A stretch of DNA of 64,000 bases from Pirellulaceae bacterium (GTDB taxonomy: Bacteria; Planctomycetota; Planctomycetia; Pirellulales; Pirellulaceae), in assembly GCA_963851305.1 (NCBI GenBank), contig CAWKOT010000011.1, positions 329,716 through 393,715 of the forward strand. Reading direction: 5' to 3'. Of this stretch, positions 1-64,000 are shown piece after piece. The stretch's first letter is position 1; the number at the start of each line of letters is the position of its first letter. Below the pieces are notes generated by a model. That model was not told the DNA's origin. It saw nothing but the letters and a program-made list of their open reading frames with translations, and ran no database searches. The position numbers and the translations under genes are program-made.

Positions 1-16
1 TCGCTTTCGACGGGCG

Positions 17-1183
17 ATGCGACGTTCCCGAATTCGTACGACGCCGCGATACGAAGTCCAGTTGTTCAAGGACCGGATTGCATCGCAAATGTCCATCCAG
101 GAAGAGATCCTGTATTCGATTGAGGGCCAGCGTTTTGACAATCTTCCGGACGAATCAACGACCAGATCCAATTTGCTGCGATTCAATTACCAGCCCCGAC
201 GTTCGCGTTCAAATCACCTGACGGCCTACGATGCCCGGTCCGGACGACTGTTGTGGACGTTGCCGCCGCTGGATTCGGAGTCCGATCAGGTACCCGATCG
301 GGAGGTGGAGAGTCCCTGGCTACAGTCGGGAGGCTTCATGTCCGCGCCCATCCACTACGCAGGGTTGGCGATCGTACCGGTTAACCAGTCCGGTGCGATT
401 TTCATTTATGCCCTCGATCCGATGCAGGATGGAAAAACGGTCTGGAAGTCCTACCTGTGTGACGAATCGGATTCGGGTGCCAATCCTTACTCGCCAATCA
501 ACCTGTCTATCAATGGCAGCGATCTGTTTGCCAGTTGTGGCCTGGGGGCGGTGTTTATTCTGGATCCCGCCACAGGACTGATTCGTTTTGCCAAGCGTTA
601 CCCCCGGCGGGGCAAGATCAACATGACCACCGGTCGATTTGGCCGTGGCATGCAACAGATCCAGTTTGAATCCTGGTCCTCCGATACCGTGCTGGCCTAT
701 GGCCGGCAGATGATCTGTTTTTCCAGTGATGCCCGTAACATTGAAGCCCACGACAGGAATTCCGGCGAGTTGATCTGGCGAAGTGATGTTTCTCCTTTGG
801 AAGCCAAGGTTGATTACCTGCTGGGTCTGTACGACGGTGTGCTCTACGCGGCTGGTTCGGAAACGATCCTGGCATTCGATTTGCGACAGGAGGGAAGGAT
901 GGTGTGGGGCGGCAAGCGTCTGTTCGGTGGCAAGCTGAGCTATGGTCGAGGCATGTTGACGCCCGACGGGATCTACGTGCCGGTGGATGACAGCATCTGC
1001 AAGTACAGCCTGACGGGTCGCGGTGGCGACGCGGTGCTGTTGGGTAAAGTGAATGTCGATCTGGGAACCGGAGCACCGGTCGGGAACCTGTACAGCGACG
1101 GACAGAAAATCTGGGTGCATGGTGCCAACCGGATTTATGCACTGGCACGCGGGATGCGAAAAATCCGATCGGAATCGAATTGA
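17..1183 (+). CDS. PQQ-like beta-propeller repeat protein (BamB-like); probably partial at its 5' end
   Basis: 388-aa ORF with repeated beta-propeller blade motifs (GxxLWT, DGxLYA, GxIYV) typical of PQQ-repeat proteins. The ORF starts 17 nt from the window edge. Confidence 0.55.
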   Translation: MRRSRIRTTPRYEVQLFKDRIASQMSIQEEILYSIEGQRFDNLPDESTTRSNLLRFNYQPRRSRSNHLTAYDARSGRLLWTLPPLDSESDQVPDREVESPWLQSGGFMSAPIHYAGLAIVPVNQSGAIFIYALDPMQDGKTVWKSYLCDESDSGANPYSPINLSINGSDLFASCGLGAVFILDPATGLIRFAKRYPRRGKINMTTGRFGRGMQQIQFESWSSDTVLAYGRQMICFSSDARNIEAHDRNSGELIWRSDVSPLEAKVDYLLGLYDGVLYAAGSETILAFDLRQEGRMVWGGKRLFGGKLSYGRGMLTPDGIYVPVDDSICKYSLTGRGGDAVLLGKVNVDLGTGAPVGNLYSDGQKIWVHGANRIYALARGMRKIRSESN

Positions 1184-1230
1184 CAGGGACCAGACAAGGC
1201 CGATGCAGCTCGCGGCGGCAGTGAGAGAAT

Positions 1231-3814
1231 CATGAATCCAATGACACTACCTATCGCGACCTGGAACTGGCTGTTGGGTGACGATCCCGCTCGCTCGGGC
1301 ACGCCCCGGATGCAGTGGGCCAATCTGCCGGAATCGTGGGGCGTTTTCGTCCTGTTGGCCGCCCTCGGGCGCGATTGGATTCGCCGTCTTCTGGCTGTAT
1401 CGTCGTGAGCAGGATACCTGCCCCCGGCCGGTCAAGATCCTGCTGGCCTGTCTGCGGCTAAGCGTCCTGCTGCTGCTGGTGGCCATGCTGTTACGTCCTT
1501 CGATGTTTTACCAGCAGGTCAATCTGATCAAGCCCAACGTGGACCTGTTGCGGGACGCGTCACTCTCTTTGCGCGGGGCGATCGTTATCAGAGCCAACAG
1601 GATGCACAGCAGATCGCCGAGGCAACCGGTATCGATGTGCGAAAAATCGCCGACGGTGAAGTCAGTCGGGCGGAGCTGCTGAATCGAGCTCTGGCTGATC
1701 CTGCGTGGCTACCGTCGATCCGGGAGGCGGGCACCATTCGGGTCATCGATTTTGCCGACGGTTCGAAATCCGTAGCCGTGGTACCGGCTCGGATCGAACC
1801 TGACCCGTCCCAGCCGTCGAAGGAATCCACGCTACCGGACGCCGCGACCGACGAGGGGGAGGCGTCGTTGGCGGACGAATCGAAGAACCGTTTGATCCGA
1901 CAGTCGCTGCCCGATCTCGTACCGGCAGGACTGGGTACCGATATCTGGCAGGCGCTCCGCGAATCGCTGGAAGGTGCATCCAACCTGGCGGCGATCCTGC
2001 TGGTCAGCGATGGGCAGCACAATGGCTCGGAAGATCCCGTGGAGATGGCGGTCCGGGCACGGAATCTTGATATTCCAATTTATGTGGTCGGGATCGGAGA
2101 TCCGCATCCGCCTCGCAACGTGGCGGTTACCGAAGTGTTCGCCCGCAGTCGCAGCTATCCGGGCGAACCGTTCGAAGTCGAAGCGCTGGTGCAAATCAAC
2201 TCATTCGCCGATCTGGAACTGCCAGGCCAGCTGTCGGTTGATCTGATACAACAGCGAGTAAATCCGCGGACGGGCAAGCTGGAAGAACCTCAGACCGTGG
2301 CCAATCGGAAGCTCGATGTGCCACCAACGGGTGGTCGTATCCGCATTGATTTTGGGCACACGCTGCAGCAACCCGGTCGGTACATTTACACGGTCCGGGC
2401 GGAAACGCTTGACAACGAAATCAACATCGAAGACAACCAGCGCCGATCGGCAGAAGTGGAAGTAGTCGACGAAAAAATTCGGGTGTTGTTGATTGCCGGG
2501 CTTCCATCCTGGGACTACCAGCAGGTCCAACGCCTGTTGCAGCGGGATCCAGCGATTGCTTTGAGTTGCTGGCTGCAGTCGATGGATCAGTCGCGGCCAC
2601 AGGAGGGCGATCTGCCAATCAGCCGGCTGCCCAGAACGATCGAGGAGCTGGGAAAGTACAACGTGATCCTGATGATGGATCCCGACCCCCGGGAATTCGA
2701 CACCGCCTGGATTGAGACGCTGCGGGTGTTCTGCAAGAACAAGGCGGGCGGGTTGATGTACATGGCCGGTCCGCAATTCACCAGCGAATTCGTCACGCTC
2801 AATCGCCTCCGCGGCATTCGGGATATCCTGCCAGTCCGTATCGGCGATGCCCGTTATATCGATTCGTCAGACGCGTTGGCCTTTGCGGCCCCCAATACTC
2901 TGGCCGACATGTTGGTGGTTCGCCCCAATCTGGATCACCCGGTGCTGAGCTTCGATAGCGATGCGGATATGAATGAGCAGCTATGGTCCACGATGCCCGG
3001 TATCTACTGGAGTTTTCCGGCACTGGCGGCCAAACCGACGGCCCGGGTCCTGTTGGAACGCGGAGACCAGTTGGGTGCCGAAGGTAACATCCCGTTGTTG
3101 GTTTCCGGACGATACGGAGCGGGCACGGTCTTGTACCTTGGGTTCCCGGGGACATGGCGATGGCGACCGGTGGGCTTGCAGGCCCAGTTCTTCGACCGTT
3201 TCTGGATCCAGGTCGTCCGCTATCTGGTGGAAAACCGGTCGCTGCAGGGGTCTCGACGGGGTTTTGTCGATACCGACAGAACGGAATATGAACTTGGTGA
3301 TCGGATTACCCTGGTCGGTCGAGTTCTGGACGAACAGTTTCTGCCGACGTCTGAAGAAACCGTCACCGCCAGCATCAGCAGCCAGGATGGCCGGATTCAG
3401 AACGTCGAACTGCAGCGGTTGCCCGGGGATACCGGCCAGTTTGAAGGAAGCACGACGGCAACGCGAACCGGCACTTTTGAGGCGACGATCGCGCTGCAGG
3501 GGAACAACGACCAGCGATTGATCGAACCCATCAGTTATCGGGTTGTCCCACCACGCGTTGAATCCGGGTCGTTCTGGTTGAACGAAAAATTGCTACAGGA
3601 CATTGCACAGCAGTCTGGCGGTGCTTACTTTCGGCTGGACGAAGTGGGCTCGTTGCCGAAGGCGCTACCCAGGCGGGTTCAACGCGTGTCCTTCAAAAGC
3701 CCACCCCGACCGTTGTGGGACTGGAACACCCTTTTTCGATACGCGGCCTTCCTGTTGCCTGTGATTCTGTTGACTACCGAGTGGGCGGTACGAAAGTGGT
3801 ATAAACTGCTGTGA
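1231..3814 (+). pseudogene. BatA-like double-TM VWA-domain membrane protein; reading frame interrupted twice
   Basis: Three successive frames carry one protein. Frame 1 gives the N-terminal TM (MNPMTLPIATWNWLL...VFVLLAALG), frame 2 the second TM (AIGFAVFWLYRRE...LLLLVAMLLRP..VDLLRDAS), and frame 3 the VWA domain (ILLVSDGQHNGSED...IYVVGIGD) and a C-terminal TM. Shifts at about 1370 and 1575. Confidence 0.6.
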
Positions 3815-3829
3815 GGCTGATCCAGATTC

Positions 3830-6067
3830 ATGAACCATAAAAATCGCCAGCATCTTAAACTGCCTGCCGAGATCGCCGCGCAATTGCGCGAACTGCGTCG
3901 ACGCCTGAAACGCTGGGTGTTGATCCGCGGCCTGAGCCGGTGGCTTCTACTGGTGCTGGCCATTATCGGGTTCGACATCCTGCTGGATCGGTTCTTCAAG
4001 ATGGATTTCGCGCAGCGGGCGATCATGTTGACCGTCATGCTGCTGCTGTTTGCAGGACTGTTCCTGTGGCGCGTGGTACGACCCTTGATGTCGCGCATTT
4101 CCGATAACGGGCTGCTGCTGGAAATCGAAAACAGGCATCCCGAACTGAAAGAGAATCTGATTAGCGGAGCGCAGCTTGCCCAGCAATCGGATTTGGAATC
4201 CAAAGGCGTGTCCCTGGAATTGGCGAACGCGACCATTGAACGCAGCCTGGAACTGGCGCGGCGGTTGGACGTCAGCGATACCATCAATCAGGTGGAAAAC
4301 CGGAAAAATGCAGCGCTGCTGGGAACGGGTCTGTTGCTGGCCCTGGCGCTTGCGGCCGCGGTCGGACAGTCCAGCTTTTTTCGCACCTGGTTCAATCGCA
4401 ATATTCGGTTGACCTCAGATCAATGGCCCCAGGCAACCTACTTGCAGATTGTGGGCGCCCGGGATGGCGAATTGGTGCTGCCGCGGGGTGTGGACCATCG
4501 GTTGATCGTTGAAGTGACTGAAGATAGTCGAATCAGGGACGTCGACGTGTTTCTGGAAATCGATGGTGCCGCCGGGCAAACGGTGCATCAGATGAAACCC
4601 ACGGGCAAGCGGAATGGGCGTGAACATCTGTTTGTGATGCACAACGTGACCTCCGAAGCTCGATTGCGGGCCCGCGGCGGAGACGATATCACGTCGCAGG
4701 TTGCCATCCGGCTTGTGGAACCGCCGGCCATTATGGATTTGCAGCTGTCGGCGGTGTTGCCCTCGTATACCCGGATGCCGGACCGGCGGCTGGAAGGCCC
4801 GGGGCCGCACAGCTTGCTGGCCGGTAGCCGTGTCGATGGGATCGCCCGCGTCAACAAGAAGCTGCAGAAGTTTCAATTGACCAGTGAGGGCCAGGTCGTC
4901 AATTTGCAGCCAGCCGACCAGGAAGACGTTTACCAGTTTCAAATTCCAGGAACTGACCAGCGACTGGCCGGCGGTCGGTACGAATTCAGTCTGGTGGACG
5001 AAGCGGGGCTGGCCTCCACGCGCCCAAGTCGCTTTACGATCAATATCAAGGAAGACCAGCCGCCGCGTGTGCGGGCGACGTTGCTCGGCATCAGTGGACT
5101 GGCGGTCCCCCGCGCTCGCATCCCGCTGTCCTTTAATGCCCGGGACGAATATGGGCTGGCTACGGTCGGCTTTCAGGCCAACTGGAAAAATGCGGATCAG
5201 GAAGACAGCGATTCTGGTAAAGAACGTGCTTTGCCGATCAGGAAATTTCCCTCGGGGCAGGAACCGGTGTTACAGCATCAGGATGTGGCCGTGCTGGATC
5301 TTGAACCGCTGTTGCTGACGCCGGGTACCAGTTTCCGGCTGTTGATTCGCGCCACCGACACTCGTCCCGGTCAACCCAACGCGGGGGATTCCCCGGAATT
5401 TCTGCTCCGGATTGTGTCGGAAGAGGAACTTCGGGCAGACCTGTTGCGTCGAGAAATAGAGCAACGGAAGGCCTTTCAACGGGCTTACGATGCACAACTG
5501 GAAGCGATGGCTGAGTTGCAGGCGATTACGGCGACAGGAGCTTCGCCATTGGATCGGAACGACGCCGGCACCGACCGGCCGTCGCGGATGATTGGGCTGG
5601 TGCGAGACCAGAAACTGGTGGGAACCAGTCTGGCGGCCATCGCTGATCAATTTGAAGAGTTTCTCGTGGAGGTGCAAAACAATCGACTCGACGAAGAAAC
5701 ACAGAAGATCGCCGGCGCACAGACGATTACCGATCGCTTCGACAATCAGATTGTTCAACCGATTCGAGCTTTGGATGCGGAATTGATCGCGGTGGCGACC
5801 CGTGGACTGGATAATTGCCGCCGATTGCTAAACGACCAGACCGGACTGGCCGCGGCGGTCGAATCGACAACGTCGATTCAGCAACAGATTCTGGACGAAA
5901 TGCAGCGGATCATGGCGGCCATGGTTGACTCCGAAAATTACCAGGAAGTGGTCAACAAGCTGCTGGAGATCAAGCGGGGCGAAGACCGGATCAAGTCGGA
6001 AATCAACAGCCGGAAAGAGAAACGGAATGAAACGATCATCGAAGAAGATATTTTTGACGACGATTGA
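3830..6067 (+). CDS. membrane-anchored hypothetical protein (large extracytoplasmic domain, C-terminal coiled coil)
   Basis: 745-aa ORF. N-terminal TM helices (WLLLVLAIIGFDILL, IMLTVMLLLFAGLFLW) precede a long soluble region. It follows the VWA gene in the same orientation with a 16-nt gap. Confidence 0.5.
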   Translation: MNHKNRQHLKLPAEIAAQLRELRRRLKRWVLIRGLSRWLLLVLAIIGFDILLDRFFKMDFAQRAIMLTVMLLLFAGLFLWRVVRPLMSRISDNGLLLEIENRHPELKENLISGAQLAQQSDLESKGVSLELANATIERSLELARRLDVSDTINQVENRKNAALLGTGLLLALALAAAVGQSSFFRTWFNRNIRLTSDQWPQATYLQIVGARDGELVLPRGVDHRLIVEVTEDSRIRDVDVFLEIDGAAGQTVHQMKPTGKRNGREHLFVMHNVTSEARLRARGGDDITSQVAIRLVEPPAIMDLQLSAVLPSYTRMPDRRLEGPGPHSLLAGSRVDGIARVNKKLQKFQLTSEGQVVNLQPADQEDVYQFQIPGTDQRLAGGRYEFSLVDEAGLASTRPSRFTINIKEDQPPRVRATLLGISGLAVPRARIPLSFNARDEYGLATVGFQANWKNADQEDSDSGKERALPIRKFPSGQEPVLQHQDVAVLDLEPLLLTPGTSFRLLIRATDTRPGQPNAGDSPEFLLRIVSEEELRADLLRREIEQRKAFQRAYDAQLEAMAELQAITATGASPLDRNDAGTDRPSRMIGLVRDQKLVGTSLAAIADQFEEFLVEVQNNRLDEETQKIAGAQTITDRFDNQIVQPIRALDAELIAVATRGLDNCRRLLNDQTGLAAAVESTTSIQQQILDEMQRIMAAMVDSENYQEVVNKLLEIKRGEDRIKSEINSRKEKRNETIIEEDIFDDD

Positions 6068-6082
6068 AGTTCGACCTGGTTT

Positions 6083-8233
6083 ATGAAACTGCGAATGGAT
6101 CGGAAGAAACCCATGTTGGATCATCTCATGACAGCCCGGAACGCAACGTTTGTCGTGATCCTCTGGCTGGGTTACGGCTTGAATCTGTACGGGCAGCCGG
6201 ATGACGCGTTGCAGAAATCGGAACTGGGTGCACGGCAACGCCTGGTCGAACGAAAAATGGTCGAACTGGAAAACCGGTTTACGGCCATCGCGGAAAAGTT
6301 GAAGGACAAGGAACCGGAGCGTCATCAACGCTTGGTGGCAGCATACCAGCAGGCAAAAGAGGATCTGATCACCCGCAAGATGGCGGAGATTGGCCAGTTG
6401 CTGGACGCTGGACAACTGGAGCCGGCGGAAGAAAAACTGGGACAGGTTATTCAGGCATTGGACGACCTGGTCCGCTTGTTGCTGAACAATCAGTCGCAAA
6501 AACCCGATCGGCAGGAACAGATTGCGCAACTTGAGGCCTGGAAGAAAACCATTCAGCAGTTGCGGCAAGAGCAGGTTCAGCAACGTACCGAGACCCGCAA
6601 GGTATCCAATAAAGACGCTGAGATTGCGAAGCTGGACGAACAGCTGAAGAAACTGGATGGTCTCATTGACCGTCAACGAGGATTGATCGAACAGTCGCGA
6701 CAGGCCGGCAACGCGGGTTTGCGAGCCCTCGACAAGGTGGCTGATCGCCAATTTGAATTGAGACAGGACACCCGGAATCTGGCTCGGGATGTGGCGGGTG
6801 AAAAGCCGGCTGCGGGAGACGGTCGACCGTCCTCGCCGACAAATGCCGAGTCGTCGGATGCGGCGGCACCGGATCGCCGCGGCGAAAACCAGGCGCAACC
6901 CGCCGGCCAGGGACAGGAATCGGATGCTGACTCAAGCGGCGAGCCATCAGACGAAGCCGCGGAACAACCTTCGGACAAGCCGCCAGGCGACGCATCCGAT
7001 GATTTACCCCAGCAGTCGCAATCCGGCAAGGATCCCAGGTCGGGTGGAAAATCGGGCGGCGACGGGTCGCCTGCCGGCCAGGCCGGTCGATCGGACAATG
7101 GGAACCAGCCGCCCCAGCCGGGACAAGCGCCGCTGGAGAAGGCGGCCGAGTCCCAGGCACGAGCGGAAGAGGATCTGGGCAGTGGGCGACCAGCCGACGC
7201 GGAGCGTCAGCAGCAACAGGCCCTGCAACAGATGGAACAGGCTCGATCGGAGCTGAAGAAAGAGCGACGACGACTGGCTTCCCTGCCGCCTGAGGCGGTC
7301 AAATCCATGGCTCGCAAACAGCGCCGTACGCGTGACAAGGCGCTCGAACTGGTGGAACAGATGGCCGAGGCACCGACTCAGGAAACCGGGCAGGATGAAC
7401 AGCAGGTCAGCCAGCCCAATGCGCCCAGCCAACCTGGGCAACAACCGATGAAACAGGCCTCCGAATCGATGCAGGGGGCCGCCGACGATCTGGAACAGCA
7501 GGACACCAGGCGGGCAGAAAGAAAACAGCAGCAGGCGCAAGAGAAACTCGATGAAGCGTTGGAAGAACTGGAAGAGAGACTGAATCAGCTGCGGGAAGAA
7601 ACCCGCGAAGAGAAACTGCGGCGCCTGGAAGGTCGCTTTCGCGAAATGCTGGATCGACAACGTTCGGTCAGCATGACCACGATTGAAGTCGACGACAGAA
7701 AAGTCAACCTCGGCCAGTTGCAACGACGGGATCAACTGGTGGTCTTACGGATGGCAACGGAAGAACTTGAAATCGGTGAACTGGGCCAGCAGGCTTATGA
7801 TCTGTTGCTGGAAGACGGTACCAGCGAAGTCTTCCCGGAAATGGTTCAGGATTTGAGGAGCGATCTGATCCGAGCCGGTGATCTATTGCAGCAGGAGCGA
7901 ACGGATCAGTTGACGCAATTGTTACATCAGGAAATTGAGTATGCGTTGCTGGATCTGCTGGGTGCGCTGGCGGAATCCAAGGACGAAGGCGATCAACAAG
8001 GGGGCGGTGGAGGCGGTGGCGGTGGCGACCAACCGTTGCTCAAGCCATCAGCGGAACTTAAAATGTTAAGGGCGGCTCAACAGCGTTTGAATCGCAAGAC
8101 CACTCAGCTGGATAGCATCCGAAATGCACGCGCAGGTCAGGACGATTCGCTGCGTCGGGAAATCGAAGGCCTGTCCGCTCAGCAGTCGAAGCTTCAGGAA
8201 ATGGCGGAGCAGATCATGGAAAAGGAAAACTGA
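6083..8233 (+). CDS. hypothetical coiled-coil protein with acidic, Q/E-rich low-complexity region and a poly-Gly tract
   Basis: 716-aa ORF with an N-terminal hydrophobic segment, long heptad-like E/Q/R-rich stretches and a GGGGGGGGG tract near the C-terminus. Several long antisense ORFs inside it are artefacts of GC-rich low complexity. Confidence 0.5.
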   Translation: MKLRMDRKKPMLDHLMTARNATFVVILWLGYGLNLYGQPDDALQKSELGARQRLVERKMVELENRFTAIAEKLKDKEPERHQRLVAAYQQAKEDLITRKMAEIGQLLDAGQLEPAEEKLGQVIQALDDLVRLLLNNQSQKPDRQEQIAQLEAWKKTIQQLRQEQVQQRTETRKVSNKDAEIAKLDEQLKKLDGLIDRQRGLIEQSRQAGNAGLRALDKVADRQFELRQDTRNLARDVAGEKPAAGDGRPSSPTNAESSDAAAPDRRGENQAQPAGQGQESDADSSGEPSDEAAEQPSDKPPGDASDDLPQQSQSGKDPRSGGKSGGDGSPAGQAGRSDNGNQPPQPGQAPLEKAAESQARAEEDLGSGRPADAERQQQQALQQMEQARSELKKERRRLASLPPEAVKSMARKQRRTRDKALELVEQMAEAPTQETGQDEQQVSQPNAPSQPGQQPMKQASESMQGAADDLEQQDTRRAERKQQQAQEKLDEALEELEERLNQLREETREEKLRRLEGRFREMLDRQRSVSMTTIEVDDRKVNLGQLQRRDQLVVLRMATEELEIGELGQQAYDLLLEDGTSEVFPEMVQDLRSDLIRAGDLLQQERTDQLTQLLHQEIEYALLDLLGALAESKDEGDQQGGGGGGGGGDQPLLKPSAELKMLRAAQQRLNRKTTQLDSIRNARAGQDDSLRREIEGLSAQQSKLQEMAEQIMEKEN

Positions 8234-8289
8234 TCCATGCTGATCCGTCGGCGCAAGGACGCATTCATTGACGCATTGAAAGTACCAAC

Positions 8290-9348
8290 ATGTTTTTCAA
8301 AGCAGGGAACCGATTGATTGCCTTGCAGGTGGCCATCCTGGCGTCGTGCTTAGGTATCGGTTTTGCCGCGGCGGACGGGACTACCGACGAAGCGCTGGTC
8401 GATGCGTTTCTGGCTCATGTGGCTGACCTGGAAACGGTGGATGCTGACAAGTTGGAACAGGTTAACCGCATCGTGGCGGAATGGAGGTCGGACTCTCCGG
8501 CCGACGCCCTGACGGAATCAATGATCGCGATTTACGATGGTTACGCTGCCGCGATTGAAGCGTCCGATGGCACCGAATCGAGCGATGCCGCCAGCCTGCT
8601 GGCACCGTTTGCCGATTCGCCGGACAGCTATCTGGCGGCCGATGCGACCTTTTACCTGGCTCGCACCCTGATGAATCATGAAAAATTTGAAGACGCCCTG
8701 CCCTTGCTGGAAAAGGTCCTCGGACCCTTGTCCGATTACACGGTACACGTGGGACCGGCCCGTTTTTATCAGGGAGTGGCGTGGGCGGGACTACTGCAAT
8801 ATGACAAGGCGGTGGCCTCGTTGAAGGATTTCCTGCAGTCTTACCCCGATGCGCCGGAGCGGTTGCGTGTGGCGGCCTGGCGGCAAGTGCAGCAGCTACA
8901 GTCCATCCAGGAAGGGCAGATGGAAGACATCTACCAGCGAATGGACTATTCACGCCGTCGGTTGGCCCAGGTTAAATCCGGTGAACAGACGCAGGAACAA
9001 CAGGACCGGATTGTCCGCATGCTGAATCGCCTGATCAAGGAACAGGAAAAGAAAGAGGCAAGCAGTAAAAGCCAGAATCAGAAACAGCAGAATAAGCAGC
9101 AACAGCAGCAGCAACAGGCTAATCAGAAACGTCAGCCCAGCAAGAGCCAGACCGGCGGCCAGAGCAGTAATCCCAACGGAGAGGTCGTGAAGAAGTCCTA
9201 TAACGACGGACCGGCCAGTCCCTGGAGTCGTCTGCGAGATCGCAGCCGCGATCCGGCGAATAATGCCATCAAAGATAAATTGCCTGCTCGGTATCGCGAT
9301 ATCGTCGAACGTTACTACGAAGCGGCTAATGGGAATTCCGGGAAATAG
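8290..9348 (+). CDS. secreted TPR-like protein with a Q/N/K-rich tail
   Basis: 352-aa ORF with a signal-peptide-like N-terminus (LIALQVAILASCLGIGFAAA), TPR-like helical repeats and a QQNKQQQQQQQ tract. Confidence 0.45.
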   Translation: MFFKAGNRLIALQVAILASCLGIGFAAADGTTDEALVDAFLAHVADLETVDADKLEQVNRIVAEWRSDSPADALTESMIAIYDGYAAAIEASDGTESSDAASLLAPFADSPDSYLAADATFYLARTLMNHEKFEDALPLLEKVLGPLSDYTVHVGPARFYQGVAWAGLLQYDKAVASLKDFLQSYPDAPERLRVAAWRQVQQLQSIQEGQMEDIYQRMDYSRRRLAQVKSGEQTQEQQDRIVRMLNRLIKEQEKKEASSKSQNQKQQNKQQQQQQQANQKRQPSKSQTGGQSSNPNGEVVKKSYNDGPASPWSRLRDRSRDPANNAIKDKLPARYRDIVERYYEAANGNSGK

Positions 9349-9424
9349 TCGATTGCATTTACGCTCGGGTGGCATCACGACGGTGGTTTCGAGGTGGTCG
9401 GTAAACTACCTGCAAGTCATCCTG

Positions 9425-10606
9425 ATGGCATGGGCCGTCGGTATCGGCTGGTCCGCCAGCTTGCCCGCGGCAACGGATAATCTGGAAGACGTTCGTTTGC
9501 GACTGGTCAACGGATCCTCGATACGGGCCACGATCAATGCGATTGAGGAAGACGGTGCCGTCCTCGGCAGTCGGATCCTGCAGAACGTGACGCTGGAAGA
9601 AATTACCAATATCTCGACGGGAAGGTCGGCGAGGGAATTGGAATCGAAGCCGGTGGTGCGACTGGCTGCGGGCAGCCTGATTCCTTTCTCGCAGATCGCG
9701 GTGACCGGCGATTCGGCTCGGATGACCAGCGGTGATCAACAGCTGGATATCCCCCTGGAGTTGATTCGTGGGATCGTCTGGAAGCGTGGAGCGAACGTGG
9801 AAGCGGCCATGGTGGACCCGCCCAGCGACCAGGATTCCGTGATAGTGCAAACTCCCCAAGGGGATCGCACGGTAAATGGATTACTGGAATCGATCGACGC
9901 GACCCACGTCAGCATGGTTTATCAGGGAAAATCCAGAAGAATCCGGCTCGACAAGGTAAAAGCGGTCGTGCCCGCTGCATTGAAGCTTTCTCCCCCCGTG
10001 GGAACGTTGGCCACGATCCGGCTGGTCGACGGGGCAACGTTGGTGGGAGCCATTGAATCCTATCGCGAAAACGTGTTGACGCTGGCCCTGTCTGGACAGC
10101 AACCTTTCACGGTGATGGCGGCGAAAGTGTCCAGTATTTCCATCCAAACCGATCGAATTGCCTGGCTATCGGATCTGAATCCAGTTCGATCGGAGCAGCA
10201 GTCACAATTCGTGGCAGCCAGAAACTGGCAGCGGGATCGCAGTCTGCTCGGCAATCCGATCCGATTGAAATTCAACGCCAGCACGCGGATTCACGAATTC
10301 GAAAAAGGGATCGGCACGCGATCCTACACATCGCTTGTCTATGAAAACACCAAGGACTTCAGCCAGTTTCGGGCGGTCGTCGGAATTGATGTCGAAACGA
10401 ATGGTCATGGCGATTGTGAAATGGTGGTGGAAGGTGATGGAATTCGGTTGTGGTCGCAGCGCGTCCGGGCTACCGACGATCCGCTGCCGATCGTGGTCGA
10501 TATCGCCGGTATCCGGGAAATCGCCCTGATCGTTTTGCCGGGCGAGGATTTTGACCTTGCGGATCACGCCGACTGGGCGGATGCCCGGTTTACTCGAATT
10601 GACTGA
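9425..10606 (+). CDS. secreted protein with a C-terminal NPCBM-like (carbohydrate-binding-module-like) domain
   Basis: C-terminus GIGTRSYTSLVYENTKDFSQFRAVVGIDVE...DCEMVVEGDG..LW...PIVVDIAGIREIALIVLPGEDFDLADHADWADARF matches the NPCBM/NEW2 consensus. Start set at the internal Met preceding a signal peptide (MAWAVGIGWSASLPAA). Confidence 0.5.
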   Translation: MAWAVGIGWSASLPAATDNLEDVRLRLVNGSSIRATINAIEEDGAVLGSRILQNVTLEEITNISTGRSARELESKPVVRLAAGSLIPFSQIAVTGDSARMTSGDQQLDIPLELIRGIVWKRGANVEAAMVDPPSDQDSVIVQTPQGDRTVNGLLESIDATHVSMVYQGKSRRIRLDKVKAVVPAALKLSPPVGTLATIRLVDGATLVGAIESYRENVLTLALSGQQPFTVMAAKVSSISIQTDRIAWLSDLNPVRSEQQSQFVAARNWQRDRSLLGNPIRLKFNASTRIHEFEKGIGTRSYTSLVYENTKDFSQFRAVVGIDVETNGHGDCEMVVEGDGIRLWSQRVRATDDPLPIVVDIAGIREIALIVLPGEDFDLADHADWADARFTRID

Positions 10607-10625
10607 ACACAGGACGACCAACCCA

Positions 10626-12500
10626 ATGCGTGATTTGATGGGCCTTGGCAGTCTGGTTCGGCTGGCCGTTTTTTTTGCGGCCATGCTGACAGCGGCCAAC
10701 GCGGAAGATGACGTGGACCTGACGGACGACCAACGGTCCATCGTCAATCGTTTTCAGCAGCGTCGAATCGACACCATCGATCGTGTCATCGACAGTGTGA
10801 TTTCCATCTACGGCGAGCAGCGACAGGGTGGCGGTTCGGGTGTGATTATCTCACCGTCCGGTATCGGTTTGACCAACCACCACGTCATCATGGGTGCGGG
10901 CACTAGCGGATGGGGAGGACTGTCGGACGGAAAATTGTATTCCTGGAAGTTGATCGGAACCGATCCCGGAGGCGATGTGGCGATCATCCAGATGGAAGGC
11001 CGTGACGATTTTCCCTATACGCCGCTGGCCGATTCCGATCGCGTTCAGGTCGGCGACTGGGCGCTGGCCATGGGCAATCCGTTCTTACTGACGGAAGACC
11101 AGGTGCCCACGGTGACTCTGGGTATCGTCAGCGGCGTCAATCGCTACCAGGCGGGTGCTGGCATGAACCAGCTGGTGTATGGCAACTGTATTCAAACCGA
11201 CAGCTCGATCAATCCAGGCAATTCCGGTGGACCACTGTTCAACATGGACGCCCAGGTAATCGGCATCAACGGTCGCGGCAGCTTCAAGGAAAGAGACCGC
11301 GTCAATGTGGGCTTGGGCTACGCCATTTCAGCGAACCAGATCAAGAATTTCATCCCCGAATTACTGGCCACGAAACTGGTGGAACATGGCACGCTGGATG
11401 CCAGTTTTGAGGATCGCGACGGCAAAGTCGTGTGTGCCAGCCTGTTCGAAGATTCGCGTCTGTATCAACAGGGCGTCCGCCCGGGAGACGAGTTACTGGA
11501 GTTTGAAGGCCAGGTCATCTCGGCGGCCAATCAATTCACGAATTTGATCTGTACGTTGCCGGAAAACTGGCCGGCGTCCCTGTTATTGCGAAAGAACGAT
11601 GGCAGGACGTTGTCCGTCAACACGCGGCTATACGGTCTGCCCTACCCTACGCCACGACCGCCCAAGATACCGGAAAACGAAAAGGACTGGACGCCGGAGC
11701 AGCAGGAGCAGATGAAACGGGCCATGGCCATGATCGATCTGTTGTCCGCTCCGCCAGGCGAAATCCGGCTGGAGGATGTCAATCGACAGTATTGCCAGTA
11801 CATCATGGACCAATGGTTAGGTGATCGACCGGAACAGGATCAGCCGACTGAGTCGGACCGTGTCCGCATCTGGGAGATCCGGGATCAAGTCTCGCGGGAC
11901 GGTACCGACGTTGGGACTCAACGCATCCAGCTGGCCAGCGATGGTTCCTTTGCAATGAACACAACCATTGACGGTCGCGAAACCAGGCTGTTTGGTGACG
12001 ACGGCGTTGTTCGGGAGGTCAGGCAAGACCAGGCCAAATCGCTTTCGCCGGTGGAAGTCAAACTGAATCCGCTGGTGGTGCAGGCGTTGGGATTGCTGGC
12101 CGCCAACGATCTGCGTCGGTTTGATACGCTGGGCGAAACTCTGCTGGACGGCAGTGACAAGGCGTTATCGATGAACGCTTTTCGGCTCAAGGCCGTCGAT
12201 GACAAAGAAGATCCCTTTTATTTCTGGTTGTCGATGCCACGCGGCGGCGTGCATGGTCTCCCACAGTTGCTGAAGGCGGCCGCCGACATGAACTGTGAAT
12301 CCGAATCTGGCGGAGTGGTTTTTCAGGATTGGAAAACGGATCAGGGGCTACGAGTTTCCCGGTTGCGAAAACACGTTGCCGGCCTGGATGAAGCGGCACA
12401 GTTGGCTTTCCAGACCGTGAACGCGACTCATCGTTGGGTGGAAAGAGAACAGCTGCGGCAGGAGCTGGGGTTTCCTGAAACCATCGACGAACGACCATGA
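10626..12500 (+). CDS. HtrA/DegP-family trypsin-like serine protease with PDZ domain (catalytic triad intact)
   Basis: Signal peptide. His motif GIGLTNHHVI, Asp motif GDVAIIQMEG, Ser motif NPGNSGGPLF. PDZ-like segment GVRPGDELLEFEGQVISAANQF. Confidence 0.8.
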   Translation: MRDLMGLGSLVRLAVFFAAMLTAANAEDDVDLTDDQRSIVNRFQQRRIDTIDRVIDSVISIYGEQRQGGGSGVIISPSGIGLTNHHVIMGAGTSGWGGLSDGKLYSWKLIGTDPGGDVAIIQMEGRDDFPYTPLADSDRVQVGDWALAMGNPFLLTEDQVPTVTLGIVSGVNRYQAGAGMNQLVYGNCIQTDSSINPGNSGGPLFNMDAQVIGINGRGSFKERDRVNVGLGYAISANQIKNFIPELLATKLVEHGTLDASFEDRDGKVVCASLFEDSRLYQQGVRPGDELLEFEGQVISAANQFTNLICTLPENWPASLLLRKNDGRTLSVNTRLYGLPYPTPRPPKIPENEKDWTPEQQEQMKRAMAMIDLLSAPPGEIRLEDVNRQYCQYIMDQWLGDRPEQDQPTESDRVRIWEIRDQVSRDGTDVGTQRIQLASDGSFAMNTTIDGRETRLFGDDGVVREVRQDQAKSLSPVEVKLNPLVVQALGLLAANDLRRFDTLGETLLDGSDKALSMNAFRLKAVDDKEDPFYFWLSMPRGGVHGLPQLLKAAADMNCESESGGVVFQDWKTDQGLRVSRLRKHVAGLDEAAQLAFQTVNATHRWVEREQLRQELGFPETIDERP

Positions 12501-13531
12501 ATCACCAAACGATCACCGTCGTCACTTTCCTCATGGCCTGGATCGCCGGGCTGGTCCTTCTGCCCATCAACGATGCGGCGGTATCTGATACCGATGAGAA
12601 ACGCAATTTCCTGTCCGTGGTTGTCGAGCGGGCGCAACCAAGAATGGTCAAGGTTTATGGGGCGGCGGCAGGTCGGGTCGAAGGTTACGCCACGGGGATT
12701 ATCGTCAGCAATGACGGACAAGTCCTGACAACGCAGGGGGTCTTTCTGGATGGCAGCCAGATCCGGGTCATTACATCCGATGGAATCTCGCATCAGGCCA
12801 GCATCCTGCGGCGCGATCGGCAGCATCAGTTGGCCCTGCTGCAGATCTCGGCCCCAACGCCAGACTATTTTGATATCCGGGAATCCGATGTGGGCCGCCA
12901 GGGTGACTGGGTGATCGCCATCTGCAATGCCTTCAAAGTGGCCGATAAACAGGAGCCGTTATCGGCGACGTTGGGTGTGATTTCTTTGCGCACCAGTATG
13001 GAAGCGAGATTGAATGCCCGTGATGTGGCCTACCAGGGTGACTTGGTCCTGATTGATCAGATCACCAGTAATCCTGGCGCGGCCGGGGGAGCCGTCTTGA
13101 CCACCGACGGTCAGTTGGTCGGAGTGATTGGCAAGATCATCAACAGCTCGGAAACCAATACACGACTCAATTATGCCATCCCGAATTCGATTCTGGCCGC
13201 CTTTCTGGCCGAACGTCTCGATCAGCCGGCTGGTGCCGAACCGGAGCCAAAGCGGGCGGTTCAACTGGGGATCCGGATTTTTTCCCACGGGGGTCGCAAC
13301 AGTCCTGCCTATATCGACCGCGTGCAGCGTGGCAGTCCGGCATTCAAGGCGCGACTGAAACCCGACGATCTGTTGATCTCCATCGCCGGCGAAAAGATCG
13401 GCAATGTGCGCGAGTATCAGGCCGCGTTGAAGAAGCTGAAACCCGATCAGGAGACGATCATTGTGGTCAAACGGGGGGCGGAACTGAAGCGGGTGACAAT
13501 CATACCGGTAGCCAAGGGGTCCGTGCCATGA
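12497..13531 (+). CDS. HtrA-like pseudoprotease with PDZ domain (all three triad positions substituted)
   Basis: Start overlaps the upstream stop (ATGA). The protease fold is recognisable, but the His motif reads VLTTQGVFL (H to Q), the Ser motif reads NPGAAGGAVL (S to A) and the Asp position reads QLALLQI. A PDZ domain is retained (GSPAFKARLKPDDLLISIAGEKI). Confidence 0.75.
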   Translation: MNHQTITVVTFLMAWIAGLVLLPINDAAVSDTDEKRNFLSVVVERAQPRMVKVYGAAAGRVEGYATGIIVSNDGQVLTTQGVFLDGSQIRVITSDGISHQASILRRDRQHQLALLQISAPTPDYFDIRESDVGRQGDWVIAICNAFKVADKQEPLSATLGVISLRTSMEARLNARDVAYQGDLVLIDQITSNPGAAGGAVLTTDGQLVGVIGKIINSSETNTRLNYAIPNSILAAFLAERLDQPAGAEPEPKRAVQLGIRIFSHGGRNSPAYIDRVQRGSPAFKARLKPDDLLISIAGEKIGNVREYQAALKKLKPDQETIIVVKRGAELKRVTIIPVAKGSVP

Positions 13532-14643
13532 AGCATCCAACGTTAGAAAACGGGTTGAGCCGCATGACGATCTGCCTGGCGGTGCTGGTGTCATGCGGCG
13601 GACTGTTCGGTGCCGCATTGGCGACCGGGCAGGTCGCATCACCCAGCGATGATCTGGAAACGATGGCGTTGACGGCGCGAGCGTTTCGGCTGGCGGCTGA
13701 GAAAGTCCGGCCATCGCTGGTGGCCATTGAATCCTTCGGCGGTGTCGGTACCGTGCAAGGACAGATTGGCGGCATTCGGAAACAGGGCGAAGGTAATACC
13801 ACCGGTATACTGATCTCCGATGAAGGCCATATCGTCACCAGTACCTTCAACTTTATCCAGTCTCCTCCCGTCATCACCGTGATCACCAGCGATGGCGTGA
13901 GACGGTATGCCACATTGCTGGGGCGGGATGACACGCGAAAAATCTGTCTCTTGAAAATTGACCCGTTCGAGGGCCTGCGGTTGCCGGAGATTGCCGATGT
14001 CGATGCCGTGGTAGTCGGTCAATGGGCGATCTCGGTGGGAGTGGGGTATGGAGATGCCAATCCGGCGGTTTCCACGGGCATCATCAGTGCCAGGAATCGA
14101 ATTGGAGGCCGAGCCATACAAACCGATGCCAACATCAGCCCGGCCAACTACGGAGGCCCATTGCTGGACGTCGATGGCAAGATCATCGGCGTGTGTGTAC
14201 CCATGCATCCTCAATCCCAGGCCATTGGGGCGGGGGTGGAATGGTACGATTCGGGAATCGGATTCGCGATTCCGTTATCATCGGCCAAGAAGCTGATCGA
14301 GAGACTGAAAACGGGCGACCACATCTACCCCGCTTTTCTCGGCGTCCAGGTCGAACCGAATGCTCAGGGGGACGGCGTACGAATCAAGGAAGTCGTTTCC
14401 GATTCAGCGGCGGACAAAGCGGGGCTGGTCGCGACCGATGTGATTACCAGAATCAATGATAGGCCTGTCAATGATCTGATGGAATTGAGAGGCGTCTTGA
14501 ACCGGTTCGAGGCTGGGGACGAGATCACTGTCCATTTTCAACCCGGAGCCGACGCCACCGTCAAGAAAGTGACGGTCACGCTGGACCGAACACCCACGCC
14601 CCGGGATCAAACTCCACAGCTGGAACCGCCCGCCATTCGGTAG
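13528..14643 (+). CDS. HtrA-like pseudoprotease with PDZ domain (triad substituted)
   Basis: Start overlaps the upstream stop. The His motif reads IVTSTFNF and the Ser motif reads SPANYGGPLL (S to Y). A PDZ domain is retained (VRIKEVVSDSAADKAGLVATDVITRIN). Confidence 0.75.
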   Translation: MKHPTLENGLSRMTICLAVLVSCGGLFGAALATGQVASPSDDLETMALTARAFRLAAEKVRPSLVAIESFGGVGTVQGQIGGIRKQGEGNTTGILISDEGHIVTSTFNFIQSPPVITVITSDGVRRYATLLGRDDTRKICLLKIDPFEGLRLPEIADVDAVVVGQWAISVGVGYGDANPAVSTGIISARNRIGGRAIQTDANISPANYGGPLLDVDGKIIGVCVPMHPQSQAIGAGVEWYDSGIGFAIPLSSAKKLIERLKTGDHIYPAFLGVQVEPNAQGDGVRIKEVVSDSAADKAGLVATDVITRINDRPVNDLMELRGVLNRFEAGDEITVHFQPGADATVKKVTVTLDRTPTPRDQTPQLEPPAIR

Positions 14644-14746
14644 GTTGGCCCGGCCCGGGCTTGCAATAAACCAGCTCGCCCCTTGAGCCAAGTCCATTCG
14701 TTTCGAAGGCGCGGGATTGAAAGTAATTGCGGCATCCGTGCCTGGC

Positions 14747-15892
14747 TCAATTCCAACTCAAGCCTTCCGGCAATTCGTTCAGGGACTCGCAGCCATCGGC
14801 GCGTACAATCACCATGTCCTCGATGCGAATGCCGCCGACGGCTTTGGAGTAGAGTCCTGGTTCGATGGTGACCGCATCCCCTGCTACCAGTTCCGGGCCT
14901 TTGAAATCCAACAGCGGGGGTTCATGCACATCCAGGCCGACGCCGTGGCCAGTACCATGGACCATTCCACAGTAGTCGTCCGGCGCTGATTCGGCCGGTA
15001 GTCCGATTTGGAAACCAGGTTCCCTGATTTTTGCAATCACGGCCTGATGCACGGCTTCTCCCGTAACTCCGGCCCGTGTGGCCTGAATACCGCTGCGTTT
15101 GGCTTCAGCGACCGCCGTATGCATGCGGTTCACAACGTCGGAAATCGTACCGTGGACAACGGTACGTGTGCAGTCGCCATTGTAACCGGTGGATCGGTCC
15201 TTCGGAAAAATATCGACGATGACCGGTTCACCTGTTCTCAATGGTCCGCTGCCAATGTCGTGACAGTCTGCCCCTTGCGGACCGCCGGCAATGATTGCGG
15301 GACGAGGTTCAAATCCCTGGTTCAGCAGAAAGATATCCACCGCCGTTCGAACCCGTTCACTGGTCAGTGGCTGTCCATCATGCAGCAGACATCCATCGTC
15401 ATTCACCCGAGCCTGAGCAATCATTTCACAGGCCAGGCGGACGGCGTCTTCGGTCACGGACTGCGCTTTCCGTAGAAAGGCAACTTCCTCTGCGTCCTTG
15501 GCTCGCCGCTGGACAACGCCCATCTCAATATCGCAGGCGACTTCGATGCCCCGCTGACGAATCATTTCCGCAAAGATCAGGGGCAGCGTTCGGTCGGCGA
15601 CAACCGAGCGGACGCCCTGCCGCTCCAGGAACTCGGCCGCCGATTGTGCGGTCGCCGTTTCCCGATCTCCGGACAAGCCCTGTTCAGGTTCAAAATTTGC
15701 GGGACAGGCGATGTCGTCGGCACGGGCATGTTGTCGGGCCCGATGCATTTCGATGTCGCGCAGGATCAGCGTGGAACGATCGCCAACACGAATCAACGCG
15801 ACTGGATCGCCCACATTGAATCGAATGGCGTGGAATAACGCTGCGTTGGTTGCCGGGACCCCGGCCATAATCGTTGCAGAATTGGCAGGCAT
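14747..15892 (-). CDS. M24-family peptidase (Xaa-Pro aminopeptidase / creatinase-like)
   Basis: Creatinase-type N-terminal domain plus a C-terminal pita-bread fold with the HGTGHGVGLDVHEPP metal-binding motif. Start placed at the internal Met (MPANSATIMAG). Confidence 0.8.
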   Translation of the reverse strand: MPANSATIMAGVPATNAALFHAIRFNVGDPVALIRVGDRSTLILRDIEMHRARQHARADDIACPANFEPEQGLSGDRETATAQSAAEFLERQGVRSVVADRTLPLIFAEMIRQRGIEVACDIEMGVVQRRAKDAEEVAFLRKAQSVTEDAVRLACEMIAQARVNDDGCLLHDGQPLTSERVRTAVDIFLLNQGFEPRPAIIAGGPQGADCHDIGSGPLRTGEPVIVDIFPKDRSTGYNGDCTRTVVHGTISDVVNRMHTAVAEAKRSGIQATRAGVTGEAVHQAVIAKIREPGFQIGLPAESAPDDYCGMVHGTGHGVGLDVHEPPLLDFKGPELVAGDAVTIEPGLYSKAVGGIRIEDMVIVRADGCESLNELPEGLSWN

Positions 15893-16003
15893 ATCAGATA
15901 AGGCCGTTAGGAACTCAGATTGCAATAATATGACGGTATAACGGAAAATTATCATTGCAATCATCCCGAATTGCAACGAGTGACACGTTGCTCACAGGAT
16001 CGT

Positions 16004-17302
16004 TCAGGCGTCTTGCCGGCAATGCTGGAAACGCCGTTCCACGGACCGGGCATGTGCTGCCAGGCCTTCCAGTCGCCCCATCGCCTCGGCATCAGTCGCC
16101 AGGCCAGCTGCCGCGACAGGATCATCGATCTGGAGTTGCGTCTGCATTCTCAAGAAAGTGGCTACCGAAAGCGGGCTGTTGGCGCAGGCCGCGCCTCCGG
16201 TCGGCAACACGTGATTCGGCCCTGCTCCGTAATCTCCCAGGACCTCCGCCGCGTAAGAACCGACAAACAACGCCGCGCCCATGTCGAACGTCTCAGCGAC
16301 AGCTTCAAATTCAGCCCCTTGCAACGAGAGATGTTCCGGAGCGATTCGCCGACAACATTCGACCGCCTGTTCCAGGCCGTCCACCACGACGTATCCACCC
16401 GATTGCAAGGCCGTCCGGGCAACTTCTGCGGTGGGCAGGTCGGACAGCTGTTTCTCCAGTTCCGCAGTCACCGCGTCAACCAGTGCTGACGAATTCGTGA
16501 TCAGGATCGGGCGGGCGTCGACATCATGTTCGGCTTGAGCCAACAGGTCCGCGGCGACAAAACCCGCGTCGGCGTCGGCGGAAGCCACGACCACCAATTC
16601 TGACGGTCCCGCCAGCATATCGATTCGCGTCGATCGCGCGACGAGCGCCTTGGCTGCGGTGACAAACCGATTTCCTGGTCCCACAATCACGTCACATTTT
16701 GGCAGTCCGCTGTCCAGACCGGTGCTCATCGCGGCGATCGCCTGAGCGCCGCCCACCGAAATCAACCCGTCGGCGTCTGCGATGGCCGCCGCGGCCAGCG
16801 TCACCGCATCAGGTCGTGGTGAGGCGACCCAGACTTCCCTTACCCCCGCCACTCGAGCCGTCACGGCCGTCATCAGCACCGATGACGGCAACGGATAGCG
16901 ACCACCAGGTGCGTAACATCCGGCCGCCCGCAACGGAATCCAGCGATGGCCGACCGAACCACCCGGAATGTCGACGGAGCAATCGGTAAGTGTTGCCAAT
17001 TGGATTTCGGCAAAACGTCGAATGCGATCGGCAGTCCGCTGCAGCAGCGAACGGATGTCGACATCGACCGTTTGCAGCGCGTTCAACAAATCTGGGCGAT
17101 GTTGTACAAGCGTCGCGTCCTCGGACAGACCGTCAAACTTCGCCGCATACCGACGCACAGCGGCTTCGCCTTCGGCCTGCACATCAGCAACGATCTGGCC
17201 AGCGACGTGATACGTTTCGTCATCGATCGACGAGGTGATCTGGTGAAGTTCATCCGGTGGCAGCTGACGAAATGGAAACATCTTTCGGGATCCTGGGTTC
17301 AA
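16004..17302 (-). CDS. hisD: histidinol dehydrogenase
   Basis: 432-aa ORF. Motifs IPGGSVGHRWIPLRAAGCYAPGGRYPLPSSVLMTAVTARVAGV and AGPNHVLPTGG are characteristic of HisD. Last gene of the his operon. Confidence 0.9.
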   Translation of the reverse strand: MNPGSRKMFPFRQLPPDELHQITSSIDDETYHVAGQIVADVQAEGEAAVRRYAAKFDGLSEDATLVQHRPDLLNALQTVDVDIRSLLQRTADRIRRFAEIQLATLTDCSVDIPGGSVGHRWIPLRAAGCYAPGGRYPLPSSVLMTAVTARVAGVREVWVASPRPDAVTLAAAAIADADGLISVGGAQAIAAMSTGLDSGLPKCDVIVGPGNRFVTAAKALVARSTRIDMLAGPSELVVVASADADAGFVAADLLAQAEHDVDARPILITNSSALVDAVTAELEKQLSDLPTAEVARTALQSGGYVVVDGLEQAVECCRRIAPEHLSLQGAEFEAVAETFDMGAALFVGSYAAEVLGDYGAGPNHVLPTGGAACANSPLSVATFLRMQTQLQIDDPVAAAGLATDAEAMGRLEGLAAHARSVERRFQHCRQDA

Positions 17303-18579
17303 ACGGTATCTCTGCGTGTGACCTTGTCTGCACGTCGGTCGAGTTCGTGTTCGATTTCCGAGAGAGGGATCTGTTCTTTGGCCAAACGAGCCATCGTAAA
17401 GAAGATCACATCGGCGGCTTCGTGAATCACATCCTGCCGGGCAACGGCCTCGTTCAACTCTCTGGCTTCCTCGGCTATTTTTTCAGCCAACAACGCGGGC
17501 GATTGAAACAGGCGATGGGTATACGAAGATTCAGGGGCCGTCCGCATCCGGTCGGCCAGCGTCGTCTCCAACCGCTGAATGCCCTTCAAATCACCGAAAC
17601 AGGTCGGTCGCGACAGATGACAGAATCCGTGTCCCTGCTGGTTCACCGCAAACATCAACGTATCGCGATCGCAGTCACAATGGATCGACAACATTTCTTG
17701 AGTGGCACCCGATGTTTCCCCCTTTCGCCACAGACCCCGTTTCCGCGAAAAGTAGTGCGCGGTTCCGGTATCCAGACTTCTCTGCACGCTTTCCAGGTTG
17801 GAATAGGTCAAGCCCAACGTCTGGCCGGAGGCATTGCAAACCACGGTCGGCCAGAGGCCGTCGGTTCGATCCGAAACCAGCGGTGCACAAAAACACTCCG
17901 CCAAAGTCAACTGCTCCGTGTACAAAGCCATGCCGACCTGGGCATCGATACCAAGTCGATCCAGGGCTGCGATCTCATCGACAGTGGCAACTCCGCCGGC
18001 GATCGTCAGTTGGGCATCTCCGGCGGCGTCCAGATATCGCTTGATCTGTTCAAGATCGATGCCCGCCATTCTGCCTTCCCTTTCAACGAAAGTGATCAGG
18101 AAGCCACCCACGAGATCGCGAAGCACTTCGATCCGCTCCAGCACCGTCGCGCCCGTTTCACGTGTCCAGCCTTGATCGACAACTTGACCGGTCGATCGGG
18201 TTGGATCTTCGGCCGTTCCGGTATGGACTGCGTCGAGTGCGGCGATCAGTCTGTTCCGAGGTAACTGGCTGAGAATCTCAGGTGTGGCGGCGGTGCCCAG
18301 GATCACCTTTTTTGCGCCGGCATCTAACCAGGAGATGGCGGTCTGCGCATCGCGAATGCCACCGCCGACTCGGCAGGGTGCCAAGGCCAACAGCTCGCGA
18401 ATGCGCTCCGTGTTATGGCCCTGTCCTCGGGCCGCATCCAGATCGATCACCGCGATCTCGCCGACTCGGCCGAATTTCTCGGCCAACGGTGCCGGATGGC
18501 CTGCGTTGAGCGCCTGTTCGCGACCGCCAATCAATTGTACGGCATCGCCTGATGCCAGATCTATCGAGGGGATTATCAT
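17299..18579 (-). CDS. hisA/hisIE: trifunctional HisA-HisI-HisE fusion (ProFAR isomerase + PR-AMP cyclohydrolase + PR-ATP pyrophosphatase)
   Basis: The N-terminal 235 aa, starting MIIPSIDLASGDAVQLIGG, is a HisA (beta/alpha)8 barrel. The middle region GETSGATQEMLSIHCDCDRDTLMFAVNQQGHGFCH is HisI. The C-terminal region YTHRLFQSPALLAEKIAEEARELNEAV...EAADVIFFTMARL is HisE. Confidence 0.85.
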   Translation of the reverse strand: MIIPSIDLASGDAVQLIGGREQALNAGHPAPLAEKFGRVGEIAVIDLDAARGQGHNTERIRELLALAPCRVGGGIRDAQTAISWLDAGAKKVILGTAATPEILSQLPRNRLIAALDAVHTGTAEDPTRSTGQVVDQGWTRETGATVLERIEVLRDLVGGFLITFVEREGRMAGIDLEQIKRYLDAAGDAQLTIAGGVATVDEIAALDRLGIDAQVGMALYTEQLTLAECFCAPLVSDRTDGLWPTVVCNASGQTLGLTYSNLESVQRSLDTGTAHYFSRKRGLWRKGETSGATQEMLSIHCDCDRDTLMFAVNQQGHGFCHLSRPTCFGDLKGIQRLETTLADRMRTAPESSYTHRLFQSPALLAEKIAEEARELNEAVARQDVIHEAADVIFFTMARLAKEQIPLSEIEHELDRRADKVTRRDTV

Positions 18580-19328
18580 ATTCGGATCGCCTCTCCCATG
18601 GCTGCCAGTTCTCTTTTCAATTGACCGACCGTGGTCACGCCATCATGCAGAATCGAAGCCAGCAACACGGCGGCTGCGCCGGCCTGCAAACCAAGATGAA
18701 GGTGGTGTGCCGAATCGGCCCCTCCGGAAGCAATCACTGGAATCGCCAGCCGCTGCGTGACGGCGGCCAGCAATTCACAATCGTAGCCACGGCGAGTACC
18801 GTCCTGATCGAAGCTGGTCAGCAGGATTTCCCCGGCCCCGGCCGATTCGACGCGGGTCGCCCACTCGATGACATCCACACCAGTCATTTCTTTTCCGGCG
18901 TGCGTCAGAACATGCCAGCCATCTTCCGCTCGCCGGGCATCGATCGCCACAACGGTACACTGGCGACCGAAACGGTCGGCCATGGCCGTAATCAACTCCG
19001 GTTGCTGAAAAGCCGCGGTGTTGACGCTGACGCGGTCCGCGCCGGCATCGGTCAAACGTTGGACATCATCCATCGTCCTGACGCCGCCGCCAACGGTCAG
19101 CGGAATGGATAGCGATTGGCGAACGTCCTGTACCGTTTGCAATTGGGTCCGTCGGCGGTGATTGGTGGCGGAGATGTCCAGAACCACCAGTTCGTCCGCG
19201 CCCTGAGACTCATAGGCCGCCGCCAATTCGGCTGGGCTGCCGACATCTCTCAGTCCGGCAAACTTGACTCCCTTCACCACCCGATTGTCACTGACATCCA
19301 GGCAGGGGATGATCCGCGAGGTCAACAT
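18576..19328 (-). CDS. hisF: imidazole glycerol phosphate synthase cyclase subunit
   Basis: N-terminus RIIPCLDVSDNRVVKGVKF is a HisF hallmark. 250 aa. Overlaps neighbours by 4 nt. Confidence 0.9.
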   Translation of the reverse strand: MLTSRIIPCLDVSDNRVVKGVKFAGLRDVGSPAELAAAYESQGADELVVLDISATNHRRRTQLQTVQDVRQSLSIPLTVGGGVRTMDDVQRLTDAGADRVSVNTAAFQQPELITAMADRFGRQCTVVAIDARRAEDGWHVLTHAGKEMTGVDVIEWATRVESAGAGEILLTSFDQDGTRRGYDCELLAAVTQRLAIPVIASGGADSAHHLHLGLQAGAAAVLLASILHDGVTTVGQLKRELAAMGEAIRI

Positions 19329-19981
19329 AGTGAACTCTCCTGGTTGTCCGTCCGTATTCCCTGGCTATCTGGCTTCCTGCCCAACCAGCGGGCCAGTAGT
19401 TCCTGCCCTGCGCTGCCAGATAATTCGGGATGGAACTGGCAACCCACGAATCGCCCTTTCCGAACGGCCGCAACCAACGTGAGACCGTGTTCTGATGTGG
19501 CCACCTGCCAACCGCTGGCCGTCAGACGATCGACTTCGCTCAGGCAGTACGAATTTGCATAAAAGACATAACCCGGTTCAAAGAAACCCGTTGGACACTG
19601 CATCCAATTCCATCCGAATTGAGGTACCGAAACGTTACTGGGCAAACGTTCGACATGGACCGGTAACAGACCCAATCCGGCAATCCCCGGGCTTTCCTGA
19701 CTGTCAAGGCAAAGCAGCTGTAATCCAAGACAGATGGCCAGCGTCGGCAGATCGGATTCCAGTCTCGTCCTCAGGACCGATTCCCAGTTCTGTTCGCGAA
19801 GGGCGGCCATTCCTGCCTGGAACGCCCCGACACCGGGAAGGACCAGCGGATCATCCGGTTGCAATTCCGACGGAGCTTTCACGATATAGGATTGGATACC
19901 CAAACGATGGAAGGCGGCCCGCACGGAGGCCAAATTGGCCGTGCCGGTGCGAATGATGGCGACCTGTCGTGGCGAATTCAT
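19322..19981 (-). CDS. hisH: imidazole glycerol phosphate synthase glutamine amidotransferase subunit
   Basis: MNSPRQVAIIRTGTANLASV..LVLPGVGAF..; class-I GATase fold. Start trimmed to the internal Met at 19981, directly after hisB. Confidence 0.9.
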   Translation of the reverse strand: MNSPRQVAIIRTGTANLASVRAAFHRLGIQSYIVKAPSELQPDDPLVLPGVGAFQAGMAALREQNWESVLRTRLESDLPTLAICLGLQLLCLDSQESPGIAGLGLLPVHVERLPSNVSVPQFGWNWMQCPTGFFEPGYVFYANSYCLSEVDRLTASGWQVATSEHGLTLVAAVRKGRFVGCQFHPELSGSAGQELLARWLGRKPDSQGIRTDNQESSLC

Positions 19982-19983
19982 GA

Positions 19984-20585
19984 TTACAGTGAACCTTTGG
20001 TGCTGGGAATGGAGCCTTCGGCGTCGGCCAGCGGTACCGACTGCGAACAAGCGGTACGCATGGCAATCCCGCACGACTTGAATGCGGCCTCGGCACGGTG
20101 ATGATCGTTCGCTCCCCGCAGGACATCCAGATGCAAAGTCAAACGACCGGCCATCGCCAGTGACTGAAAGAAATGAGTCAGATTTTCACAGGCGACGTTA
20201 CCCAGCAACTCCCGTTGCAAACCCAGTTCAACCACCGGGAACGGTCGACCGGAAAGATCGATCACGCAACGCGCCAGGGCTTCATCCAGCGGTGCGTAAG
20301 CGTGTCCAAACCTGCGAATGCCCTGCTTGTTGCCGATGCCCGACCGAGCGCTTCCCCAATGACCAGGCCGCAGTCTTCGACCGTGTGGTGATCGTCGACG
20401 TGCAAGTCTCCATTGGCCTGGAGTGTCAGATCCCAATTGGCGTGAAAGGCCAGGGCCGTCAACATGTGATCGAAGAACCCCAGTCCGGTCGAAACATCAA
20501 TCCGCCGATTTCCTTCCAGATCGATCTCCATTTCGATTTGGGTTTCTCGCGTTTGTCGTTGCAAGCGGCAGCTACGTTCACTCAT
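19984..20585 (-). pseudogene. hisB: imidazoleglycerol-phosphate dehydratase, monofunctional, split by a 1-nt frameshift near 20340
   Basis: N-terminal half (ORF 20262..20585: GLGFFDHMLTALAFHANWDLTLQANGDLHVDDHHTVEDCGLVIGEAL) and C-terminal half (ORF 19984..20436: IGNKQGIRRFGHAYAPLDEALARCVIDLSGRPF...) are in different frames. Junction at CTCGGTCGGGCATCGGC. Confidence 0.8.
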
Positions 20586-22342
20586 GGCAGGTACCTGTCC
20601 AGCGTATTCAAACGGTCCAGAATCAGTGTGGCTCGGGCTTGTCTCAGTTTTTCCAGGGCGAATCGCGGTTCGTCTTTAGGTGCCAGAATACCAAACGGTA
20701 ATACGCCGGCCTGTCGTGCCGCGTTGACATCGTCGGGAGTGTCTCCCACCATCCAGGCTCGATTGGTACCCAACTGGTCCAGAGCGGTTCTGACATTTGC
20801 CGGGTTCGGCTTGGCAGGGCCGTCCTCCATGCAAACCACGGCTGAGAAAAACTGGCTCAGTTGCTGCGATTCCAGGAAGCGGACGGCATCACATCGAGGT
20901 CGGCCGGTCACAATACCCAGTTTGATCCGCCGGCTCAGGTTCTGCAGCCATTGACGGTCAACCAGTTGTTCTTCCGTTTTCCACAGGCCTTCTCGCGATT
21001 CGTCCCCCTGGTAATACCGTTCATAACGCTCCTTGACTTCGTCGAAGGGTCTGTCGATGCCCTTTTCGCGAAGCAGTCGATGCGTAAAAATCCAGTCGTT
21101 GTTGGCGTCGCCGCAGAGTTTCTTTTCCGCGATCTCCATCATCGTGACCGGCAAGCCATACTCTGCGCAAGTCAAACGAATGGCTTCGCGGAACGAACTG
21201 GATTCGTCGACCAGTACCCCATCCATGTCGAAAAGCATGGCCTCGGGACGCAGAATGGTTCGCAAGGAAGCCGCCAGCCGCTCGTACGACGCCCGGTCAC
21301 CAGGACAGGTTATTCGCAGAACGTCAGGTTCACTTTGGAAGGACCTGACCGCAATCCCCAGCGAATCCAGTGCTTTGCCAACGAACTCAGCCGAAGGTCC
21401 GGTCAAACCGAAACGGGCGTACACGAAATTGGCCTGGGAAGGCAATGCTTCGGCGCCGCAGTCATTCAATAGATCCGCCAGTTGCTTTCGCTCTGAACGC
21501 ACCTGTTTCAGATATTCGGTGTCACCTTTGGGACGAGTTTGCAGCATCATGCCGGCAAATTTAAGGGCAGGCCCGGAAACCGGGTACGGCCCCCCTGCCC
21601 GATTCAACAGGGAAATGATGCTGTGGTGACCCATGGCGTAACCGACACGCAGACCGGCCATGCCCCAGGCTTTCGAAAACGTCCTGACGACTACCGCGTT
21701 CGGCAATTCCGACAGGGCAACCGATGTCAAATTGCCCGCGAGTAAGGCGTGCTCGTCGTCTTCGAACTCCGCATAGGCTTGATCGACCAGCAACACGGCG
21801 TGGGGAACGGCCGTTCCAATGGCCAAAAGCTCGTCAGTACCAATCGTGGCACCGGTCGGGTTGTTGGGCGAAACCAGCGCAATCACACTGGTTTTGCTGT
21901 CCGAGATCCGGATCATGTGGTCAATCGGAATACTCCCCCCTGTCCAGGGAACCTGTCGTATCTGCCCGCCAGCCACACTGGCGAAGTGCGGAATCATGGG
22001 AAAGGTCGGATCGGTAACCACGATGTTTCGATCGGCCTGAAGAAAGGCACGACAGATGCGATCGATCGCGTCATCCGCTCCGCTGGTCACGATCACCTGT
22101 TCCGGCGCGATGCTGAACCGGGTGGCGAGCATCCGGGAAATTGAATTCCGCGAGGGGTACTGTCGAATGTCATCGGGCGTGAAGAAGTCGTGAGCCAGAC
22201 CCGACAGGAGCGGGCCTTCGTTCGCATCCAGTTTCAAGTCGATGTGCGATTTTTCGCCAGCCAGCTCGTCTGTGGGCAGCCGCTCGATGCGGTCGGCCGG
22301 TTGAACTTTGGGGTCCCTGGTCGGTTTCAAATCAATCTTCAT
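20582..22342 (-). CDS. hisC: histidinol-phosphate aminotransferase fused to a C-terminal HAD-family phosphatase domain (candidate histidinol-phosphatase)
   Basis: The N-terminal 350 aa are a class-II aminotransferase (LDANEGP..., PLP-fold). The C-terminal 230 aa carry HAD motifs I (LFDMDGVLVDES), II (GIVTGRP) and III/IV (K...MVGDTPDDVNAARQAG). Confidence 0.85.
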   Translation of the reverse strand: MKIDLKPTRDPKVQPADRIERLPTDELAGEKSHIDLKLDANEGPLLSGLAHDFFTPDDIRQYPSRNSISRMLATRFSIAPEQVIVTSGADDAIDRICRAFLQADRNIVVTDPTFPMIPHFASVAGGQIRQVPWTGGSIPIDHMIRISDSKTSVIALVSPNNPTGATIGTDELLAIGTAVPHAVLLVDQAYAEFEDDEHALLAGNLTSVALSELPNAVVVRTFSKAWGMAGLRVGYAMGHHSIISLLNRAGGPYPVSGPALKFAGMMLQTRPKGDTEYLKQVRSERKQLADLLNDCGAEALPSQANFVYARFGLTGPSAEFVGKALDSLGIAVRSFQSEPDVLRITCPGDRASYERLAASLRTILRPEAMLFDMDGVLVDESSSFREAIRLTCAEYGLPVTMMEIAEKKLCGDANNDWIFTHRLLREKGIDRPFDEVKERYERYYQGDESREGLWKTEEQLVDRQWLQNLSRRIKLGIVTGRPRCDAVRFLESQQLSQFFSAVVCMEDGPAKPNPANVRTALDQLGTNRAWMVGDTPDDVNAARQAGVLPFGILAPKDEPRFALEKLRQARATLILDRLNTLDRYLP

Positions 22343-22428
22343 GGCAATCTGGAGAAGGAGAGTTCAGTTACCGTTTGCAGCTATGACGCGGGTTCGGATT
22401 TTGAAACATGCGTCGTTGGTTTATGGCG

Positions 22429-23310
22429 TCAGGGTACGATCTGGCTCACCTTGGTAACCACAACGTCGCGTCCGCCCACCTGCTTTACTCGAGGGATCAC
22501 AAAGGGTAAATCGGTGCGCAGGATCGCCGCCCGAACAGCATACCCCGAATTGCCGGATAACGTTGCGACGGTCGGTTGTTGCATGGCGGGCAGCACGGAA
22601 ATCACGTCTTCCATCTGTTCCGCCGATACGTTGACTTCAATCATCAGTCGTTGCCGACCATCCAGTACCGCCTGCAACAACAGCTTCAGATCTTCGATCC
22701 GCGATCGTTTGGCGGCATCCTTAAAGGCTGCCTGACTGGCGTACAGTCGCGTGCTGGAACGCATGATCTCGTCAATGATTACCAGGCCGTTGTCACGCAG
22801 TGTACTTCCAGTCGCCGTATTGTCGACAATCAGGTCCGCGTCCTCTGGCGGAAAGACTTCGGTCGCACCATTGGATTTGACGAAACCGGCGTCCAGATTC
22901 TTTTCCCGGATCCAGTCTCTGGTAAGCCGCTCATATTCGGATGCGATTCGCAAACGTATTTCCGGCAGCTGCCCGTCGCACAACAGTGGCTGGGGGGCAG
23001 CGGCGACCAGACGGACGCCATTGAGTTGGGTGTCCAGCACTTCGATGATGCCGTCCTCGTCTGAATCGGCCTGCAACTCCGCCACCCAGTCGGCACCGGC
23101 AAATCCGATATCGCGTGATCCCAGATGCAACATCTCCACGATATTTTGCGGCTTCAGCAGTTTCACCTCCGTGCCAGGAAGAGAGAGCGTCGGGCGGTAG
23201 CCGCGGTCAGAACAGATCATGGAGATACCGGCTTCGGCCAGTAACGCCGTGACCGCGTCCTGCATGCGACCCTTCGGCAGTCCGATTCGAAGAATGGAAT
23301 TTGTGTTCAT
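22429..23310 (-). CDS. hisG: ATP phosphoribosyltransferase (long form with C-terminal regulatory domain)
   Basis: MNTNSILRIGLPKGRMQDAVTALLAEAGI...; 293 aa. First gene of the operon. Confidence 0.9.
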   Translation of the reverse strand: MNTNSILRIGLPKGRMQDAVTALLAEAGISMICSDRGYRPTLSLPGTEVKLLKPQNIVEMLHLGSRDIGFAGADWVAELQADSDEDGIIEVLDTQLNGVRLVAAAPQPLLCDGQLPEIRLRIASEYERLTRDWIREKNLDAGFVKSNGATEVFPPEDADLIVDNTATGSTLRDNGLVIIDEIMRSSTRLYASQAAFKDAAKRSRIEDLKLLLQAVLDGRQRLMIEVNVSAEQMEDVISVLPAMQQPTVATLSGNSGYAVRAAILRTDLPFVIPRVKQVGGRDVVVTKVSQIVP

Positions 23311-23361
23311 GTAAGTTTCGTATCAGAGAACGTCTGGAGAGTCGTGTGGTTTGACTGATAT

Positions 23362-23389
23362 AAAAAAACGCTGGCTTGAAGCCAGCGTT
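23362..23389 (-). terminator. intrinsic terminator-like hairpin followed by a U-tract on the minus strand, between the kinase gene and hisG
   Basis: On the plus strand, AAAAAAA precedes AACGCTGGC-ttgaa-GCCAGCGTT. On the minus strand this is a 9-bp GC-rich stem, a 5-nt loop, then UUUUUUU. Confidence 0.5.
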
Positions 23390-23696
23390 CAGAGATGCTT
23401 GTAGATTGAAAATCACACCATCAGCCGGCCGAGATACACCCGGAATGAGGAACCCGATGATGGAGGAGACAGTGAGTCATGCCAAAAATATCCGGCGTTC
23501 GATCGTGGTCGTCAAGGGCAGACGTGGTAGGGAGATCTGCCTTCAGCAATTAAGTCCGTCAGCGCAAGGAAATCATAACGTCAAATCGGTGAACATCTTT
23601 TCGAATTGTTGTTTTTGCTGTCAAACAAACGAAGCCCAGTCCCGACAACGGCTTCCGTATCGGAACGGCCAGGTATCGCTGGACGCTGTTGTTGAT

Positions 23697-25119
23697 CTAA
23701 AACACGAATCCAATCAGGACACCAATCAGGACACCCGTCAACAGACAGAGGATCCCGGTGACAAACAAGGTTTGAACCGAAACTACTGCGGTTTCGGCTG
23801 GAAGTCGTGCGGCGGCTCGATATTGTCCACTGATCGTTGGCGGTGGTGGTTTCTCGGAAGGAGATGAAATGAATGAACCGGTTTCCTGACCCGGGTCATG
23901 CATGCTGATGGTGGGGCTGGGGTAACCCGTATTGGACGTGTCGCTCAGTTCGCTCATGGCCATTTCCGCGATGTCTTCCGGGTCGGTATCCTGATCGTCG
24001 ACCGGTTCGACCGGAGCCGCCATCCAGCGAGGACGGGATTCCGACTCGTTTACCAACAGGCTGTCATCGCTGGCCCACGGTGCCAGCCGCTCGGCCACCT
24101 CCATGGCGGACTGGATTCGTTCGGCGGGATCCTTCTCCATCATGTCGCCAATCAAGTCAACGAATTCATCGCTGACTTCATCGTTGAAACGACGGGGATG
24201 CCAGGGCGTTTCATGCAGATGGCGTCGAGCCTTGCTCTTGGGCGTTCCACCCGGAAAGGGAACTTTGCCGGTGATCGCGTAGTACAGCGTGCAACCTAAC
24301 GAATAGATATCGCTGACCGTGGTCACCTGGGCTGGAGTTCGGATCTGTTCGGGCGACAGGTAATCCGCCGTGCCTACGATCTTCCCGATACGGGGATCGT
24401 TTTCGTCGTTCAGGTAGAACGCCAGACCCAGGTCGGAAACCTTGGCCACGCCTCCAGGGGTGACCATGATGTTTCCCGGTTTGACGTCCCGATGGATCAG
24501 GTTCCTTTCATGCGCATGAGAAAGCCCTTCCGCGGCCTGCTTGATGATGTTGGCCGCCTGCTGAACCGACAGTCGACCCGAAGTTCGGACTAGCCGTCTT
24601 AGATCGGTACCGGGAATGTACTCGACAACCAGGTAATGGACCTTGCCATCCTCACCAGCATCAAACGCCCGCACCAGGTTGGAGTGATCCAATTTGGCCT
24701 GCGCCACGGATTTCGCGTCGAAAATTGGCAATCGACTCGGGCGTATTCTTGTGCAACGGCAGTACCTTGATCGCACATTCCCGTCCCAACATCTCGTGAA
24801 CCGCTTTGAACACCTGCCCCATGCCACCCTGGCCAATCCAGTCGGTGATCACGTAGGCCCCCAGCTTCAGCCTTCTGCGACCAGACAATAACTGGTCGGC
24901 CTGATAGGCGGTGACGACTTTCATCTTCACCAGTTGAGAGGCCAGTTTTCGATCGGAGATTTCCAGGGAGGTGTCCGACCTGGAGCTGTTCTGCAGCAAT
25001 TCGGCCGCCGCCAGCCGTAACTGGTCTTCAGTAACCAGGCCGCTTTTCTTACAGGTTTCCCGGAATTTTCGATTGTCGCCCATGAAACCTTCACTTGCGG
25101 ATAGCCAAACTGCAGACAT
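23697..25119 (-). pseudogene. tail-anchored Ser/Thr protein kinase; kinase domain split by a frameshift near 24720
   Basis: ORF 24661..25119 holds the Gly loop and VAIK motif (IGQGGMGQVFKAVHEMLGRECAIKVLP...FRREI). ORF 23697..24836, in another frame, holds HRDVKPGNIM, DLG and APE motifs, a Pro-rich linker and a C-terminal TM (ILCLLTGVLIGVLIGFVF). Confidence 0.75.
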
Positions 25120-25207
25120 TTTACCCTGATTTCCACCCGAAGACTTTTTGTTTTCATCGTCATTGTGGTTTTACTGCCGTTCGCAAACGGAAATTGCGTC
25201 ACAGATT

Positions 25208-25908
25208 TCACGATCCGCGGCGATTCTTGCCGGCGACCAGAAAACGTTGGACATTCCAGTAACCGGGTGGATCGCAGGCAAACACCATCAATTCTTGCCT
25301 GGTCGGATGCCGGAGGGTCAGGCGGCGGCTGTGCAGGCCGATTCCGTGCGGGAATCCCGCGGAGCTTCCATATTTTCGGTCGCCCACGACGCCATAACCA
25401 CGCGACGAAAGCTGAACTCGAATCTGGTGTTTTCGACCGGTCAGCAGGCTGATTTCGAGCAGGCTGAGCGCCCGGATCGACCCATTCTGCGATAACGCAG
25501 AACCGCACGTTTTGCCCCCGGTCGATGTGGGTCCCTGGTCGTCAACATGCGATGCCGGGCTTCATCCTTGACCAGCCAGTCCTCCAGTTCTGCCGATTCG
25601 CGACAATTTCCACTGACGATTGCCCAGTATCTTTTGTCGACCGACCCGCCGGCAAACTGCGCATTCAATCGGGAAGCCGCTTTGGAAGTTCGTGCCAGGA
25701 CAATCACTCCGGATACGAAAGCATCCAACCGGCTGACAATGCCGATGTAAACATTGCCGGGTTTGTCGTATTTCTGTTTGAGGTACTCTTTGGCCAGGTC
25801 GACCAGGCTCGACTCGCCCTGCTTCGTTCCCATGGTGGGCAGCAAAGCGGGCTTGTTGACGACCAGTAAATGGTTATCTTCGAAAATGACCTCAAGCGGT
25901 TGCCGCAT
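25208..25908 (-). pseudogene. RluA-family pseudouridine synthase, split by a frameshift near 25480
   Basis: ORF 25441..26238 (from MRQPLEVIF...) carries VSRLDAFVSGVIVLART. The downstream frame carries ALSLLEISLLTGRKHQIRVQL...GLHSRRLTLRHPTRQELM. Junction in GAATGGGTCG. Confidence 0.7.
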
Positions 25909-25935
25909 AAGCCAGTGGTTCTTTAACGATGGAAG

Positions 25936-26547
25936 ATGATGGAAGAAATTGCCGATTTGCTTGCCGGCCGCGATATTGTCCTGGCCAGTGGATCGGCCCG
26001 TCGTCGCCAATTGCTGGAACAGCTGGGCCTGCAGTTCAACATCATCATACCTGATGAAGCCGTGGAAGCGGGAATCTGCTCGGGTCGATCTCCCGAGGAC
26101 TTCGTGCGAGAAGCTTCCTGGCAGAAAGCGGCGGTGATCGCCAGGACCCTGGAGCACGAATTGGTCATCGCCGCCGATACGGTGGCGGTTTGCGATGGTC
26201 AGATCATTGGCAAACCGCGCAATCGCGAGCACGCCCATCGGATTCTGTCGACGCTAAGCGGCAAGAGGCATTTCGTACTGACCGGTGTCACCCTCTGGGA
26301 TTGTCTTGGCCCCAAGCATCTCTCCCGCGTTGAATTTTCTCAGCTGCAGATGAAGCCGTTGTCCGAACAACAGTTGGAGCAATTTCTCGACACCGATCAG
26401 TGGATAGGAAAAGCGGGTGCCTTCGGGTATCAGGACGGTCTGGATTGGGTGGCCATTGAAGGCGGCTACGAATCGACGGTGGTCGGCTTGCCGATCGAGG
26501 TGCTGCCCAGCATGATCCGTGATCTGGAACGGCAGCCTAGCGGATAA
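25936..26547 (+). CDS. maf: Maf-like nucleoside-triphosphate pyrophosphatase
   Basis: IVLASGSARRRQLLEQLGL...VIAADTVAVCDGQIIGKP; 203 aa. Confidence 0.85.
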   Translation: MMEEIADLLAGRDIVLASGSARRRQLLEQLGLQFNIIIPDEAVEAGICSGRSPEDFVREASWQKAAVIARTLEHELVIAADTVAVCDGQIIGKPRNREHAHRILSTLSGKRHFVLTGVTLWDCLGPKHLSRVEFSQLQMKPLSEQQLEQFLDTDQWIGKAGAFGYQDGLDWVAIEGGYESTVVGLPIEVLPSMIRDLERQPSG

Positions 26548-27124
26548 ACTGCTGAAATTCAGGATCGTCGATTAATTTCCAGTATTGTGCATATTCGGTG
26601 AGCGCGTAGCGAGGGCGATACCCCGCCTCTCTGGCCAACCGCAGACAGTCGATGGCCTCTTGTTTATTGCCGGCCAGGGCGTGCAGCAGCGACAATTGGA
26701 ATCTGGCATTGGCGCGAAAATTGGCAAACTCCAACACATCTTCCCAGGCCTGGATTGCCTCGGCAGAAAAACGGTTCGCTTCGGCTGCGGCTTGCTCCAT
26801 GACCGCCTGGTCCGGGTCGCTTGACCGCAACTCGCGACGAAGCTGTATCAGTTGCGGTTGTTGAAGTTGGTAAATGCTCCAGGCGTAGGAAAACCGGGCG
26901 CCCCCATTCTCCGGATCGGTCTGGCAAAGCCGTTTATAGTATCGCGCGGCCGCCTGCCAGTTATTGCTGGCCAGATGGTTGTCGGCCGTCCGACGTTCGA
27001 AGGAGAATTCATGTTCGGGTCGCGTTTCCGCCTGGGCAAGCCAGTTGATGGCCATGGTGATTCCAAAGAAACCAGAGGCAAACAACAACAGGATGACCAG
27101 GTTGGAAAGAAAATGTCGTGACAT
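26537..27124 (-). CDS. membrane-anchored TPR-repeat protein
   Basis: N-terminal TM (LVILLLFASGFFGITMAI) followed by TPR-like helices. Confidence 0.55.
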   Translation of the reverse strand: MSRHFLSNLVILLLFASGFFGITMAINWLAQAETRPEHEFSFERRTADNHLASNNWQAAARYYKRLCQTDPENGGARFSYAWSIYQLQQPQLIQLRRELRSSDPDQAVMEQAAAEANRFSAEAIQAWEDVLEFANFRANARFQLSLLHALAGNKQEAIDCLRLAREAGYRPRYALTEYAQYWKLIDDPEFQQFIR

Positions 27125-27217
27125 CGCGATCGTGGTACGGTCGTTTGCGGCAAGTGGGCTGAGGATCTCTGGGAATGGCTGACCGAAGCGCTTGCCGCCC
27201 GGGAAGCTGGCTCAACG

Positions 27218-29020
27218 TCAATTGCCCCCCAGCTTGTTGAAATACTGCCTGGCATGTTCCCGTTGGGACCGAGGCAGTTTGTCCAGGGAGACCGGAGCCA
27301 CCTGTTTATTCATCGACGCCTGGATCGTCTCACGCAATTCCGACATGGACTGGCCACTCAGGTTCCGGCCATCGGCGCTGCCGGTAACCACCGTTTCACC
27401 CGGCTGCAGTTTGCCTTGTACTTTCGATTCGAACATTCCGGTTTCCGTTTCCTGTTTGTCTCGAAGGCCAGCGCCACGCCCTCCTCCTTGGGCGAAATCG
27501 ATCCGCCGTGGCTGGCCGTCCTGGTTGCCCTGGCAACCGTTGCAGGCATTCTTTGCATTCTCCAGGTCCTGCATGACATCTTCCAGATCTTGCAACTCCT
27601 GCATCTCGCTATCCAACTGTTCCATCATTCCTTCCAGATCCTCCAATGATTCCAGGGCTTCCTTCATTTGGGCGTCGGAAGGCTGATTGCCTGGTTGCCC
27701 CGATTTAGATTGTCCTCCACCCCGTTTCGGCTGCCCGTTACCCGGTTTCATGCAATCGGAACATTTCTGCAGTTTGTTGGCGGTTTCCTTCATTTTCTCA
27801 ATCTGTTGATCCTGCTGTTGCTTTTTTTCCAACTGCTGTTGCAGCTGAGCGGCTTTCTCCAGGTCACCATCCTGCATCGCCTTCTGGATTCTTTCCTGCA
27901 ATTCCTGTTTTTCCTGCTGGTGACGTTCGGCCATCTTCTGCAATTCTTCAGCAATCTTGGCCAGGTCCCTGGCCATCTTTCGTTTTTCGGATTCGCTCAG
28001 TTTTCCATTCTTCAGATCGTTGACCAGGTCGCGAATGGCCTTCTGCGCCTCCTTGAAATCACCTTCATTAATCGACTCCGACAGTTTCCTGGCTGGGCCA
28101 TCTACAATCCGTTTCAGCTGATTCAGCTTCTGTTTCATTTCCTTGGAATCGCCACCGATCTTCTGCTGCCGATCGGCAATCTGTTTCTTGGCATTATTCA
28201 ATTCAATCAGAGCCTGCTTTCTGTCGCTCTTCGTTTTGCTGGAGAGATTGTCAATTTTCTTCTGGATAGAGTTCAGAATATCCGCCGCGTCTTTCAGGCC
28301 TTTCGCTTCCAGCTCTTTCGCCTTCTGTTCGATCTTCTTCCGAGGTTGCTCCAAGGCGATCTTGATTTCCTCTGAGTCCCCTTCCGCGGACGCCGCCACC
28401 GCACTGGCTGACGCGTCGGGGAGCAGGAACATGACGGCCAGCAGCACCGCGGGGATGACGGGCAACAGCAGCAGGCGATTCGGTTGCCATCTGAATTGAT
28501 CCCGCACATCGATCAATTCGGCCCGCTCATTGGCGTCTCGAATCAACGCCTGCCCCGCCTCCGATTGTCGTTCTTCTTCCGTCAAGGCCAGTGCCGTGGA
28601 CAGCCGCTCCTTTAGCTCGAAACGCCGGTCGACTTCGATGGCGGAATCCAGTTGGCGGTTGCGCCGAACCCAGGTCCAAATGATGGCCAACAGGCAGCCC
28701 CACAGGATGCCTCCCAGTGGCCAGGACAAGAGCCACAATTGCTGTCGGGATGGAGACTCCAGGAACGGAAGGTGCCAGAACTTGGGTACGCCCAATCCAA
28801 TCACCGCCAGGCTCAGACCGATGCCCAATGACAGGCACAGCCGTTTGGCAAACTGGATCAAGAGCATTCGGCGATGGGCCCGATTGACCTGTAGATGGAT
28901 CTGATTCATCTTTGAACCTGCAATCAAATCATTGAATTCAATGCGGACTGGCTGCACGTATTTTAACGCCGCCCGGCGATTTGGTGACCTATTCTGACCA
29001 TTTTTTCGTTCTCTCGACAA
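27218..29020 (-). CDS. hypothetical membrane protein with a long coiled coil and an acidic C-terminal region
   Basis: 600-aa ORF with two to three TM helices near the N-terminus and a very K/E/Q-rich coiled coil. The antisense ORFs inside it are artefacts. Confidence 0.5.
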   Translation of the reverse strand: MSRERKNGQNRSPNRRAALKYVQPVRIEFNDLIAGSKMNQIHLQVNRAHRRMLLIQFAKRLCLSLGIGLSLAVIGLGVPKFWHLPFLESPSRQQLWLLSWPLGGILWGCLLAIIWTWVRRNRQLDSAIEVDRRFELKERLSTALALTEEERQSEAGQALIRDANERAELIDVRDQFRWQPNRLLLLPVIPAVLLAVMFLLPDASASAVAASAEGDSEEIKIALEQPRKKIEQKAKELEAKGLKDAADILNSIQKKIDNLSSKTKSDRKQALIELNNAKKQIADRQQKIGGDSKEMKQKLNQLKRIVDGPARKLSESINEGDFKEAQKAIRDLVNDLKNGKLSESEKRKMARDLAKIAEELQKMAERHQQEKQELQERIQKAMQDGDLEKAAQLQQQLEKKQQQDQQIEKMKETANKLQKCSDCMKPGNGQPKRGGGQSKSGQPGNQPSDAQMKEALESLEDLEGMMEQLDSEMQELQDLEDVMQDLENAKNACNGCQGNQDGQPRRIDFAQGGGRGAGLRDKQETETGMFESKVQGKLQPGETVVTGSADGRNLSGQSMSELRETIQASMNKQVAPVSLDKLPRSQREHARQYFNKLGGN

Positions 29021-29147
29021 ACGTCAGTAGTCAAACCGTATAATTTACAGCAAAAACACTCGAATTGCATAAAACTGGCAATGGCCAGTTAATCGTGCCG
29101 GTAGAAACCGGAGCCATTTTTATAGATCAAACCCCTTCGTTGCCGCC

Positions 29148-29630
29148 GTGCCGACGCTCAAGACAAAAACACCCCCCTCCCAGTCAAATGCTGGAAGAAC
29201 CGCAGCGCCGTTGAACCTGCCCGATATCGATGAACAGCCGGGCAGGGACGTAGTCATCTATGACGGCGAATGTAACTTCTGCCGGGCGCAGGTCCAGCGA
29301 TTGAACTGGTTCTCTGGTGGCCGGCTGACATTTGTTTCGCTGCACGACCCGCGAGTCGCCGATCGGTTTCCCGACCTCTCCCTGGAACAACTGATGAAGC
29401 AGATGTACGTCATTTCGCCCGGCGGAGATCAGTACGCCGGCGCGGCCGCCGTGCGCTACCTTTCCCGGCGGTTGCCACGATTGTGGCTGGCGGCACCCTT
29501 CCTGCACATCCCGTTTTCGCTCCCACTCTGGCAGGCCGCTTACGATTGGGTCGCCAGAAATCGTTACCGCATTGCCGGACGCAATTCCGCCTGCGACAGC
29601 GGCACCTGTCAAACCCATTTCGATCGTTAA
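29148..29630 (+). CDS. DCC-family thiol-disulfide oxidoreductase (DUF393)
   Basis: VVIYDGECNFCRAQVQ...W..AYDWVARNRYRIAG matches the DCC1-like family. Confidence 0.7.
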   Translation: MPTLKTKTPPSQSNAGRTAAPLNLPDIDEQPGRDVVIYDGECNFCRAQVQRLNWFSGGRLTFVSLHDPRVADRFPDLSLEQLMKQMYVISPGGDQYAGAAAVRYLSRRLPRLWLAAPFLHIPFSLPLWQAAYDWVARNRYRIAGRNSACDSGTCQTHFDR

Positions 29631-29761
29631 AATTCAGTCCAGTCTGGGAACCGATCTGGCAGCGAAGCTGAGGCAGGAGGCCGCCAGCCCCAGTCATCCC
29701 TCGGTTTTGTTCAATTCGATGCCGGGACAAGTGACGTAACGTGTAGGCATTTGAGGTAATC

Positions 29762-31369
29762 ATGATGCGATGTGCATTGGCGTGGTTTGTGATTGGACTG
29801 CTTACTCTCTGTCCACCGGCCTGTGCCCAGCTCCAATCGCATTTTGACATGGAGTTGGAAAAAGCCGCGCGAGAGAGCGTGTTGGCAAGGACTCCCGATG
29901 AGCGGCGAGATTCGTTTCAGCGCGTCACCGAACTGCTCGACGGCAATGAACGCCTTGCTTTTCAGATGGCAAGGTATTTCACCAGCGAGAATGGCCGATA
30001 TCAAAATTGGTGGGTAGTCGGTGACATCCTGGATGAGCATGGAGTGGCGGCACTGAAGATTGTTCCCACCGTTCTGGTAGACGGGGTGCCAGATACGAAG
30101 GGAGCTACGTTTCGCCGTTTTTCGGAGGAACTTGTGGCTTCCGAATCGCCGCCGACATTCCTGATTCAGATGACCGACCACCCACATTATCGGGTTCAGG
30201 AATACGCGTTCGGTTGGCTGAATCACTTTCAGTCCTCGCAAGCTTTGATCCAGCCGCAGCTGATCAAGATTCTCTCCCGGCCGGCCGTGGAGATTACCGA
30301 AGACCAGATGAAACTTCGAGGAATGGAGTTGGCACTTCTACAGGAACGCGATTTCACGCAGCGCCGCATGGCCCTGGATTTGCTTGCCCATTTTGGGCCG
30401 GCCGCTGAGCCCGCGATACCGGCGATCATGAGCAATTTTGACAACGATCGCCTGAGATATACATCGGGATGTATCGACAAAGCACTCAAAGCGATTGGAC
30501 CGGCCGCCGTACAACCGGTCATGAGGTTCTTGAATGATCCATCCCCCGGGATGCAGATCCGGGCGATTCGAACGTTGGGCTACCTGGGCGCGAATGCTGC
30601 CGCAGCGATTCCAGCGTTGGAAGAAAGGCTGCAGGATCAGAATCGTGCGATTGCCCATGCAGCGGCTTTCTCACATTGGCGGATTGCAGGCAACTCGGAA
30701 AAATCGCTGCCGTTAGCGTTGGATGCCCTGGCTTATTCGAAGGCCGCCTACCAGGCTGCTCGCACCATTAACGAAATGGGTGCCAAGGCGTCGCCCGGCA
30801 TAGAGAGAATCTGTCTGGCCATCGAGTCGCCATTCTCAAAGGACATTGTGAAACAGGAACTTGTCGAATCGTTAGGCAAGATGGAGTGCGATGGCCAATC
30901 GGCCACCAAACTACTCAGGGCACTTTGCAGCGATGGCTCACCTCGATTGCGAATGGAAGCGGCCTGCGCGTTGTGGCGGATCACCGGCGATGCTGCATAC
31001 TCGGTGGATGTGTTGAGCCACATTTTGCTGTTGGGCACGGACGAATCGCCGCCGGTTTTTTATCGTCAGGTCCAGCACGACGCGTTGAAAAGGCTGGGCA
31101 GCATGGGGGCGGACGCCAAGTTGGCCGTTCCTGGGATACTGGAGTTTTGCGAGCATTCGAAGGTGTCGTCGACTTCATTTATTTCCAAAAATTTGGCAAA
31201 GATTGGGCCGGTCGCGGTGCCGGCGCTTCAAACCGCGAGTCGCAGCGATAACGAACGGGTGCGAAAGATCGCGAAGCAGGCATTGAGCGAGATCGAACGG
31301 GCGAAGGCCAAATCGGAGTCGGATTCGTCAGCTGGTGGATCCTTGAGCTGTCCGGAGTTGCTCAATTAA
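29762..31369 (+). CDS. secreted HEAT/PBS-lyase-repeat protein
   Basis: Signal peptide (LAWFVIGLLTLCPPACAQ). Repeated HEAT-like units (IRAIRTLGYLG..AAAIPALEERLQD...). Confidence 0.65.
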   Translation: MMRCALAWFVIGLLTLCPPACAQLQSHFDMELEKAARESVLARTPDERRDSFQRVTELLDGNERLAFQMARYFTSENGRYQNWWVVGDILDEHGVAALKIVPTVLVDGVPDTKGATFRRFSEELVASESPPTFLIQMTDHPHYRVQEYAFGWLNHFQSSQALIQPQLIKILSRPAVEITEDQMKLRGMELALLQERDFTQRRMALDLLAHFGPAAEPAIPAIMSNFDNDRLRYTSGCIDKALKAIGPAAVQPVMRFLNDPSPGMQIRAIRTLGYLGANAAAAIPALEERLQDQNRAIAHAAAFSHWRIAGNSEKSLPLALDALAYSKAAYQAARTINEMGAKASPGIERICLAIESPFSKDIVKQELVESLGKMECDGQSATKLLRALCSDGSPRLRMEAACALWRITGDAAYSVDVLSHILLLGTDESPPVFYRQVQHDALKRLGSMGADAKLAVPGILEFCEHSKVSSTSFISKNLAKIGPVAVPALQTASRSDNERVRKIAKQALSEIERAKAKSESDSSAGGSLSCPELLN

Positions 31370-31448
31370 AACGGGTGCTGCACATCAAATTGCGAAGAGA
31401 TTGGCACAAAAAAACGGAGGTCGAGATGAGACTCGACCTCCGTGGTTT

Positions 31449-32627
31449 TCACAACAGGTTGACGACCCGGTCCGCCAGGCCCTGTTCACCGAGCACGACG
31501 TTCAGGTTACCGCTGGACGCGACCTTTTCCAGAACTTCCAGTTCTCGCAGTCGCATCAAGGTCGGGTTGTCCACCAACAGCCGGGCGGTATTCGACTGGC
31601 TGCGCATGGCTGCGGTTTCCTCGCGACGGGCAATCAGGTTGGCTTCGGCCGCCTTCCTGGCTTCGGTCACCTTGTTCATCAGGTCCTTCATTTCGCCCGG
31701 CAGGATGATGTCGCGGATACCCACCGATACGATCGCCAGTCCCAATTCACTCGCCCGCTGGTGTAGTTGTTGCTGGAATTCGTCAGTCACGGCATCCTTG
31801 TCGGTCAAGAACGAATCCAGATCACGGGTGCCCACCAACGCTCGCAGCGCCAACTGCGCCTGGCGGTACAGGGACTGCATCGCGCCATCGCTGACCATCA
31901 CGGCCTTGCAGGCATCGATTACCTTGTAGGTGACCAGTGCGTTCATCCGCAGGGTGACCTTGTCGGCGGTCATGATTTCCTGGCCCGCCACATCCAGGGT
32001 CTGTTCACGGGTGTCCACTTCGACCACCTTGGTATCCGCCACGTTCTTCCAGAACGCGTATTGTCCCGGTGACAGAGTTTCCACCAGGCGACCATCGCAA
32101 AAGGCCACGCCGACGTGGTTCCGCTGCACGGTGCAGACATCCAACAGGCCGGTGGCGCCGGATGAACGAACGATCGACATCAATTCGGCGTGATCAAATC
32201 GCACCTGGTGAGCGTCCACCAGTTCCACGCGGACGTCCTTGAAGCCGGTCCAGTAGGCGTACAGCCCCGGCGACAGCACGTGACTGAAACGACCGTCGAT
32301 CCAGACCAGACCACGCTGGTGATCCTTCAGATCGACAACTTCTGCCAGGCCCTTGAGCGCGCCACTCTTGATCATCACCTCCAGTTCGTCGTGGATGATC
32401 CATGCGTTTCGCTGTGAAACCACTTCCACGCGGACCTTCCACAGCGGATCGAACAGCCGGTGCTGACCGGCGGTCAGCACACGCTGGAATTCACCATCGC
32501 GGAAGTACAGACCGATTTCGTAACGGCGAATCTTTACTCGCTTGAAGATCATGGTCTTCCTCCCTTCGTCAAATAGACTTGAAAATTCACTCATAACACC
32601 AACCCAAATCAGCGACGGACCAGCCAT
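31449..32627 (-). CDS. SPFH/band-7 (stomatin/prohibitin-like) domain protein with an N-terminal threefold repeat
   Basis: The C-terminal SPFH core is TADKVTLRMNALVTYKVID...IVSVGIRDIILPGEMKDLMNKVTEARKAAEANLI. The N-terminal 200 aa hold three copies of a (F/W)xDGxF..L(S/T)xGxY motif. Confidence 0.7.
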   Translation of the reverse strand: MAGPSLIWVGVMSEFSSLFDEGRKTMIFKRVKIRRYEIGLYFRDGEFQRVLTAGQHRLFDPLWKVRVEVVSQRNAWIIHDELEVMIKSGALKGLAEVVDLKDHQRGLVWIDGRFSHVLSPGLYAYWTGFKDVRVELVDAHQVRFDHAELMSIVRSSGATGLLDVCTVQRNHVGVAFCDGRLVETLSPGQYAFWKNVADTKVVEVDTREQTLDVAGQEIMTADKVTLRMNALVTYKVIDACKAVMVSDGAMQSLYRQAQLALRALVGTRDLDSFLTDKDAVTDEFQQQLHQRASELGLAIVSVGIRDIILPGEMKDLMNKVTEARKAAEANLIARREETAAMRSQSNTARLLVDNPTLMRLRELEVLEKVASSGNLNVVLGEQGLADRVVNLL

Positions 32628-33052
32628 CCGGTTTGGATGGACGTCTCCGGTCCGATTTGGCTGCGTGATTGATTTACCATTTGGATGTCTGTTCTGGGTG
32701 CCGGTTCGCGTTTGTCTGAAAAACTCCCTCCGTCAGCAGAACCATCGTTCGATCACACGTCCGAAACGCGGAGTGCTGTTTGAGCGGTCATGTTCATGGA
32801 AGACGTGGGCAACTTTCGCGGCCGAAGCCAGGCAAGCTAATGCTTGTCTGACGTCATGCCGTTCCCGTTGCCGCGATCGACCACGCGCGTGAAGGCGGTA
32901 TCCACGCACTGCAGGGCGCCGGTAAGTGTTGCCGCGAATGTTCCACGGAACGACCAGGCGTCCGGGGTAATTCACGGCCGATCCAACGACGGTCTGCCGA
33001 CTTCGGGATTCAGGGAGGGACCTTGCGGTCCCGTGCAAGCTGCAAGACTTGC

Positions 33053-33125
33053 GGTGTGGTACGGGAATCGAACCCGTGACAACCAGGTTAACAGCCTGAT
33101 GCTCTGCCAACTGAGCTAACCAATG
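33053..33125 (-). tRNA. tRNA-Asn(GTT)-like; acceptor-stem halves mismatched at the top three pairs (possible pseudo or chimeric tRNA)
   Basis: D-arm GCTC/GAGC, anticodon arm TCAGG-CTGTTAA-CCTGG and T-arm ACGGG-TTCGATT-CCCGT are all good. The 3' acceptor ACCACAC does not pair with the 5' CATTGGT. Confidence 0.45.
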
Positions 33126-33340
33126 AAGGTTGGTTTCGCCATGCCAGTTCGAAGCCAATCACGGTACACTCAACACCAACCAGCTGAATGGGGTGCAGAA
33201 CGCCGCTGGCCATTCTGGCCAAACCTTGCCTGAAAATTCATGTGGATCATCTTCCGTTCAACCACGTCCGTGATGGCAGTGGCTTATTCTTGCCCGTCGT
33301 ACGCCAACCAGGTTAAACGTCAGTCCAACAGGGGACCAGG

Positions 33341-33411
33341 AGACGCCGATGGGAGTCGAACCCATTTCGACCGGGTTGCAACCGGTTGCCTGGCCGTCTG
33401 GCTCCAGCGCC
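33341..33411 (-). tRNA. tRNA-Cys(GCA)-like
   Basis: Anticodon arm ACCGG-TTGCAAC-CCGGT, T-arm ATGGG-TTCGACT-CCCAT. Acceptor GGCGCTG/CGGCGTC pairs with two G-U wobbles. G8, 3-bp D-stem. Confidence 0.5.
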
Positions 33412-33418
33412 CAAATAG

Positions 33419-33489
33419 TAGCCCGTCCAGGAATCGAACCTGGCCTGCGACCTTCGCACGGTCGCGTGCCTCCAACACACTCACAGGCT
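33419..33489 (-). tRNA. tRNA-Arg(GCG)-like
   Basis: Anticodon loop GTGCGAA between CGACC/GGTCG. T-arm CCAGG-TTCGATT-CCTGG. Acceptor AGCCTGT/ACGGGCT. G8 and GTGT D-stem. Confidence 0.5.
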
Positions 33490-33556
33490 ATCTTGTCTTT
33501 TCAGGTTTTCATTTTGATGGTCGGCTCCAACGATCTGTTTCCTTGGCCGTCATCAG

Positions 33557-33628
33557 TACCTCGCCAGGGAATCGAACCCCGTCCTGCAGATTCGAAGTCT
33601 GCCGTGCCATCCGTCACACTCGCAAGGC
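33557..33628 (-). tRNA. tRNA-Arg(TCG)
   Basis: Anticodon arm GCAGA-CTTCGAA-TCTGC. T-arm CGGGG-TTCGATT-CCCTG. Acceptor GCCTTGC/GCGAGGT with two G-U pairs. Confidence 0.55.
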
Positions 33629-33659
33629 ATCCGCATTGGCTTACCGCTGGCCGGTCGAG

Positions 33660-33730
33660 CAGGAGTGCCAGGAATCGAACCCTTTGGTGGCGGTTTTGGA
33701 GGCCGCCCGCTTGCCCAGAAGCACACTGCC
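33660..33730 (-). tRNA. tRNA-Trp(CCA)-like (weak T-stem)
   Basis: Anticodon loop CTCCAAA. T-loop TTCGATT, but the T-stem pairs poorly (AAGGG/CCTGG). Possibly affected by an indel. Confidence 0.4.
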
Positions 33731-33740
33731 GAAGGCGAAG

Positions 33741-33814
33741 GGTATCCGACGGGAATCGAACCCGTACTTCCTGCTTCACAGGCAGGCGTGCATGCCCGCT
33801 ACACTTCGGATACC
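33741..33814 (-). tRNA. tRNA-His(GTG) with G-1
   Basis: Acceptor GTATCCG/CGGATAC is perfect, with an extra 5' G pairing the C73 discriminator. Anticodon arm CCTGC-CTGTGAA-GCAGG. T-arm ACGGG-TTCGATT-CCCGT. A8. Confidence 0.75.
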
Positions 33815-33870
33815 ATGCCAGGGAGATGAAAAGTCGTCGATCCGAAACCGATACGGCCTGGACCAGACTG

Positions 33871-33951
33871 TTTTCATCAGTGGAACGTCGGGGAGTCGAA
33901 CCCCGATTGTCCGGTTGCAAACCAGAAGTCTTCCCGTTGGACCAACGTCCC
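33871..33951 (-). tRNA. tRNA-Ala(TGC) with the G3:U70 identity pair
   Basis: Acceptor GGGACGT/ACGTTCC gives G3-U70. Anticodon arm TCTGG-TTTGCAA-CCGGA. T-arm CGGGG-TTCGACT-CCCCG. U8. Confidence 0.7.
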
Positions 33952-33962
33952 CTGATTGCCCG

Positions 33963-34033
33963 AGGTCCGTCCGGGGTTCGAACCCGGTCTTCGTCGGTAC
34001 CATCAACGCGTGCTGCCGGAACACTTACAGACC
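33963..34033 (-). tRNA. tRNA-Thr(GGT)
   Basis: Anticodon arm CGTTG-ATGGTAC-CGACG. T-arm CCGGG-TTCGAAC-CCCGG. Acceptor GGTCTGT/ACGGACC. A8, GTGT/GCAC D-stem. Confidence 0.6.
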
Positions 34034-34069
34034 AATACAGGCGTCCCCATTTGCCGGGGCAACCTGAAG

Positions 34070-34138
34070 TAGCGGGACCGGGAGTCGCACCCGATGGTCA
34101 AGGCATATGAAACCTCGCTGAGCACTCGCTCGCCCGCT
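34070..34138 (-). tRNA. tRNA-Met(CAT)-like with a non-canonical T-loop (TGCGACT)
   Basis: Anticodon loop TTCATAT. The T-loop has G in place of T55. Acceptor has one mismatch. Possibly degenerate. Confidence 0.4.
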
Positions 34139-34337
34139 CGATTCTTCTTTTGCCGTCCTCCGTCCGTTGCGCTCGGCACGTTGGCAATCCGCTCTGGATC
34201 GGGTTTGTCAGGCCCCACCAGACAGCTGGCCAGATTGCCGTTAATACGAAGCACTGCAGCTTTGCGACTCCAGTAATCTCCAGCAATCTGTCAACGCTCC
34301 TGCGACGGATCCGCCGTACGGACCGTTGATTGTCGAG

Positions 34338-34417
34338 TAGCACGGGTGGGAGTCGAACCCACAGACAATCACGAAGGTTTGAGCTTCGCCGCTTTACCAT
34401 GATTTGCGCACCGTGCC
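34338..34417 (-). tRNA. tRNA-Leu(CAA)-like (extended variable region)
   Basis: Anticodon arm CGAAG-CTCAAAC-CTTCG. Variable region of about 9 nt. T-arm GTGGG-TTCGACT-CCCAC. Acceptor GGCACGG/CCGTGCT. Confidence 0.55.
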
Positions 34418-34424
34418 GCTTGAG

Positions 34425-34499
34425 CGCCCCCGATGGGATTTGAACCCACGACCTCCTGTGTGACAAACAGGCGAGCACTCCGGACTGCTCCACGAGGAC
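34425..34499 (-). tRNA. tRNA-Asp(GTC)
   Basis: Acceptor GTCCTCG/CGGGGGC. D-arm GAGC/GCTC. Anticodon arm CCTGT-TTGTCAC-ACAGG. T-arm GTGGG-TTCAAAT-CCCAT. Canonical U8. Confidence 0.75.
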
Positions 34500-34511
34500 A
34501 TTACATTGCAG

Positions 34512-34584
34512 TAGTCCTGGGTGGACTCGAACCACCGATCTGCTGCTTGTAAGGCAGTTGCCCTCGCCGCTGGGCCACAGGACC
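34512..34584 (-). tRNA. tRNA-Val(TAC)
   Basis: Acceptor GGTCCTG/CAGGACT. D-arm GCCC/GGGC. Anticodon loop CTTACAA. T-arm GGTGG-TTCGAGT-CCACC. Confidence 0.7.
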
Positions 34585-34593
34585 ATGGGTCAG

Positions 34594-34677
34594 CGGAAGC
34601 CGTGGGACTCGAACCCACAAGTCGCGGTACGACCGACTGTTTTCAAGACAGTTTCCTCATCCGGCCGGATGGCTTCC
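34594..34677 (-). tRNA. tRNA-Ser(TGA), type II with a long variable arm
   Basis: Acceptor GGAAGCC/GGCTTCC is perfect. Anticodon arm ACTGT-CTTGAAA-ACAGT. Variable arm of about 17 nt. T-arm GTGGG-TTCGAGT-CCCAC. Confidence 0.7.
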
Positions 34678-34688
34678 GTATTCGCCAG

Positions 34689-34759
34689 CTGCGGGAGTTG
34701 GAATCGAACCAACATCGAAACGTTCAGAGCGTTTCATCCTGCCATTAGAAGATCCCGCA
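34689..34759 (-). tRNA. tRNA-Gln(CTG)
   Basis: Acceptor TGCGGGA/TCCCGCA is perfect. Anticodon arm AAACG-CTCTGAA-CGTTT. T-arm GTTGG-TTCGATT-CCAAC. Confidence 0.65.
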
Positions 34760-34775
34760 GGAGTATTTGCGTCAG

Positions 34776-34848
34776 CTGCGGCGGCAGGAATCGAACCTGC
34801 GGCACGAAGATTAACAGTCCCCGCCCCGTACCAACACAGGACACCGCA
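34776..34848 (-). tRNA. tRNA-Asn(GTT)
   Basis: Acceptor TGCGGTG/CGCCGCA. Anticodon loop CTGTTAA. T-arm GCAGG-TTCGATT-CCTGC. Weak D-stem. Confidence 0.55.
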
Positions 34849-34933
34849 TCAATTTCGTCAATCACAATGGCGGTGTACCCACGCCGGTCTCAACGGATTG
34901 ATGACGAGCGCAGCGGTGCCACGTGTTCACGGA

Positions 34934-35004
34934 AGCGCCCAGCCGGAATCGAACCGACACATCCTGCATGGCAAGCAGGAAGGCTGCCACTACATCATGG
35001 GCGC
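34934..35004 (-). tRNA. tRNA-Gly(GCC)-like (degenerate D-arm)
   Basis: Acceptor GCGCCCA/TGGGCGC is perfect. Anticodon arm CCTGC-TTGCCAT-GCAGG. T-arm GTCGG-TTCGATT-CCGGC. The D-stem is not clearly paired. Confidence 0.5.
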
Positions 35005-35073
35005 GATACAACGCGAACCGAATTGTCAAAGATCAGGCGCGGGTTGTTCAGCATGGCCGAACTTTCCGTGCGT

Positions 35074-35146
35074 TTGTTTTCAGTGGGACCGGAGGGACTT
35101 GAACCCTCACCCGCCTGGGTAAGAACCAGGGATGCTGCCGTTAACA
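35074..35146 (-). tRNA. tRNA-Lys(CTT)
   Basis: Acceptor GGGACTG/CGGTCCC. Anticodon arm CCTGG-TTCTTAC-CCAGG. T-arm GAGGG-TTCAAGT-CCCTC. A8, GTGT D-stem. Confidence 0.6.
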
Positions 35147-35310
35147 CCTCAGTCCCCAATGGTCTGCCGTTGGCATGAAGGAATTGCATCTGGCGGTGTG
35201 ACTTGTCAGATCAACACGCTAAACACGAAGCTTCAGGCCTGCTGTGCGGTATTTCCAACACTCCAGCGGTGATTCATTTGAATTTCCGTTTCCCATTGGT
35301 TCTGGTTTCA

Positions 35311-35383
35311 GTGGTAGTCCTGGGAATCGAATCCTCGTCTGCAGTTTTTCAGACTGCCGCTAAACCGTCTCAGCTACCGGCCC
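35311..35383 (-). tRNA. tRNA-Phe(GAA)-like 5' half with a non-matching 3' half (probable pseudo or chimeric tRNA at the upstream end of the array)
   Basis: The 5' acceptor GGGCCGG, D-arm GCTG-AGACGGTT-TAGC and anticodon arm GCAGT-CTGAAAA-ACTGC are coherent. The T-stem does not pair, and the expected 3' acceptor CCGGCCC is absent. Confidence 0.4.
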
Positions 35384-36168
35384 GTTTCTGTTCTGATTCG
35401 TTTGCCTTTTCCTTTCTCGCCTGCGTTATTTCTTGAGCACGATTCATTTCAAGCGTTGAATGGGGATCGAGGCTGCTGACAAAACACCATGTCCAAAGGA
35501 AGTCTTGGCAGGAACCTCGACCTAGCCCATGAACAATCGAAGTTCAACCGGATCCACAAAAAAACCCGATGTCGCTTTGACACCGGGTCGTGTGGCTCGT
35601 GTGAGTCTCACTGCGTGTCAGAAGCGTGATCGTTGTTCGGCATGCGCACGACGACCCTGATTATTTGCCCGATGAGCAAACTGGATCGAGGGACAGCCGG
35701 TCAGCGATAACAATTTCATTTCTATGATTGATGACATGGCAAAGTTCTTATTGCGGTGTTCTACCCGTGAAGGGGGGCGAATCATGTTACACGTCTTTAG
35801 AGCAAGCCAACGACGAAGAGTTCGCCGGTTTTCAAAAAAAATCCGGATTTGTTTTCCGGCTGGTCACCCAGTCTACGCCCACCGCTGGATCGTTCCGGCA
35901 AGCAACCGCCGGCGTTCCTGTCTACGTTATTTGTCAGAATGAGGCCCTGGCACGGCCGCCTCGCAATACGGCCTGCACCGCGCTTGGATTGATCAGCGCC
36001 GAAGTCCATCCCGCACCAGGCTACCGCTGATCCGGATTGGGGGACGGCCGAAGGGGCAGCCGCGGGCCGGCGAAATCAGGCGAATTTTGCAAACTGTAAT
36101 TAGCGACAAAACCGTTGTGACCTGCCCTAATCGGCAGAAGTTTTCAATTTGAAGTTGAAAAAACCCCG

Positions 36169-37395
36169 TTGGCGGTCACATTCAATAGACGATGCCAATT
36201 AACGGATATATTTCAAAAGTGCCCCGTTAATTGCATAATCAGGAACTTGCGCACCGTGATTTTGCCTCGATTTAAAGCCTCCACCTTGTTCGGCATCTCC
36301 GCGATATCGATATTCCAACCTGACTGGACGTTGACCAACGACTGGTTTGATAACCTGCCGCGCAAATTTCTCAAACACACCGGCATCGAAAAGCGATCCG
36401 TGGCCGCGGTGGATGAAGTGGCCCTGGCGGTTAATGCGACCAACAAACTGATACGGGAAACCGACGCTGATATCAGCCGGTGTGCAGGGGTCGTTTTCAC
36501 CTCCCCTTCGTTTATTCCAGTGGCGTTAAGTCGCCAGCTTTATGGCCAAGCTCAGGCCAAGGAATATCAATTGAATCGGGCCGCCGCCCGGTTTGCGGAA
36601 TTGATGGGCATGCAACCTCGCCGGATTGCGGCGACCAATACCTTCTGCGCCGGATACGCGAAGGCCATGTCACTTGTGCTGGACCGAGTCGGACCGGCAG
36701 TGGACCTGCAAACAGACGAGTTTATCCTGCTGGTAACCACCAGCCGTATCAGCCATATCACCGACTACCAGTGTCCGGAAACCAGCGGACTGTTCGGCGA
36801 CATGGCGACCACCACCATGATTTCCCGTACTGATAGTCAACGTTATCCGGTCCGCTTGCAGTTGCTTGCCGCCCGCACCGATCGCTTACCCACCAATCGA
36901 CCCTTTTTCGACTTCGTTCGTCGACGCGACGTTCCCGTGCCGACCAGCGATGGTGGCAAACAGGTGCAACAGGAACGGATCGTTTTCACGTTGGATGGGA
37001 TGGGTGTGGCCGATTCGGCATCTCGTGCCATGGCCGGTTCGGCGCTGGAAATGGCTCACCAGCTTGGATTGAACCCGGGCGACATCGAGTTCATTATTCC
37101 GCATCAGGCCGGCTCCGCGATTGTCCGTCTGGCCGAAATGAAAATGCGGGACCAGGGATTCACGGGCGAAGTTGTCAATGGGATGGCGAATCAGATTGGC
37201 AATGTCAGTTCGGGCTCCATACCCTACGCGATCCATCGAAAATGGTCGCAACTGCAAGGCAATATTTTCTGCCCCGTTGCCAGCGTTGGTCGTCCTGGCA
37301 AGCCCTTTGTTACCGAAGGCTGCATTGCCCTTCGCTCGGTTGATTGTCCAGCTGATCTGACCACCGATGGCGTGGTCGCCTCCAGCCTCGTTTGA
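36169..37395 (+). CDS. FabH-like beta-ketoacyl-ACP synthase III family condensing enzyme
   Basis: Cys motif NTFCAGYAKAM, His motif FIIPHQAGSAI and Asn motif IGNVSSGSIP are in the order of the FabH family triad. The real start may be the in-frame GTG at 36256. Confidence 0.7.
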   Translation: MAVTFNRRCQLTDIFQKCPVNCIIRNLRTVILPRFKASTLFGISAISIFQPDWTLTNDWFDNLPRKFLKHTGIEKRSVAAVDEVALAVNATNKLIRETDADISRCAGVVFTSPSFIPVALSRQLYGQAQAKEYQLNRAAARFAELMGMQPRRIAATNTFCAGYAKAMSLVLDRVGPAVDLQTDEFILLVTTSRISHITDYQCPETSGLFGDMATTTMISRTDSQRYPVRLQLLAARTDRLPTNRPFFDFVRRRDVPVPTSDGGKQVQQERIVFTLDGMGVADSASRAMAGSALEMAHQLGLNPGDIEFIIPHQAGSAIVRLAEMKMRDQGFTGEVVNGMANQIGNVSSGSIPYAIHRKWSQLQGNIFCPVASVGRPGKPFVTEGCIALRSVDCPADLTTDGVVASSLV

Positions 37396-37552
37396 CCATC
37401 TCATCCCATGCTGGGCAAGGACGCCCCGGAAATGATTCAACGCAAAATGACCGACCGGAACCCGAAATCCGAGGCGGATGGTCTGCATGACTTCTGACAT
37501 CTCGCTCGCATCTGGTCACACCTGATCCAACGCCGCGTCCTGGTGCGAGAGA

Positions 37553-38068
37553 TTACTTCTGGATCCGAATCGATCGGCAGAATTTTGCGGTTTCTTGTTC
37601 GTTCGCGCCCGTCCCAAATCGGACGTTGGCGGTATAGATCGAATTCTTGTGAATAAGCAGGATAGCAACGCCCTGAGAGTCGTCATCCTGGCATTCGTAC
37701 CGCAGTAACCGCCCGACCACGCCGTCAACTTCGATTGGCTCAAGAGACTGTTCGTTGGCCGAGTACTTCTCCAGTAATCCGTTCTTTGCGCTGGTGTACA
37801 CTTTTTCATCGCTGGCAAATTGGCGGATCCAGCCCGACAGTTTCGTGCTGCTGACGGAATATTCGGCTTCTTCGATCTGACAGCCCCGGATGTTGGTAAC
37901 GATCGTGCCCATCACCGTATCTTCCCGATTGACGGATTCCTTGATCTCACCGGGAAACATGCCTTGCACCACGCCGTCACTGGTTTCCACCGTTTGCCAG
38001 CCATCTTCAGCGAAGGCTGCACATTCCATGGTCAACAACAAGAATACGAGCGTCCACACGCATTTCAT
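37553..38068 (-). CDS. small secreted hypothetical protein (signal peptide)
   Basis: MKCVWTLVFLLLTMECAAFA signal peptide. No recognisable domain. Confidence 0.4.
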   Translation of the reverse strand: MKCVWTLVFLLLTMECAAFAEDGWQTVETSDGVVQGMFPGEIKESVNREDTVMGTIVTNIRGCQIEEAEYSVSSTKLSGWIRQFASDEKVYTSAKNGLLEKYSANEQSLEPIEVDGVVGRLLRYECQDDDSQGVAILLIHKNSIYTANVRFGTGANEQETAKFCRSIRIQK

Positions 38069-38269
38069 ATGTTGGCTCCTTCCGAATTCAAGAATGAGGG
38101 CGTTCGTTTTGCGCAAGGTTTTACGCGAGGCAATTTTTCACTGCGGGCGGATACTACTGACAATCGGTTTATCCCTCCAGCCTGAATTCTAATCAATGAT
38201 AGCAATCGGCCGGCAGCTACCTGTTCTTGCAATCATGTGGAGCGTGGATCTTGTTATCTAGGTCGCGAT

Positions 38270-40171
38270 TCAGCCCCGCAGAGGCCAGATCCAGGGAATC
38301 AGGATCAGGCTGGTGATCGAAACCGCCAGCGAAATCGGCCAGCCCATACGGAAATAGTCACTGGGCCGGTAGCCGGCCGGACCCATAACCATCAAATTGG
38401 TCTGGTAACCAATGGGGGTCAGAAATGCCAGCGATGCCGCCATGGTGACTGCCATCACAAACGGCCGGGGATCACAACCGCTTTCCCAGGCAACCGACGC
38501 GGCCAGCGGCAACATCATCGCGGCCACGGCGGCATTGGAAATGGCTTCCGTACAGGCCATGGACAGCAGATAGACCACAACCAGCATAAGGTGTGGGTTA
38601 TTGCCCACCAGGTCGACAAACGTCTGAGCGATGGCGCGGGCCGCGCCGCTTTGATGAAGGGCGGCGCCCAGGCCAATCGAAGCGGCAATGGTAAACAACA
38701 TCTGCAGATCAATCGAGTTTCGTGCTTCGGAGATCCGCAAGCACCGCGTTCCGACCATCAGCCCCGCCATCGTCACGGCCGCCACGGCTACCGAGGAAAG
38801 ACTGGCGAAGGGCCCTTCACGATCAATAAAATTCGCGGCCACCAGCCACAGGATCATGATCGCGGACAGTGCCGCTGCCAACGGCAACTTGTGATATCGC
38901 AGGGGCTCGGATCCTTCGACGCCGCTGACCAGGTAGAAGTCGCGGTGATTCCGATACTGGGCAACAAAGTCGCTTCGCGTCTGCAATAACAGCGTATCGC
39001 CCGGCTCCAGTCGAATGCTTCCCAGCTTGGTCGTCACCCGTTGACCACTTCGATGTACGGCAACGACCGCCGCGTTGTACATCCGTCGAAAATTAGCTTC
39101 TCGCAGCGTGCGACCAATCAATGGTGAGGATCGGGAAAGAACGACTTCAGTCAATCGTCGCTGTTGACGGGAAACGGGATCGCTGTCGTACATCAAATCG
39201 GCCGTGGGAACGAGCCCCGGTATTTTCTCCAGATCGACGATCGTGTTGACGACGCCGGTGAATACCAGCCGGTCATCAATCTGAATCACGTGGTGCGGGG
39301 CCACCGGAGTCAACACGTCTCCCTCGCGATCGATTTCGATCAGAAATAAACCAGGCAATTGCCTCAAACCGGCACTCTCCACGGTCTTGCCGGCCAGTGG
39401 ACAGGTTGAGGTCACCTGCAATTCCACCAGGTACTCACGGCGGTGGATCCCAAAGTCCTCCACCACCTCTTTTCGTTCCGCAATCAATCGGCGCCCGACG
39501 AACCACAAGGCAATGCCGCCGGCGATCGCGCAGGGCAGGCCGACGTAGCCGGGTTCCAGAAAGGTCAGGGGTCGCAGACTTTCAATAAACGATGCGAAGG
39601 GTTGCTGACCCTTTTCGATAAGTGGAGCCAAATTCTGCTGTTCCACATAAAACGATTGCAGTTGCCGCAACTGTCCCTGGATGACGAGAGTCGTGCTGGT
39701 CCCAATCAAAGTGCAGACACCGCCCAGGATGGAAAGGTAGCTGATCGGCATCAACAACCGCGAAGGAGAAATGTTCCGGCGGCGGCACCAGTCCAGTACC
39801 ACCGGCATCAACATCGCCACCAATGCGGTATTCAATACGAACGCCGAGGCCGATATCAATACCGGCGTCAACCGTCGCAGCGCACTCCGTTCGTCGTTGG
39901 CCGATCCCAGTAATTTGCGTCCCAGCCAATCCAACACGCCCGCCGATCGCAACCCGGCTGATACCACCAACAATCCCGCGATGGCGATCACGGCTGGATT
40001 CGAAAAACCGCTAAATGCCGTTTCCGGACTGATAATTCCCGCCAAGGTCACCAACATCAGGCCGCCGAGAAAAATCAGATCCGACGGACCGCCCCGACTG
40101 TATTGCAAGGCAACAAAGACCGCGATGATGACCGCAACCGATATCCAGGGGTAAAAATCGACAGGGACCAT
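38270..40171 (-). CDS. SLC13/DASS-family anion permease with two central TrkA-C domains
   Basis: About 12 TM segments arranged as two inverted halves, flanking two cytoplasmic TrkA-C-like regions (EVVLSRSSPLIGRTLREANFRRMYNAAVVAVHRSGQRV and LVELQVTSTCPLAGKTVESAGL). Start trimmed to MVPVDFYPW. Confidence 0.7.
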   Translation of the reverse strand: MVPVDFYPWISVAVIIAVFVALQYSRGGPSDLIFLGGLMLVTLAGIISPETAFSGFSNPAVIAIAGLLVVSAGLRSAGVLDWLGRKLLGSANDERSALRRLTPVLISASAFVLNTALVAMLMPVVLDWCRRRNISPSRLLMPISYLSILGGVCTLIGTSTTLVIQGQLRQLQSFYVEQQNLAPLIEKGQQPFASFIESLRPLTFLEPGYVGLPCAIAGGIALWFVGRRLIAERKEVVEDFGIHRREYLVELQVTSTCPLAGKTVESAGLRQLPGLFLIEIDREGDVLTPVAPHHVIQIDDRLVFTGVVNTIVDLEKIPGLVPTADLMYDSDPVSRQQRRLTEVVLSRSSPLIGRTLREANFRRMYNAAVVAVHRSGQRVTTKLGSIRLEPGDTLLLQTRSDFVAQYRNHRDFYLVSGVEGSEPLRYHKLPLAAALSAIMILWLVAANFIDREGPFASLSSVAVAAVTMAGLMVGTRCLRISEARNSIDLQMLFTIAASIGLGAALHQSGAARAIAQTFVDLVGNNPHLMLVVVYLLSMACTEAISNAAVAAMMLPLAASVAWESGCDPRPFVMAVTMAASLAFLTPIGYQTNLMVMGPAGYRPSDYFRMGWPISLAVSITSLILIPWIWPLRG

Positions 40172-40639
40172 CAGCGTTACCGTTCCAGGGCGAATGAGCG
40201 CGGGTTTGTGACTTCTTTTTTCATCAGCGAATCCGATGCGGTGATTTTCGCGAAGAATATGCGGGTAGCAAGATGAGGCAGTCGGTTGGCAGCCACCAGG
40301 AATTGTTGGAGAATGAGGGCATGTGCGAATCAAATGATCAGAATTCCGGATCCCCACCACTGCCTCGGCCGCGGAAATTACCTGCCGAAAAGATTCAAAC
40401 CAGTATCGATTTGGAACGTTGGCTGGATCAGGAATTGAAGAATCTGGAATCCCGCTGGAGCAGCTTCTGCAGCCCTCAGTCGCTCCTCGACGCCCTTCCC
40501 GTAAATCAGCGTTGGAAGTGAGGGCGGGACTGGCGGGCATGATGGCTGGATTCCCGCAGTTAGCCTGCCAGAACTCGTTGCCATGAGACCAAAGCTGTCA
40601 TGTCGCGAGAATTACGTTCCGTGCCCGAAACGCTCTGGA

Positions 40640-41641
40640 TCAGCCGGCACCAGCAATCGGACCAATGTCGGACCGATTCACAATATGTTCGGGCAGACCG
40701 CCCTGCAGTCGAACCAACACCTGGGTTGCCACCCGCGTCCGCAATTGCTGAATGGATTCCCGGGAATAAAACGCGGCGTGCGGTGTCACGATGACCCGCG
40801 GATCGCGATACAAAGGCAAGCTCAGATCGGGCGGTTCCGGTTCCTGGACGTCCAACGCAGCGCCGGCAATTTCGTCTTCCGTCAGTGCCATCCAAAGCTC
40901 GTCGTGATTGATGATGCCACCTCGCGCGGTGTTGATCAGGTAAGCACTGCGTTTCATGGCTCTGAATTCGTTCAGGCCCAACAGGTGCCGGGTCGATTCG
41001 GTCAGCGGCACGTGTAGCGAGACGTAATCGCTGTCTCGCAATAACTGTGGCAGCGACACGTTGGCCACTCCCGGTAATGGATCCCGGACCGATCGCGAGC
41101 AGGCGACCACCTGCATGCCAATTCCCCGGCATTTTTCCGCCAGGCGACGCCCGATATGACCGAAGCCGACAATACCGACAGTCTGATCCTGAATACGTCG
41201 GAGCGACGGTCCGCTTTGCAGATCGTAGATGCCACCTTTGGTCTGTTCGTGATAGAACGCGATCTTCCGCCCCAGTGCCAGAATTAACGCCAACGCATGC
41301 TCCGCGACTTCCGTCACGCAATAGTCTGGAACATTGGTCACTGGAATGTTGTGGTTTGAGCAATAATCCACATCAATGTTATCCAGACCGACTCCGTATC
41401 TCGCCACGATCTGGCAACGGCCGGATGCGGAGATCACCCGGGATGTCGTCTGGGCCCAGTTGGTCATGATGGCATCCACGTCAGCGGCCAACGTGGCCAA
41501 TTCGTCCGGGTCACTATTTTGCGCAACGACCAATTCAATTCCATGTGGAGCAAGGATCTCACGCTCGACGTCCAGATCCGGCCAGGCATAATCGGTAATC
41601 AGTGCTTTTTTCGTCATGGCCTTCTTTGTCGGAAGTGTCAA
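40640..41641 (-). CDS. D-isomer-specific 2-hydroxyacid dehydrogenase (PGDH/glyoxylate-reductase-like)
   Basis: NAD-binding motif GIVGFGHIGRRLAEK. Catalytic R/E/H region (TARGGII...D...HAAFYS). Confidence 0.8.
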   Translation of the reverse strand: MTLPTKKAMTKKALITDYAWPDLDVEREILAPHGIELVVAQNSDPDELATLAADVDAIMTNWAQTTSRVISASGRCQIVARYGVGLDNIDVDYCSNHNIPVTNVPDYCVTEVAEHALALILALGRKIAFYHEQTKGGIYDLQSGPSLRRIQDQTVGIVGFGHIGRRLAEKCRGIGMQVVACSRSVRDPLPGVANVSLPQLLRDSDYVSLHVPLTESTRHLLGLNEFRAMKRSAYLINTARGGIINHDELWMALTEDEIAGAALDVQEPEPPDLSLPLYRDPRVIVTPHAAFYSRESIQQLRTRVATQVLVRLQGGLPEHIVNRSDIGPIAGAG

Positions 41642-41704
41642 CTAGCTGCCCATCGTAGGTGACACTTTGCGGCCACACAACAACCTGGTGTTTCGTTCTG
41701 GATT

Positions 41705-41815
41705 CGCACGACGATAGACAGCCGCAGCGCAAGCAAGTGCATCCTTCGAGTGGATCTGTCGTTAGGCCGTTGCCGCTGCATCGGGCTGGTACCAAGAACA
41801 TGAATGCTGAAAGTG
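41705..41815 (+). ncRNA. structured leader element, copy 1 (upstream of the DUF4105-like gene)
   Basis: A segment of about 110 nt (GCAGCGCAAGCAAGTGCATCCTTCGAGTGGATC...GCCGTTGCCGCTGCATCGGGCTGGTACCA...). It shares roughly 85% identity with 42958-43070 and has nested stems. Confidence 0.4.
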
Positions 41816-41953
41816 CTTTAAACGGACTCGCCTGAAGTATGCAGACGTTGTAAACCCAAATCGAGCTACAATCCGACCTGAAAACGGCATAACTTGAGGA
41901 CTCGCAGTAGTTCTCGGGGTGGGACCGGAGAGCGGTTTTCCTAAAATATCGGG

Positions 41954-42934
41954 ATGGAAATTCTGTTGTACCTGCTGTGGTTACTGTCCGTTGTCTATCT
42001 GTTGGTCATTGGCGTGTGGACTACCGGTGCTCTGTATTTTGATGCCGGGCACCGTGGGCTCGCCGGTTGGTTGTGGCTTATTACCTGGGTCGTAGTCGTG
42101 GTGGCGACGCTTACGTTCGTACAACCCTACTGGTTGGCGGTCGTCGTCATCACGATACTTTTCGTGTGTGTGTTGGCCTGGTGGCTGTCGCTGAAGCCTT
42201 CTCACCATCGAGCCTGGGATCCTAACTTTTCCGAGCTTCCGCGGATCGTGCTGGAGGGAGACCTGATCCAGGTGCAAAACGTCAGAAACACGAGATACCG
42301 ATCGCTGCAGGATTACGACGTACGTTACGAGGATCGCGAATACCGATTGTCGAATTTGAGAGGCGTGGACGGGTTGATTCTGTACTGGGGCAGCAATTTG
42401 ATGAGCCATCCCATGGTCATCTTCGATTTTGGCGACGATGGGCATCTCTGTTTTTCGATCGAGGTTCGTTATCGCGCGAACGGCAAATACGAATTGATCC
42501 CCAGTCTCTACCGCCAGAACGAATTGATGTACGTCGTCAGCGATGAAAGGGACGCCATCCTGCGTCGTTCCAAGTACTCGGCTAATCACGATTGCTACCT
42601 TTATCGGATGCAGACCCAGGACATTCACAATATCGAATTGTTGATGGACTACATTGATCAAGTGAATCAGATATTCGATCAGCCACGCTGGTACAACGCC
42701 GTCGCCGCCAACTGTACGACATCGATCTATCGTCAGAGAAACGAGCATTCGAACTGGGATTGGCGAATCCTCTTCAACGGGGCGATGGATCGGATGTTGT
42801 ACGAATGGGGTCGGTTTTACCAGGGGATGCCGTTCGATGAATTGAAACAGAAAAGCTGGATCAACGATCGCGCCAATTCGGCCGATGAAAATAATTTCAG
42901 CGAAACCATCCGCTCAGGCCTGCCGGGGTTCTAA
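41954..42934 (+). CDS. DUF4105-like (Lnb N-terminal periplasmic domain family) membrane protein
   Basis: Three N-terminal TM helices, then a conserved region (VQNVRNTRYRS..DYDVRYEDREYRLSNLRGVDGLILYWGS...CFSIEVRY...YELIPSLYRQNELMYVVSDERDAILRRS...NCTTSIYRQ). The family assignment is from memory. Confidence 0.5.
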   Translation: MEILLYLLWLLSVVYLLVIGVWTTGALYFDAGHRGLAGWLWLITWVVVVVATLTFVQPYWLAVVVITILFVCVLAWWLSLKPSHHRAWDPNFSELPRIVLEGDLIQVQNVRNTRYRSLQDYDVRYEDREYRLSNLRGVDGLILYWGSNLMSHPMVIFDFGDDGHLCFSIEVRYRANGKYELIPSLYRQNELMYVVSDERDAILRRSKYSANHDCYLYRMQTQDIHNIELLMDYIDQVNQIFDQPRWYNAVAANCTTSIYRQRNEHSNWDWRILFNGAMDRMLYEWGRFYQGMPFDELKQKSWINDRANSADENNFSETIRSGLPGF

Positions 42935-42957
42935 CGCCTTTCAATACTGTTTTGCAC

Positions 42958-43070
42958 GACCTACAAGCTCGCAGCGCAAGCAAGTGCATCCTTCGAGTGG
43001 ATCAGTCGGTAGGCCGTTGATGTTGCATCCGGCTGGTACCATGAACAGGAATTCTGAAAATGCTCAAAAC
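42958..43070 (+). ncRNA. structured leader element, copy 2 (upstream of cardiolipin synthase)
   Basis: Direct repeat of 41705-41815. Substitutions in the outer stem are compensatory (CGCTGC becomes TGTTGC, still pairing with GCAGCG via G-U). Confidence 0.4.
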
Positions 43071-43292
43071 CCCCGGTGGTGAGCCGTCAAAAGGTTATTT
43101 TGGTCGACGCTGGTGAATTATTCGGGAAGCCGAGACCCGCGTCTTGATTTGCAGCCTGAGCCTGAACTGGACAGGGCCCTGTCTGCAGGTCAACGATGCA
43201 GGATACCGGGCCGCAAACGTTGGGGGTGCAATCGCATTTGGATAGACTGAACGGTGATAAGTCGACTCGACGTGTGAAATGGTAAAGCGGTC

Positions 43293-44717
43293 ATGGCAAC
43301 TTTTCTTGGATTGACGTATCTGCTCCTGGAGATCGCATCGCTCGTGGCCGCCGGTCATGCCGTGTTATCCAGTCGGACGCCACAGGGCTCCATCGCCTGG
43401 GTGGTGGCGCTGCTCTCGTTGCCCCTCATCAGCCTGCCGCTATATCTGGTTTTCGGGCGGAGTCGATTCCACGGGCTGGTGAATCTGAGACGTGCGGACG
43501 ACGCTAAATTGGACGAGATCTTTGATGCGGCACAATCAAACGCCCGGGAATTCATTGATCGACGCGTCGACGAACTGGGGGATGCCCAGGTACTGACCAA
43601 GTTGTGCCATGTTCCATTCCTGCGTGCCAATGACACCCGACTTCTGGTCGACGGTGAACAGACGTTTGAAACCATCTTTGCAACGATTGGCCGAGCCGAA
43701 AGCTATGTGCTGGCCGAGTTTTTTATCGTCAAGGATGATCAGCTGGGGCGGGAGTTTCAAGCGGCGCTGATCGCCGCAGCACGTCGTGGCTGCCAGGTGT
43801 ATCTGCTGTTTGATGAAGTCGGGTCGCAGGGAATCAGTAAACGATATGTCAGGGAGTTGGAGGAAGCTGGAATTCGAGTCTCAGGCGTCAGATCGACGGG
43901 AGGAAGCTGGGTCAACCGATTCCAGTTGAATTTTCGTAATCATCGCAAGATTGTGGTCGTGGACGGCTTTGTCTCTTTCGTTGGTGGTCTGAATGTCGGT
44001 GATGAGTACGTACATCGTTCGCAACGATTGACCCCTTGGCGTGATACTCATATGCGGATTGAGGGGCCCGCGACTCTGGCCGTCCAGCTGGCTTTTGTCG
44101 AAGACTGGTTGTGGGCGACGCGCGAGATCCTGAAATTGAACTGGTTCGCCCGTGAAGCGGAGAACGCCGACCGCACGCTGCTGGTCCTGCCCAGCGGTCC
44201 GGATGATGACTTTGAAACCTGCGGCCTGTTTTTTAACCACGCCATCAATTCCGCCAGGTCGCGGATCTGGATCGCCAGCCCGTATTTTGTACCCGATGCC
44301 GGGATCATCAATGCACTGCAGCTGGCCGCCATGCGGGGGGTGGATGTTCGGATCCTGATTCCCGGTCTGGCGGACAAATGGTACGTCAAGGCCGCTGCCA
44401 TGACGTTCGTTCCCGAGGTCGGCCAGGCGGGAGTCAAGATGTACGAATACGGAGACGGCTTCCTGCATCAGAAGGTCGTGCTGGTGGACGATTTGGTTTC
44501 CGTGATCGGGACTGCGAATTTTGACAATCGTTCGTTTCGATTGAATTTCGAGATCTCGATTGTCACCATCGACAAGGCGTTCAATGGCGAAGTGGAACGG
44601 ATGCTGGAGAAAGACTTTGCCAAATCAAAACCGATCGACTTGGACGAATTGAAGACACGCGGTCTGTTCTTCAAGATCAAAAGTCGCGTTTCCCGCCTGT
44701 TTGCCCCGGTCCTTTAG
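43293..44717 (+). CDS. cls: cardiolipin synthase (PLD superfamily, two HKD motifs)
   Basis: N-terminal TM pair. HKD motifs HRKIVVVDG and HQKVVLVDD, each followed by GTANFDNRS-like segments. Confidence 0.85.
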   Translation: MATFLGLTYLLLEIASLVAAGHAVLSSRTPQGSIAWVVALLSLPLISLPLYLVFGRSRFHGLVNLRRADDAKLDEIFDAAQSNAREFIDRRVDELGDAQVLTKLCHVPFLRANDTRLLVDGEQTFETIFATIGRAESYVLAEFFIVKDDQLGREFQAALIAAARRGCQVYLLFDEVGSQGISKRYVRELEEAGIRVSGVRSTGGSWVNRFQLNFRNHRKIVVVDGFVSFVGGLNVGDEYVHRSQRLTPWRDTHMRIEGPATLAVQLAFVEDWLWATREILKLNWFAREAENADRTLLVLPSGPDDDFETCGLFFNHAINSARSRIWIASPYFVPDAGIINALQLAAMRGVDVRILIPGLADKWYVKAAAMTFVPEVGQAGVKMYEYGDGFLHQKVVLVDDLVSVIGTANFDNRSFRLNFEISIVTIDKAFNGEVERMLEKDFAKSKPIDLDELKTRGLFFKIKSRVSRLFAPVL

Positions 44718-44827
44718 GCGGTCCGATGTTCTTCGTTGACGATTGGCACCGAACCGACTTGTATTGGCTATAATTGGCCGGTGCGATAATCGTTCCTGAT
44801 CCAACTATCTGTTTCCTGGAGCCAATC

Positions 44828-45988
44828 ATGTTTCGTTTTTCGGCATCGATTTGTCTGTTGAGCGTCTTGTCACTTGCTGCCGTTTCCGTGGTTTGCGGAA
44901 TGCCAGGCAGTCCGATAATTCATGCTGGAATCCTGGCAGGTAGCGGGCAGCAGCAAGACGATTCGCAAAAGACATCCAAATCCGAATCCGTCGCTACGAT
45001 CCGTTTTGTTTCCGAGGACACGCAGCAGTTGTTCGTCATTCGACCCGCAAAAATTCTGGCCAGCAAGGATTACCGGGAACTGACCAGCAAGGCGGGCGAC
45101 GATTTGGGCCGGTTCGTCAATCGACTGAACAACAACTATTTCAAGTTCGGCCTTGCCAAACTGGAAGAAATTGACGCCATCGTGTTTGCGTCCTGGCCAA
45201 AAACGGAGGGGAGATACTGGCCGCGACACGACACGTTGATTCTCCGTACAGCGAAACGCCATGCGGATGGTTTCGACATGGCCACCCACGCGGTCAAGGA
45301 GGAGATTGAATTCCGGGGGGAAACGATTCTGGTCGTCAAGAAGCCTCTGAATCGTCAATTTGAATTCGCCTGGATCGCCGATGAGCAGACCATCGTCTGG
45401 GGTAACAGTCAGGAATCCGTCGCGGCCGCCATTTCGACCGGCGAGCGTGGTATTGAGTCGCAGCCCTGGTATCGATTCTGGAAGTCCGTGGCGGATGATT
45501 CCATCAGTTTCGTCTGGGTTGATCCGCAACAGGTCTTGCGGGGTGTGCCGCCGCAGTTCGCACCGCTGAAGAAGATTGAAATGGTGATCGGCGGAGTAAA
45601 GCCGGCCAGGAAAACCACGGCAATGGCCATCGGCGTCTGCCCGGATGACGAGTCGGCTCACCAGATCGTTGAAATTTCTCCGGACTTACTGAAAACGGCG
45701 AAGCAAGCTCTGGATTTGCAGCTGAAAGACACGCGTGCTTTCGAGAAGTTTCTTGTGCGCATTTTGATTGACGCCTTGGAACGAACCAAGGTAACCGCGT
45801 CAGGAAAGCTGGTGCGTGTTGAATCAACGATCACGTTTAGACCTGGACGCGTTGGTCAAGCCACTCAATGGAATGTATGCGGCTTCCAAGCGGACCGAGG
45901 CCGCCAACTACCTGCGGCAAAACGCACTTGCCTTCCACAATTTCCATTCGGCCATGGGAAAATTCCCCTCGCCGGTGATGGTGCATGA
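44828..45988 (+). CDS. secreted hypothetical protein
   Basis: Signal peptide MFRFSASICLLSVLSLAAVSVVCG. No recognisable domain. The 3' end overlaps the DUF1559 ORF in another frame. Confidence 0.4.
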   Translation: MFRFSASICLLSVLSLAAVSVVCGMPGSPIIHAGILAGSGQQQDDSQKTSKSESVATIRFVSEDTQQLFVIRPAKILASKDYRELTSKAGDDLGRFVNRLNNNYFKFGLAKLEEIDAIVFASWPKTEGRYWPRHDTLILRTAKRHADGFDMATHAVKEEIEFRGETILVVKKPLNRQFEFAWIADEQTIVWGNSQESVAAAISTGERGIESQPWYRFWKSVADDSISFVWVDPQQVLRGVPPQFAPLKKIEMVIGGVKPARKTTAMAIGVCPDDESAHQIVEISPDLLKTAKQALDLQLKDTRAFEKFLVRILIDALERTKVTASGKLVRVESTITFRPGRVGQATQWNVCGFQADRGRQLPAAKRTCLPQFPFGHGKIPLAGDGA

Positions 45989-46523
45989 AAGTGGGAAAAA
46001 GTACAGCTGGCGAATCGCCATCCTGCCCTATATCGAGCGACAGGATATCTACGACCGCTACGACTTCACTCAGGACTGGGACAGCCCCCACAATCTGGAA
46101 GTCACGTCGGAAATGCCGGATGTCTTCCGCAGTGATACCGATGACGAATCGAGCACCCATACTTCGTTTTTCATGCTCACCGGTCCCGGCGGGCTATTCG
46201 ATGGCGAAACCGCACTCGATTTTCCGCAGATCACCGACGGCAGCAGCAATACGATCATGGCAATCGAAGCCAGGCGGGACGTGCACTGGGCCAAACCGGA
46301 AGACATTGTGATTCAACCGGGTGAGCCACTACCCCCATTCGGCGGATTTCACGAAGGCGGCTTCAATGTCGCCATGGCGGACGGCTCGGTCCGGTTCATC
46401 AGCGAGGACGTGGCGGAAGAGGTGTTGAGGAAACTCTTCACAGCACAAGGAGGCGAGATCACGCAGCCGTCGGAATTGGTGCCGCCAGCGCAGCAGCTAG
46501 AGGAAGATGATCAGCTGCCGTGA
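45816..46523 (+). CDS. DUF1559 (H-X9-DG) domain protein lacking the prepilin-type N-terminal TM segment
   Basis: RTEAANYLRQNALAFHNFHSAMGKFP resembles the post-helix segment of DUF1559 proteins. The C-terminus reads HEGGFNVAMADGSVRFISEDV (H-X9-DG). No N-terminal GFTLIEL helix. Reading frame open only from 45795. Confidence 0.6.
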   Translation: MLNQRSRLDLDALVKPLNGMYAASKRTEAANYLRQNALAFHNFHSAMGKFPSPVMVHESGKKYSWRIAILPYIERQDIYDRYDFTQDWDSPHNLEVTSEMPDVFRSDTDDESSTHTSFFMLTGPGGLFDGETALDFPQITDGSSNTIMAIEARRDVHWAKPEDIVIQPGEPLPPFGGFHEGGFNVAMADGSVRFISEDVAEEVLRKLFTAQGGEITQPSELVPPAQQLEEDDQLP

Positions 46524-46775
46524 AAACGAACCTCTTCTCCGGGTTCAGGACTGATGAGTCGCCAGGCATTCCTGCCAGACAGATATTGCTCTTCAACATG
46601 TCATACCAAGTCGAAGTAGGTAGCATCCCGATACGATAGATCAGCCGACAATCCCACCAATTCCCTGCTCTCAAGTTCAATGAATTTCTGTCGTAGGTTC
46701 TTGCCGGCAAATACCGACCCATCCAATCCCGAAGTCTGGCATGAACCCGACTGGCGAAGTTGAGGCCCTTGCCGT

Positions 46776-47399
46776 CTAACGATTGTTGCCCGAACTGGAA
46801 CTGGCGAAGAAACTCTTGCCGTTGCCGACCAGCATTTCCGGGTTCCGTTCCAACTGTTGGCAGGTGATCAACGGATGGTTGATGGAAAACTGTTGATCCT
46901 GTCGGATTTGCTGGCGCGCGAATTCCTGGAACATGCGGCTGGGGTCAATGGATCCTCCCGACATGGTGCCGTTGATAGCTTGGCGGGCTGTAGACGGGTT
47001 GAGCGAACTGAACCGTTTGGCCATGTCGTCGAAAGCGGATGATCCGCCGAGTGCTTTCAGTCGTTCGCGATGGCTGTCGACCACCCGTTCGGCCCGTTCA
47101 TTCGTTTCCGCCTGTTTCAGCTCGCCAAACAACTGCACCGCATAACCCGCCTCGGCCAGCAAATCGTCGGCGGACAGAAATCCGGTGGCCGCATGAAATA
47201 TTTCGCCGGCGGGCGTCATGAAAATGGTCTGGATATTCTGTTTGCCATTGCCACGAATACATGTTCCGGCCGGTTCGCCGGGCCGGTGCCGAATCAATTG
47301 ACCGGCGGTTGGGTCCCCTTCGGTGTTGGTGTGGGTGTTGACGAATTGCTGATTGAAAAGTTGCTGAATGCGAGGATCGGAGAACGTCACGGTTCTCAT
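46776..47399 (-). CDS. hypothetical protein
   Basis: 207-aa ORF. Its frame is contiguous with the upstream 98-aa ORF and separated from it by a single in-frame TGA. Confidence 0.3.
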   Translation of the reverse strand: MRTVTFSDPRIQQLFNQQFVNTHTNTEGDPTAGQLIRHRPGEPAGTCIRGNGKQNIQTIFMTPAGEIFHAATGFLSADDLLAEAGYAVQLFGELKQAETNERAERVVDSHRERLKALGGSSAFDDMAKRFSSLNPSTARQAINGTMSGGSIDPSRMFQEFARQQIRQDQQFSINHPLITCQQLERNPEMLVGNGKSFFASSSSGNNR

Positions 47400-47414
47400 G
47401 GTGTGGCCCGCACT

Positions 47415-47925
47415 TCACATGAAACCGTTCAGGTCTCCCAGAACCCGCATCCACATTACCGGCCGATCATCCCGTTCGCCTTTAACACCGGCCGCGCTGC
47501 GGAGTGCTTGCCGGATATCCTGAGTCCAATCGATGCCATACCGTTGATAGGAAATCCGTCCGGGCTTGTATTCCCTTTTGTCGCGGGACCGAATCCTGGG
47601 GGTCTTTTCACTTTTTGAATCGTTGGATGTTTTGCTGTCCCGTTTTTTTCGGGCCACCCGCAGAACGTAACGCCTGTCAGCCGGGGACAACTGTCCCAAT
47701 TCGACATCCATGCTGGAATCATCCGCAAGAAGGATCGAGACGATTTTGTCAGCCGGTTCATACGCTGAAAAGGTCGCCTGAACCTGTTGCCCATCTTTGC
47801 TGGTCCAGGTGCGGGCTTTCGGTTGAGCCTGAACGACCTGGCAAACGCAGGCCGAGGCCGATGACGGCCAGCAGCTTACTGATCTGGACTGGATTCAACG
47901 TCGGAAACATCCTGGAGTTCGTCAT
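47415..47925 (-). pseudogene. secreted basic hypothetical protein with a frameshift between the signal peptide and the mature part
   Basis: MTNSRMFPTLNPVQISKLLAVIGLGL is a signal peptide in one frame. In the next frame, from about 47845, the ORF reads ...AQPKARTWTSKDGQQVQATFSAYEPADKIVSILLADDSSMDVELGQLSPADRRYVLRVARKKRD... down to 47415. Confidence 0.4.
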
Positions 47926-48179
47926 CTTTTTACCTCGATTCTGTTCTCTCCCTCTCCCAATTTCCAGGAGTTCGAAAGAACCTGTCGGCAGACCGAAATT
48001 GGGCTCGTTCAAGGACAAAGTCGAATGGAAACTCGTCGCGTCACCCAGGATTGATGCAAAATCGGGAATTTTTCATTTTCTTCCTGTTTGAAGCGCGAAT
48101 TCATGGCGTCCCGTTCGTTACAGACATGTGTAGTCACGATTTATGTCCTGGTCGCGTCCGATTGGAAAGGGAAAGAACC

Positions 48180-49001
48180 ATGAAACTGAAGGAAATGCTG
48201 CTGGTGTTCGCGTTGGTTGGTCTGGTCTGGTGTGATGGCGTTCAAAGCCAGAATGCTGAGCAAGCCGAAGATCCATCGGAACAAATGTACGAGATCGACT
48301 TTCCCGGCGGTTCGTTGGTCGAATATATCAATTTAATTCGAGACCTCGAGATTCCTCGCATTGATTTTGATGGACGGAGGCAACCGGCGAATATTTTCAT
48401 CGCTGATAGTGCTCGTAATTTGCAGGTTCCCCCGGTCCAGGTGACCACCAACATGCAGGGTGCGCTGGGAATTTTGGAGATGCTCTCCAATGGTTCCAAT
48501 GGGTTTCAACAGATTCTCGTCAACCTGGATCCCAGCGAAACGATTACGGTCATCAGCGTCGATGGCGTCGTCCCTTTGACGGTGGAAGTCATCAACAGCA
48601 GACAATTGCTGAACCATATGAAGAAAGAGAGCCTGTTGTCCGCCATTGAAATCGGCCTGCAGATGTTGGGTGATTCCGGGGGAATCGAATTGAAGTTGCA
48701 CGAAGAAACCGGGCTGCTGTTCGTCAAAGGTGTGGAACAGAAAACAGAACTGGTTAGAAGAATCATCGAACAACTTTACGTGGCGAACGCGCCTGTCCTT
48801 CAAGGTCGTGGCATGAGTGGCGGTGGAAGTGGTGGCGGTTTTCCTACTGGTTTCGGCGGTGGAAGTGGTGGCGGTGTCGGTGGTGGCGGTGTCGGTGATG
48901 ACGGTGGAAGTGGCGCCGAAATTGATCGTGGCGGTGTCGGCGGGGGCGTGTCTGATGGTGGAGCTCCCGGGAAAGGTAGTACTGGCCCCGGTAACAAATA
49001 G
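48180..49001 (+). CDS. secreted protein with a Gly-rich C-terminal tail
   Basis: RBS-like GGAAAGGGAAAG upstream. Signal peptide MKLKEMLLVFALVGLVWC. The C-terminal 60 aa are almost all Gly/Ser/Val (GGGSGGGFPTGFGGGSGGGVGGGGVGDDGGSG). Confidence 0.5.
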   Translation: MKLKEMLLVFALVGLVWCDGVQSQNAEQAEDPSEQMYEIDFPGGSLVEYINLIRDLEIPRIDFDGRRQPANIFIADSARNLQVPPVQVTTNMQGALGILEMLSNGSNGFQQILVNLDPSETITVISVDGVVPLTVEVINSRQLLNHMKKESLLSAIEIGLQMLGDSGGIELKLHEETGLLFVKGVEQKTELVRRIIEQLYVANAPVLQGRGMSGGGSGGGFPTGFGGGSGGGVGGGGVGDDGGSGAEIDRGGVGGGVSDGGAPGKGSTGPGNK

Positions 49002-49074
49002 GGAGAGCTTGGGCCGCTTCGCGGGGGCGTCTTCCCAAGCGCGAGGCGACCGTTTTGGTTACAATCCAGAAACC

Positions 49075-49723
49075 ATGGATACCACGTTGACGAAACCACG
49101 GATTGCAGCCATGTCGTCGGACCAGGAATCGCATGCCGATCCGTCGGCGGCTGTCTGTTGGTCCACCACGACCCGATCAATCGCCGCCGGGGATACGACC
49201 GCCTTGGCCATCTTCTACGAATTCGCGTTCGACATCATGTATCGCGAAGCGGCTCGAATATCCGGCCGGGATGAACCAACCTGTCTGGATATTGTTCATG
49301 ACGCCATGCTTAAAGCGATGCGGTGCATGAAGCGTCTTGACGACGCCCCATCGGTAGCGAGCTGGTCGCGGGCGGTGGCGAAATCGGTGACTTACGACTG
49401 GCTGCGGAACGAGGCGCGGAAACGAAGACTGGCCCAGCGGCGGCCTGCGGCAGATCCCGTGGAAGATTCTAACGCGTCTGACGAAACCGAACAGCCTGGA
49501 AGAGTTTGAATTACGCGACGTCCGTTTGCACTGGCTGGAACAGGAGCTGCAACAGCTGCCTGACGATTTGCGGGGCCTCATTTCACTCCGCTATCGGCTG
49601 GGCTGGTCGCTGCAGAAAATTGGTCAGCGGGTGGGTTTGAAAACGGGTGCCGTCGATGGGCGGCTGCGACGTGCTATTGAAAAACTGAAACAGAAAGCAG
49701 AATCCCAGTTCGATGAACGATAA
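49075..49723 (+). pseudogene. ECF (sigma-70 family) RNA polymerase sigma factor, region 2 and region 4 in different frames (shift near 49490)
   Basis: Region 2 (FYEFAFDIMYREAARISG...DIVHDAMLKAMR) lies in the ORF ending at 49509. The region-4 HTH (LRGLISLRYRLGWSLQKIGQRVGLKTGAVDGRLRRAIEKL) lies in ORF 49526..49723, whose frame is open upstream back to 49442. Confidence 0.7.
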
Positions 49724-50220
49724 CACGCGAAAATACGCCATGTCGAATCTCAGTCGCGAAGGCCGGAAACGACGTGCTGAGATGCTGCCACAACTACAGC
49801 AGCAGATGGAGGTCCTGCAGCGGAAACGAAGAATCCGCAGCCGCCTGGCCATCGCGGCGGTGGTTTTGATTGCGGCGGCGATTTTGTGGCCCAGCCTGGC
49901 AGGCAATCTCTCCACGATGGAATCGATGGCGACACGGGTGAATGATGCCTAACACAAACCCTGACTCAACGGCCACGTCGACGCCAACGGAGGCCTTTCC
50001 GAAGCATCCGTCCTCGTCGGAGCCGCGCGATACCGAACCGAACGTGGTTCATGACCGGCCGGGCGTTCTCGATCGTTTTCTGGTCAACGACACCTCGGTC
50101 GACGGCAGCCTGGAATTGGAAATGGTCTCCGACGACGAGTTGCCTGGTCTGCTCAGCGAGGCCGGCCAACCTGCTTTTCTCGGTAGAATCGACGGCCAGA
50201 TGGTTCTGATCCCTCGTAAA

Positions 50221-50229
<9 letters not shown>
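49713..50229 (+). CDS. putative anti-sigma factor (single TM), possibly frameshift-joined to the following 95-aa ORF
   Basis: The 79-aa ORF directly after the sigma factor has a basic N-terminus and one TM (LAIAAVVLIAAAILWP). Its stop overlaps the ATG of ORF 49942..50229 (GTGAATGATGCCTAA). Confidence 0.4.
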
Positions 50230-51586
<1,357 letters not shown>

Positions 51587-51658
51587 TTTCCGCCGGTGAC
51601 CAATCCGCCATCCGTTTCGAGCAGAGTCCAGGCAGGTTGTTCGGTGACCGTCAGGTAA

Positions 51659-52586
51659 TCATCGTCCGGTCGTATCGATTTCTGCTCTGCCGCTATCGAA
51701 TACGCTCTGGCACAGACGCAGACCGATCAGTGGAAACAGAACGGATAGTTCTGCGTCGGTCAACGGATGGACGTGGTGGTACCCGGCAACAACCTGGGCG
51801 GCATCCTCTGCCGGTTCGTCGCGGTCCAGCATCAGGTAGGCGCACGCGATTGCCAGATCATTGATGGCTGTTGCGTAAACGAGATCGCCGAAATCGATCA
51901 AGCCAACCGACTGGAAGGTCTGGTCCGGCGACGATTCAATGATCCAGTTGTAATCGTTGGGGTCATTATGAATGACGCCGACGTCCAGTTCAGCAATTCG
52001 ATGGGCGATGGCCTGGTAATTTTTCAGATAATGACCGACCAGTTCGCCCTGGCGGCGATCCAGTCGCGGCAGATTTGTCTGGACGATTTCCGGGCCGCGT
52101 GAGAGGTCCCAATTCAGCCTGCGGCGGGCACGCCGATCGTGATTCAAGAGTCTCAAGGCGTTATCGATCGTGGCCAGGCCAGAGCCGATGCGATGCAATA
52201 ACTGAGGGGTGCGAACCGGGCATTCCGCCAGAGGCTCTTCCCGGCACGAACGTTAAGCATCGTACGTAACAGGCTTTGCCCGATTCGCCGTCACGGACCT
52301 GGATGATGGGCTGCCGATCCGTCGATTTGATAACATTGGGCGTCACGACGCCATCCACGGCGAAACACAACTGCAGGGCCTGGTTCTCCAATTCAAGAAA
52401 ATCGAAGTCGGCGTGGTCGTTGGAAATCTTCAGAACGAATTGATCGTGATGCGATTCGATGCAGAAATTCTGGTCGCGTTCGCCGGTCAGCGGGCGGGCT
52501 TTCCCCAGGATGCCGAAATGATCGGCCGCAATCTGTTCGGCCTGAATGGTCGTAAACGCTGGCCGAGCCAGCAGAGGTTCCGGCAT
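51659..52586 (-). pseudogene. aminoglycoside-phosphotransferase-fold (APH/HYKK-like) kinase, frameshifted near 52180
   Basis: The N-terminal ORF 52161..52586 (FGILGKARPLTGERDQNFCIESHHDQFVLKI) and the C-terminal ORF 51659..52198 (VIHNDPNDYNWII...GLIDFGDLVYATAINDLAIA) together form an APH-type kinase fold. Confidence 0.65.
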
Positions 52587-52600
52587 AAGTTGTCGTCGAA

Positions 52601-53701
52601 TCAGGCGGCAGCGGCGGGTCGGGTATCGGCCACCCGATTGTAGACGTTTTCCACCGCATCGATCAAACGCCGCGGCGCGAAATTGTCCACGACCGAGAGT
52701 CGTCCCTGTTGGCCAAGTTGCGAACGCAATTTCTCGTCTCGTGCCAGGGATACGATGGCCTGAGCCAACTGCCCAGGGTTGGCCGGGGGAACCAGCAGCC
52801 CGTTTTCACGATGCCTGACGATTTCAGTAAGACCGCCGGTACGACTGGCAACGACGGGGGTTCCGGTCATCAGCGATTCGATCGCCACCAGGCCCAGAGG
52901 TTCTTCCAACGAGGGAACTACCGTCATCTCACTGGCGGCCATGTAATCGCAGACATTGGCCTGTCGGCCAACCCAACAGGTTCGCCCCGCCAGTCCGTTC
53001 CGCAGCAGGAAGCGGCGGATTTGTCGGGTGTGCGATTGGCGGCGTCCAAAGCGGCCGACGAACACGACTTTCAATTGCGGTAACTCGCGGACAATGTCGG
53101 GCAGCGCCCGAACCAGTTGCAGATGGCCTTTGCGAACAGAGATTTCGCCAATCATGCCAATCAGGAAGTCGTCCGGTCGCAGTCGCAGTTTTTGGCGAAC
53201 GGCCTGCACCGCCCGTTGGTTCCCCTTTGGTTGACGATCGGAATCAGTACAACAGTAGATCGTCTCCATACGCTGCGGCGATATCCGATTGACGCGGCGA
53301 TGATAGTCGAATGTGGCCTGGGAATTGGCAATCACGTAGTCATTGAAATTCCAGTGAAATTCAAGATGTCGATTATGAGCCGTTGCGACGACCGGCACGC
53401 CCGTCAGCCATTTCAGTCCCACACCGAAATTCTGTCCGCGGGTCATGTGCGAATGCATCAAATCAAATCGCTGGTCGCGAACGTAGCCGGCCATTCGTCT
53501 AAGTTCGGTCAGCGGAAGTCGTGTCATTTCAGATTCGACGACCCGCACCAACGAGGTATCGACGTGGGATTGAATCCACGAACCCGGCCGGCAGAGGATG
53601 GTGACCTGGTGGCCGCGACGAACCAGGTCTTCGCTGAGCACTTTGCAGTAGACCAGCGCGCCATTCACACCACGCCCGGAAATAATCTGCAAGATCTTCA
53701 A
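52601..53701 (-). CDS. GT4-family glycosyltransferase
   Basis: MKILQIISGRGVNGALVYCKVLSEDLVRRGHQV (GT-B N-terminal domain) and EPLGLVAIESLMTGTPVVASRTGGLTEIV (E-X7-E region). Confidence 0.8.
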   Translation of the reverse strand: MKILQIISGRGVNGALVYCKVLSEDLVRRGHQVTILCRPGSWIQSHVDTSLVRVVESEMTRLPLTELRRMAGYVRDQRFDLMHSHMTRGQNFGVGLKWLTGVPVVATAHNRHLEFHWNFNDYVIANSQATFDYHRRVNRISPQRMETIYCCTDSDRQPKGNQRAVQAVRQKLRLRPDDFLIGMIGEISVRKGHLQLVRALPDIVRELPQLKVVFVGRFGRRQSHTRQIRRFLLRNGLAGRTCWVGRQANVCDYMAASEMTVVPSLEEPLGLVAIESLMTGTPVVASRTGGLTEIVRHRENGLLVPPANPGQLAQAIVSLARDEKLRSQLGQQGRLSVVDNFAPRRLIDAVENVYNRVADTRPAAAA

Positions 53702-54239
53702 GAATCAGGTTCCCCTACGGCTTCGGCGTGACGGTCCAACCGGCCGTCTACGACGGTCATCGGCGCGGCTGTCCGAAGATCGGATTGCGTCGCGTGAGGG
53801 GGGATTATTTCAGAATCGACGGACTTCATGCAAGACAGCCTTGCATTGACCGAAACCTGCTTACCCGCCCATCGACTGCAAGCTACCGTAACAGGGCCGG
53901 CGCGCGTTCCCGGCCACGCTTTTCGAAACGGCGTTGATGTCGGCAGTCAAAATGCCATTCAACGTGGTCGACGATTCTGCTACCGTCCCCACAGCAACCC
54001 GGTGGGCGCATCAATACGGTGGGACAGGCTGCCAAGTTGTCAAAAGGTCGGAAACGACAGGCTGGCGGTCAGAGTCGAGAAAAATTTGCAGACCTAGGTG
54101 GTCTGTCAAAACTGAATTGACTGATAGCTGAATTCGCAAGCCTTCCGGGTTTCGAAGCATGGGCAGGCGGGCCGGATTTCATCTCGGGCCTGACTCAATG
54201 CGGTCGAATCCACAAAACGCTGGATGGAGTTACAGAAAA

Positions 54240-55610
54240 ATGGCAAGAAACGAACTTGTTTCGACTGTCTTGTTGGCTCTGTTGGTCGTGGCCCTGTCCG
54301 GCTGCGGAAAAAAAGAACCGACAGCAAATAAGGCGGCCGGCAACACAAACCGGTCGACTTTTACCAGCCCTGCCAGCGATTTTGCCGGCGAGATAACGGC
54401 ACTGACAGCAAATGCCCGGCAGTCGGAAGAGAATTTCGAATTCGACTTGGCCGTAAAGCGTTGGGAACAAATACGCCAGAAAATCGTGGCCCAACTTGGT
54501 CAGGATTCATGGCAAGCCCGGAATGCCGGTTACGCACTGGAAAGCGCGCGGGCCAAGTCGCAATTTTCCGCGGAACAGCGGCAACAGTTGCAGCGCCTCA
54601 GGCAAATCAATGATCAAGTCAAGCAGTCGTTTCAGGATAAGCAGTTCAGTCAGGCCCTTGGGCAAAGCGTACAGTTGTACAATTTGCAGGCTCAACTGAC
54701 CGGAAAAGAATCGATCGAAGTGGGGCAGCTGGCCATTCAGATCGCTACCCTCCAAAGTCAGTTGGGGCAAATCGACTCGGCAATTCATCATTTTCATCAA
54801 GGAATTGAGATTCTCAGACTGCGCGGCTATGGAGACCACCCCGAACTGCAGTTGGCGCATGCCGGGTTGGCCGCGGCGTACGCCCGCAAGGGGCAGTTGG
54901 CACCCGCGGTGGCCAACCAGAAGCACGCGACTCGAATCGCGGGGGTAATTGAAGGCATGCAGAGTACCGAATATGCCACGCAGGCGAATCAACTGGGGGT
55001 TCTCTATCATCAGGCGGGAAATCTACAGGTCGCGCATGACATACTGCACGCCACCAAGGCGATCCGTGGCCGCGCCCTGGGTCAACGCAGCACGGCCTTT
55101 GGCCACAGTTGTCTGAATCTGGGGATTGTCGCACTCGATCAGAAGCAATTGGATGAAGCGGAAGAGAATTTCACCGTGGCTGAACAGATCTTTGCAGCCG
55201 AATTCGGGGCAGGCAACTCACTCTCGTCCCGCTGCAATTCACACCTGGCGACGATTCAGATGCTTCGCAATCGACCCGACCTGGCAGAGCGATTTCTGCG
55301 GGATGTCGTCGATGACTTTACCGAAGGCGAATCGAGCGATCCGGAAGGCCTGCTGGCCCATCGATATCGGTTGGCGATTGCATTGGCCCGTCAAGGGAAA
55401 TACGAGGAAGCAGGTCCCTTGCTCGTTGCGGTCATCGATCAACAGCGGCAGCGTTTTGGCGAGTCGGATGCAAGAACAATGAAATCACTGAAAGCGTACG
55501 TTCTGCTATTGGAGAGTTCTCATCAGTACGATGCGGCGAAAGCGGTCCGGCAACAGATCAATCGTGTTGCGAAATCAGTTTCGGGCAACGAATTTCAGCC
55601 CCTGTACTGA
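54240..55610 (+). CDS. TPR-repeat lipoprotein
   Basis: Lipobox LLVVALSGCGKKE after the signal peptide. Multiple TPR units (LAHAGLAAAYARKGQ..., YRLAIALARQGKYEEA). Confidence 0.65.
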   Translation: MARNELVSTVLLALLVVALSGCGKKEPTANKAAGNTNRSTFTSPASDFAGEITALTANARQSEENFEFDLAVKRWEQIRQKIVAQLGQDSWQARNAGYALESARAKSQFSAEQRQQLQRLRQINDQVKQSFQDKQFSQALGQSVQLYNLQAQLTGKESIEVGQLAIQIATLQSQLGQIDSAIHHFHQGIEILRLRGYGDHPELQLAHAGLAAAYARKGQLAPAVANQKHATRIAGVIEGMQSTEYATQANQLGVLYHQAGNLQVAHDILHATKAIRGRALGQRSTAFGHSCLNLGIVALDQKQLDEAEENFTVAEQIFAAEFGAGNSLSSRCNSHLATIQMLRNRPDLAERFLRDVVDDFTEGESSDPEGLLAHRYRLAIALARQGKYEEAGPLLVAVIDQQRQRFGESDARTMKSLKAYVLLLESSHQYDAAKAVRQQINRVAKSVSGNEFQPLY

Positions 55611-55827
55611 TCCAATATTCGACATAACCGAATCGAGTGGAACCGACTATCCACCGCCGGACCCGTACCACCGTTTTAATTGACAGATTTTTGAATGGTA
55701 GTGAGAATGTGGGTAGAATGAATCGGAGGTACAGCGAGTCATACGATTCGCTCGACCGACGATCCCTTTCCGGCTCCTACCTGTTTGCCGATTCATTGTT
55801 TCCATCTGTGACCCGCAGGCTATCAAC

Positions 55828-56538
55828 ATGAAGAAATCGCTCAGCAAAAAACTTGGAATCTACTCAGCGCTCGGCGTTGCCGGAGGCATGACGTTTGGTA
55901 CGACGGCCTCTGAAGCTGACATTATCTTTACCGACTTCACGGGAAGTGCGACTTCCAGTGAACCCCTAAACATCGACATGGACGGTGACTCGGTCACGGA
56001 CTTCGTATTCGATTTTGCCGTTGCCGGTCCCAACGTGTACAACTCCTTCTCCAACTGGGCCCGGATGAGAGGGCTGAACGGGAACGCGTTCGTCAATACG
56101 GATCCTGCTCCTTACGCAGGTGGACAGCCATACGGTCCCAACAACCTGGCGTTTGGCGCCACGATTTCGGGTCAGTCTTTCTACGGTGGTCCCAACGGTG
56201 GACCCATGCAATTGGCCTACACAGCGACACTGGTCAGTACCGTTTGGGGGCCGTTTGGAGGATTGAATTTTCCGGACAATCCCGCCAACGGATTTGTCGG
56301 CGTTCAATTCGAAACGGGAGGTGGTGACCAGGTTTTCGGCTGGATTCGTGTGCGAGTTGAAGGGGACGTGACTAATGCGAACTTCGAGGATGCCCTGATC
56401 ACCGTCAATGGCTTTGCCTACGCTACGCCGGGTACGGAAATCCTGGCGGGACAGGTTCCAGAACCGAGTTCGGTCGGTCTGCTGGCACTGGGAGCCGCCG
56501 GACTCGCTTTTCGCCGCCGGAAGAAAGACGCTGCTTGA
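55828..56538 (+). CDS. PEP-CTERM sorting-domain protein
   Basis: Signal peptide. C-terminal VPEPSSVGLLALGAAGLAFRRRKKDAA is a PEP motif followed by a TM and a basic tail. Confidence 0.8.
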   Translation: MKKSLSKKLGIYSALGVAGGMTFGTTASEADIIFTDFTGSATSSEPLNIDMDGDSVTDFVFDFAVAGPNVYNSFSNWARMRGLNGNAFVNTDPAPYAGGQPYGPNNLAFGATISGQSFYGGPNGGPMQLAYTATLVSTVWGPFGGLNFPDNPANGFVGVQFETGGGDQVFGWIRVRVEGDVTNANFEDALITVNGFAYATPGTEILAGQVPEPSSVGLLALGAAGLAFRRRKKDAA

Positions 56539-56602
56539 AATCAGTTGCCAAGACCTGCGTTTCAATAATTGCCAAGAGTTGTCATATTAGACAGCTCTTT
56601 TT

Positions 56603-59383
56603 TTGTGCAATGGGGAACGCCGGATGAATAAGCGACTGGCCAGGAAGGTGCTGTTGATCGGTTGGGACGCCGCCGACTGGCAGCACATCAATCCACTGTT
56701 GGACGAAGGTTTGCTACCCGGTCTGGAGAGTCTGATCAATCGAGGCGTGATGGGAAACCTCGCCACGTTGCATCCGGTACTCTCACCCATGCTCTGGAAT
56801 TCCATTGCGACCGGCAAGACGGCCGATAAGCACGGCGTGTTGGGATTCACCGAACCCCTTCCCTCAGGCCGGGGCGTGCGCCCCTTTGCCAGCACGCGAC
56901 GAAAGGTCAAAGCCCTCTGGAACATCTGCCATCAAAACCAACTGCGGAGCAACGTCGTAGGTTGGTGGGCCAGTCATCCGGCGGAACCGATCCGGGGCTG
57001 CATGGTATCGAACCTGTTCAACGGTCTGCAACGCGGTCCCGATGGCAGGTTGAAGATCACACCGGGCACATTCCATCCTCCCGAAAAATCGCCGCAATTG
57101 GCGGAATTGAAGATTCACGCGGATGAAATTACCGGCCAGGATATCCTGCCCTTTATTCCCAGGGCTGCGAAAATCGATCAGTCATCGGATCAGCGACTGG
57201 CCACGGCCTGCAAGTTGCTCTCCGATTGTGCTTCCATTCAGTCGATTACGACGCATCTTATCGAACACGAAGCCTGGGATCTGACGGCCGTCTACTTTGA
57301 CGCCATCGATCATTTCTGTCATGCATTCATGTATTACCATCCTCCTCAGATGCAAAATGTAAAGGATGAAGATTTCCAGCTGTACAAGGACGTGATCCGG
57401 GGAGCGTACCAGTTTCACGACATGATCCTGCAACGGTTGATGAATCTGGCCGGGGACGATACGACGATCGTGCTCTGTTCAGATCATGGTTTTCAGTCGG
57501 GTCGTACGCGACCGCTGTCGACACCGATTGAACCAGCTGGACCCGCTGCCTGGCACCGTGACCTGGGCATCATCGTGATGGCGGGCCCCGGTATCAAGCA
57601 GGACGAACGCATCTACGGCGCCAACATCATCGACATCACACCCACCATTCTGTACCAGTTTGGCCTGCCGGTAGGCGACGATATGGACGGCCGAGTATTG
57701 ATGGATGCCTTTCAGGACCCCGCGCCTCCCCAGACCATTCCCAGTTGGGATGAGGTTCCCGGGTCGTGCGGGATGCACCCAACTGACGTGGACGAAAACA
57801 ATGAGAACTTGAGCGATGAACAATCGCAGGAGTTGCTCAAGCAGTTTGTCGCACTGGGGTATATCGAAGATCCGGGAGAAGATCTGGAGAAGGCCGCGAC
57901 CAATTGTCAGTTGGAATTGGATTATAACCTGGCGCGGGTCTATCTCTCCACGAATCGCTACCGGCAAGCGGTTCAGGTCTTGCGTGATCTGGTCGATCGC
58001 GCTCCCTGGGACGACCGGTTCTGGAAAAACCTGGCGCACTGCTACTTCGAAATGGGCTATTTTCGCCAGGCGCAGAAAATCATGGAGGCCCTGTATCGGG
58101 ATATCCAGAATCCACCGGTATTTTCCCGGGTTTTTCTGGCCAAAACCTGCTTTGAATTGGGCGAATATGAGCAGGCCGAGGAGCATTTGAATATCGCGCT
58201 GGCGCTCAATCCGCGGCAACCCATGATCTATGTGATGACGGGCCGGATTCTGTTGCGAAACAACCGCTTGTTCGAAGCGGAATCCATGTTCCAGAAGACC
58301 CTCGATGTGGATCCGGACAACGCCCATGCCTGGGTGGGCATGGGCGAAACCTATTTGCGACTCAACCGCCATGAAATGGCTGCCGATGCCGCCCTGTCGG
58401 CGCTGGCGTTGTTGTACCGGTTGGAGCAAGCCCACTGGATATTGGGTGTGGCGATGCTGCGGATGAAGCAACTGCCGCGGGCGAAGCGGGCGTTTCAGAC
58501 CCTGTTGAAATTCAAATCCAGCCGTTACGAAGTTGCTGCCCGCCGTCAGCTGCAGAAAATCAGCCTGTTGCAGGGACAGACCGTGGAAGCTGAACGGCAG
58601 GGCCAGCAGGCTCGTCAGAAACTTGCCCGTCGGCGAACCCAACGACTGGCCGATCAGGAACGAAAAGAGGAACTGCTCGAACTGCCGACCATCCCGTCGA
58701 TTCCAGACAGGATCCAGGCGCTCCAGCTGGAACGCCCCCGCTCTCAGGACAAGGCCAGGCAATCGGCGCGTCGTTGCTCTGGCCGTACGTTAACCATCGT
58801 GTCCGGACTGCCCCGTTCCGGAACATCGCTGATGATGCAGATGCTGGCTGCCGGGGGCTTGCCCGCCCGGACCGATGGCCAGCGGACGGCGGACGACGAC
58901 AATCCACAAGGTTATCTGGAATGGGAAGCCGTCAAACGGTTGCACAAACATCCCGAGCTGTTTGACGACGAATCGCTGGATGGCAAGGCGATCAAAGTCA
59001 TTTCGATGCTGTTGACCGGACTGCCCAGCCAACATCGTTACCGCCTGATCTTCATGTCGCGGCCGACGATTGAGATTGCCGCGTCCCAGCGGAAGATGAT
59101 CGAGCGACTGGAATCGGAAGGTGCCAGCGGTGACCTCGATGCCATCGCCGAGAAGCTCGCACGGCATCGTGACCAGTCATTGCAGTGGCTTCGTTCCCAG
59201 GCTGCAATCGACCTGCTGGTCGTCGAATATCCCAATCTGATTGCCCAGCCAGAAGCGGAGGCTCGGCGAGTCGCGGAATTCCTGGGCCCGGACCTGATCC
59301 AGCATCCGGCGCGAATGGCTTCGGTCATTCAGCCTGATCTGTATCGTCAGAAACGATCCGTTGCGGATACGAAGGCACGTTGA
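56603..59383 (+). CDS. tripartite fusion: NPP-type (alkaline-phosphatase-superfamily) phosphodiesterase/pyrophosphatase + TPR repeats + sulfotransferase domain
   Basis: The N-terminal 400 aa (KVLLIGWDAADWQHI..., HPVLSPMLWNSIATGKTADKHGV, DAIDHFCHAF, TIVLCSDHGF) match the type-I phosphodiesterase/NPP family. The middle 280 aa are TPR repeats. The C-terminal 230 aa carry the sulfotransferase PAPS 5'-phosphosulfate-binding loop TIVSGLPRSGTS. Confidence 0.7.
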   Translation: MCNGERRMNKRLARKVLLIGWDAADWQHINPLLDEGLLPGLESLINRGVMGNLATLHPVLSPMLWNSIATGKTADKHGVLGFTEPLPSGRGVRPFASTRRKVKALWNICHQNQLRSNVVGWWASHPAEPIRGCMVSNLFNGLQRGPDGRLKITPGTFHPPEKSPQLAELKIHADEITGQDILPFIPRAAKIDQSSDQRLATACKLLSDCASIQSITTHLIEHEAWDLTAVYFDAIDHFCHAFMYYHPPQMQNVKDEDFQLYKDVIRGAYQFHDMILQRLMNLAGDDTTIVLCSDHGFQSGRTRPLSTPIEPAGPAAWHRDLGIIVMAGPGIKQDERIYGANIIDITPTILYQFGLPVGDDMDGRVLMDAFQDPAPPQTIPSWDEVPGSCGMHPTDVDENNENLSDEQSQELLKQFVALGYIEDPGEDLEKAATNCQLELDYNLARVYLSTNRYRQAVQVLRDLVDRAPWDDRFWKNLAHCYFEMGYFRQAQKIMEALYRDIQNPPVFSRVFLAKTCFELGEYEQAEEHLNIALALNPRQPMIYVMTGRILLRNNRLFEAESMFQKTLDVDPDNAHAWVGMGETYLRLNRHEMAADAALSALALLYRLEQAHWILGVAMLRMKQLPRAKRAFQTLLKFKSSRYEVAARRQLQKISLLQGQTVEAERQGQQARQKLARRRTQRLADQERKEELLELPTIPSIPDRIQALQLERPRSQDKARQSARRCSGRTLTIVSGLPRSGTSLMMQMLAAGGLPARTDGQRTADDDNPQGYLEWEAVKRLHKHPELFDDESLDGKAIKVISMLLTGLPSQHRYRLIFMSRPTIEIAASQRKMIERLESEGASGDLDAIAEKLARHRDQSLQWLRSQAAIDLLVVEYPNLIAQPEAEARRVAEFLGPDLIQHPARMASVIQPDLYRQKRSVADTKAR

Positions 59384-59444
59384 CGAAGGCGCGTTGATTC
59401 GGCGGACCCGCAAATGGAAGCAGAACAAAAGCTGGCCAATTCGG

Positions 59445-60242
59445 TCAGTTCCCGGCGGACCCGTTTTTCAGAAAGCTCGTCAGGAATTCGCGGGTCCTTG
59501 GCTGAACGGGGGCAGTGAAAATCTGACGGGGGTGGCCTTCTTCGGCGATCACACCCCGGTCGAAAAAAAGAACGCGGTCGGAGATCTCGCGGGCAAAGCT
59601 CATTTCGTGGGTCACGATCAGCATCGTCATATCCGATTCGGTGGCAATTTTCCGCAGCACGCCCAATACTTCGTCTACCAGTTCAGGATCCAGAGCGGAC
59701 GTGACTTCATCGAATAACATGATCTTTGGCTGCAGCGCCAGTGCCCGGGCGATCGCGACGCGTTGCTGCTGACCGCCAGACAACTGGGCAGGGTAGGATG
59801 TCTTTTTGTCCTGCAGTCCCACCAGTTCCAGCAAACGCAGGGCCAGTTCTTCTGCCTCGTCTTTCGATTTTCCCTGCACTTTACATGGAGCCAATGTCAG
59901 GTTGTCCAGAACATTCTTGTGGGGAAACAGATTGAAGTGTTGAAAAACCATCCCCAATTTGTTGCGGATCAGTCGCAGGTGCGCTTCGTCGGCGGGCCGT
60001 GTTCGCCCGTTCCTGACAGACGACCACATTCGTAACCGATCCACCTCAATCGTGCCCCGGTCCGGTAATTCCAGCGTCATCAGCAGTCGCAGCAGGGTCG
60101 ATTTCCCGGAACCACTCGAGCCAATAATGGACACTTTTTCACCGGCAAACACGTCCAGATCGAGTGATCTCAGGACTTGCAGATCGCCGTACGATTTGCA
60201 GAGATCACGGATCGAGATGATGGGCTTCGGATTCTCGTTCAT
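59445..60242 (-). CDS. polar-amino-acid ABC transporter ATP-binding protein
   Basis: Walker A GSSGSGKST, signature LSGGQQQRVAIARAL, Walker B MLFDEVTSALD. Start trimmed to MNENPKPI. Confidence 0.85.
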   Translation of the reverse strand: MNENPKPIISIRDLCKSYGDLQVLRSLDLDVFAGEKVSIIGSSGSGKSTLLRLLMTLELPDRGTIEVDRLRMWSSVRNGRTRPADEAHLRLIRNKLGMVFQHFNLFPHKNVLDNLTLAPCKVQGKSKDEAEELALRLLELVGLQDKKTSYPAQLSGGQQQRVAIARALALQPKIMLFDEVTSALDPELVDEVLGVLRKIATESDMTMLIVTHEMSFAREISDRVLFFDRGVIAEEGHPRQIFTAPVQPRTREFLTSFLKNGSAGN

Positions 60243-60901
60243 CGTCCCACCGGTTTCAAATGACGTTCCAGCCACCGAATGATCGCGCTGGCAATCAGAC
60301 TCAACAGTAGAAAAATGCATCCGACGATGGTCAGCGGCTCAAGGTAGCGAAACGATTCGTTACCGATGATCTTGGCCCGTTCCAGCATTTCCAGCACCGT
60401 GATTGCCGATAACAGTGGCGTCTCCTTGAACATGGCGATCAGGTAGTTGCCCAGCGCGGGTATGATCGGAGGAATCGCCTGCGGCAGGATCACGTATCGC
60501 CACGTCTGCACTCGCGAAAAGTTCAGTGCCTGACTTGCCTCCCACTGGCCATTGGAAATCGAATTAATGCCCGCGCGATATACCTCGGATGTGTAACAGC
60601 TGTAATGCAGTCCGAGGGCCATGATGCCGCAGGCTAAAGGAGAAAGTGTTAATCCAAAGTTTGGCAGGACATAAAACAGAAAATAGACCTGAACCAGTAA
60701 CGGTGTGCTGCGAACGAATTCGACGATACCCAAGACGGGCAAGGCAATAATTGGCTGCCGGGAACGTCGGCACAGCGCCCACACCAGCCCCAGAATGAGA
60801 CTGATGGCAGTTCCGGCAAATACGGCCGACAACGTGACCCCCAGGCCCCGCAGGATGTCGGGCAACGATTCGAGCGCAAATTGCCAATCCCACATCATCA
60901 T
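60239..60901 (-). CDS. polar-amino-acid ABC transporter permease (HisM/EhuD-like)
   Basis: 220 aa, five TM segments, an EAA-like loop. Overlaps neighbours by 4 nt. Confidence 0.8.
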   Translation of the reverse strand: MMMWDWQFALESLPDILRGLGVTLSAVFAGTAISLILGLVWALCRRSRQPIIALPVLGIVEFVRSTPLLVQVYFLFYVLPNFGLTLSPLACGIMALGLHYSCYTSEVYRAGINSISNGQWEASQALNFSRVQTWRYVILPQAIPPIIPALGNYLIAMFKETPLLSAITVLEMLERAKIIGNESFRYLEPLTIVGCIFLLLSLIASAIIRWLERHLKPVGR

Positions 60902-61563
60902 CCTCGGGATTGCTCCAGGCCATGGGAAAATCGCCTTTCCAGCCAGCGGACGATCGCGGTGATAACCAGCGACAGGACAAAATAGATCACCAACAACACG
61001 CCAAAGATCTCGATGGTGCGATGGGTTTCATCTCGCAGAAACAGGCCCGCTCGAGTCAGATCGGTTACCGTGATCATGGACACCAGTGAAGTGCTCTTGA
61101 GCAATTCGATCATCAGGTTACCAAAGGGGGGCAGCATCATGACGATCGCTTGTGGCAAAATGACAAATCGCATTCTTTGCCATTTGGACATGTTCAGTGC
61201 AATGGCTGCTTCATGTTGTTCACGGGGGACGGCTCCGATCGCCGAGCGTACGACTTCGGCACCGTACGCGCCGATATTCAGTCCCAATACCAGGATGCCA
61301 ACCGTGATCGCGTCCAGTCGAATTCCCAATATCAGCGGCAACGCAAAATAAAACCAGAACAGCTGGACGAGGGCCGACGTACCCCGAAATAACTCGATAT
61401 AGCCGATCGTCAAGAAACGCACGATTACATCGGGCGAGTTGCGACTCAGGCCGGCGACAAGGGACATCAGTAATGCCAGCAGGCAACCTCCGAACGTAAT
61501 CAATAGCGTATTGCCAAGTCCGCGAGCGAACCATGGAGCCGAATCTACCAGGAACTCAAACAT
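60898..61563 (-). CDS. polar-amino-acid ABC transporter permease (HisQ/EhuC-like)
   Basis: 221 aa paralogous permease. Ends ...RWLERRFSHGLEQSRG. Confidence 0.8.
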   Translation of the reverse strand: MFEFLVDSAPWFARGLGNTLLITFGGCLLALLMSLVAGLSRNSPDVIVRFLTIGYIELFRGTSALVQLFWFYFALPLILGIRLDAITVGILVLGLNIGAYGAEVVRSAIGAVPREQHEAAIALNMSKWQRMRFVILPQAIVMMLPPFGNLMIELLKSTSLVSMITVTDLTRAGLFLRDETHRTIEIFGVLLVIYFVLSLVITAIVRWLERRFSHGLEQSRG

Positions 61564-61609
61564 TTTGGCGTCCTCGCCACGCGGCGAATCAGATTGAAGC
61601 AGCTCTCGA

Positions 61610-62562
61610 CTAACGGGCTGTGGTGCTTTCGTGAGCCGTTGGTCCGCTCTCGTCGGTATTCCCTGCTGCGCTCAAAATATCCTCAACGGAAACGTCTCCC
61701 GGCAACATCTCTGGGGAGAATCCGAACGGTCTGACCAGTGCCAGATGTTCTGGCGTGCCGATGAAATTGGCCAGCTCGCGATTGAAGGCATCACGCAGTT
61801 GAGCATCCTGCTGACGAAAACCGAAAGCGCCAGAATCCCTTGACCGATCGGCCATCGATCACCGGATCGGTGAAGGGGTCCGCCTTTTCGATGGAGCCAC
61901 TTGCTGCCTTCTGCAGCAGTTCATTGGCCGTCAAGGTTGTCGCTGCCAGCGCGTCGACGCGATCGGTTTTCAGTCCCTCGATTCCGCTGGGGTAGTCCGG
62001 GAAAATGACGATTCGATCATCCGGCACACCCAACGCCTTCGCGTAACCGTGTTCTACGCTGCCTCCCATGACTCCGATTCGCGCCGTGGAATGTTGCGCG
62101 ATGTCTTCAAAGCTGTGCAGTTCCAGAGGATTGTCCGCAGCCACGATAAACGACTCCCCGACGGCATAAGTCGGGTTGGAAAAACTGATTTCCTCCGCCC
62201 TGGCAGGCGTGATGTACATGCCGGCTGCAATCACATCAAATCGACCTGCTTTCAGTCCCGGGATCAGCGAACCAAATTCGGTCAATACCGGTTCAATCTG
62301 TCTTGCGCCCAACCTTTTCAGGATCAGCCGGGCAATCTCTGGAGCTTCGCCAGTGATTTGACCGCTGGAGCTGCTCAGGTAACCATACGGCGCTTCGTTG
62401 GCATATCCAATTCGGACGTGTCCCGTCGTCCGGATTTTTTCCAGCGCAGGATCCCGCGGGTCCATTACGGGATTGCGAAACGAAAAAAAAGGTCACGCCT
62501 GCCGCGACCATCAAAAGCAGGCCCAATCCCCACGGTCCAACTTTGTTCTGTTGATCTAGCAA
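61610..62562 (-). pseudogene. family-3 periplasmic substrate-binding protein of the ABC system, split over three frames
   Basis: Three pieces in three frames: the signal peptide (ORF 62293..62562, MLDQQNKVGPWGLGLLLMVAAGV), the main lobe (ORF 61791..62465, HVRIGYANEAPYGY...AGMYITPARAEEISFSNPTY) and the C-terminus (ORF 61610..61855, FGFRQQDAQLRDAFNRELANFIGTPEHLALVRPFGF). Confidence 0.65.
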
Positions 62563-62950
62563 AACTTGATCCCGCTGCCTTGCCTGTGTTGATGAGGGTA
62601 TCTCGGATTTCGAAGGTCAGCGTGTCTGACAGCAAACAATCAGAACCGTGCGACGGGAAATCGACGGCCTACCGATGCCGATAGTTTCGTATAAAATAGT
62701 TTCAGCTGCAAGTGTTCGACGTCCTGTCGCGCGGTCGACAGGATGATTGCGGTTCGGTCGATCGTGACCTGGAATGAAGACATAGAGTCAATCGTTCGGC
62801 GTTTTCGATGGACGCAAGGATTGCCCCGCCAAGGGATAACGCCCCGCGAATCTGGGAAATCGGAATTTTGAGCGAACGACTTTTGACCGTTCATCAGTGG
62901 GCCACGGTTGGCCCGACTCACCCCGCCAGCCTGTCTTGGAAAGTACTGTT

Positions 62951-64000
62951 TTGAAAATCGTACCGATCTCGGAAACGAAACTCGCCGGTGTCCCTCTGCG
63001 GCGGAGTTCGAAAAACATCGTGATTCTCAAGTTTGGAGGGACGACGGTGGGGGCGACCCGAGAACAGGCCAGAATCAGGCTGGCCCGGAAGACGATTGCC
63101 GATCTGATCGACAGTGGAAAGTTCGTCGTTCCCGTTTTTTCCGCTTACCGTCGAGGCCGGGGCGGTTCCAAGACCAAGCTCAGCGTGACTGATCTGCTCG
63201 AAAAACATCAGTCTTTCATCAGCAAACACGATTCGCTGGCAGCTGGTATGGACTGGCTGGGAAAGCAGTTGTTTGAGGCTCATTTCAACCTGATCGACGA
63301 TCTGGGCCTGAGTGATGACGATGGCTTGAACACGGAAATCCGTTGCGACCTTGACTGGCTGAACAACTTGATCACGATGTCCTGTACAGCTTACGAAACC
63401 ACGCCCAGCCTGAACGACATGATCATTACGGCGGGCGAACGGTTGGCCGTCAAAATCATGTCGGCCTACCTGAACCGGAAGCACGAGGAAAACAAGTTTC
63501 CGTTGACGACGGCGCCGGTGACCGCGATGGAGCTGGGGATCTATACCGACAATCGTTTTGGATCGGCGACGATCAACTGGGTCCGGGCGGTCGAGCACAG
63601 CCGTGAAGTCATCGTCGGTCAATTTCTCGAACGCGAGGTGATGCCCGTGGTCACCGGTTTTGATGGAATCTATGATCCAGGTAACGAGTTCAAGGAAATC
63701 ATGCAGTCGTCCGCCCCGGATCAACAGAAATTTGATACGCATTATTCGAAGGTCTATCGAACCAGTCTGGGCCGGGGCGGATCTGACTTGACGGCTACCT
63801 TCCTCGGGTTCGCCCTGGATGCCGAATACGTCGGATTCTGTAAGGAAACGGCCGGCGTGCTGACGGGTGACGATCTGCTCGTCGGGCAGTCCGCCAGGAC
63901 CGTTCCCCAGCTGAATTACGAATTGGCCACCGAGGCCGGCAATATCTACGCACGGGCGGTGGAACCGGTAAGGTACGGCCAGATAGACGTCCATATATTC
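62951..64000 (+). CDS. aspartate kinase (amino-acid-kinase family), 3' end beyond the window; probable TTG start
   Basis: The frame is open from 62840 to the window end. Aspartokinase N-terminal motifs NIVILKFGGTTVG, VVPVFSAY and ITAGERLAVKIMSAYL are present. There is no ATG; TTG at 62951 or 62936. Not in the ORF track because no stop lies in the window. Confidence 0.55.
   Translation, partial: MKIVPISETKLAGVPLRRSSKNIVILKFGGTTVGATREQARIRLARKTIADLIDSGKFVVPVFSAYRRGRGGSKTKLSVTDLLEKHQSFISKHDSLAAGMDWLGKQLFEAHFNLIDDLGLSDDDGLNTEIRCDLDWLNNLITMSCTAYETTPSLNDMIITAGERLAVKIMSAYLNRKHEENKFPLTTAPVTAMELGIYTDNRFGSATINWVRAVEHSREVIVGQFLEREVMPVVTGFDGIYDPGNEFKEIMQSSAPDQQKFDTHYSKVYRTSLGRGGSDLTATFLGFALDAEYVGFCKETAGVLTGDDLLVGQSARTVPQLNYELATEAGNIYARAVEPVRYGQIDVHIF

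Follow-up and report, generated by a model that had tools for sequence, protein, structure and literature searches.

A dense tRNA array upstream of a slipin gene

The window, i.e., the whole 64 kb stretch of Pirellulaceae DNA that was analyzed, carries a dense tRNA array upstream of a gene for a slipin (SPFH/Band 7; 31449..32552; Pfam PF01145), a protein 100% identical to P0001. The slipin gene is a conserved downstream anchor and was used to define 80 related loci. All features described below, including this gene, lie on the minus strand. ARAGORN at default settings finds 14 firm tRNA genes, all of them within 33339–35156, and makes no call in the remainder of the 64 kb. The RF00005 model, at its gathering score, matches 12 sites in a scan of the whole window and 13 in a local scan, among them 33057–33122 and 35315–35383. 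The array is thus real, with far more than one or two genuine members. None of its tRNA genes encodes CCA, and the short spacers measure 6–15 nt, in agreement with the tight packing noted in an earlier, sequence-only reading. No rRNA or further Rfam family reaches threshold in an Rfam scan of the window, which bears out the reported lack of rRNA alongside the array.

Read 5′ to 3′, the firm genes begin with tRNA-Lys (ctt; 35083..35156; RF00005, 50.8 bits), which is 96–97% identical to its orthologs at related loci L002 and L006. It is followed by tRNA-Gly (gcc; 34934..35004; 53.1 bits), with an atypical D-arm and 95–97% identity to its orthologs, tRNA-Asn (gtt; 34775..34848; 32.6 bits; 82–88% identity to the L001, L002 and L033 orthologs) and tRNA-Gln (ctg; 34688..34759; 53.3 bits). 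The tRNA-Ser gene (tga; 34593..34677) has a long variable arm and is 90% identical to its L001 ortholog; its sole Rfam match is a sub-threshold one to tRNA-Sec (38.3 bits). Then come tRNA-Val (tac; 34511..34584), with the array's top RF00005 score of 66.1 bits, tRNA-Asp (gtc; 34424..34499; 52.8 bits) and tRNA-Leu (caa; 34337..34417; Rfam, 45.7 bits), in which the variable region is merely short. Further downstream lie tRNA-Thr (ggt; 33962..34033), under the Rfam gathering score and 84–86% identical to its orthologs, tRNA-Ala (tgc; 33880..33951; 52.1 bits), tRNA-His (gtg; 33740..33813; 60.4 bits), tRNA-Arg (tcg; 33556..33628; a partial match of 30.6 bits), which shares 93–96% identity with the L002, L006 and L033 orthologs, a second tRNA-Arg (gcg; 33418..33489) and the final array tRNA, tRNA-Cys (gca; 33339..33411; 45.1 bits). 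Identity elements for aminoacylation are kept, including G3:U70 in Ala, an encoded G-1 facing C73 in His, U73 in Gly and Cys, U1-A72 with G73 in Gln and Asn, and G73 in Asp.

Two further members are weaker. A non-canonical tRNA-Trp (cca; 33659..33730) is added only when the ARAGORN threshold is lowered, yet it has a conserved ortholog in relatives (89% identity to that of L006). A 69-nt tRNA resembling Met(cat) (34070..34138) is colinear with the Met(cat) that relatives have in their arrays, and its 3′ end matches the Met of L035. Neither tool recognizes it as a tRNA, however: default ARAGORN does not call it, at lowered threshold it is not called Met, and its lone Rfam match is sub-threshold (20.1 bits) and to a different family.

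The member first listed as Phe is not a tRNA gene. At 35311..35383 (RF00005, 31.9 bits), the 5′ part of a Phe(gaa) gene is joined to the 3′ end of an Ile(gat) gene. Its first 57 nt are 91–93% identical to the array Phe(gaa) of the four best-matching loci, the alignment with that Phe breaks past the T-loop, and the final 20 nt match the 3′ end of the array Ile(gat) at locus L006 without a difference. This element is a deletion chimera and probably a pseudogene. In total, the array holds 16 plausible tRNA genes, which represent 15 amino acids, together with a pseudogene and a tRNA-like element. The count of about 18 genes with 16 identities must accordingly be lowered, as two of the 18 are not tRNA genes. 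Likewise, only two mechanical ORFs of 250–275 aa overlap the array, instead of the four described.

Predicted leader switch and structured RNA at the ends of the array

A terminator-like hairpin with a T-run (35843..35859), predicted by the consensus scan only, would end the upstream transcription unit and so set the 5′ boundary of the unit to which the array belongs. Downstream of it lies a 33-codon leader ORF that stops with UGA (35618..35719), with alternative in-frame ATGs at 35737 and 35785. Seventeen loci have a small ORF that stops at the same conserved TGACAC box, with lengths of 32–49 codons from the aligned ATG. In the window, the leader lacks a clear Shine–Dalgarno sequence, whereas most aligned relatives have a purine-rich, Shine–Dalgarno-like stretch and an aligned ATG before the leader. 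The leader peptides are poorly conserved (mean column identity 29%), with an Arg at position -2 conserved in at least 90%.

The stop codon of the leader is enclosed in an antiterminator box (CGC TTC TGA CAC ...; 35609..35626) that complements the 5′ arm and loop of an intrinsic terminator (35556..35589), GACCCGGTGTC-loop-GACATCGGGTT followed by seven T. When the RNA is truncated ahead of the terminator's 3′ arm, the box-to-arm fold forms in 17 of 17 loci (10–15 bp, -16 to -30 kcal/mol). The antiterminator of the window is the weakest of them (10 bp, -15.9 kcal/mol), and 24 of 200 shuffles of its box match the real energy. Across the 17 loci, 98.9% of the terminator cells are paired; antiterminator cells are paired in 81.6%, against 28–40% in slid controls, and alignment columns 11, 51 and 63 co-vary in three loci. 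The terminator stands 0–90 nt ahead of the first tRNA in 14 of the 17 loci and 172 nt ahead of the Phe/Ile chimera in the window. These 172 nt leave space for a separate promoter; a promoter scan gave none.

Attenuators of the trp type likewise pair a short ORF with an intrinsic terminator and have an alternative helix over the end of the ORF, and this overlap lets the position of the ribosome choose the fold. They control biosynthetic operons, whereas the operon here is one of tRNAs, the leader ORF shows no string of regulatory codons, and the conserved feature is Arg(CGC)-X-UGA at the ORF end. The location of the leader UGA inside an antiterminator that competes with the terminator suggests induction when translation falters. 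A leader ORF with competing antiterminator and terminator before the first tRNA appears to be new.

At the opposite end, a tRNA-like element (33058..33121; RF00005, 54.1 bits, model positions 4–67 only) occurs in the window and at 58 of the 80 related loci. Conservation covers its D-arm, anticodon stem and T-arm, but the anticodon loop is free and the acceptor stem has just 3–5 bp, so that the "Asn" gene originally read at 33057–33122 is not a tRNA gene. It heads a conserved structured RNA (32716..33057), recognized by covariation, with two hairpins, a multi-helix domain (33002–32731) closed by a long-range helix, and a T-run; this region contains no conserved ORF and matches no Rfam family. 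For the element and the RNA together, 43 of 62 predicted pairs show compensatory change, and 93.7% of cells are paired, compared with 34–47% in slid controls and a level reached by none of 500 shuffles. Elements for tRNA-like processing or mimicry are known from the bacterial Y RNA-like YrlA RNAs (RF02553) and from mascRNA. The shared features are a D-arm and T-arm elbow, the impossibility of decoding and a longer structured RNA that follows on the 3′ side, and the element could be a site of cleavage by RNase P or RNase Z. It differs in its normal-length anticodon stem and free loop, and neither YrlA nor any further family was matched in the Rfam scan. This structured RNA of about 400 nt between array and slipin appears to be new.

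Conservation and inheritance of the locus

Array occupancy was counted at the 42 related loci with at least 6 kb of upstream sequence. At 21 of them, an array of 10–40 tRNAs with one shared gene order immediately precedes the slipin gene. The carriers include many Pirellulales genomes, MAGs labelled Planctomycetaceae, and the cultured Adhaeretor mobilis and Lacipirellula limnantheis. Comparison with these relatives shows that order and site are conserved and that the anticodon set of the window is reduced by deletions. Glu, Ile, Pro and Tyr, listed as missing in the sequence-only reading, are absent exactly where this genome carries deletions relative to the ancestral order, and are thus no design feature. 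The array in the window is a trimmed, partly eroded local copy of an ancestral operon.

Such erosion could mean that the locus is a decaying relic, with functionless tRNA pseudogenes drifting to loss and an upstream ORF and terminator that are unrelated leftovers. The low covariance scores (30–66 bits, with four ARAGORN genes under the gathering score in the whole-window scan), the Phe/Ile chimera, the gaps at positions of relatives' tRNAs and the 15 of 42 loci that keep just 0–2 tRNAs agree with this idea, as does the label of degenerate and possibly dispensable given to such clusters in the literature (PMC4807772). Against it, array orthologs keep their cloverleaves across distant lineages through many compensatory changes, namely in 15 of 22 pairs of tRNA-Asp (26 loci), 13 of 21 of Arg(gcg) (36 loci), 7 of 19 of Gly (20 loci) and 13 of 20 of Trp (33 loci). 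The tRNA bodies have 84–90% mean identity to the four nearest relatives (84–97% overall), compared with 53–59% at slipin third codon positions, while the spacers are randomized and cannot be aligned; this argues that the tRNAs are under selection and not junk. Moreover, the identity elements are intact, and the leader switch stays 5′ of the array whichever tRNAs have been deleted (L001, L017, L020, L050). Functionless decay is therefore regarded as unlikely, and an operon retained by selection as the better reading. Since several tRNAs are gone from the window copy, which also holds a chimera, and many relatives lack the array altogether, that selection is weak or conditional.

A mobile origin was also considered, in which the array came from a phage or integrative element, as has been suggested for lengthy arrays of other phyla, and spread among planctomycetes by horizontal transfer. 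An HNH endonuclease gene lies between His and Trp at 19 related loci, homologs of it (38–39% identity) stand beside differently ordered tRNA arrays on the IMG/VR contigs L096 and L097, an IS66 transposase is close to the start of the L033 array, and the distribution is patchy. Published work favours transfer (PMC8421152, PMC4758250), including Kim et al. (2016), who describe weak similarity and disrupted synteny (PMC4807772). The array nevertheless occupies one invariant site, with the leader on one side and the tRNA-like element and slipin on the other, and its order is constant. Housekeeping genes flank it, no repeat boundary was found in the window and no integrase among the large flanking ORFs, as had been noted before. 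Its tRNA variants track the nearest relatives; for instance, the Arg(gcg) acceptor AGCCTGT is common to the window and its four nearest relatives, L001, L002, L006 and L033. L085, the sole IMG/VR contig with the same array, also includes slipin, which identifies it as a chromosomal fragment. Finally, C-U follows the discriminator in 84–85% of 820 array tRNAs (CCA in 1.6%) and in 5 of 9 off-array tRNAs, so the array trailers look host-like, although only nine off-array tRNAs were available for comparison. Arrival on a mobile module is quite improbable on this evidence, and the earlier proposal of a native tRNA operon is strengthened. The fixed locus and gene order argue for vertical descent, and this pattern appears to be new.

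Known arrays and the proposed operation of the locus

The kind of cluster is already known, as it was described in 2016. The study of Kim et al. (2016, PLoS One, PMC4807772) reports "degenerate tRNA gene clusters" of 2–28 co-oriented genes in many Planctomycetes, with scores significantly below those of the same genome's other tRNA genes and redundancy with canonical genes, and two tRNA-array surveys include this phylum (PMC4758250, PMC8421152). Contrary to the earlier assumption, arrays of this type are thus not alien to Planctomycetes. The present locus shares phylum, co-orientation, low scores and redundancy with these clusters. A high-scoring Ile(UAU) lies inside them; it scores 71–74 bits in the relatives here, and the window copy has lost it. 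In contrast to that description, site, order and tRNA sequences are conserved here over many lineages and stems covary; as far as the accessible text goes, the leader switch, the tRNA-like element and its downstream RNA are not mentioned there.

With the tRNA array units of Tran et al. (2016, PMC4758250) and phage tRNA clusters, the locus shares a high gene density (about 7 tRNA genes per kb, where the threshold is 2 per kb), a one-strand layout and many isoacceptors, but here without mobile-element context. The array-unit definition asks for at least 20 genes; the window copy has 16–17, and 16 of 42 relatives reach 20. L-arrays are also long, co-oriented and non-periodic and add extra tRNA genes (PMC8421152). 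The L-array trn operon of Anabaena sp. PCC 7120 is silent unless translation is impaired and is induced by ribosome inhibitors; L-arrays are linked to a homing endonuclease gene, co-regulated with rtcB, and said to spread horizontally and to lie often on plasmids (PMC8421152). Relatives of the window similarly have HNH, RtcB, RtcA and Rsr genes within or beside the array, whereas the fixed chromosomal site and the leader-ORF switch, predicted from sequence, set this locus apart. Rsr, two YrlA, RtcB and RtcA lie in or beside the L001 array, with other RNA-repair genes elsewhere; this association is seen in few loci and is absent in the window.

Intact identity elements, strong conservation and the coverage of all 20 amino acids by the relatives' arrays together could also indicate a housekeeping operon, i.e., constitutively transcribed main genes for the array anticodons, and Ile(UAU) is reported solely within such clusters (PMC4807772). 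This is, however, very unlikely. The array is wholly missing from close relatives such as Aeoliella sp. SH292 (L016), which keeps the tRNA-like element alone (several array-less loci retain tRNA-Cys beside it), the window copy lacks genes for Glu, Ile, Pro and Tyr as well as an intact one for Phe, and a terminator stands ahead of the array. Where checkable in relatives, array tRNAs duplicate canonical genes: at L022, the array Arg(ccg) scores 49.7 bits and the off-array copy at the same locus 71.7, and at L033, the array Leu(caa) has 76 nt and the canonical copy 85 nt. Cluster tRNAs are likewise extra copies in three planctomycete genomes, with canonical genes elsewhere for all anticodons but UAU, according to the same article.

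The reading of an operon held in reserve may be outlined as follows. From 5′ to 3′, the unit would consist of a promoter, the leader ORF, the antiterminator/terminator, about 16 tRNAs, the tRNA-like element, the RNA of about 400 nt and slipin. During healthy translation, a ribosome at the leader UGA would mask the antiterminator box, the terminator would fold and the array would stay off. If leader translation were slow or blocked, the box would pair with the 5′ arm of the terminator and RNA polymerase would enter the array. RNase P and, on the 3′ side, an endonuclease or exonuclease would then process the polycistronic precursor, and CCA would be added after cleavage, because none is encoded. 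With a probability of roughly 60%, the locus is an ancient chromosomal tRNA operon of Planctomycetia, in which extra, non-canonical isodecoders are kept by selection as a switch-controlled reserve. Its products may serve these bacteria as a reserve or alternative tRNA pool under translational stress or tRNA damage.

Content and integrity of the tRNA array

The dense tRNA gene array reported by the sequence-only reading on the minus strand of the window is real and lies far beyond what chance would produce. ARAGORN found 14 tRNA genes in the 64-kb window, all of them on the minus strand within 33339-35156 and none outside that interval, while a whole-window scan with the Rfam tRNA model (RF00005) reached at least the gathering score at 12 sites. 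These two checks thus returned many tRNAs, and not only one or two. Two Rfam sites, 33057-33122 and 35315-35383, had no default ARAGORN call, and Trp(cca) at 33659-33730 was added by ARAGORN at a lower threshold. In the earlier list of 18 members, 16 entries are plausible tRNAs, serving 15 amino acids, and the other two need reclassifying: the first "Asn" is a tRNA-like element, and "Phe" is a pseudogene, a Phe/Ile chimera.

The spacers between the tRNAs are mostly 6-15 nt long, and CCA is not encoded. Being co-oriented, closely spaced, non-periodic and free of isoacceptor repeats, the genes fit the layout described for L-arrays (PMC8421152). The tRNA array unit of Tran et al. (2016) is defined by at least 20 tRNA genes at a density of at least two per kb; the window array, with 16 genes in 1.8 kb (2.3 kb with its ends), has this density, and its count lies below 20, as 14 of its genes are firm, two are weak and one is a chimera.

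Many of the array tRNAs have unusual D-arms and low covariance scores. In the window they score 30.6-66.1 bits, as against 54-72 bits for off-array tRNAs in related loci (61-72 bits without the type II Leu), so that they share with the degenerate clusters of Kim et al. (2016) a score below that of canonical tRNA genes. In relatives, an array Met(cat) of 69-71 nt is colinear with the "Met" at 34070-34138, which predictors do not recognise, and Trp scores poorly yet is 89% identical to its ortholog in the related locus L006. Array Leu(caa), at 34337-34417 in the window, measures 73-81 nt in most loci and is still conserved, although it lacks the long variable arm. The array also carries Arg(GCG), at 33418-33489 in the window and in 35 related loci, and not the usual bacterial Arg(ACG).

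The "Phe" at 35311-35383 (minus strand) records a deletion. Over the first 57 nt it shares 91-93% identity with array Phe(gaa) in the four best-matching loci, the alignment is broken past the T-loop, and the final 20 nt match the 3' end of the L006 array Ile(gat) without a difference. Since the order in relatives is Phe, Glu, Pro, Ile, a deletion from T-loop to T-loop removed Glu and Pro and left the chimera, whose acceptor stem is mismatched. Apart from the Met 3' end and this Phe 5' part, no similarity to decayed tRNAs was found in the gaps of the array.

The remaining array tRNAs are, judged by comparison among loci, under purifying selection and not drifting pseudogenes. Three lines of evidence lead to this conclusion. 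The cloverleaves are maintained by compensatory changes, which were seen in 15 of 22 pairs of Asp(gtc) (26 loci), 13 of 21 pairs of Arg(gcg) (36 loci), 13 of 20 pairs of Trp(cca) (33 loci) and 7 of 19 pairs of Gly(gcc) (20 loci). The tRNA bodies are conserved relative to their spacers: against orthologs in the four nearest relatives the window tRNAs have a mean identity of 84-90%, reaching at most 97% (Gly and Lys), while no alignment is possible for the intervening spacers and third codon positions of the neighbouring slipin (SPFH) gene are 53-59% identical in ungapped comparisons. Finally, identity elements are present, namely G3:U70 in Ala, G-1 opposite C73 in His, U73 in Gly and Cys, G73 in Asp, and U1-A72 with G73 in both Gln and Asn.

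Site, gene order and origin

The array is surrounded by ordinary chromosomal genes, including a histidine biosynthesis operon, a Ser/Thr kinase and a pseudouridine synthase. The slipin gene follows directly on its 3' side, and a KAS III-like gene lies upstream on the opposite strand. As the sequence-only reading had stated, there is no integrase among the flanking genes, and neither rRNA nor any other Rfam family was matched in the 64-kb window; the six related loci scanned likewise contain no rRNA, so the array is not an rRNA-linked tRNA operon. The histidine operon contains fused genes (17299-18579 and 20582-22342, minus strand), one ORF combining His_biosynth, PRA-CH and PRA-PH domains and another a class I/II aminotransferase with a HAD hydrolase. 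A 600-aa ORF without a Pfam match lies at 27218-29020 (minus strand), about 2.4 kb downstream of slipin.

For comparison, 80 slipin loci were taken from species-representative genomes and scanned for tRNAs. The window slipin is 100% identical to one database protein and 77-78% identical to orthologs in the locus of Adhaeretor mobilis (Lacipirellulaceae, Pirellulales; L001), in a Bythopirellula sp. MAG and in two further MAGs. Array counts were restricted to 42 loci in which the sequence 5' of slipin extends for 6 kb or more; of these, 21 carry 10-40 co-oriented tRNAs directly 5' of slipin, and 16 carry at least 20. Large arrays occur in Adhaeretor, Lacipirellula and Bythopirellula (Pirellulales) and in MAGs labelled Planctomycetaceae; MAGs assigned to Thalassoglobus and Schlesneria (Planctomycetales) have only the tRNA-like element and one or two tRNAs, and Aeoliella sp. 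SH292 does not carry the array.

Gene order is constant across the arrays: Phe, Glu, Pro, Ile, Lys, Ile(tat), Lys, Thr, Gly, Pro, Asn, Ser, Gly, Gln, Gln, Ser, Val, Leu, Asp, Leu, Tyr, Glu, Leu, Met, Leu, Val, Thr, Ala, Ala, Ser, Arg, Ser, His, Trp, Thr, three or four Arg, Cys, the tRNA-like element and slipin. The window order equals this series minus deletions. Glu, Ile, Pro and Tyr, noted earlier as missing, are indeed absent, and their absence falls exactly in these deletions. Ile(UAU), which is present in 10 related loci and supplies the top-scoring array members (71-74 bits in the three scored), is also absent from the window; its place is in the lost stretch from Phe to Lys(ctt), of which the Phe/Ile deletion is a part.

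The array belongs to a kind of object already known from Planctomycetes, which contradicts the suggestion that it is foreign to this phylum or rare in it. Many Planctomycetes contain what Kim et al. (2016; PMC4807772) called "degenerate tRNA gene clusters", with 2-28 members each, and two surveys of long arrays include Planctomycetes among their phyla (PMC8421152, PMC4758250). According to the 2016 report, these clusters score below other tRNA genes and are redundant except for a canonical Ile(UAU); the window array shares the lower scores and lacks this single canonical member. Single isoacceptors in relatives illustrate such redundancy, with array and canonical genes side by side in one locus. 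The off-array Arg(ccg) of L022 reaches 71.7 bits and is 68% identical to the array copy, which has 49.7 bits, and in L033 array Leu(caa) is 76 nt long without a long variable arm (6633-6708), as against 85 nt for the canonical copy (15860-15944). We found no published report of the deep conservation of site, order and structure, of a predicted leader-ORF attenuator or of the adjacent tRNA-like structured RNA.

The fixed site, the fixed order and the lineage-specific tRNA variants, such as the Arg(gcg) acceptor sequence AGCCTGT that the window shares with L001, L002, L006 and L033, the four relatives nearest to it, point to vertical descent with repeated loss, and they support the earlier proposal of a native operon; an ancient transfer is possible as well. 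The horizontal spread that characterizes L-arrays (PMC8421152) is thus not supported for the window array, which has the same layout.

Other observations speak for a mobile past. In 19 related loci, His and Trp are separated by an HNH endonuclease gene of about 200 aa (PF01844, PF14279; for example, L047 1937-2518 and L003 7625-8197), whose homologs, at 38-39% identity, adjoin differently ordered arrays on two contigs filed in IMG/VR. However, the window has none of the genes inserted in relatives' arrays, this HNH gene being absent between His and Trp in the window and in L001, L002, L006 and L033, and the only IMG/VR contig with the same array has slipin too, as expected of a chromosomal fragment. 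A phage origin was rejected on the IMG/VR scan, in which the contig with the same array carries slipin and the distant HNH homologs adjoin unrelated arrays. The contig in question, IMGVR_UViG_3300007072_000340 (L081/L085; 94 kb, filed as viral), bears a full array, the tRNA-like element and slipin, and because slipin is on the same contig it probably is, or contains, a planctomycete chromosomal fragment.

Some further features accompany the arrays. After the discriminator, a C-U trailer follows 84-85% of 820 array tRNAs (in the window, for instance, at 35082-35081 and 33879-33878), and CCA is encoded in 1.6% of them. As an array-specific mark this trailer was rejected, since 5 of 9 off-array tRNAs have it too, a shared rule that adds to the evidence for vertical descent; the trailer may be a planctomycete 3'-processing signal. 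An ORF of about 266 aa without a Pfam match is conserved inside the arrays of five loci (L006 7827-8624, L033 7964-8752, L005 8216-9016, L014 6099-6892 and L069 5455-6087), being placed after Arg(gcg) in L005 and before His in the other four.

RNA-repair genes are found near a few arrays. In Adhaeretor mobilis (L001, 26-4767), Rsr (Ro60), two Y RNA-like YrlA genes, RtcB, an unknown ORF and RtcA lie directly 5' of the leader and are co-oriented with the array. Rsr is inside the array in L058, and RtcB with RtcA, or RtcA alone, lies within the 1-2 kb 3' of slipin in L059 and L063. Single loci have an RNA ligase (PF09414), HEPN-type proteins (PF18730, sub-threshold; PF09509), DUF5677 or DUF4291 in the array (L041 7097-7873, L045 8218-9294, L040 7155-8141, L017 8349-9283 and L002 5216-5873), a cargo reminiscent of RNA-conflict or RNA-repair genes. 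Homologs of RtcB, RtcA, Rsr, HNH and RNA ligase are all absent from the window.

Predicted leader switch and downstream RNA

Alignment of the DNA 5' of the first tRNA in 17 loci, the window included, revealed a conserved module. In all 17 there is a small ORF whose UGA stop forms part of a conserved box, CGC-NNN-TGACAC-TTGGCC. Counted from an aligned ATG, the ORFs have 32-49 codons, differ in length by whole codons and end in Arg(CGC)-X-UGA, the Arg at position -2 being conserved; most relatives have both a purine-rich, Shine-Dalgarno-like stretch and the aligned ATG. The CGC codon at position -2 is readable by a GCG anticodon, as in array Arg(GCG). A protein constraint on the leader, considered for its "FAxQxAN" peptide motif, was rejected: at least in L045 and L069, the motif appears, by eye, to arise from an RNA hairpin in the middle of the ORF whose pairs have changed in compensation.

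About 25-40 nt past the box follows a predicted intrinsic terminator of canonical form, GCCCGGTGTC-loop-GACATCGGGC and then five to eight T, with 98.9% of cells paired over the 17 loci. For 14 of the 17, the distance from terminator to first tRNA is 0-90 nt, too short for a separate promoter or nearly so, and a sigma-70 promoter scan around the array returned no match. The box is complementary to the 5' arm and loop of the terminator. When the RNA is cut before the terminator 3' arm, an alternative helix of 10-15 bp (-16 to -30 kcal/mol) is predicted in 17 of 17 loci, with 81.6% of cells pairing, as against 28-40% with slid partners. One position of the shared arm covaries with both alternative partners in three loci, and such three-way covariation is, in the alignment, the signature of a two-state switch. 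In this the module resembles a leader-peptide transcription attenuator, where a terminator competes with a mutually exclusive antiterminator helix reaching over the 3' end of a short ORF.

Because the stop codon lies inside the box, a ribosome completing the leader would mask the antiterminator and transcription would terminate, while a slowing or block of translation would leave the box exposed, so that the polymerase could read through into the array. We infer this translation-dependent control from the predicted pairing. The module is kept at the 5' end in L001, L017, L020 and L050 despite the loss of Phe and its neighbours. In the window, the leader ORF lies at 35719-35618, the box at 35626-35609 and the terminator at 35589-35556, all on the minus strand. 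Here the leader has no clear Shine-Dalgarno sequence, its antiterminator is the weakest of the 17 (-15.9 kcal/mol) and 172 nt separate the module from the chimera, which makes the coupling of switch and array less certain in the window. A literature search found no prior report of a leader-regulated tRNA cluster.

At the other end of the array, the element at 33058-33121 (minus strand) is, by its sequence and predicted fold, tRNA-like but not a decoder. Its Rfam match at 33057-33122 covers only model positions 4-67. Counterparts exist in 58 of the 80 related loci, with conserved sequences in the D-arm, T-arm and anticodon stem. The triplet in the loop is unconstrained (examples are atg, gat, ctt, aag, agt, act, agg and att), U33 is not conserved, some loops have 8 nt and the acceptor stem has 3-5 bp, so that the element departs from the seven-pair acceptor stem and conserved anticodon loop of canonical tRNAs. 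Its assignment as tRNA-Asn was rejected on the free triplet and loop length and the short acceptor stem.

A protein gene between the element and slipin, such as an NfeD partner, was considered and rejected, no reading frame being conserved there, and an RNA is therefore preferred. The element heads a predicted structured RNA of about 400 nt (from about 33121 to 32716, minus strand), in which two covarying hairpins are followed by a domain of about 270 nt, with a long-range helix of 13 bp closing it, and then by a T-run. In 41 sequences, 62 pairs are predicted for RNA and element together, 43 of them with compensatory changes; pairing holds in 93.7% of cells, as against 34-47% in slid controls, and none of 500 shuffles reaches the observed value. 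Rfam has no match to the downstream RNA, even at E up to 10. The RNA is present also in loci without any array, which makes it the older or more strongly kept partner of slipin, with the array placed just upstream. It may exist as an RNA of its own, freed at the element, or form a large part of the slipin 5' UTR.

A proposed reserve tRNA operon and its meaning

Long tRNA arrays are usually regarded as horizontally acquired, and their use is unclear; to our knowledge, such an array has a known physiological role in Anabaena alone. The Anabaena array is silent until ribosome inhibitors are applied (PMC8421152), a behaviour that the predicted leader switch of the planctomycete arrays would fit. 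It differs in being regulated through promoter repeats (PMC8421152), whereas a leader-ORF attenuator is predicted here. The RNA-repair genes near arrays in a few loci, none of them in the window, point in the same direction as the Anabaena co-regulation with rtcB (PMC8421152).

The most far-reaching interpretation, to which we give a probability of roughly 0.4, is that a translation-sensing leader attenuator gates a reserve tRNA operon, vertically inherited across Planctomycetia and ending in an undescribed structured RNA of about 400 nt headed by a tRNA mimic. Such an operon would be a backup translation kit, tied in some lineages to Rsr/YrlA/RtcB/RtcA repair and induced when ribosomes falter or tRNAs are damaged.

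The preservation of one chromosomal site, of gene order and of the cloverleaves suggests that a genome can keep surplus tRNA sets over the long term, under selection. The predicted leader switch would offer a concrete route by which a second tRNA pool is brought in when translation is compromised, and cultured carriers of the array exist (Adhaeretor mobilis HG15A2 and Lacipirellula limnantheis I41). Together, the tRNA-like element and the large covarying RNA are a candidate for a new class of structured RNA in a phylum from which few RNAs have been described.

Follow-up and report, generated by a model that had tools for sequence, protein, structure and literature searches.

A reduced planctomycete tRNA array with conserved, structurally compensated members and a tRNA-shaped domain in a predicted neighbouring RNA

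In the genome of a Pirellulaceae bacterium (GenBank assembly GCA_963851305.1, contig CAWKOT010000011.1), the window analysed here, a stretch of 64,000 nucleotides (positions 329,716 to 393,715), contains an array of about 18 tRNA elements, all on the minus strand. This region is probably a reduced version of an ancient operon of same-strand supernumerary tRNA genes (L-array) that occupies a fixed chromosomal site in the class Planctomycetia, and it corresponds to the L-arrays, or "degenerate tRNA gene clusters", already known from Planctomycetes (Kim et al. 2016, PMC4807772; Santamaria-Gomez et al. 2021, PMC8421152). As judged from orthologous sequences, the odd array tRNAs are conserved, structurally compensated variants and not errors, and the element at the downstream end appears to be no array tRNA but a tRNA-shaped domain in the middle of a conserved, roughly 515-nt RNA.

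The inventory combines four sources (Table 1). ARAGORN at default settings called 14 tRNAs between 33339 and 35156, the Rfam tRNA model at or above its gathering score added 33057-33122 (54.1 bits; model positions 4-67 only) and 35315-35383 (31.9 bits), relaxed ARAGORN added Trp-CCA, and alignment to orthologues revealed an initiator-like Met at about 34138-34069, a region without an ARAGORN call that carries a weak tRNA-like Rfam match (34056-34136). Weak members include Asn (32.6 bits), Arg-TCG (30.6 bits) and Phe (31.9 bits), together with Met and Trp, which were missed at default ARAGORN settings. The best Rfam match of Ser(TGA) is tRNA-Sec, at 38.3 bits and below threshold. Neither default nor relaxed ARAGORN called a tRNA at 35169-35191, where the remnant of an Ile(TAT) member lies that is intact and highly canonical in relatives.

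Table 1. Features of the array region in the window, in the order of the minus strand
Feature	Position	Strand	Characteristics
Phe(GAA)/Ile(GAT) deletion chimera, pseudogene, first array element	35311-35383	-	Rfam 31.9 bits
Ile(TAT) 3'-end remnant	35169-35191	-	AGATGCAATTCCTTCATGCCAAC; Ile-TAT 3' end in A. mobilis: AGGTTCAATTCCTTCCACGCCAA
tRNA-Lys(CTT)	35083-35156	-	A8:U14, G9-GTGT D-stem; 97% identity to L002 orthologue
tRNA-Gly(GCC)	34934-35004	-	U8, U73, G1:C72, C2:G71, G3:C70; ARAGORN
tRNA-Asn(GTT), array member	34775-34848	-	low covariance-model score, Rfam 32.6 bits
tRNA-Gln(CTG)	34688-34759	-	U8, U1:A72, G73; Rfam 53.3 bits
tRNA-Ser(TGA)	34593-34677	-	A8 as 1-nt spacer, 3-bp D-stem, long variable arm
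tRNA-Val(TAC)	34511-34584	-	U8:A14; most canonical member; Rfam 66.1 bits
tRNA-Asp(GTC)	34424-34499	-	U8, G10, G73; Rfam 52.8 bits
tRNA-Leu(CAA)	34337-34417	-	variable region shortened, unpaired; U8, A73
tRNA-Met(CAT), initiator-like, degenerate	34069-34138	-	G8, very short D-arm, T-loop UGCGA; 13 orthologues aligned
tRNA-Thr(GGT)	33962-34033	-	A8:U14, A9-GTGT; ARAGORN
tRNA-Ala(TGC)	33880-33951	-	U8, G3:U70; Rfam 52.1 bits
tRNA-His(GTG)	33740-33813	-	G-1, C73, A8:A14; 60.4 bits
tRNA-Trp(CCA)	33659-33730	-	weakened: one acceptor mismatch, T-stem partly mispaired; relaxed ARAGORN only
tRNA-Arg(TCG)	33556-33628	-	G8:G14, A9-GTGT; 96% identity to L002; Rfam 30.6 bits
tRNA-Arg(GCG)	33418-33489	-	G8:G14, A9-GTGT; ARAGORN
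tRNA-Cys(GCA), last true tRNA of the array	33339-33411	-	G8:G14, U73; ARAGORN
Large RNA, predicted 5' domain	33126-33232	-	blocks GCAAGG, CCAGCGGCG, GTGTWCCG..TGG; coordinates read off the window
tRNA-like domain (earlier "Asn")	33053-33125	-	Rfam 54.1 bits, local match
Large RNA, predicted 3' domain	32719-33052	-	two small hairpins, then multi-helix domain; RNAalifold
SPFH/Band_7 gene	31449-32552	-	Pfam PF01145, E=6e-32

The flanking protein led to 80 genome loci, and dozens of genomes of Pirellulales and Planctomycetales carry the same array ahead of the same SPFH/Band_7 gene. Arrays of 20-40 tRNAs on one strand and in one order occur in L001, L002, L005, L014, L033, L034, L039, L041, L059, L072, L077 and others, including the genera Adhaeretor, Lacipirellula, Bythopirellula, Rhodopirellula, Schlesneria and Thalassoglobus. 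In these relatives, the array reaches about 40 genes and lies directly upstream of the RNA with the tRNA-like domain and the SPFH gene, with the conserved order Phe-Glu-Pro-Ile-Lys-Ile(TAT)-Lys-Thr-Gly-Pro-Asn-Ser-Gly-Gln-Gln-Ser-Val-Leu-Asp-Leu-Tyr-Glu-Leu-Met-Leu-Val-Thr-Ala-Ala-Ser-Arg-Ser-His-Trp-Thr-Arg(x3-4)-Cys. Enough flank was available in 44 genomes, of which 21 retain at most four genes and 17 at least 20; since about half of the genomes lack it, the array is dispensable. Cys(GCA) is still present in many genomes without the rest of the array, and its retention at the array end is not universal, since in one clade (L036, L055, L066, L071, L074) the tRNA that adjoins the tRNA-like domain is Trp.

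Reading of the cloverleafs bore out an earlier note on this DNA, whose coordinates were accurate: U8 is absent from 8 of the 18 window elements (44%), the same eight that it had listed, with A8 in Lys-CTT, Ser-TGA, Thr-GGT and His-GTG and G8 in Arg-TCG, Arg-GCG, Cys-GCA and Met. The R8-R9-GTGT backbone was likewise found in five members, namely Lys (AG-GTGT), Thr and His (AA-GTGT) and both Arg (GA-GTGT). Outside the arrays of related genomes, eight of nine tRNAs have U8:A14, the ninth being a doubtful 85-nt ARAGORN "Ala-GGC" with G8:C14 (L005:13984-14068).

These states are properties of gene families. Across species, and with some position-8 counts approximate because ARAGORN does not set members with 1- or 3-nt spacers in perfect register, G8 occurs in 30/42 Cys, 27/33 Arg-GCG and 25/28 Arg-TCG genes (G14 in 24/28 of the latter), and A8 in 24/25 Ser-GCT, 10/12 Ser-TGA, 18/23 Lys-CTT (T14 in 16/23) and all 14 Thr-GGT genes, every one of which also has T14. 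His carries T8 in 20/26 genes and A8 also in L005, so that the A8:A14 of the window is a minority state among orthologues that mostly have U8:A14. In the 653 calls with a 2-nt spacer, the 8:14 combination is T:A in 446, G:G in 77 and A:T in 32, with few mixed states (chi-square 645, which is not a true probability because the sequences share descent). Double switches occur within families, with T:A in 9 and G:G in 3 Arg-CCG genes, and A:T in 15 and T:A in 4 Lys-CTT genes. The comparison shows that the absent U8 reflects the replacement of a whole tertiary pair: U8:A14 has given way to A8:U14 in Lys-CTT and Thr-GGT and to G8:G14 in Cys, Met and the Arg members, in most cases with a GUGU/GCAY D-stem. 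A G8:G14 pair has been proposed previously for the tDNA-Thr of Haloferax (PMC2584109).

The shared D-stem had been taken to suggest paralogous duplication followed by anticodon switching. Duplication is supported for the two Arg genes only (79% identical), which need no anticodon switch because both carry the same amino-acid identity; His, Thr, Lys and Arg resemble one another at 66-72%, the background level of the array members as a whole. The GTGT D-stem alone cannot prove paralogy; His, Thr, Lys and Arg each keep their own anticodon in orthologous arrays, and any duplication or switch would be older than the ancestor that Pirellulales and Planctomycetales share.

The stems of the array tRNAs also show coordinated change. 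Compensatory changes affect 10 of 20 pairs among 40 Cys orthologues, 14 of 21 pairs among 34 Arg-GCG orthologues, in which GAGTGTG is nearly invariant, and 13 of 20 pairs in Lys and Thr. Window genes are 85-100% identical to their orthologues, while the flanking protein of those genomes is only 77-78% identical; Gly(GCC) matches its A. mobilis orthologue at 100% over 70 nt and Leu(CAA) that of L014 at 98% over 62 nt (BLAST). The spacer between the two Arg genes differs (66 nt vs 3 nt) while the genes stay alike. Identity elements, read from the window cloverleafs and judged against established E. coli identity sets, are kept in Ala, His, Cys, Gln, Asp and Gly, as are the long arms of Ser (Table 1). 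In 852 array genes, the trailer has C74 in 84% and U75 in 85%, and CCA is encoded in only 13. Scored with the covariance model, as the earlier note had suggested, array members reach 30-67 bits vs 54-75 bits for canonical tRNAs outside the arrays. Canonical counterparts of array genes lie outside the arrays of the same genomes (Leu-CAA of 85 nt in L034, Arg-CCG in L022, Asn-GTT in L054, Phe in L043), all with U8:A14 and TAGCTCA-type D-arms. The array members are shown by these patterns to be structurally idiosyncratic, yet to evolve as folded tRNAs.

The copy in the window has lost more than half of the array genes. Both terminal elements had been suspected of being recombination scars or decayed copies with acceptor strands that cannot pair, a suspicion that holds for the upstream one. 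Positions 35383-35327 correspond to the 5' part of the array Phe gene (91% identity over 57 nt to L002), positions 35331-35311 to the terminal 3' part of the Ile-GAT array member (100% identity over 21 nt to L005, whose gene end GTTCGATTCCCAGGACTACCAC equals the window sequence), and the join lies inside the TTCGA of the T-loop, as aligned with 16 Phe orthologues. The GGGCCGG of this element has no CCGGCCC partner, and the Glu and Pro genes that separate Phe from Ile-GAT in relatives are absent. By these alignments, the upstream "Phe" is a true scar, evidently of a T-loop-to-T-loop deletion between Phe and Ile-GAT. The other losses are point decay, as seen in the Ile-TAT remnant, the weakened Met, Trp (88.6% identical to L005 Trp) and Asn, and the His A8:A14.

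The downstream "Asn" was rejected as a scar. Its D-, anticodon- and T-arms are canonical and it carries U8/A9, but like the upstream element it lacks a full 7-bp acceptor stem; that its strands cannot pair was slightly overstated, as CATTGGT and ACCACAC form four bottom pairs (4-7 with 66-69) below three unpaired top positions. The conserved pairs are only 5-7 with 66-68 (GGT/ACC), the window having one extra, and this 3-bp stump is common to 60/60 genome loci, in which pairing falls from 7:66 to 1:72 through 100, 95, 88, 57, 43, 30 and 13%. Orthologous domains match Rfam tRNA model positions 5-66. Across more than 100 loci the body hardly changes, and freedom is confined to the anticodon triplet and the acceptor top; the triplet (GTT in the window) varies freely among 60 orthologues and is evidently unused for pairing. 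In relatives, the 5' domain of the large RNA fills the spacer of about 104 nt between the last tRNA and the tRNA-like domain, and 13 of its 20 aligned pairs show compensatory changes. The 3' multi-helix domain is predicted to be closed by a long-range helix (33005-32990 with 32743-32730), contains the near-invariant blocks GATCGGCC (32983-32976), GCAGTGCGTGGATACCGC (32912-32894) and GACCGCTCAAACAGCAC (32789-32773), and terminates in GGAGGGAGTTTTT (32731-32719). RNAalifold on 43 sequences gave 80 pairs, of which 58 show compensatory changes; the share of paired cells is 91.3% vs 34-43% with slid partners, and none of 500 shuffles matched the observed values. The large RNA had no Rfam match at E<=10, and this predicted RNA is thus absent from Rfam and has strong covariation support. 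The SPFH gene lies downstream of it in 57/57 true instances with enough downstream sequence in a metagenome scan seeded with the RNA motif, and leader alignment suggests that this gene likely starts at ATG 32552 (MIFKRV), preceded by GGGAGG.

Sequencing or assembly errors of this window are hardly credible as the cause of the non-U8 states and the unpaired acceptor ends. The earlier note had pointed out indel errors elsewhere in the window as a possible source of some oddities, His A8:A14 is unusual within its family, and the array Asn apparently lacks the GG at positions 8-9 of its A. mobilis orthologue (raw sequences compared by eye; the BLAST match is limited to orthologue positions 9-76). 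However, dozens of independently assembled genomes, the complete isolates CP036263 and CP036339 among them, show identical non-U8 states that covary with position 14, the acceptor stump of the terminal element is shared by 60/60 loci, and the 3' half of the Phe chimera perfectly matches another array gene, so that error is refuted, on comparative grounds, for the family-level features. It is unlikely that the whole array is a fossil in neutral decay, left by a tRNA cluster that came by horizontal transfer, possibly from a phage, and made up of pseudogenes with no present function. Kim et al. (2016, PMC4807772) called such clusters partially degraded, low-scoring and probably derived from horizontal transfer; also in favour of this reading are the low covariance-model scores, the chimera and remnants, the roughly half of genomes without the array, and the array-type Phe D-arm in about 30 large phage tRNA arrays. 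Neutral decay does not yield compensatory stem changes and coordinated 8:14 switches, nor does it maintain genes conserved amid diverged spacers, the retained identity elements, the C74-U75 trailer in about 85% of genes, or a gene order kept across two orders. Phage arrays, unlike those of planctomycetes, mostly encode CCA (68%) and have U8:A14 in 301 of 336 tRNAs (90%), and are therefore not close relatives.

It is also quite unlikely that the array RNAs are made mainly for a role other than decoding, as decoys or substitutes that escape tRNA-targeting nucleases, toxins or near-UV damage, or as donors for aminoacyl-tRNA-dependent transferases. A tRNA that lacks U8 cannot contain s4U8, and since the GUGU D-stem has no C13, the 8-13 photocrosslink is precluded; the altered core (8:14, U-G at 13:22, short D-arms, short Leu variable arms) is conserved and the anticodon repertoire nearly complete. 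Phage tRNAs are able to evade anticodon nucleases. The L-array of Anabaena is induced by translational stress and aids survival (PMC8421152). Against such a role, the window contains no array-linked gene for a toxin, nuclease, transferase or ThiI. As for 33125-33053, a decayed tRNA-Asn gene or an att-site remnant of array integration is very improbable: the element lies at the array edge, its tRNA body is canonical, and NCCA stands exactly at 73-76 in about 20 of 60 orthologues, as if from a CCA-encoding gene, but its body hardly varies, covariation-supported RNA flanks it on both sides, its distance from the preceding tRNA is fixed, and loci without the array still have it (L017, L019, L023, L046, L062-65, L075).

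Under the preferred reading of a reduced L-array, the array looks vertically inherited and under selection, yet dispensable. Its genes would be transcribed as a single precursor that RNase P and a 3' endonuclease would cleave, the latter at the conserved N73-C-U trailer, after which CCA would be added and normal synthetases would charge the products. Conservation points to a possible role in translation, in which the array tRNAs may serve as an alternative or back-up pool while housekeeping would fall to canonical copies elsewhere, their presence in the window's own genome being extrapolated from relatives. The tRNA-like domain may act as a structural or processing module of an SPFH-linked leader or non-coding RNA.

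The array reads on the minus strand from 35383 down to 33053. With default settings, 14 tRNA genes were called in it by ARAGORN (Lys-CTT, Gly-GCC, Asn-GTT, Gln-CTG, Ser-TGA, Val-TAC, Asp-GTC, Leu-CAA, Thr-GGT, Ala-TGC, His-GTG, Arg-TCG, Arg-GCG, and Cys-GCA), to which the Rfam tRNA model added both terminal elements; further members are listed in the table. Altogether, 14 confident and at most 17 tRNA genes or remnants occupy 2.05 kb (33339-35383), or about 7-8 per kb, and 18 elements occupy 2.33 kb when the tRNA-like domain at the downstream end is counted. All array genes lie on the minus strand, with most spacers measuring 6-110 nt and three decayed gaps of about 155-200 nt, and this co-orientation and operon-like spacing, by which tRNA array units and L-arrays are recognized, lead to the prediction of an operon. 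A strong terminator-like hairpin (35589-35563, minus strand; an 11-bp stem followed by T7) precedes the first array element by about 180 nt and probably ends the preceding minus-strand transcript, in which case the array promoter would fall within 35563-35384, an interval where no sigma-70-like site was found. None of the array genes in the window encodes CCA. The neighbors are ordinary chromosomal genes, for histidinol dehydrogenase, an aminotransferase, transporters, and HEAT and TPR proteins, and the G+C content is even throughout the window.

Coordinates of terminal and faint array elements, the large RNA, and the SPFH gene
Feature	Position	Strand	Remark
Upstream terminal element	35315-35383		Rfam tRNA, 31.9 bits
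Ile-TAT 3' remnant	35191-35169	minus	23 nt, next after the chimera
Initiator-like Met	about 34138-34069	minus	seen by alignment to orthologues
Trp-CCA	33659-33730	minus	relaxed ARAGORN only
5' domain of large RNA	33232-33126	minus	
tRNA-like domain of large RNA	33125-33053	minus	
Downstream terminal element	33057-33122		Rfam tRNA, 54.1 bits, aligned to model positions 4-67 only
3' domain of large RNA	33052-32719	minus	multi-helix, long closing helix
SPFH/Band_7 ORF	31449-32627	minus	mechanical span

The U8:A14 contact is among the most conserved tertiary contacts of tRNA, and some modifications, such as s4U8, need U8. The earlier note had remarked that about half of the array members lack U8 and that several share an R8-R9-GTGT backbone, and both observations hold. 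Exactly the members it listed, 8 of about 18 elements, are without U8 in their cloverleafs, with A8 in Lys, Ser, Thr, and His and G8 in Arg-TCG, Arg-GCG, Cys, and Met (the last assignments resting on cloverleafs and orthologue alignment); the common backbone is present in Lys, Thr, His, and both Arg, its GTGT strand pairing with GCAY and the U13-G22 wobble being invariant. Orthologous array members across species display the same states family by family, namely G8 in Cys (30/42), Arg-GCG (27/33), Arg-TCG (25/28), and Met (9/14), and A8 in Ser-GCT (24/25), Lys-CTT (18/23), Thr-GGT (14/14), and Ser-TGA (10/12), and most of the remaining array families have T8 throughout. Among 653 array tRNAs, restricted to those with a 2-nt spacer, the joint state of positions 8 and 14 was T:A in 446, G:G in 77, and A:T in 32, with few mixed states; the chi-square of 645 for this association is descriptive only and carries no probability, because the array sequences share descent. 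Double switches are also found within families, in Arg-CCG (T:A 9, G:G 3), Arg-TCT (T:A 20, G:G 2), and Lys-CTT (A:T 15, T:A 4). In the window, the U8:A14 reverse-Hoogsteen pair is absent from the non-U8 members, which have instead A8:U14 (Lys and Thr), G8:G14 (both Arg, Cys, and Met), or A8:A14, the last occurring in His as a minority state otherwise seen only in L005, one of the loci from relatives. As judged by comparison among genomes, the missing U8 is a conserved, compensated, family-level feature, and the oddities are real and of more interest than an artefact.

The earlier note had further attributed the backbone to paralogous duplication followed by anticodon switching among His, Thr, Lys, and Arg; in all-against-all array identities, only pairs of the same amino acid exceed background, which leaves this proposal unsupported. 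In the literature, a single remark on A8-U14 or G8-G14 tRNAs was found, a G8-G14 Hoogsteen pair in place of U8-A14 having been proposed for the tDNA-Thr(TGT) of Haloferax volcanii (Grosjean et al. 2008, PMC2584109). G8 goes with G14 both there and in the planctomycete array, but the former is a single exceptional archaeal gene, whereas G8:G14 (Arg, Cys, Met) and A8:U14 (Lys, Thr) are fixed family-wide in the array across many bacterial genomes.

The non-U8 members keep a cloverleaf with a 7-bp acceptor stem according to ARAGORN. RNAalifold on orthologue sets identified compensatory double changes in 10 of 20 pairs for Cys, 14 of 21 for Arg-GCG, and 13 of 20 for Lys-CTT and Thr-GGT taken together, and in these four families the acceptor, anticodon, and T stems are all affected. 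The window genes are 85-100% identical to their orthologues (Gly 100%, Lys 97%, Arg-GCG 97%, Arg-TCG 96%), where the flanking protein reaches only 77-78%, and the lengths of array spacers vary between genomes. Identity elements known from E. coli can be recognized in the window cloverleafs, including G3:U70 in Ala, G-1/C73 in His, U73 in Cys, U1:A72/G73 in Gln, G73/G10 in Asp, and U73 together with three G:C/C:G top pairs in Gly. Over 852 planctomycete array genes, the discriminator is followed by C in 84% and then by U in 85%, often as CTG, CTT, or CTC, and CCA is encoded in just 13 (1.5%); the C-U suggests a conserved 3'-processing signal. Examples in the window are found at 35082-35080, 34592-34590, and 33879-33877.

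The window members score 30.6-66.1 bits against the Rfam tRNA model. In relatives, array members score 30-67 bits compared with 54-75 bits for tRNAs outside the arrays, with the exception of a canonical Ile-UAU within the array at 74 bits. In the same genomes, tRNAs outside arrays carry D-arms of the TAGCTCA type, with U8:A14 in 8 of 9 calls, and in relatives they include canonical genes for Leu-CAA, Arg-CCG, Asn-GTT, Phe, Thr-CGT, Pro-CGG, and Met. Since the array members evolve as tRNAs and canonical tRNAs are present elsewhere in relatives, the array probably represents a second, structurally divergent set, whose tRNAs would serve in translation. The array Cys may be the sole copy in the genome, one Cys gene per planctomycete genome being given in table S3 of Kim et al. 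2016 (PMC4807772). Several other departures recur within array families. Array Leu tRNAs measure 73-81 nt with a short or unpaired variable region (window 34337-34417; L001:7087-7161, 7260-7338, and 8148-8224 in a relative); the canonical Leu-CAA of the same genomes measures 85 nt with a long arm (L034:15896-15980), and long arms are kept in array Ser and Tyr. A53 and G61 form a conserved mismatch throughout the array Phe family (L002:3676-3748 and 15 more orthologues; window 35383-35327) in place of the T-stem pair G53:C61, which is near-universal in tRNA. In one lineage of array Met genes, to which window 34138-34069 belongs, the T-loop reads UGCGA (G55, not U55).

A search with the SPFH/Band_7 protein encoded downstream, with one genome per species, returned 80 loci, all in Planctomycetota, the best matches (77-78% identity) coming from Adhaeretor mobilis, a NAT130 MAG, and a Pirellulales MAG. 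Many loci hold 20-40 tRNA genes upstream of the SPFH gene, on the same strand and in a single conserved order (Phe, Glu, Pro, Ile, Lys, Ile-TAT, Lys, Thr, Gly ... His, Trp, Thr, Arg x3-4, Cys), with orthologous arrays of 23-39 genes each; the 14-18 genes of the window are a subset of this array in unchanged order. Upstream flank of at least 6.5 kb was available for 44 loci, among which 17 retain at least 20 array genes, 6 retain 5-19, and 21 retain at most 4. The absences look like losses because leftover Cys, Arg, or Trp genes persist. The distribution is not of the sporadic, HGT type by which L-arrays are characterized, as locus, strand, and order agree in genomes of two orders, and on this comparative basis the array appears to be vertically inherited at a fixed chromosomal locus and repeatedly lost. 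In a Rhodopirellula/Mariniblastus-like clade (L036, L055, L066, L071, and L074), an array-type Trp-CCA, not Cys, is retained beside the tRNA-like domain, about 550-600 nt upstream of the Band_7 match and about 104 nt from the domain, the same distance as Cys elsewhere.

Both terminal elements had been read in the earlier note as recombination scars or decayed copies with acceptor halves that cannot pair, a view that is borne out at the upstream end only. There, GGGCCGG has no complementary 3' strand. The Phe orthologues (n=16) read GGGCYGG-TA-GCTG-AGAYGG...GAGGATTCGAGCGCCTCCCRGCCCA, with which the window Phe agrees through GAGGATTCGA and thereafter continues as TTCCCAGGACTACCAC, a tail of which 21 nt are identical to the 3' end of Ile-GAT in L005, a gene situated three or four genes downstream of Phe in relatives. 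A Phe 5' part carrying an Ile-GAT 3' tail implies a T-loop-to-T-loop deletion that removed Glu, Pro, and the intervening halves, and erosion by this route is newly shown here. Window 34336-34034 has in addition lost the genes for Tyr, Glu-CTC, Leu-CAG, Leu-GAG, and Val-GAC, and the highly canonical Ile-UAU of degenerate clusters, intact in relatives (L034 5167-5239, 74.1 bits), is represented in the window only by its 23-nt remnant.

The downstream 'Asn' is instead a conserved domain of a large RNA. Its CATTGGT and ACCACAC strands do pair, at positions 4-7 with 66-69 only. Orthologues of this tRNA-like domain were identified in 60 of the 80 genome loci, array-less genomes included, and many of the remaining loci are short of upstream sequence. 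The body is nearly invariant (GGT-TAGCTCAG..GGTAGAGCACCAGA-loop-TCTGG..GTCRCGGGTTCGAYTCCCGTACC); the anticodon takes at least 25 triplets among the 60 loci, many with A34 (ATG, AAG, AGT, ACT, AGG, ATT), and 19 triplets among 41 metagenome instances. Loop positions 32, 33, 37, and 38 are far less variable than the triplet, and some loops have 6 or 8 nt. Acceptor pairing over the 60 loci is 100% at 7:66, 95% at 6:67, 88% at 5:68, 57% at 4:69, 43% at 3:70, 30% at 2:71, and 13% at 1:72, and the Rfam tRNA match is local, from position 4/5 to 66/67, in each orthologue checked. The 7-bp acceptor stem and the orthologue-conserved anticodon that define a tRNA gene are thus both lacking in this element.

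The variability of the triplet might be attributed to hypermutation or another form of diversity generation. The related loci L013 and L014, with about 88% identity in the DNA of the flanking ORF, show 3-4 differences over 7 anticodon-loop positions, which matches unconstrained sites, and conserved A residues elsewhere in the domain speak against A-targeted mutagenesis; the triplet differences among close relatives fit unconstrained evolution, not hypermutation. The loci L031 and L050 (MAG SRP287051_co1_163) share a stretch of about 500 nt at 100% identity that begins at the T-arm of the domain and runs downstream; their anticodon arms (CCC vs ATG, with a compensating stem change) and upstream arrays are unlike, and their SPFH ORFs reach only about 88% identity. 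Either a recombination event broke within the anticodon arm or the pattern is an artefact of co-assembly, and the difference may be an assembly effect because both contigs come from one co-assembled MAG. About 20 of the 60 domains (e.g., L008, L013, L014, L016, L026, L029, and L053) have NCCA exactly at 73-76 with the acceptor top unpaired, and many others have CGCA; the NCCA is a hint that the domain, unlike the array members, descends from a tRNA gene that encoded CCA.

The RNA of which this domain is the middle piece is about 515 nt long in total (window 33232-32719, minus strand) and recurs in the genome loci (L001-L080) and the metagenome stretches (L117-L196), where it consistently separates the last array tRNA from an SPFH/Band_7 gene. 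Its 5' domain, about 104 nt, is the nearly constant spacer to the preceding tRNA (Cys, or Trp in one clade), and its alignment contains 20 pairs, 13 of them with compensatory changes. In the 3' domain, about 330 nt, 58 of 80 predicted pairs show compensatory changes, 91.3% of cells are paired compared with 34-43% when partners are slid, and the covariation score is 0.418 compared with about 0.1 in the control, the observed values being reached by 0 of 500 shuffles. A candidate intrinsic terminator at the 3' end of the RNA, a short hairpin with a U-rich tract, can be seen in many sequences, not all. A metagenome scan seeded with a 19-nt motif of the 3' domain, independent of the SPFH protein, matched 110 stretches, of which 80 were examined. 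An SPFH gene lies downstream in 57 of 57 true instances with enough downstream sequence, the tRNA-like domain is present in all inspected instances but L160, and six matches in unrelated coding DNA are due to chance. In the metagenome stretch L121, about 250 nt upstream of the motif, a variant of the domain has a remodelled D-arm (CCGCTCACCAGGTGAGC) with the anticodon and T arms kept. The true start of the SPFH gene is likely ATG 32552 (MIFKRV), as indicated by leader alignment and a GGGAGG Shine-Dalgarno sequence; it sits about 165 nt past the U-run at 32723-32719.

Known RNA classes were compared with this molecule. Rfam families gave no match at E<=10, the T-box riboswitch (RF00230) included, and the 'Rhodopirellula-1' motif (Weinberg 2010) is an unrelated repeated hairpin. 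Among alignment triplets complementary to the anticodon of the domain, the maximum was 6 of 40, where shuffles reach 5-8, so that none stands above chance; the lack of an RNA triplet covarying with the anticodon argues against a T-box-like specifier. The Rfam mascRNA and tmRNA models gave no significant match in the region of the tRNA-like domain. Non-decoding tRNA shapes in or on a longer RNA are represented by plant mitochondrial t-elements, the MALAT1 mascRNA, the tRNA-like domain of tmRNA, and the YrlA Y RNA; in contrast to these, the present domain forms a full cloverleaf whose acceptor is a 3-bp stump, inside a predicted bacterial RNA of about 515 nt. We infer that the RNA is functional, with a complete, non-decoding, tRNA-shaped domain in mid-molecule, and it may work as a leader that regulates in cis or be processed into a non-coding RNA. 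Its tRNA mimicry may engage tRNA-handling machinery, such as RNase P or modification enzymes, or may provide an intramolecular elbow-docking module.

Large-phage tRNA arrays offer a possible source of the ancestral array. Those compared (IMG/VR contigs L082, L086, L091, L103, L105, L108, L109, L113, and L116) are likewise dense, with 15-36 tRNAs, have the unusual Phe D-arm GGTAGCTGAGAYGGNNTAGC in common with the planctomycete array, and now and then show A8:U14 in Lys tRNAs, as the planctomycete Lys does. However, they are 90% U8:A14 and 68% CCA-encoding, whereas planctomycete arrays are about 38% non-U8 and 1.5% CCA-encoding, and their gene order is unrelated. The array Phe motif matched 36 IMG/VR contigs, and the array Arg motif matched none in a viral scan; a phage origin argued from such matches was rejected, as three contigs carry the planctomycete array beside cellular genes and the rest (about 30) are unrelated phage arrays with CCA and U8. 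The three contigs, L085, L090, and L102, are labelled viral in IMG/VR and keep the usual gene order; no phage genes were found flanking these arrays, and the ORFs beside those of L090 and L102 are cellular (glycosyltransferases, sulfotransferase, YcjX-like, DUF697).

Arrays of this kind had been noted in the phylum before. The 'degenerate tRNA gene clusters' of Planctomycetes were named by Kim et al. (2016, PLoS One, S2 text; PMC4807772), who described them as rapidly evolving, with disrupted synteny, probably HGT-derived, and dispensable. As described there, they resemble the array in phylum, in their dense, same-strand, low-scoring, non-canonical tRNA genes with canonical tRNAs elsewhere, and in holding one highly canonical Ile-UAU gene, as the arrays of relatives do; the window shares the lower covariance-model scores but not the single canonical Ile-UAU. 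The array differs from the clusters so described in occupying a single conserved locus with gene order kept across Pirellulales and Planctomycetales, and in its compensatory evolution and systematic 8:14 replacement. Neither the tRNA-like domain nor the large RNA is mentioned in the text consulted. L-arrays (Santamaria-Gomez et al. 2021, NAR; PMC8421152) and tRNA array units (Tran et al. 2016, GBE; PMC4758250) have been listed for several phyla, Planctomycetes among them. L-arrays likewise comprise as many as about 40 tRNA genes for most amino acids, placed close together in one orientation and in non-periodic order; their genes are supernumerary, as those of the planctomycete array probably are, and the L-array of Anabaena is induced by translational stress (PMC8421152). 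L-arrays have been characterized as sporadic, HGT-spread, and often located on plasmids, ICEs, or beside homing endonucleases (PMC8421152), whereas the planctomycete array is apparently vertical, at a fixed chromosomal site, and subject to repeated loss. Under the threshold for tRNA array units of at least 20 tRNA genes at no fewer than 2 per kb (PMC4758250), the window copy, with 14-18 genes, falls short in number and exceeds the required density.

What is new here is the fixed locus and apparent vertical inheritance of the array, the systematic replacement of U8:A14 by A8:U14 or G8:G14 with covariation, and the recognition that the terminal 'tRNA' is one domain within a large conserved RNA, which has no Rfam match and is linked to the SPFH gene. 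The joint reading, in which the 'terminal Asn' marks an undescribed class of large bacterial RNA fixed between array and SPFH gene throughout Planctomycetia and the array is a working second tRNA set, is offered as a tentative one that we consider rather doubtful as a whole. In that case an alternative tertiary core (A8:U14, G8:G14, GUGU D-stem) would underlie the second set, and the array would not be a pseudogene graveyard.

Whole tRNA families in which U8:A14 has been swapped for A8:U14 or G8:G14, and kept so over deep bacterial divergence, constitute a natural experiment on rebuilding the tRNA core, and these replacements matter for tRNA gene finders and for U8-dependent modifications such as s4U8. 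The Phe/Ile chimera provides one concrete way in which such arrays shrink. The data point to the planctomycete 'degenerate clusters', earlier treated as recently acquired junk, being an ancient, selected, yet dispensable operon, a view that makes the purpose of long tRNA arrays testable in cultured Adhaeretor mobilis or Lacipirellula. A further outcome may be a new class of large RNA, in which a tRNA-like domain is set within about 0.5 kb of conserved RNA that is always followed by an SPFH gene.
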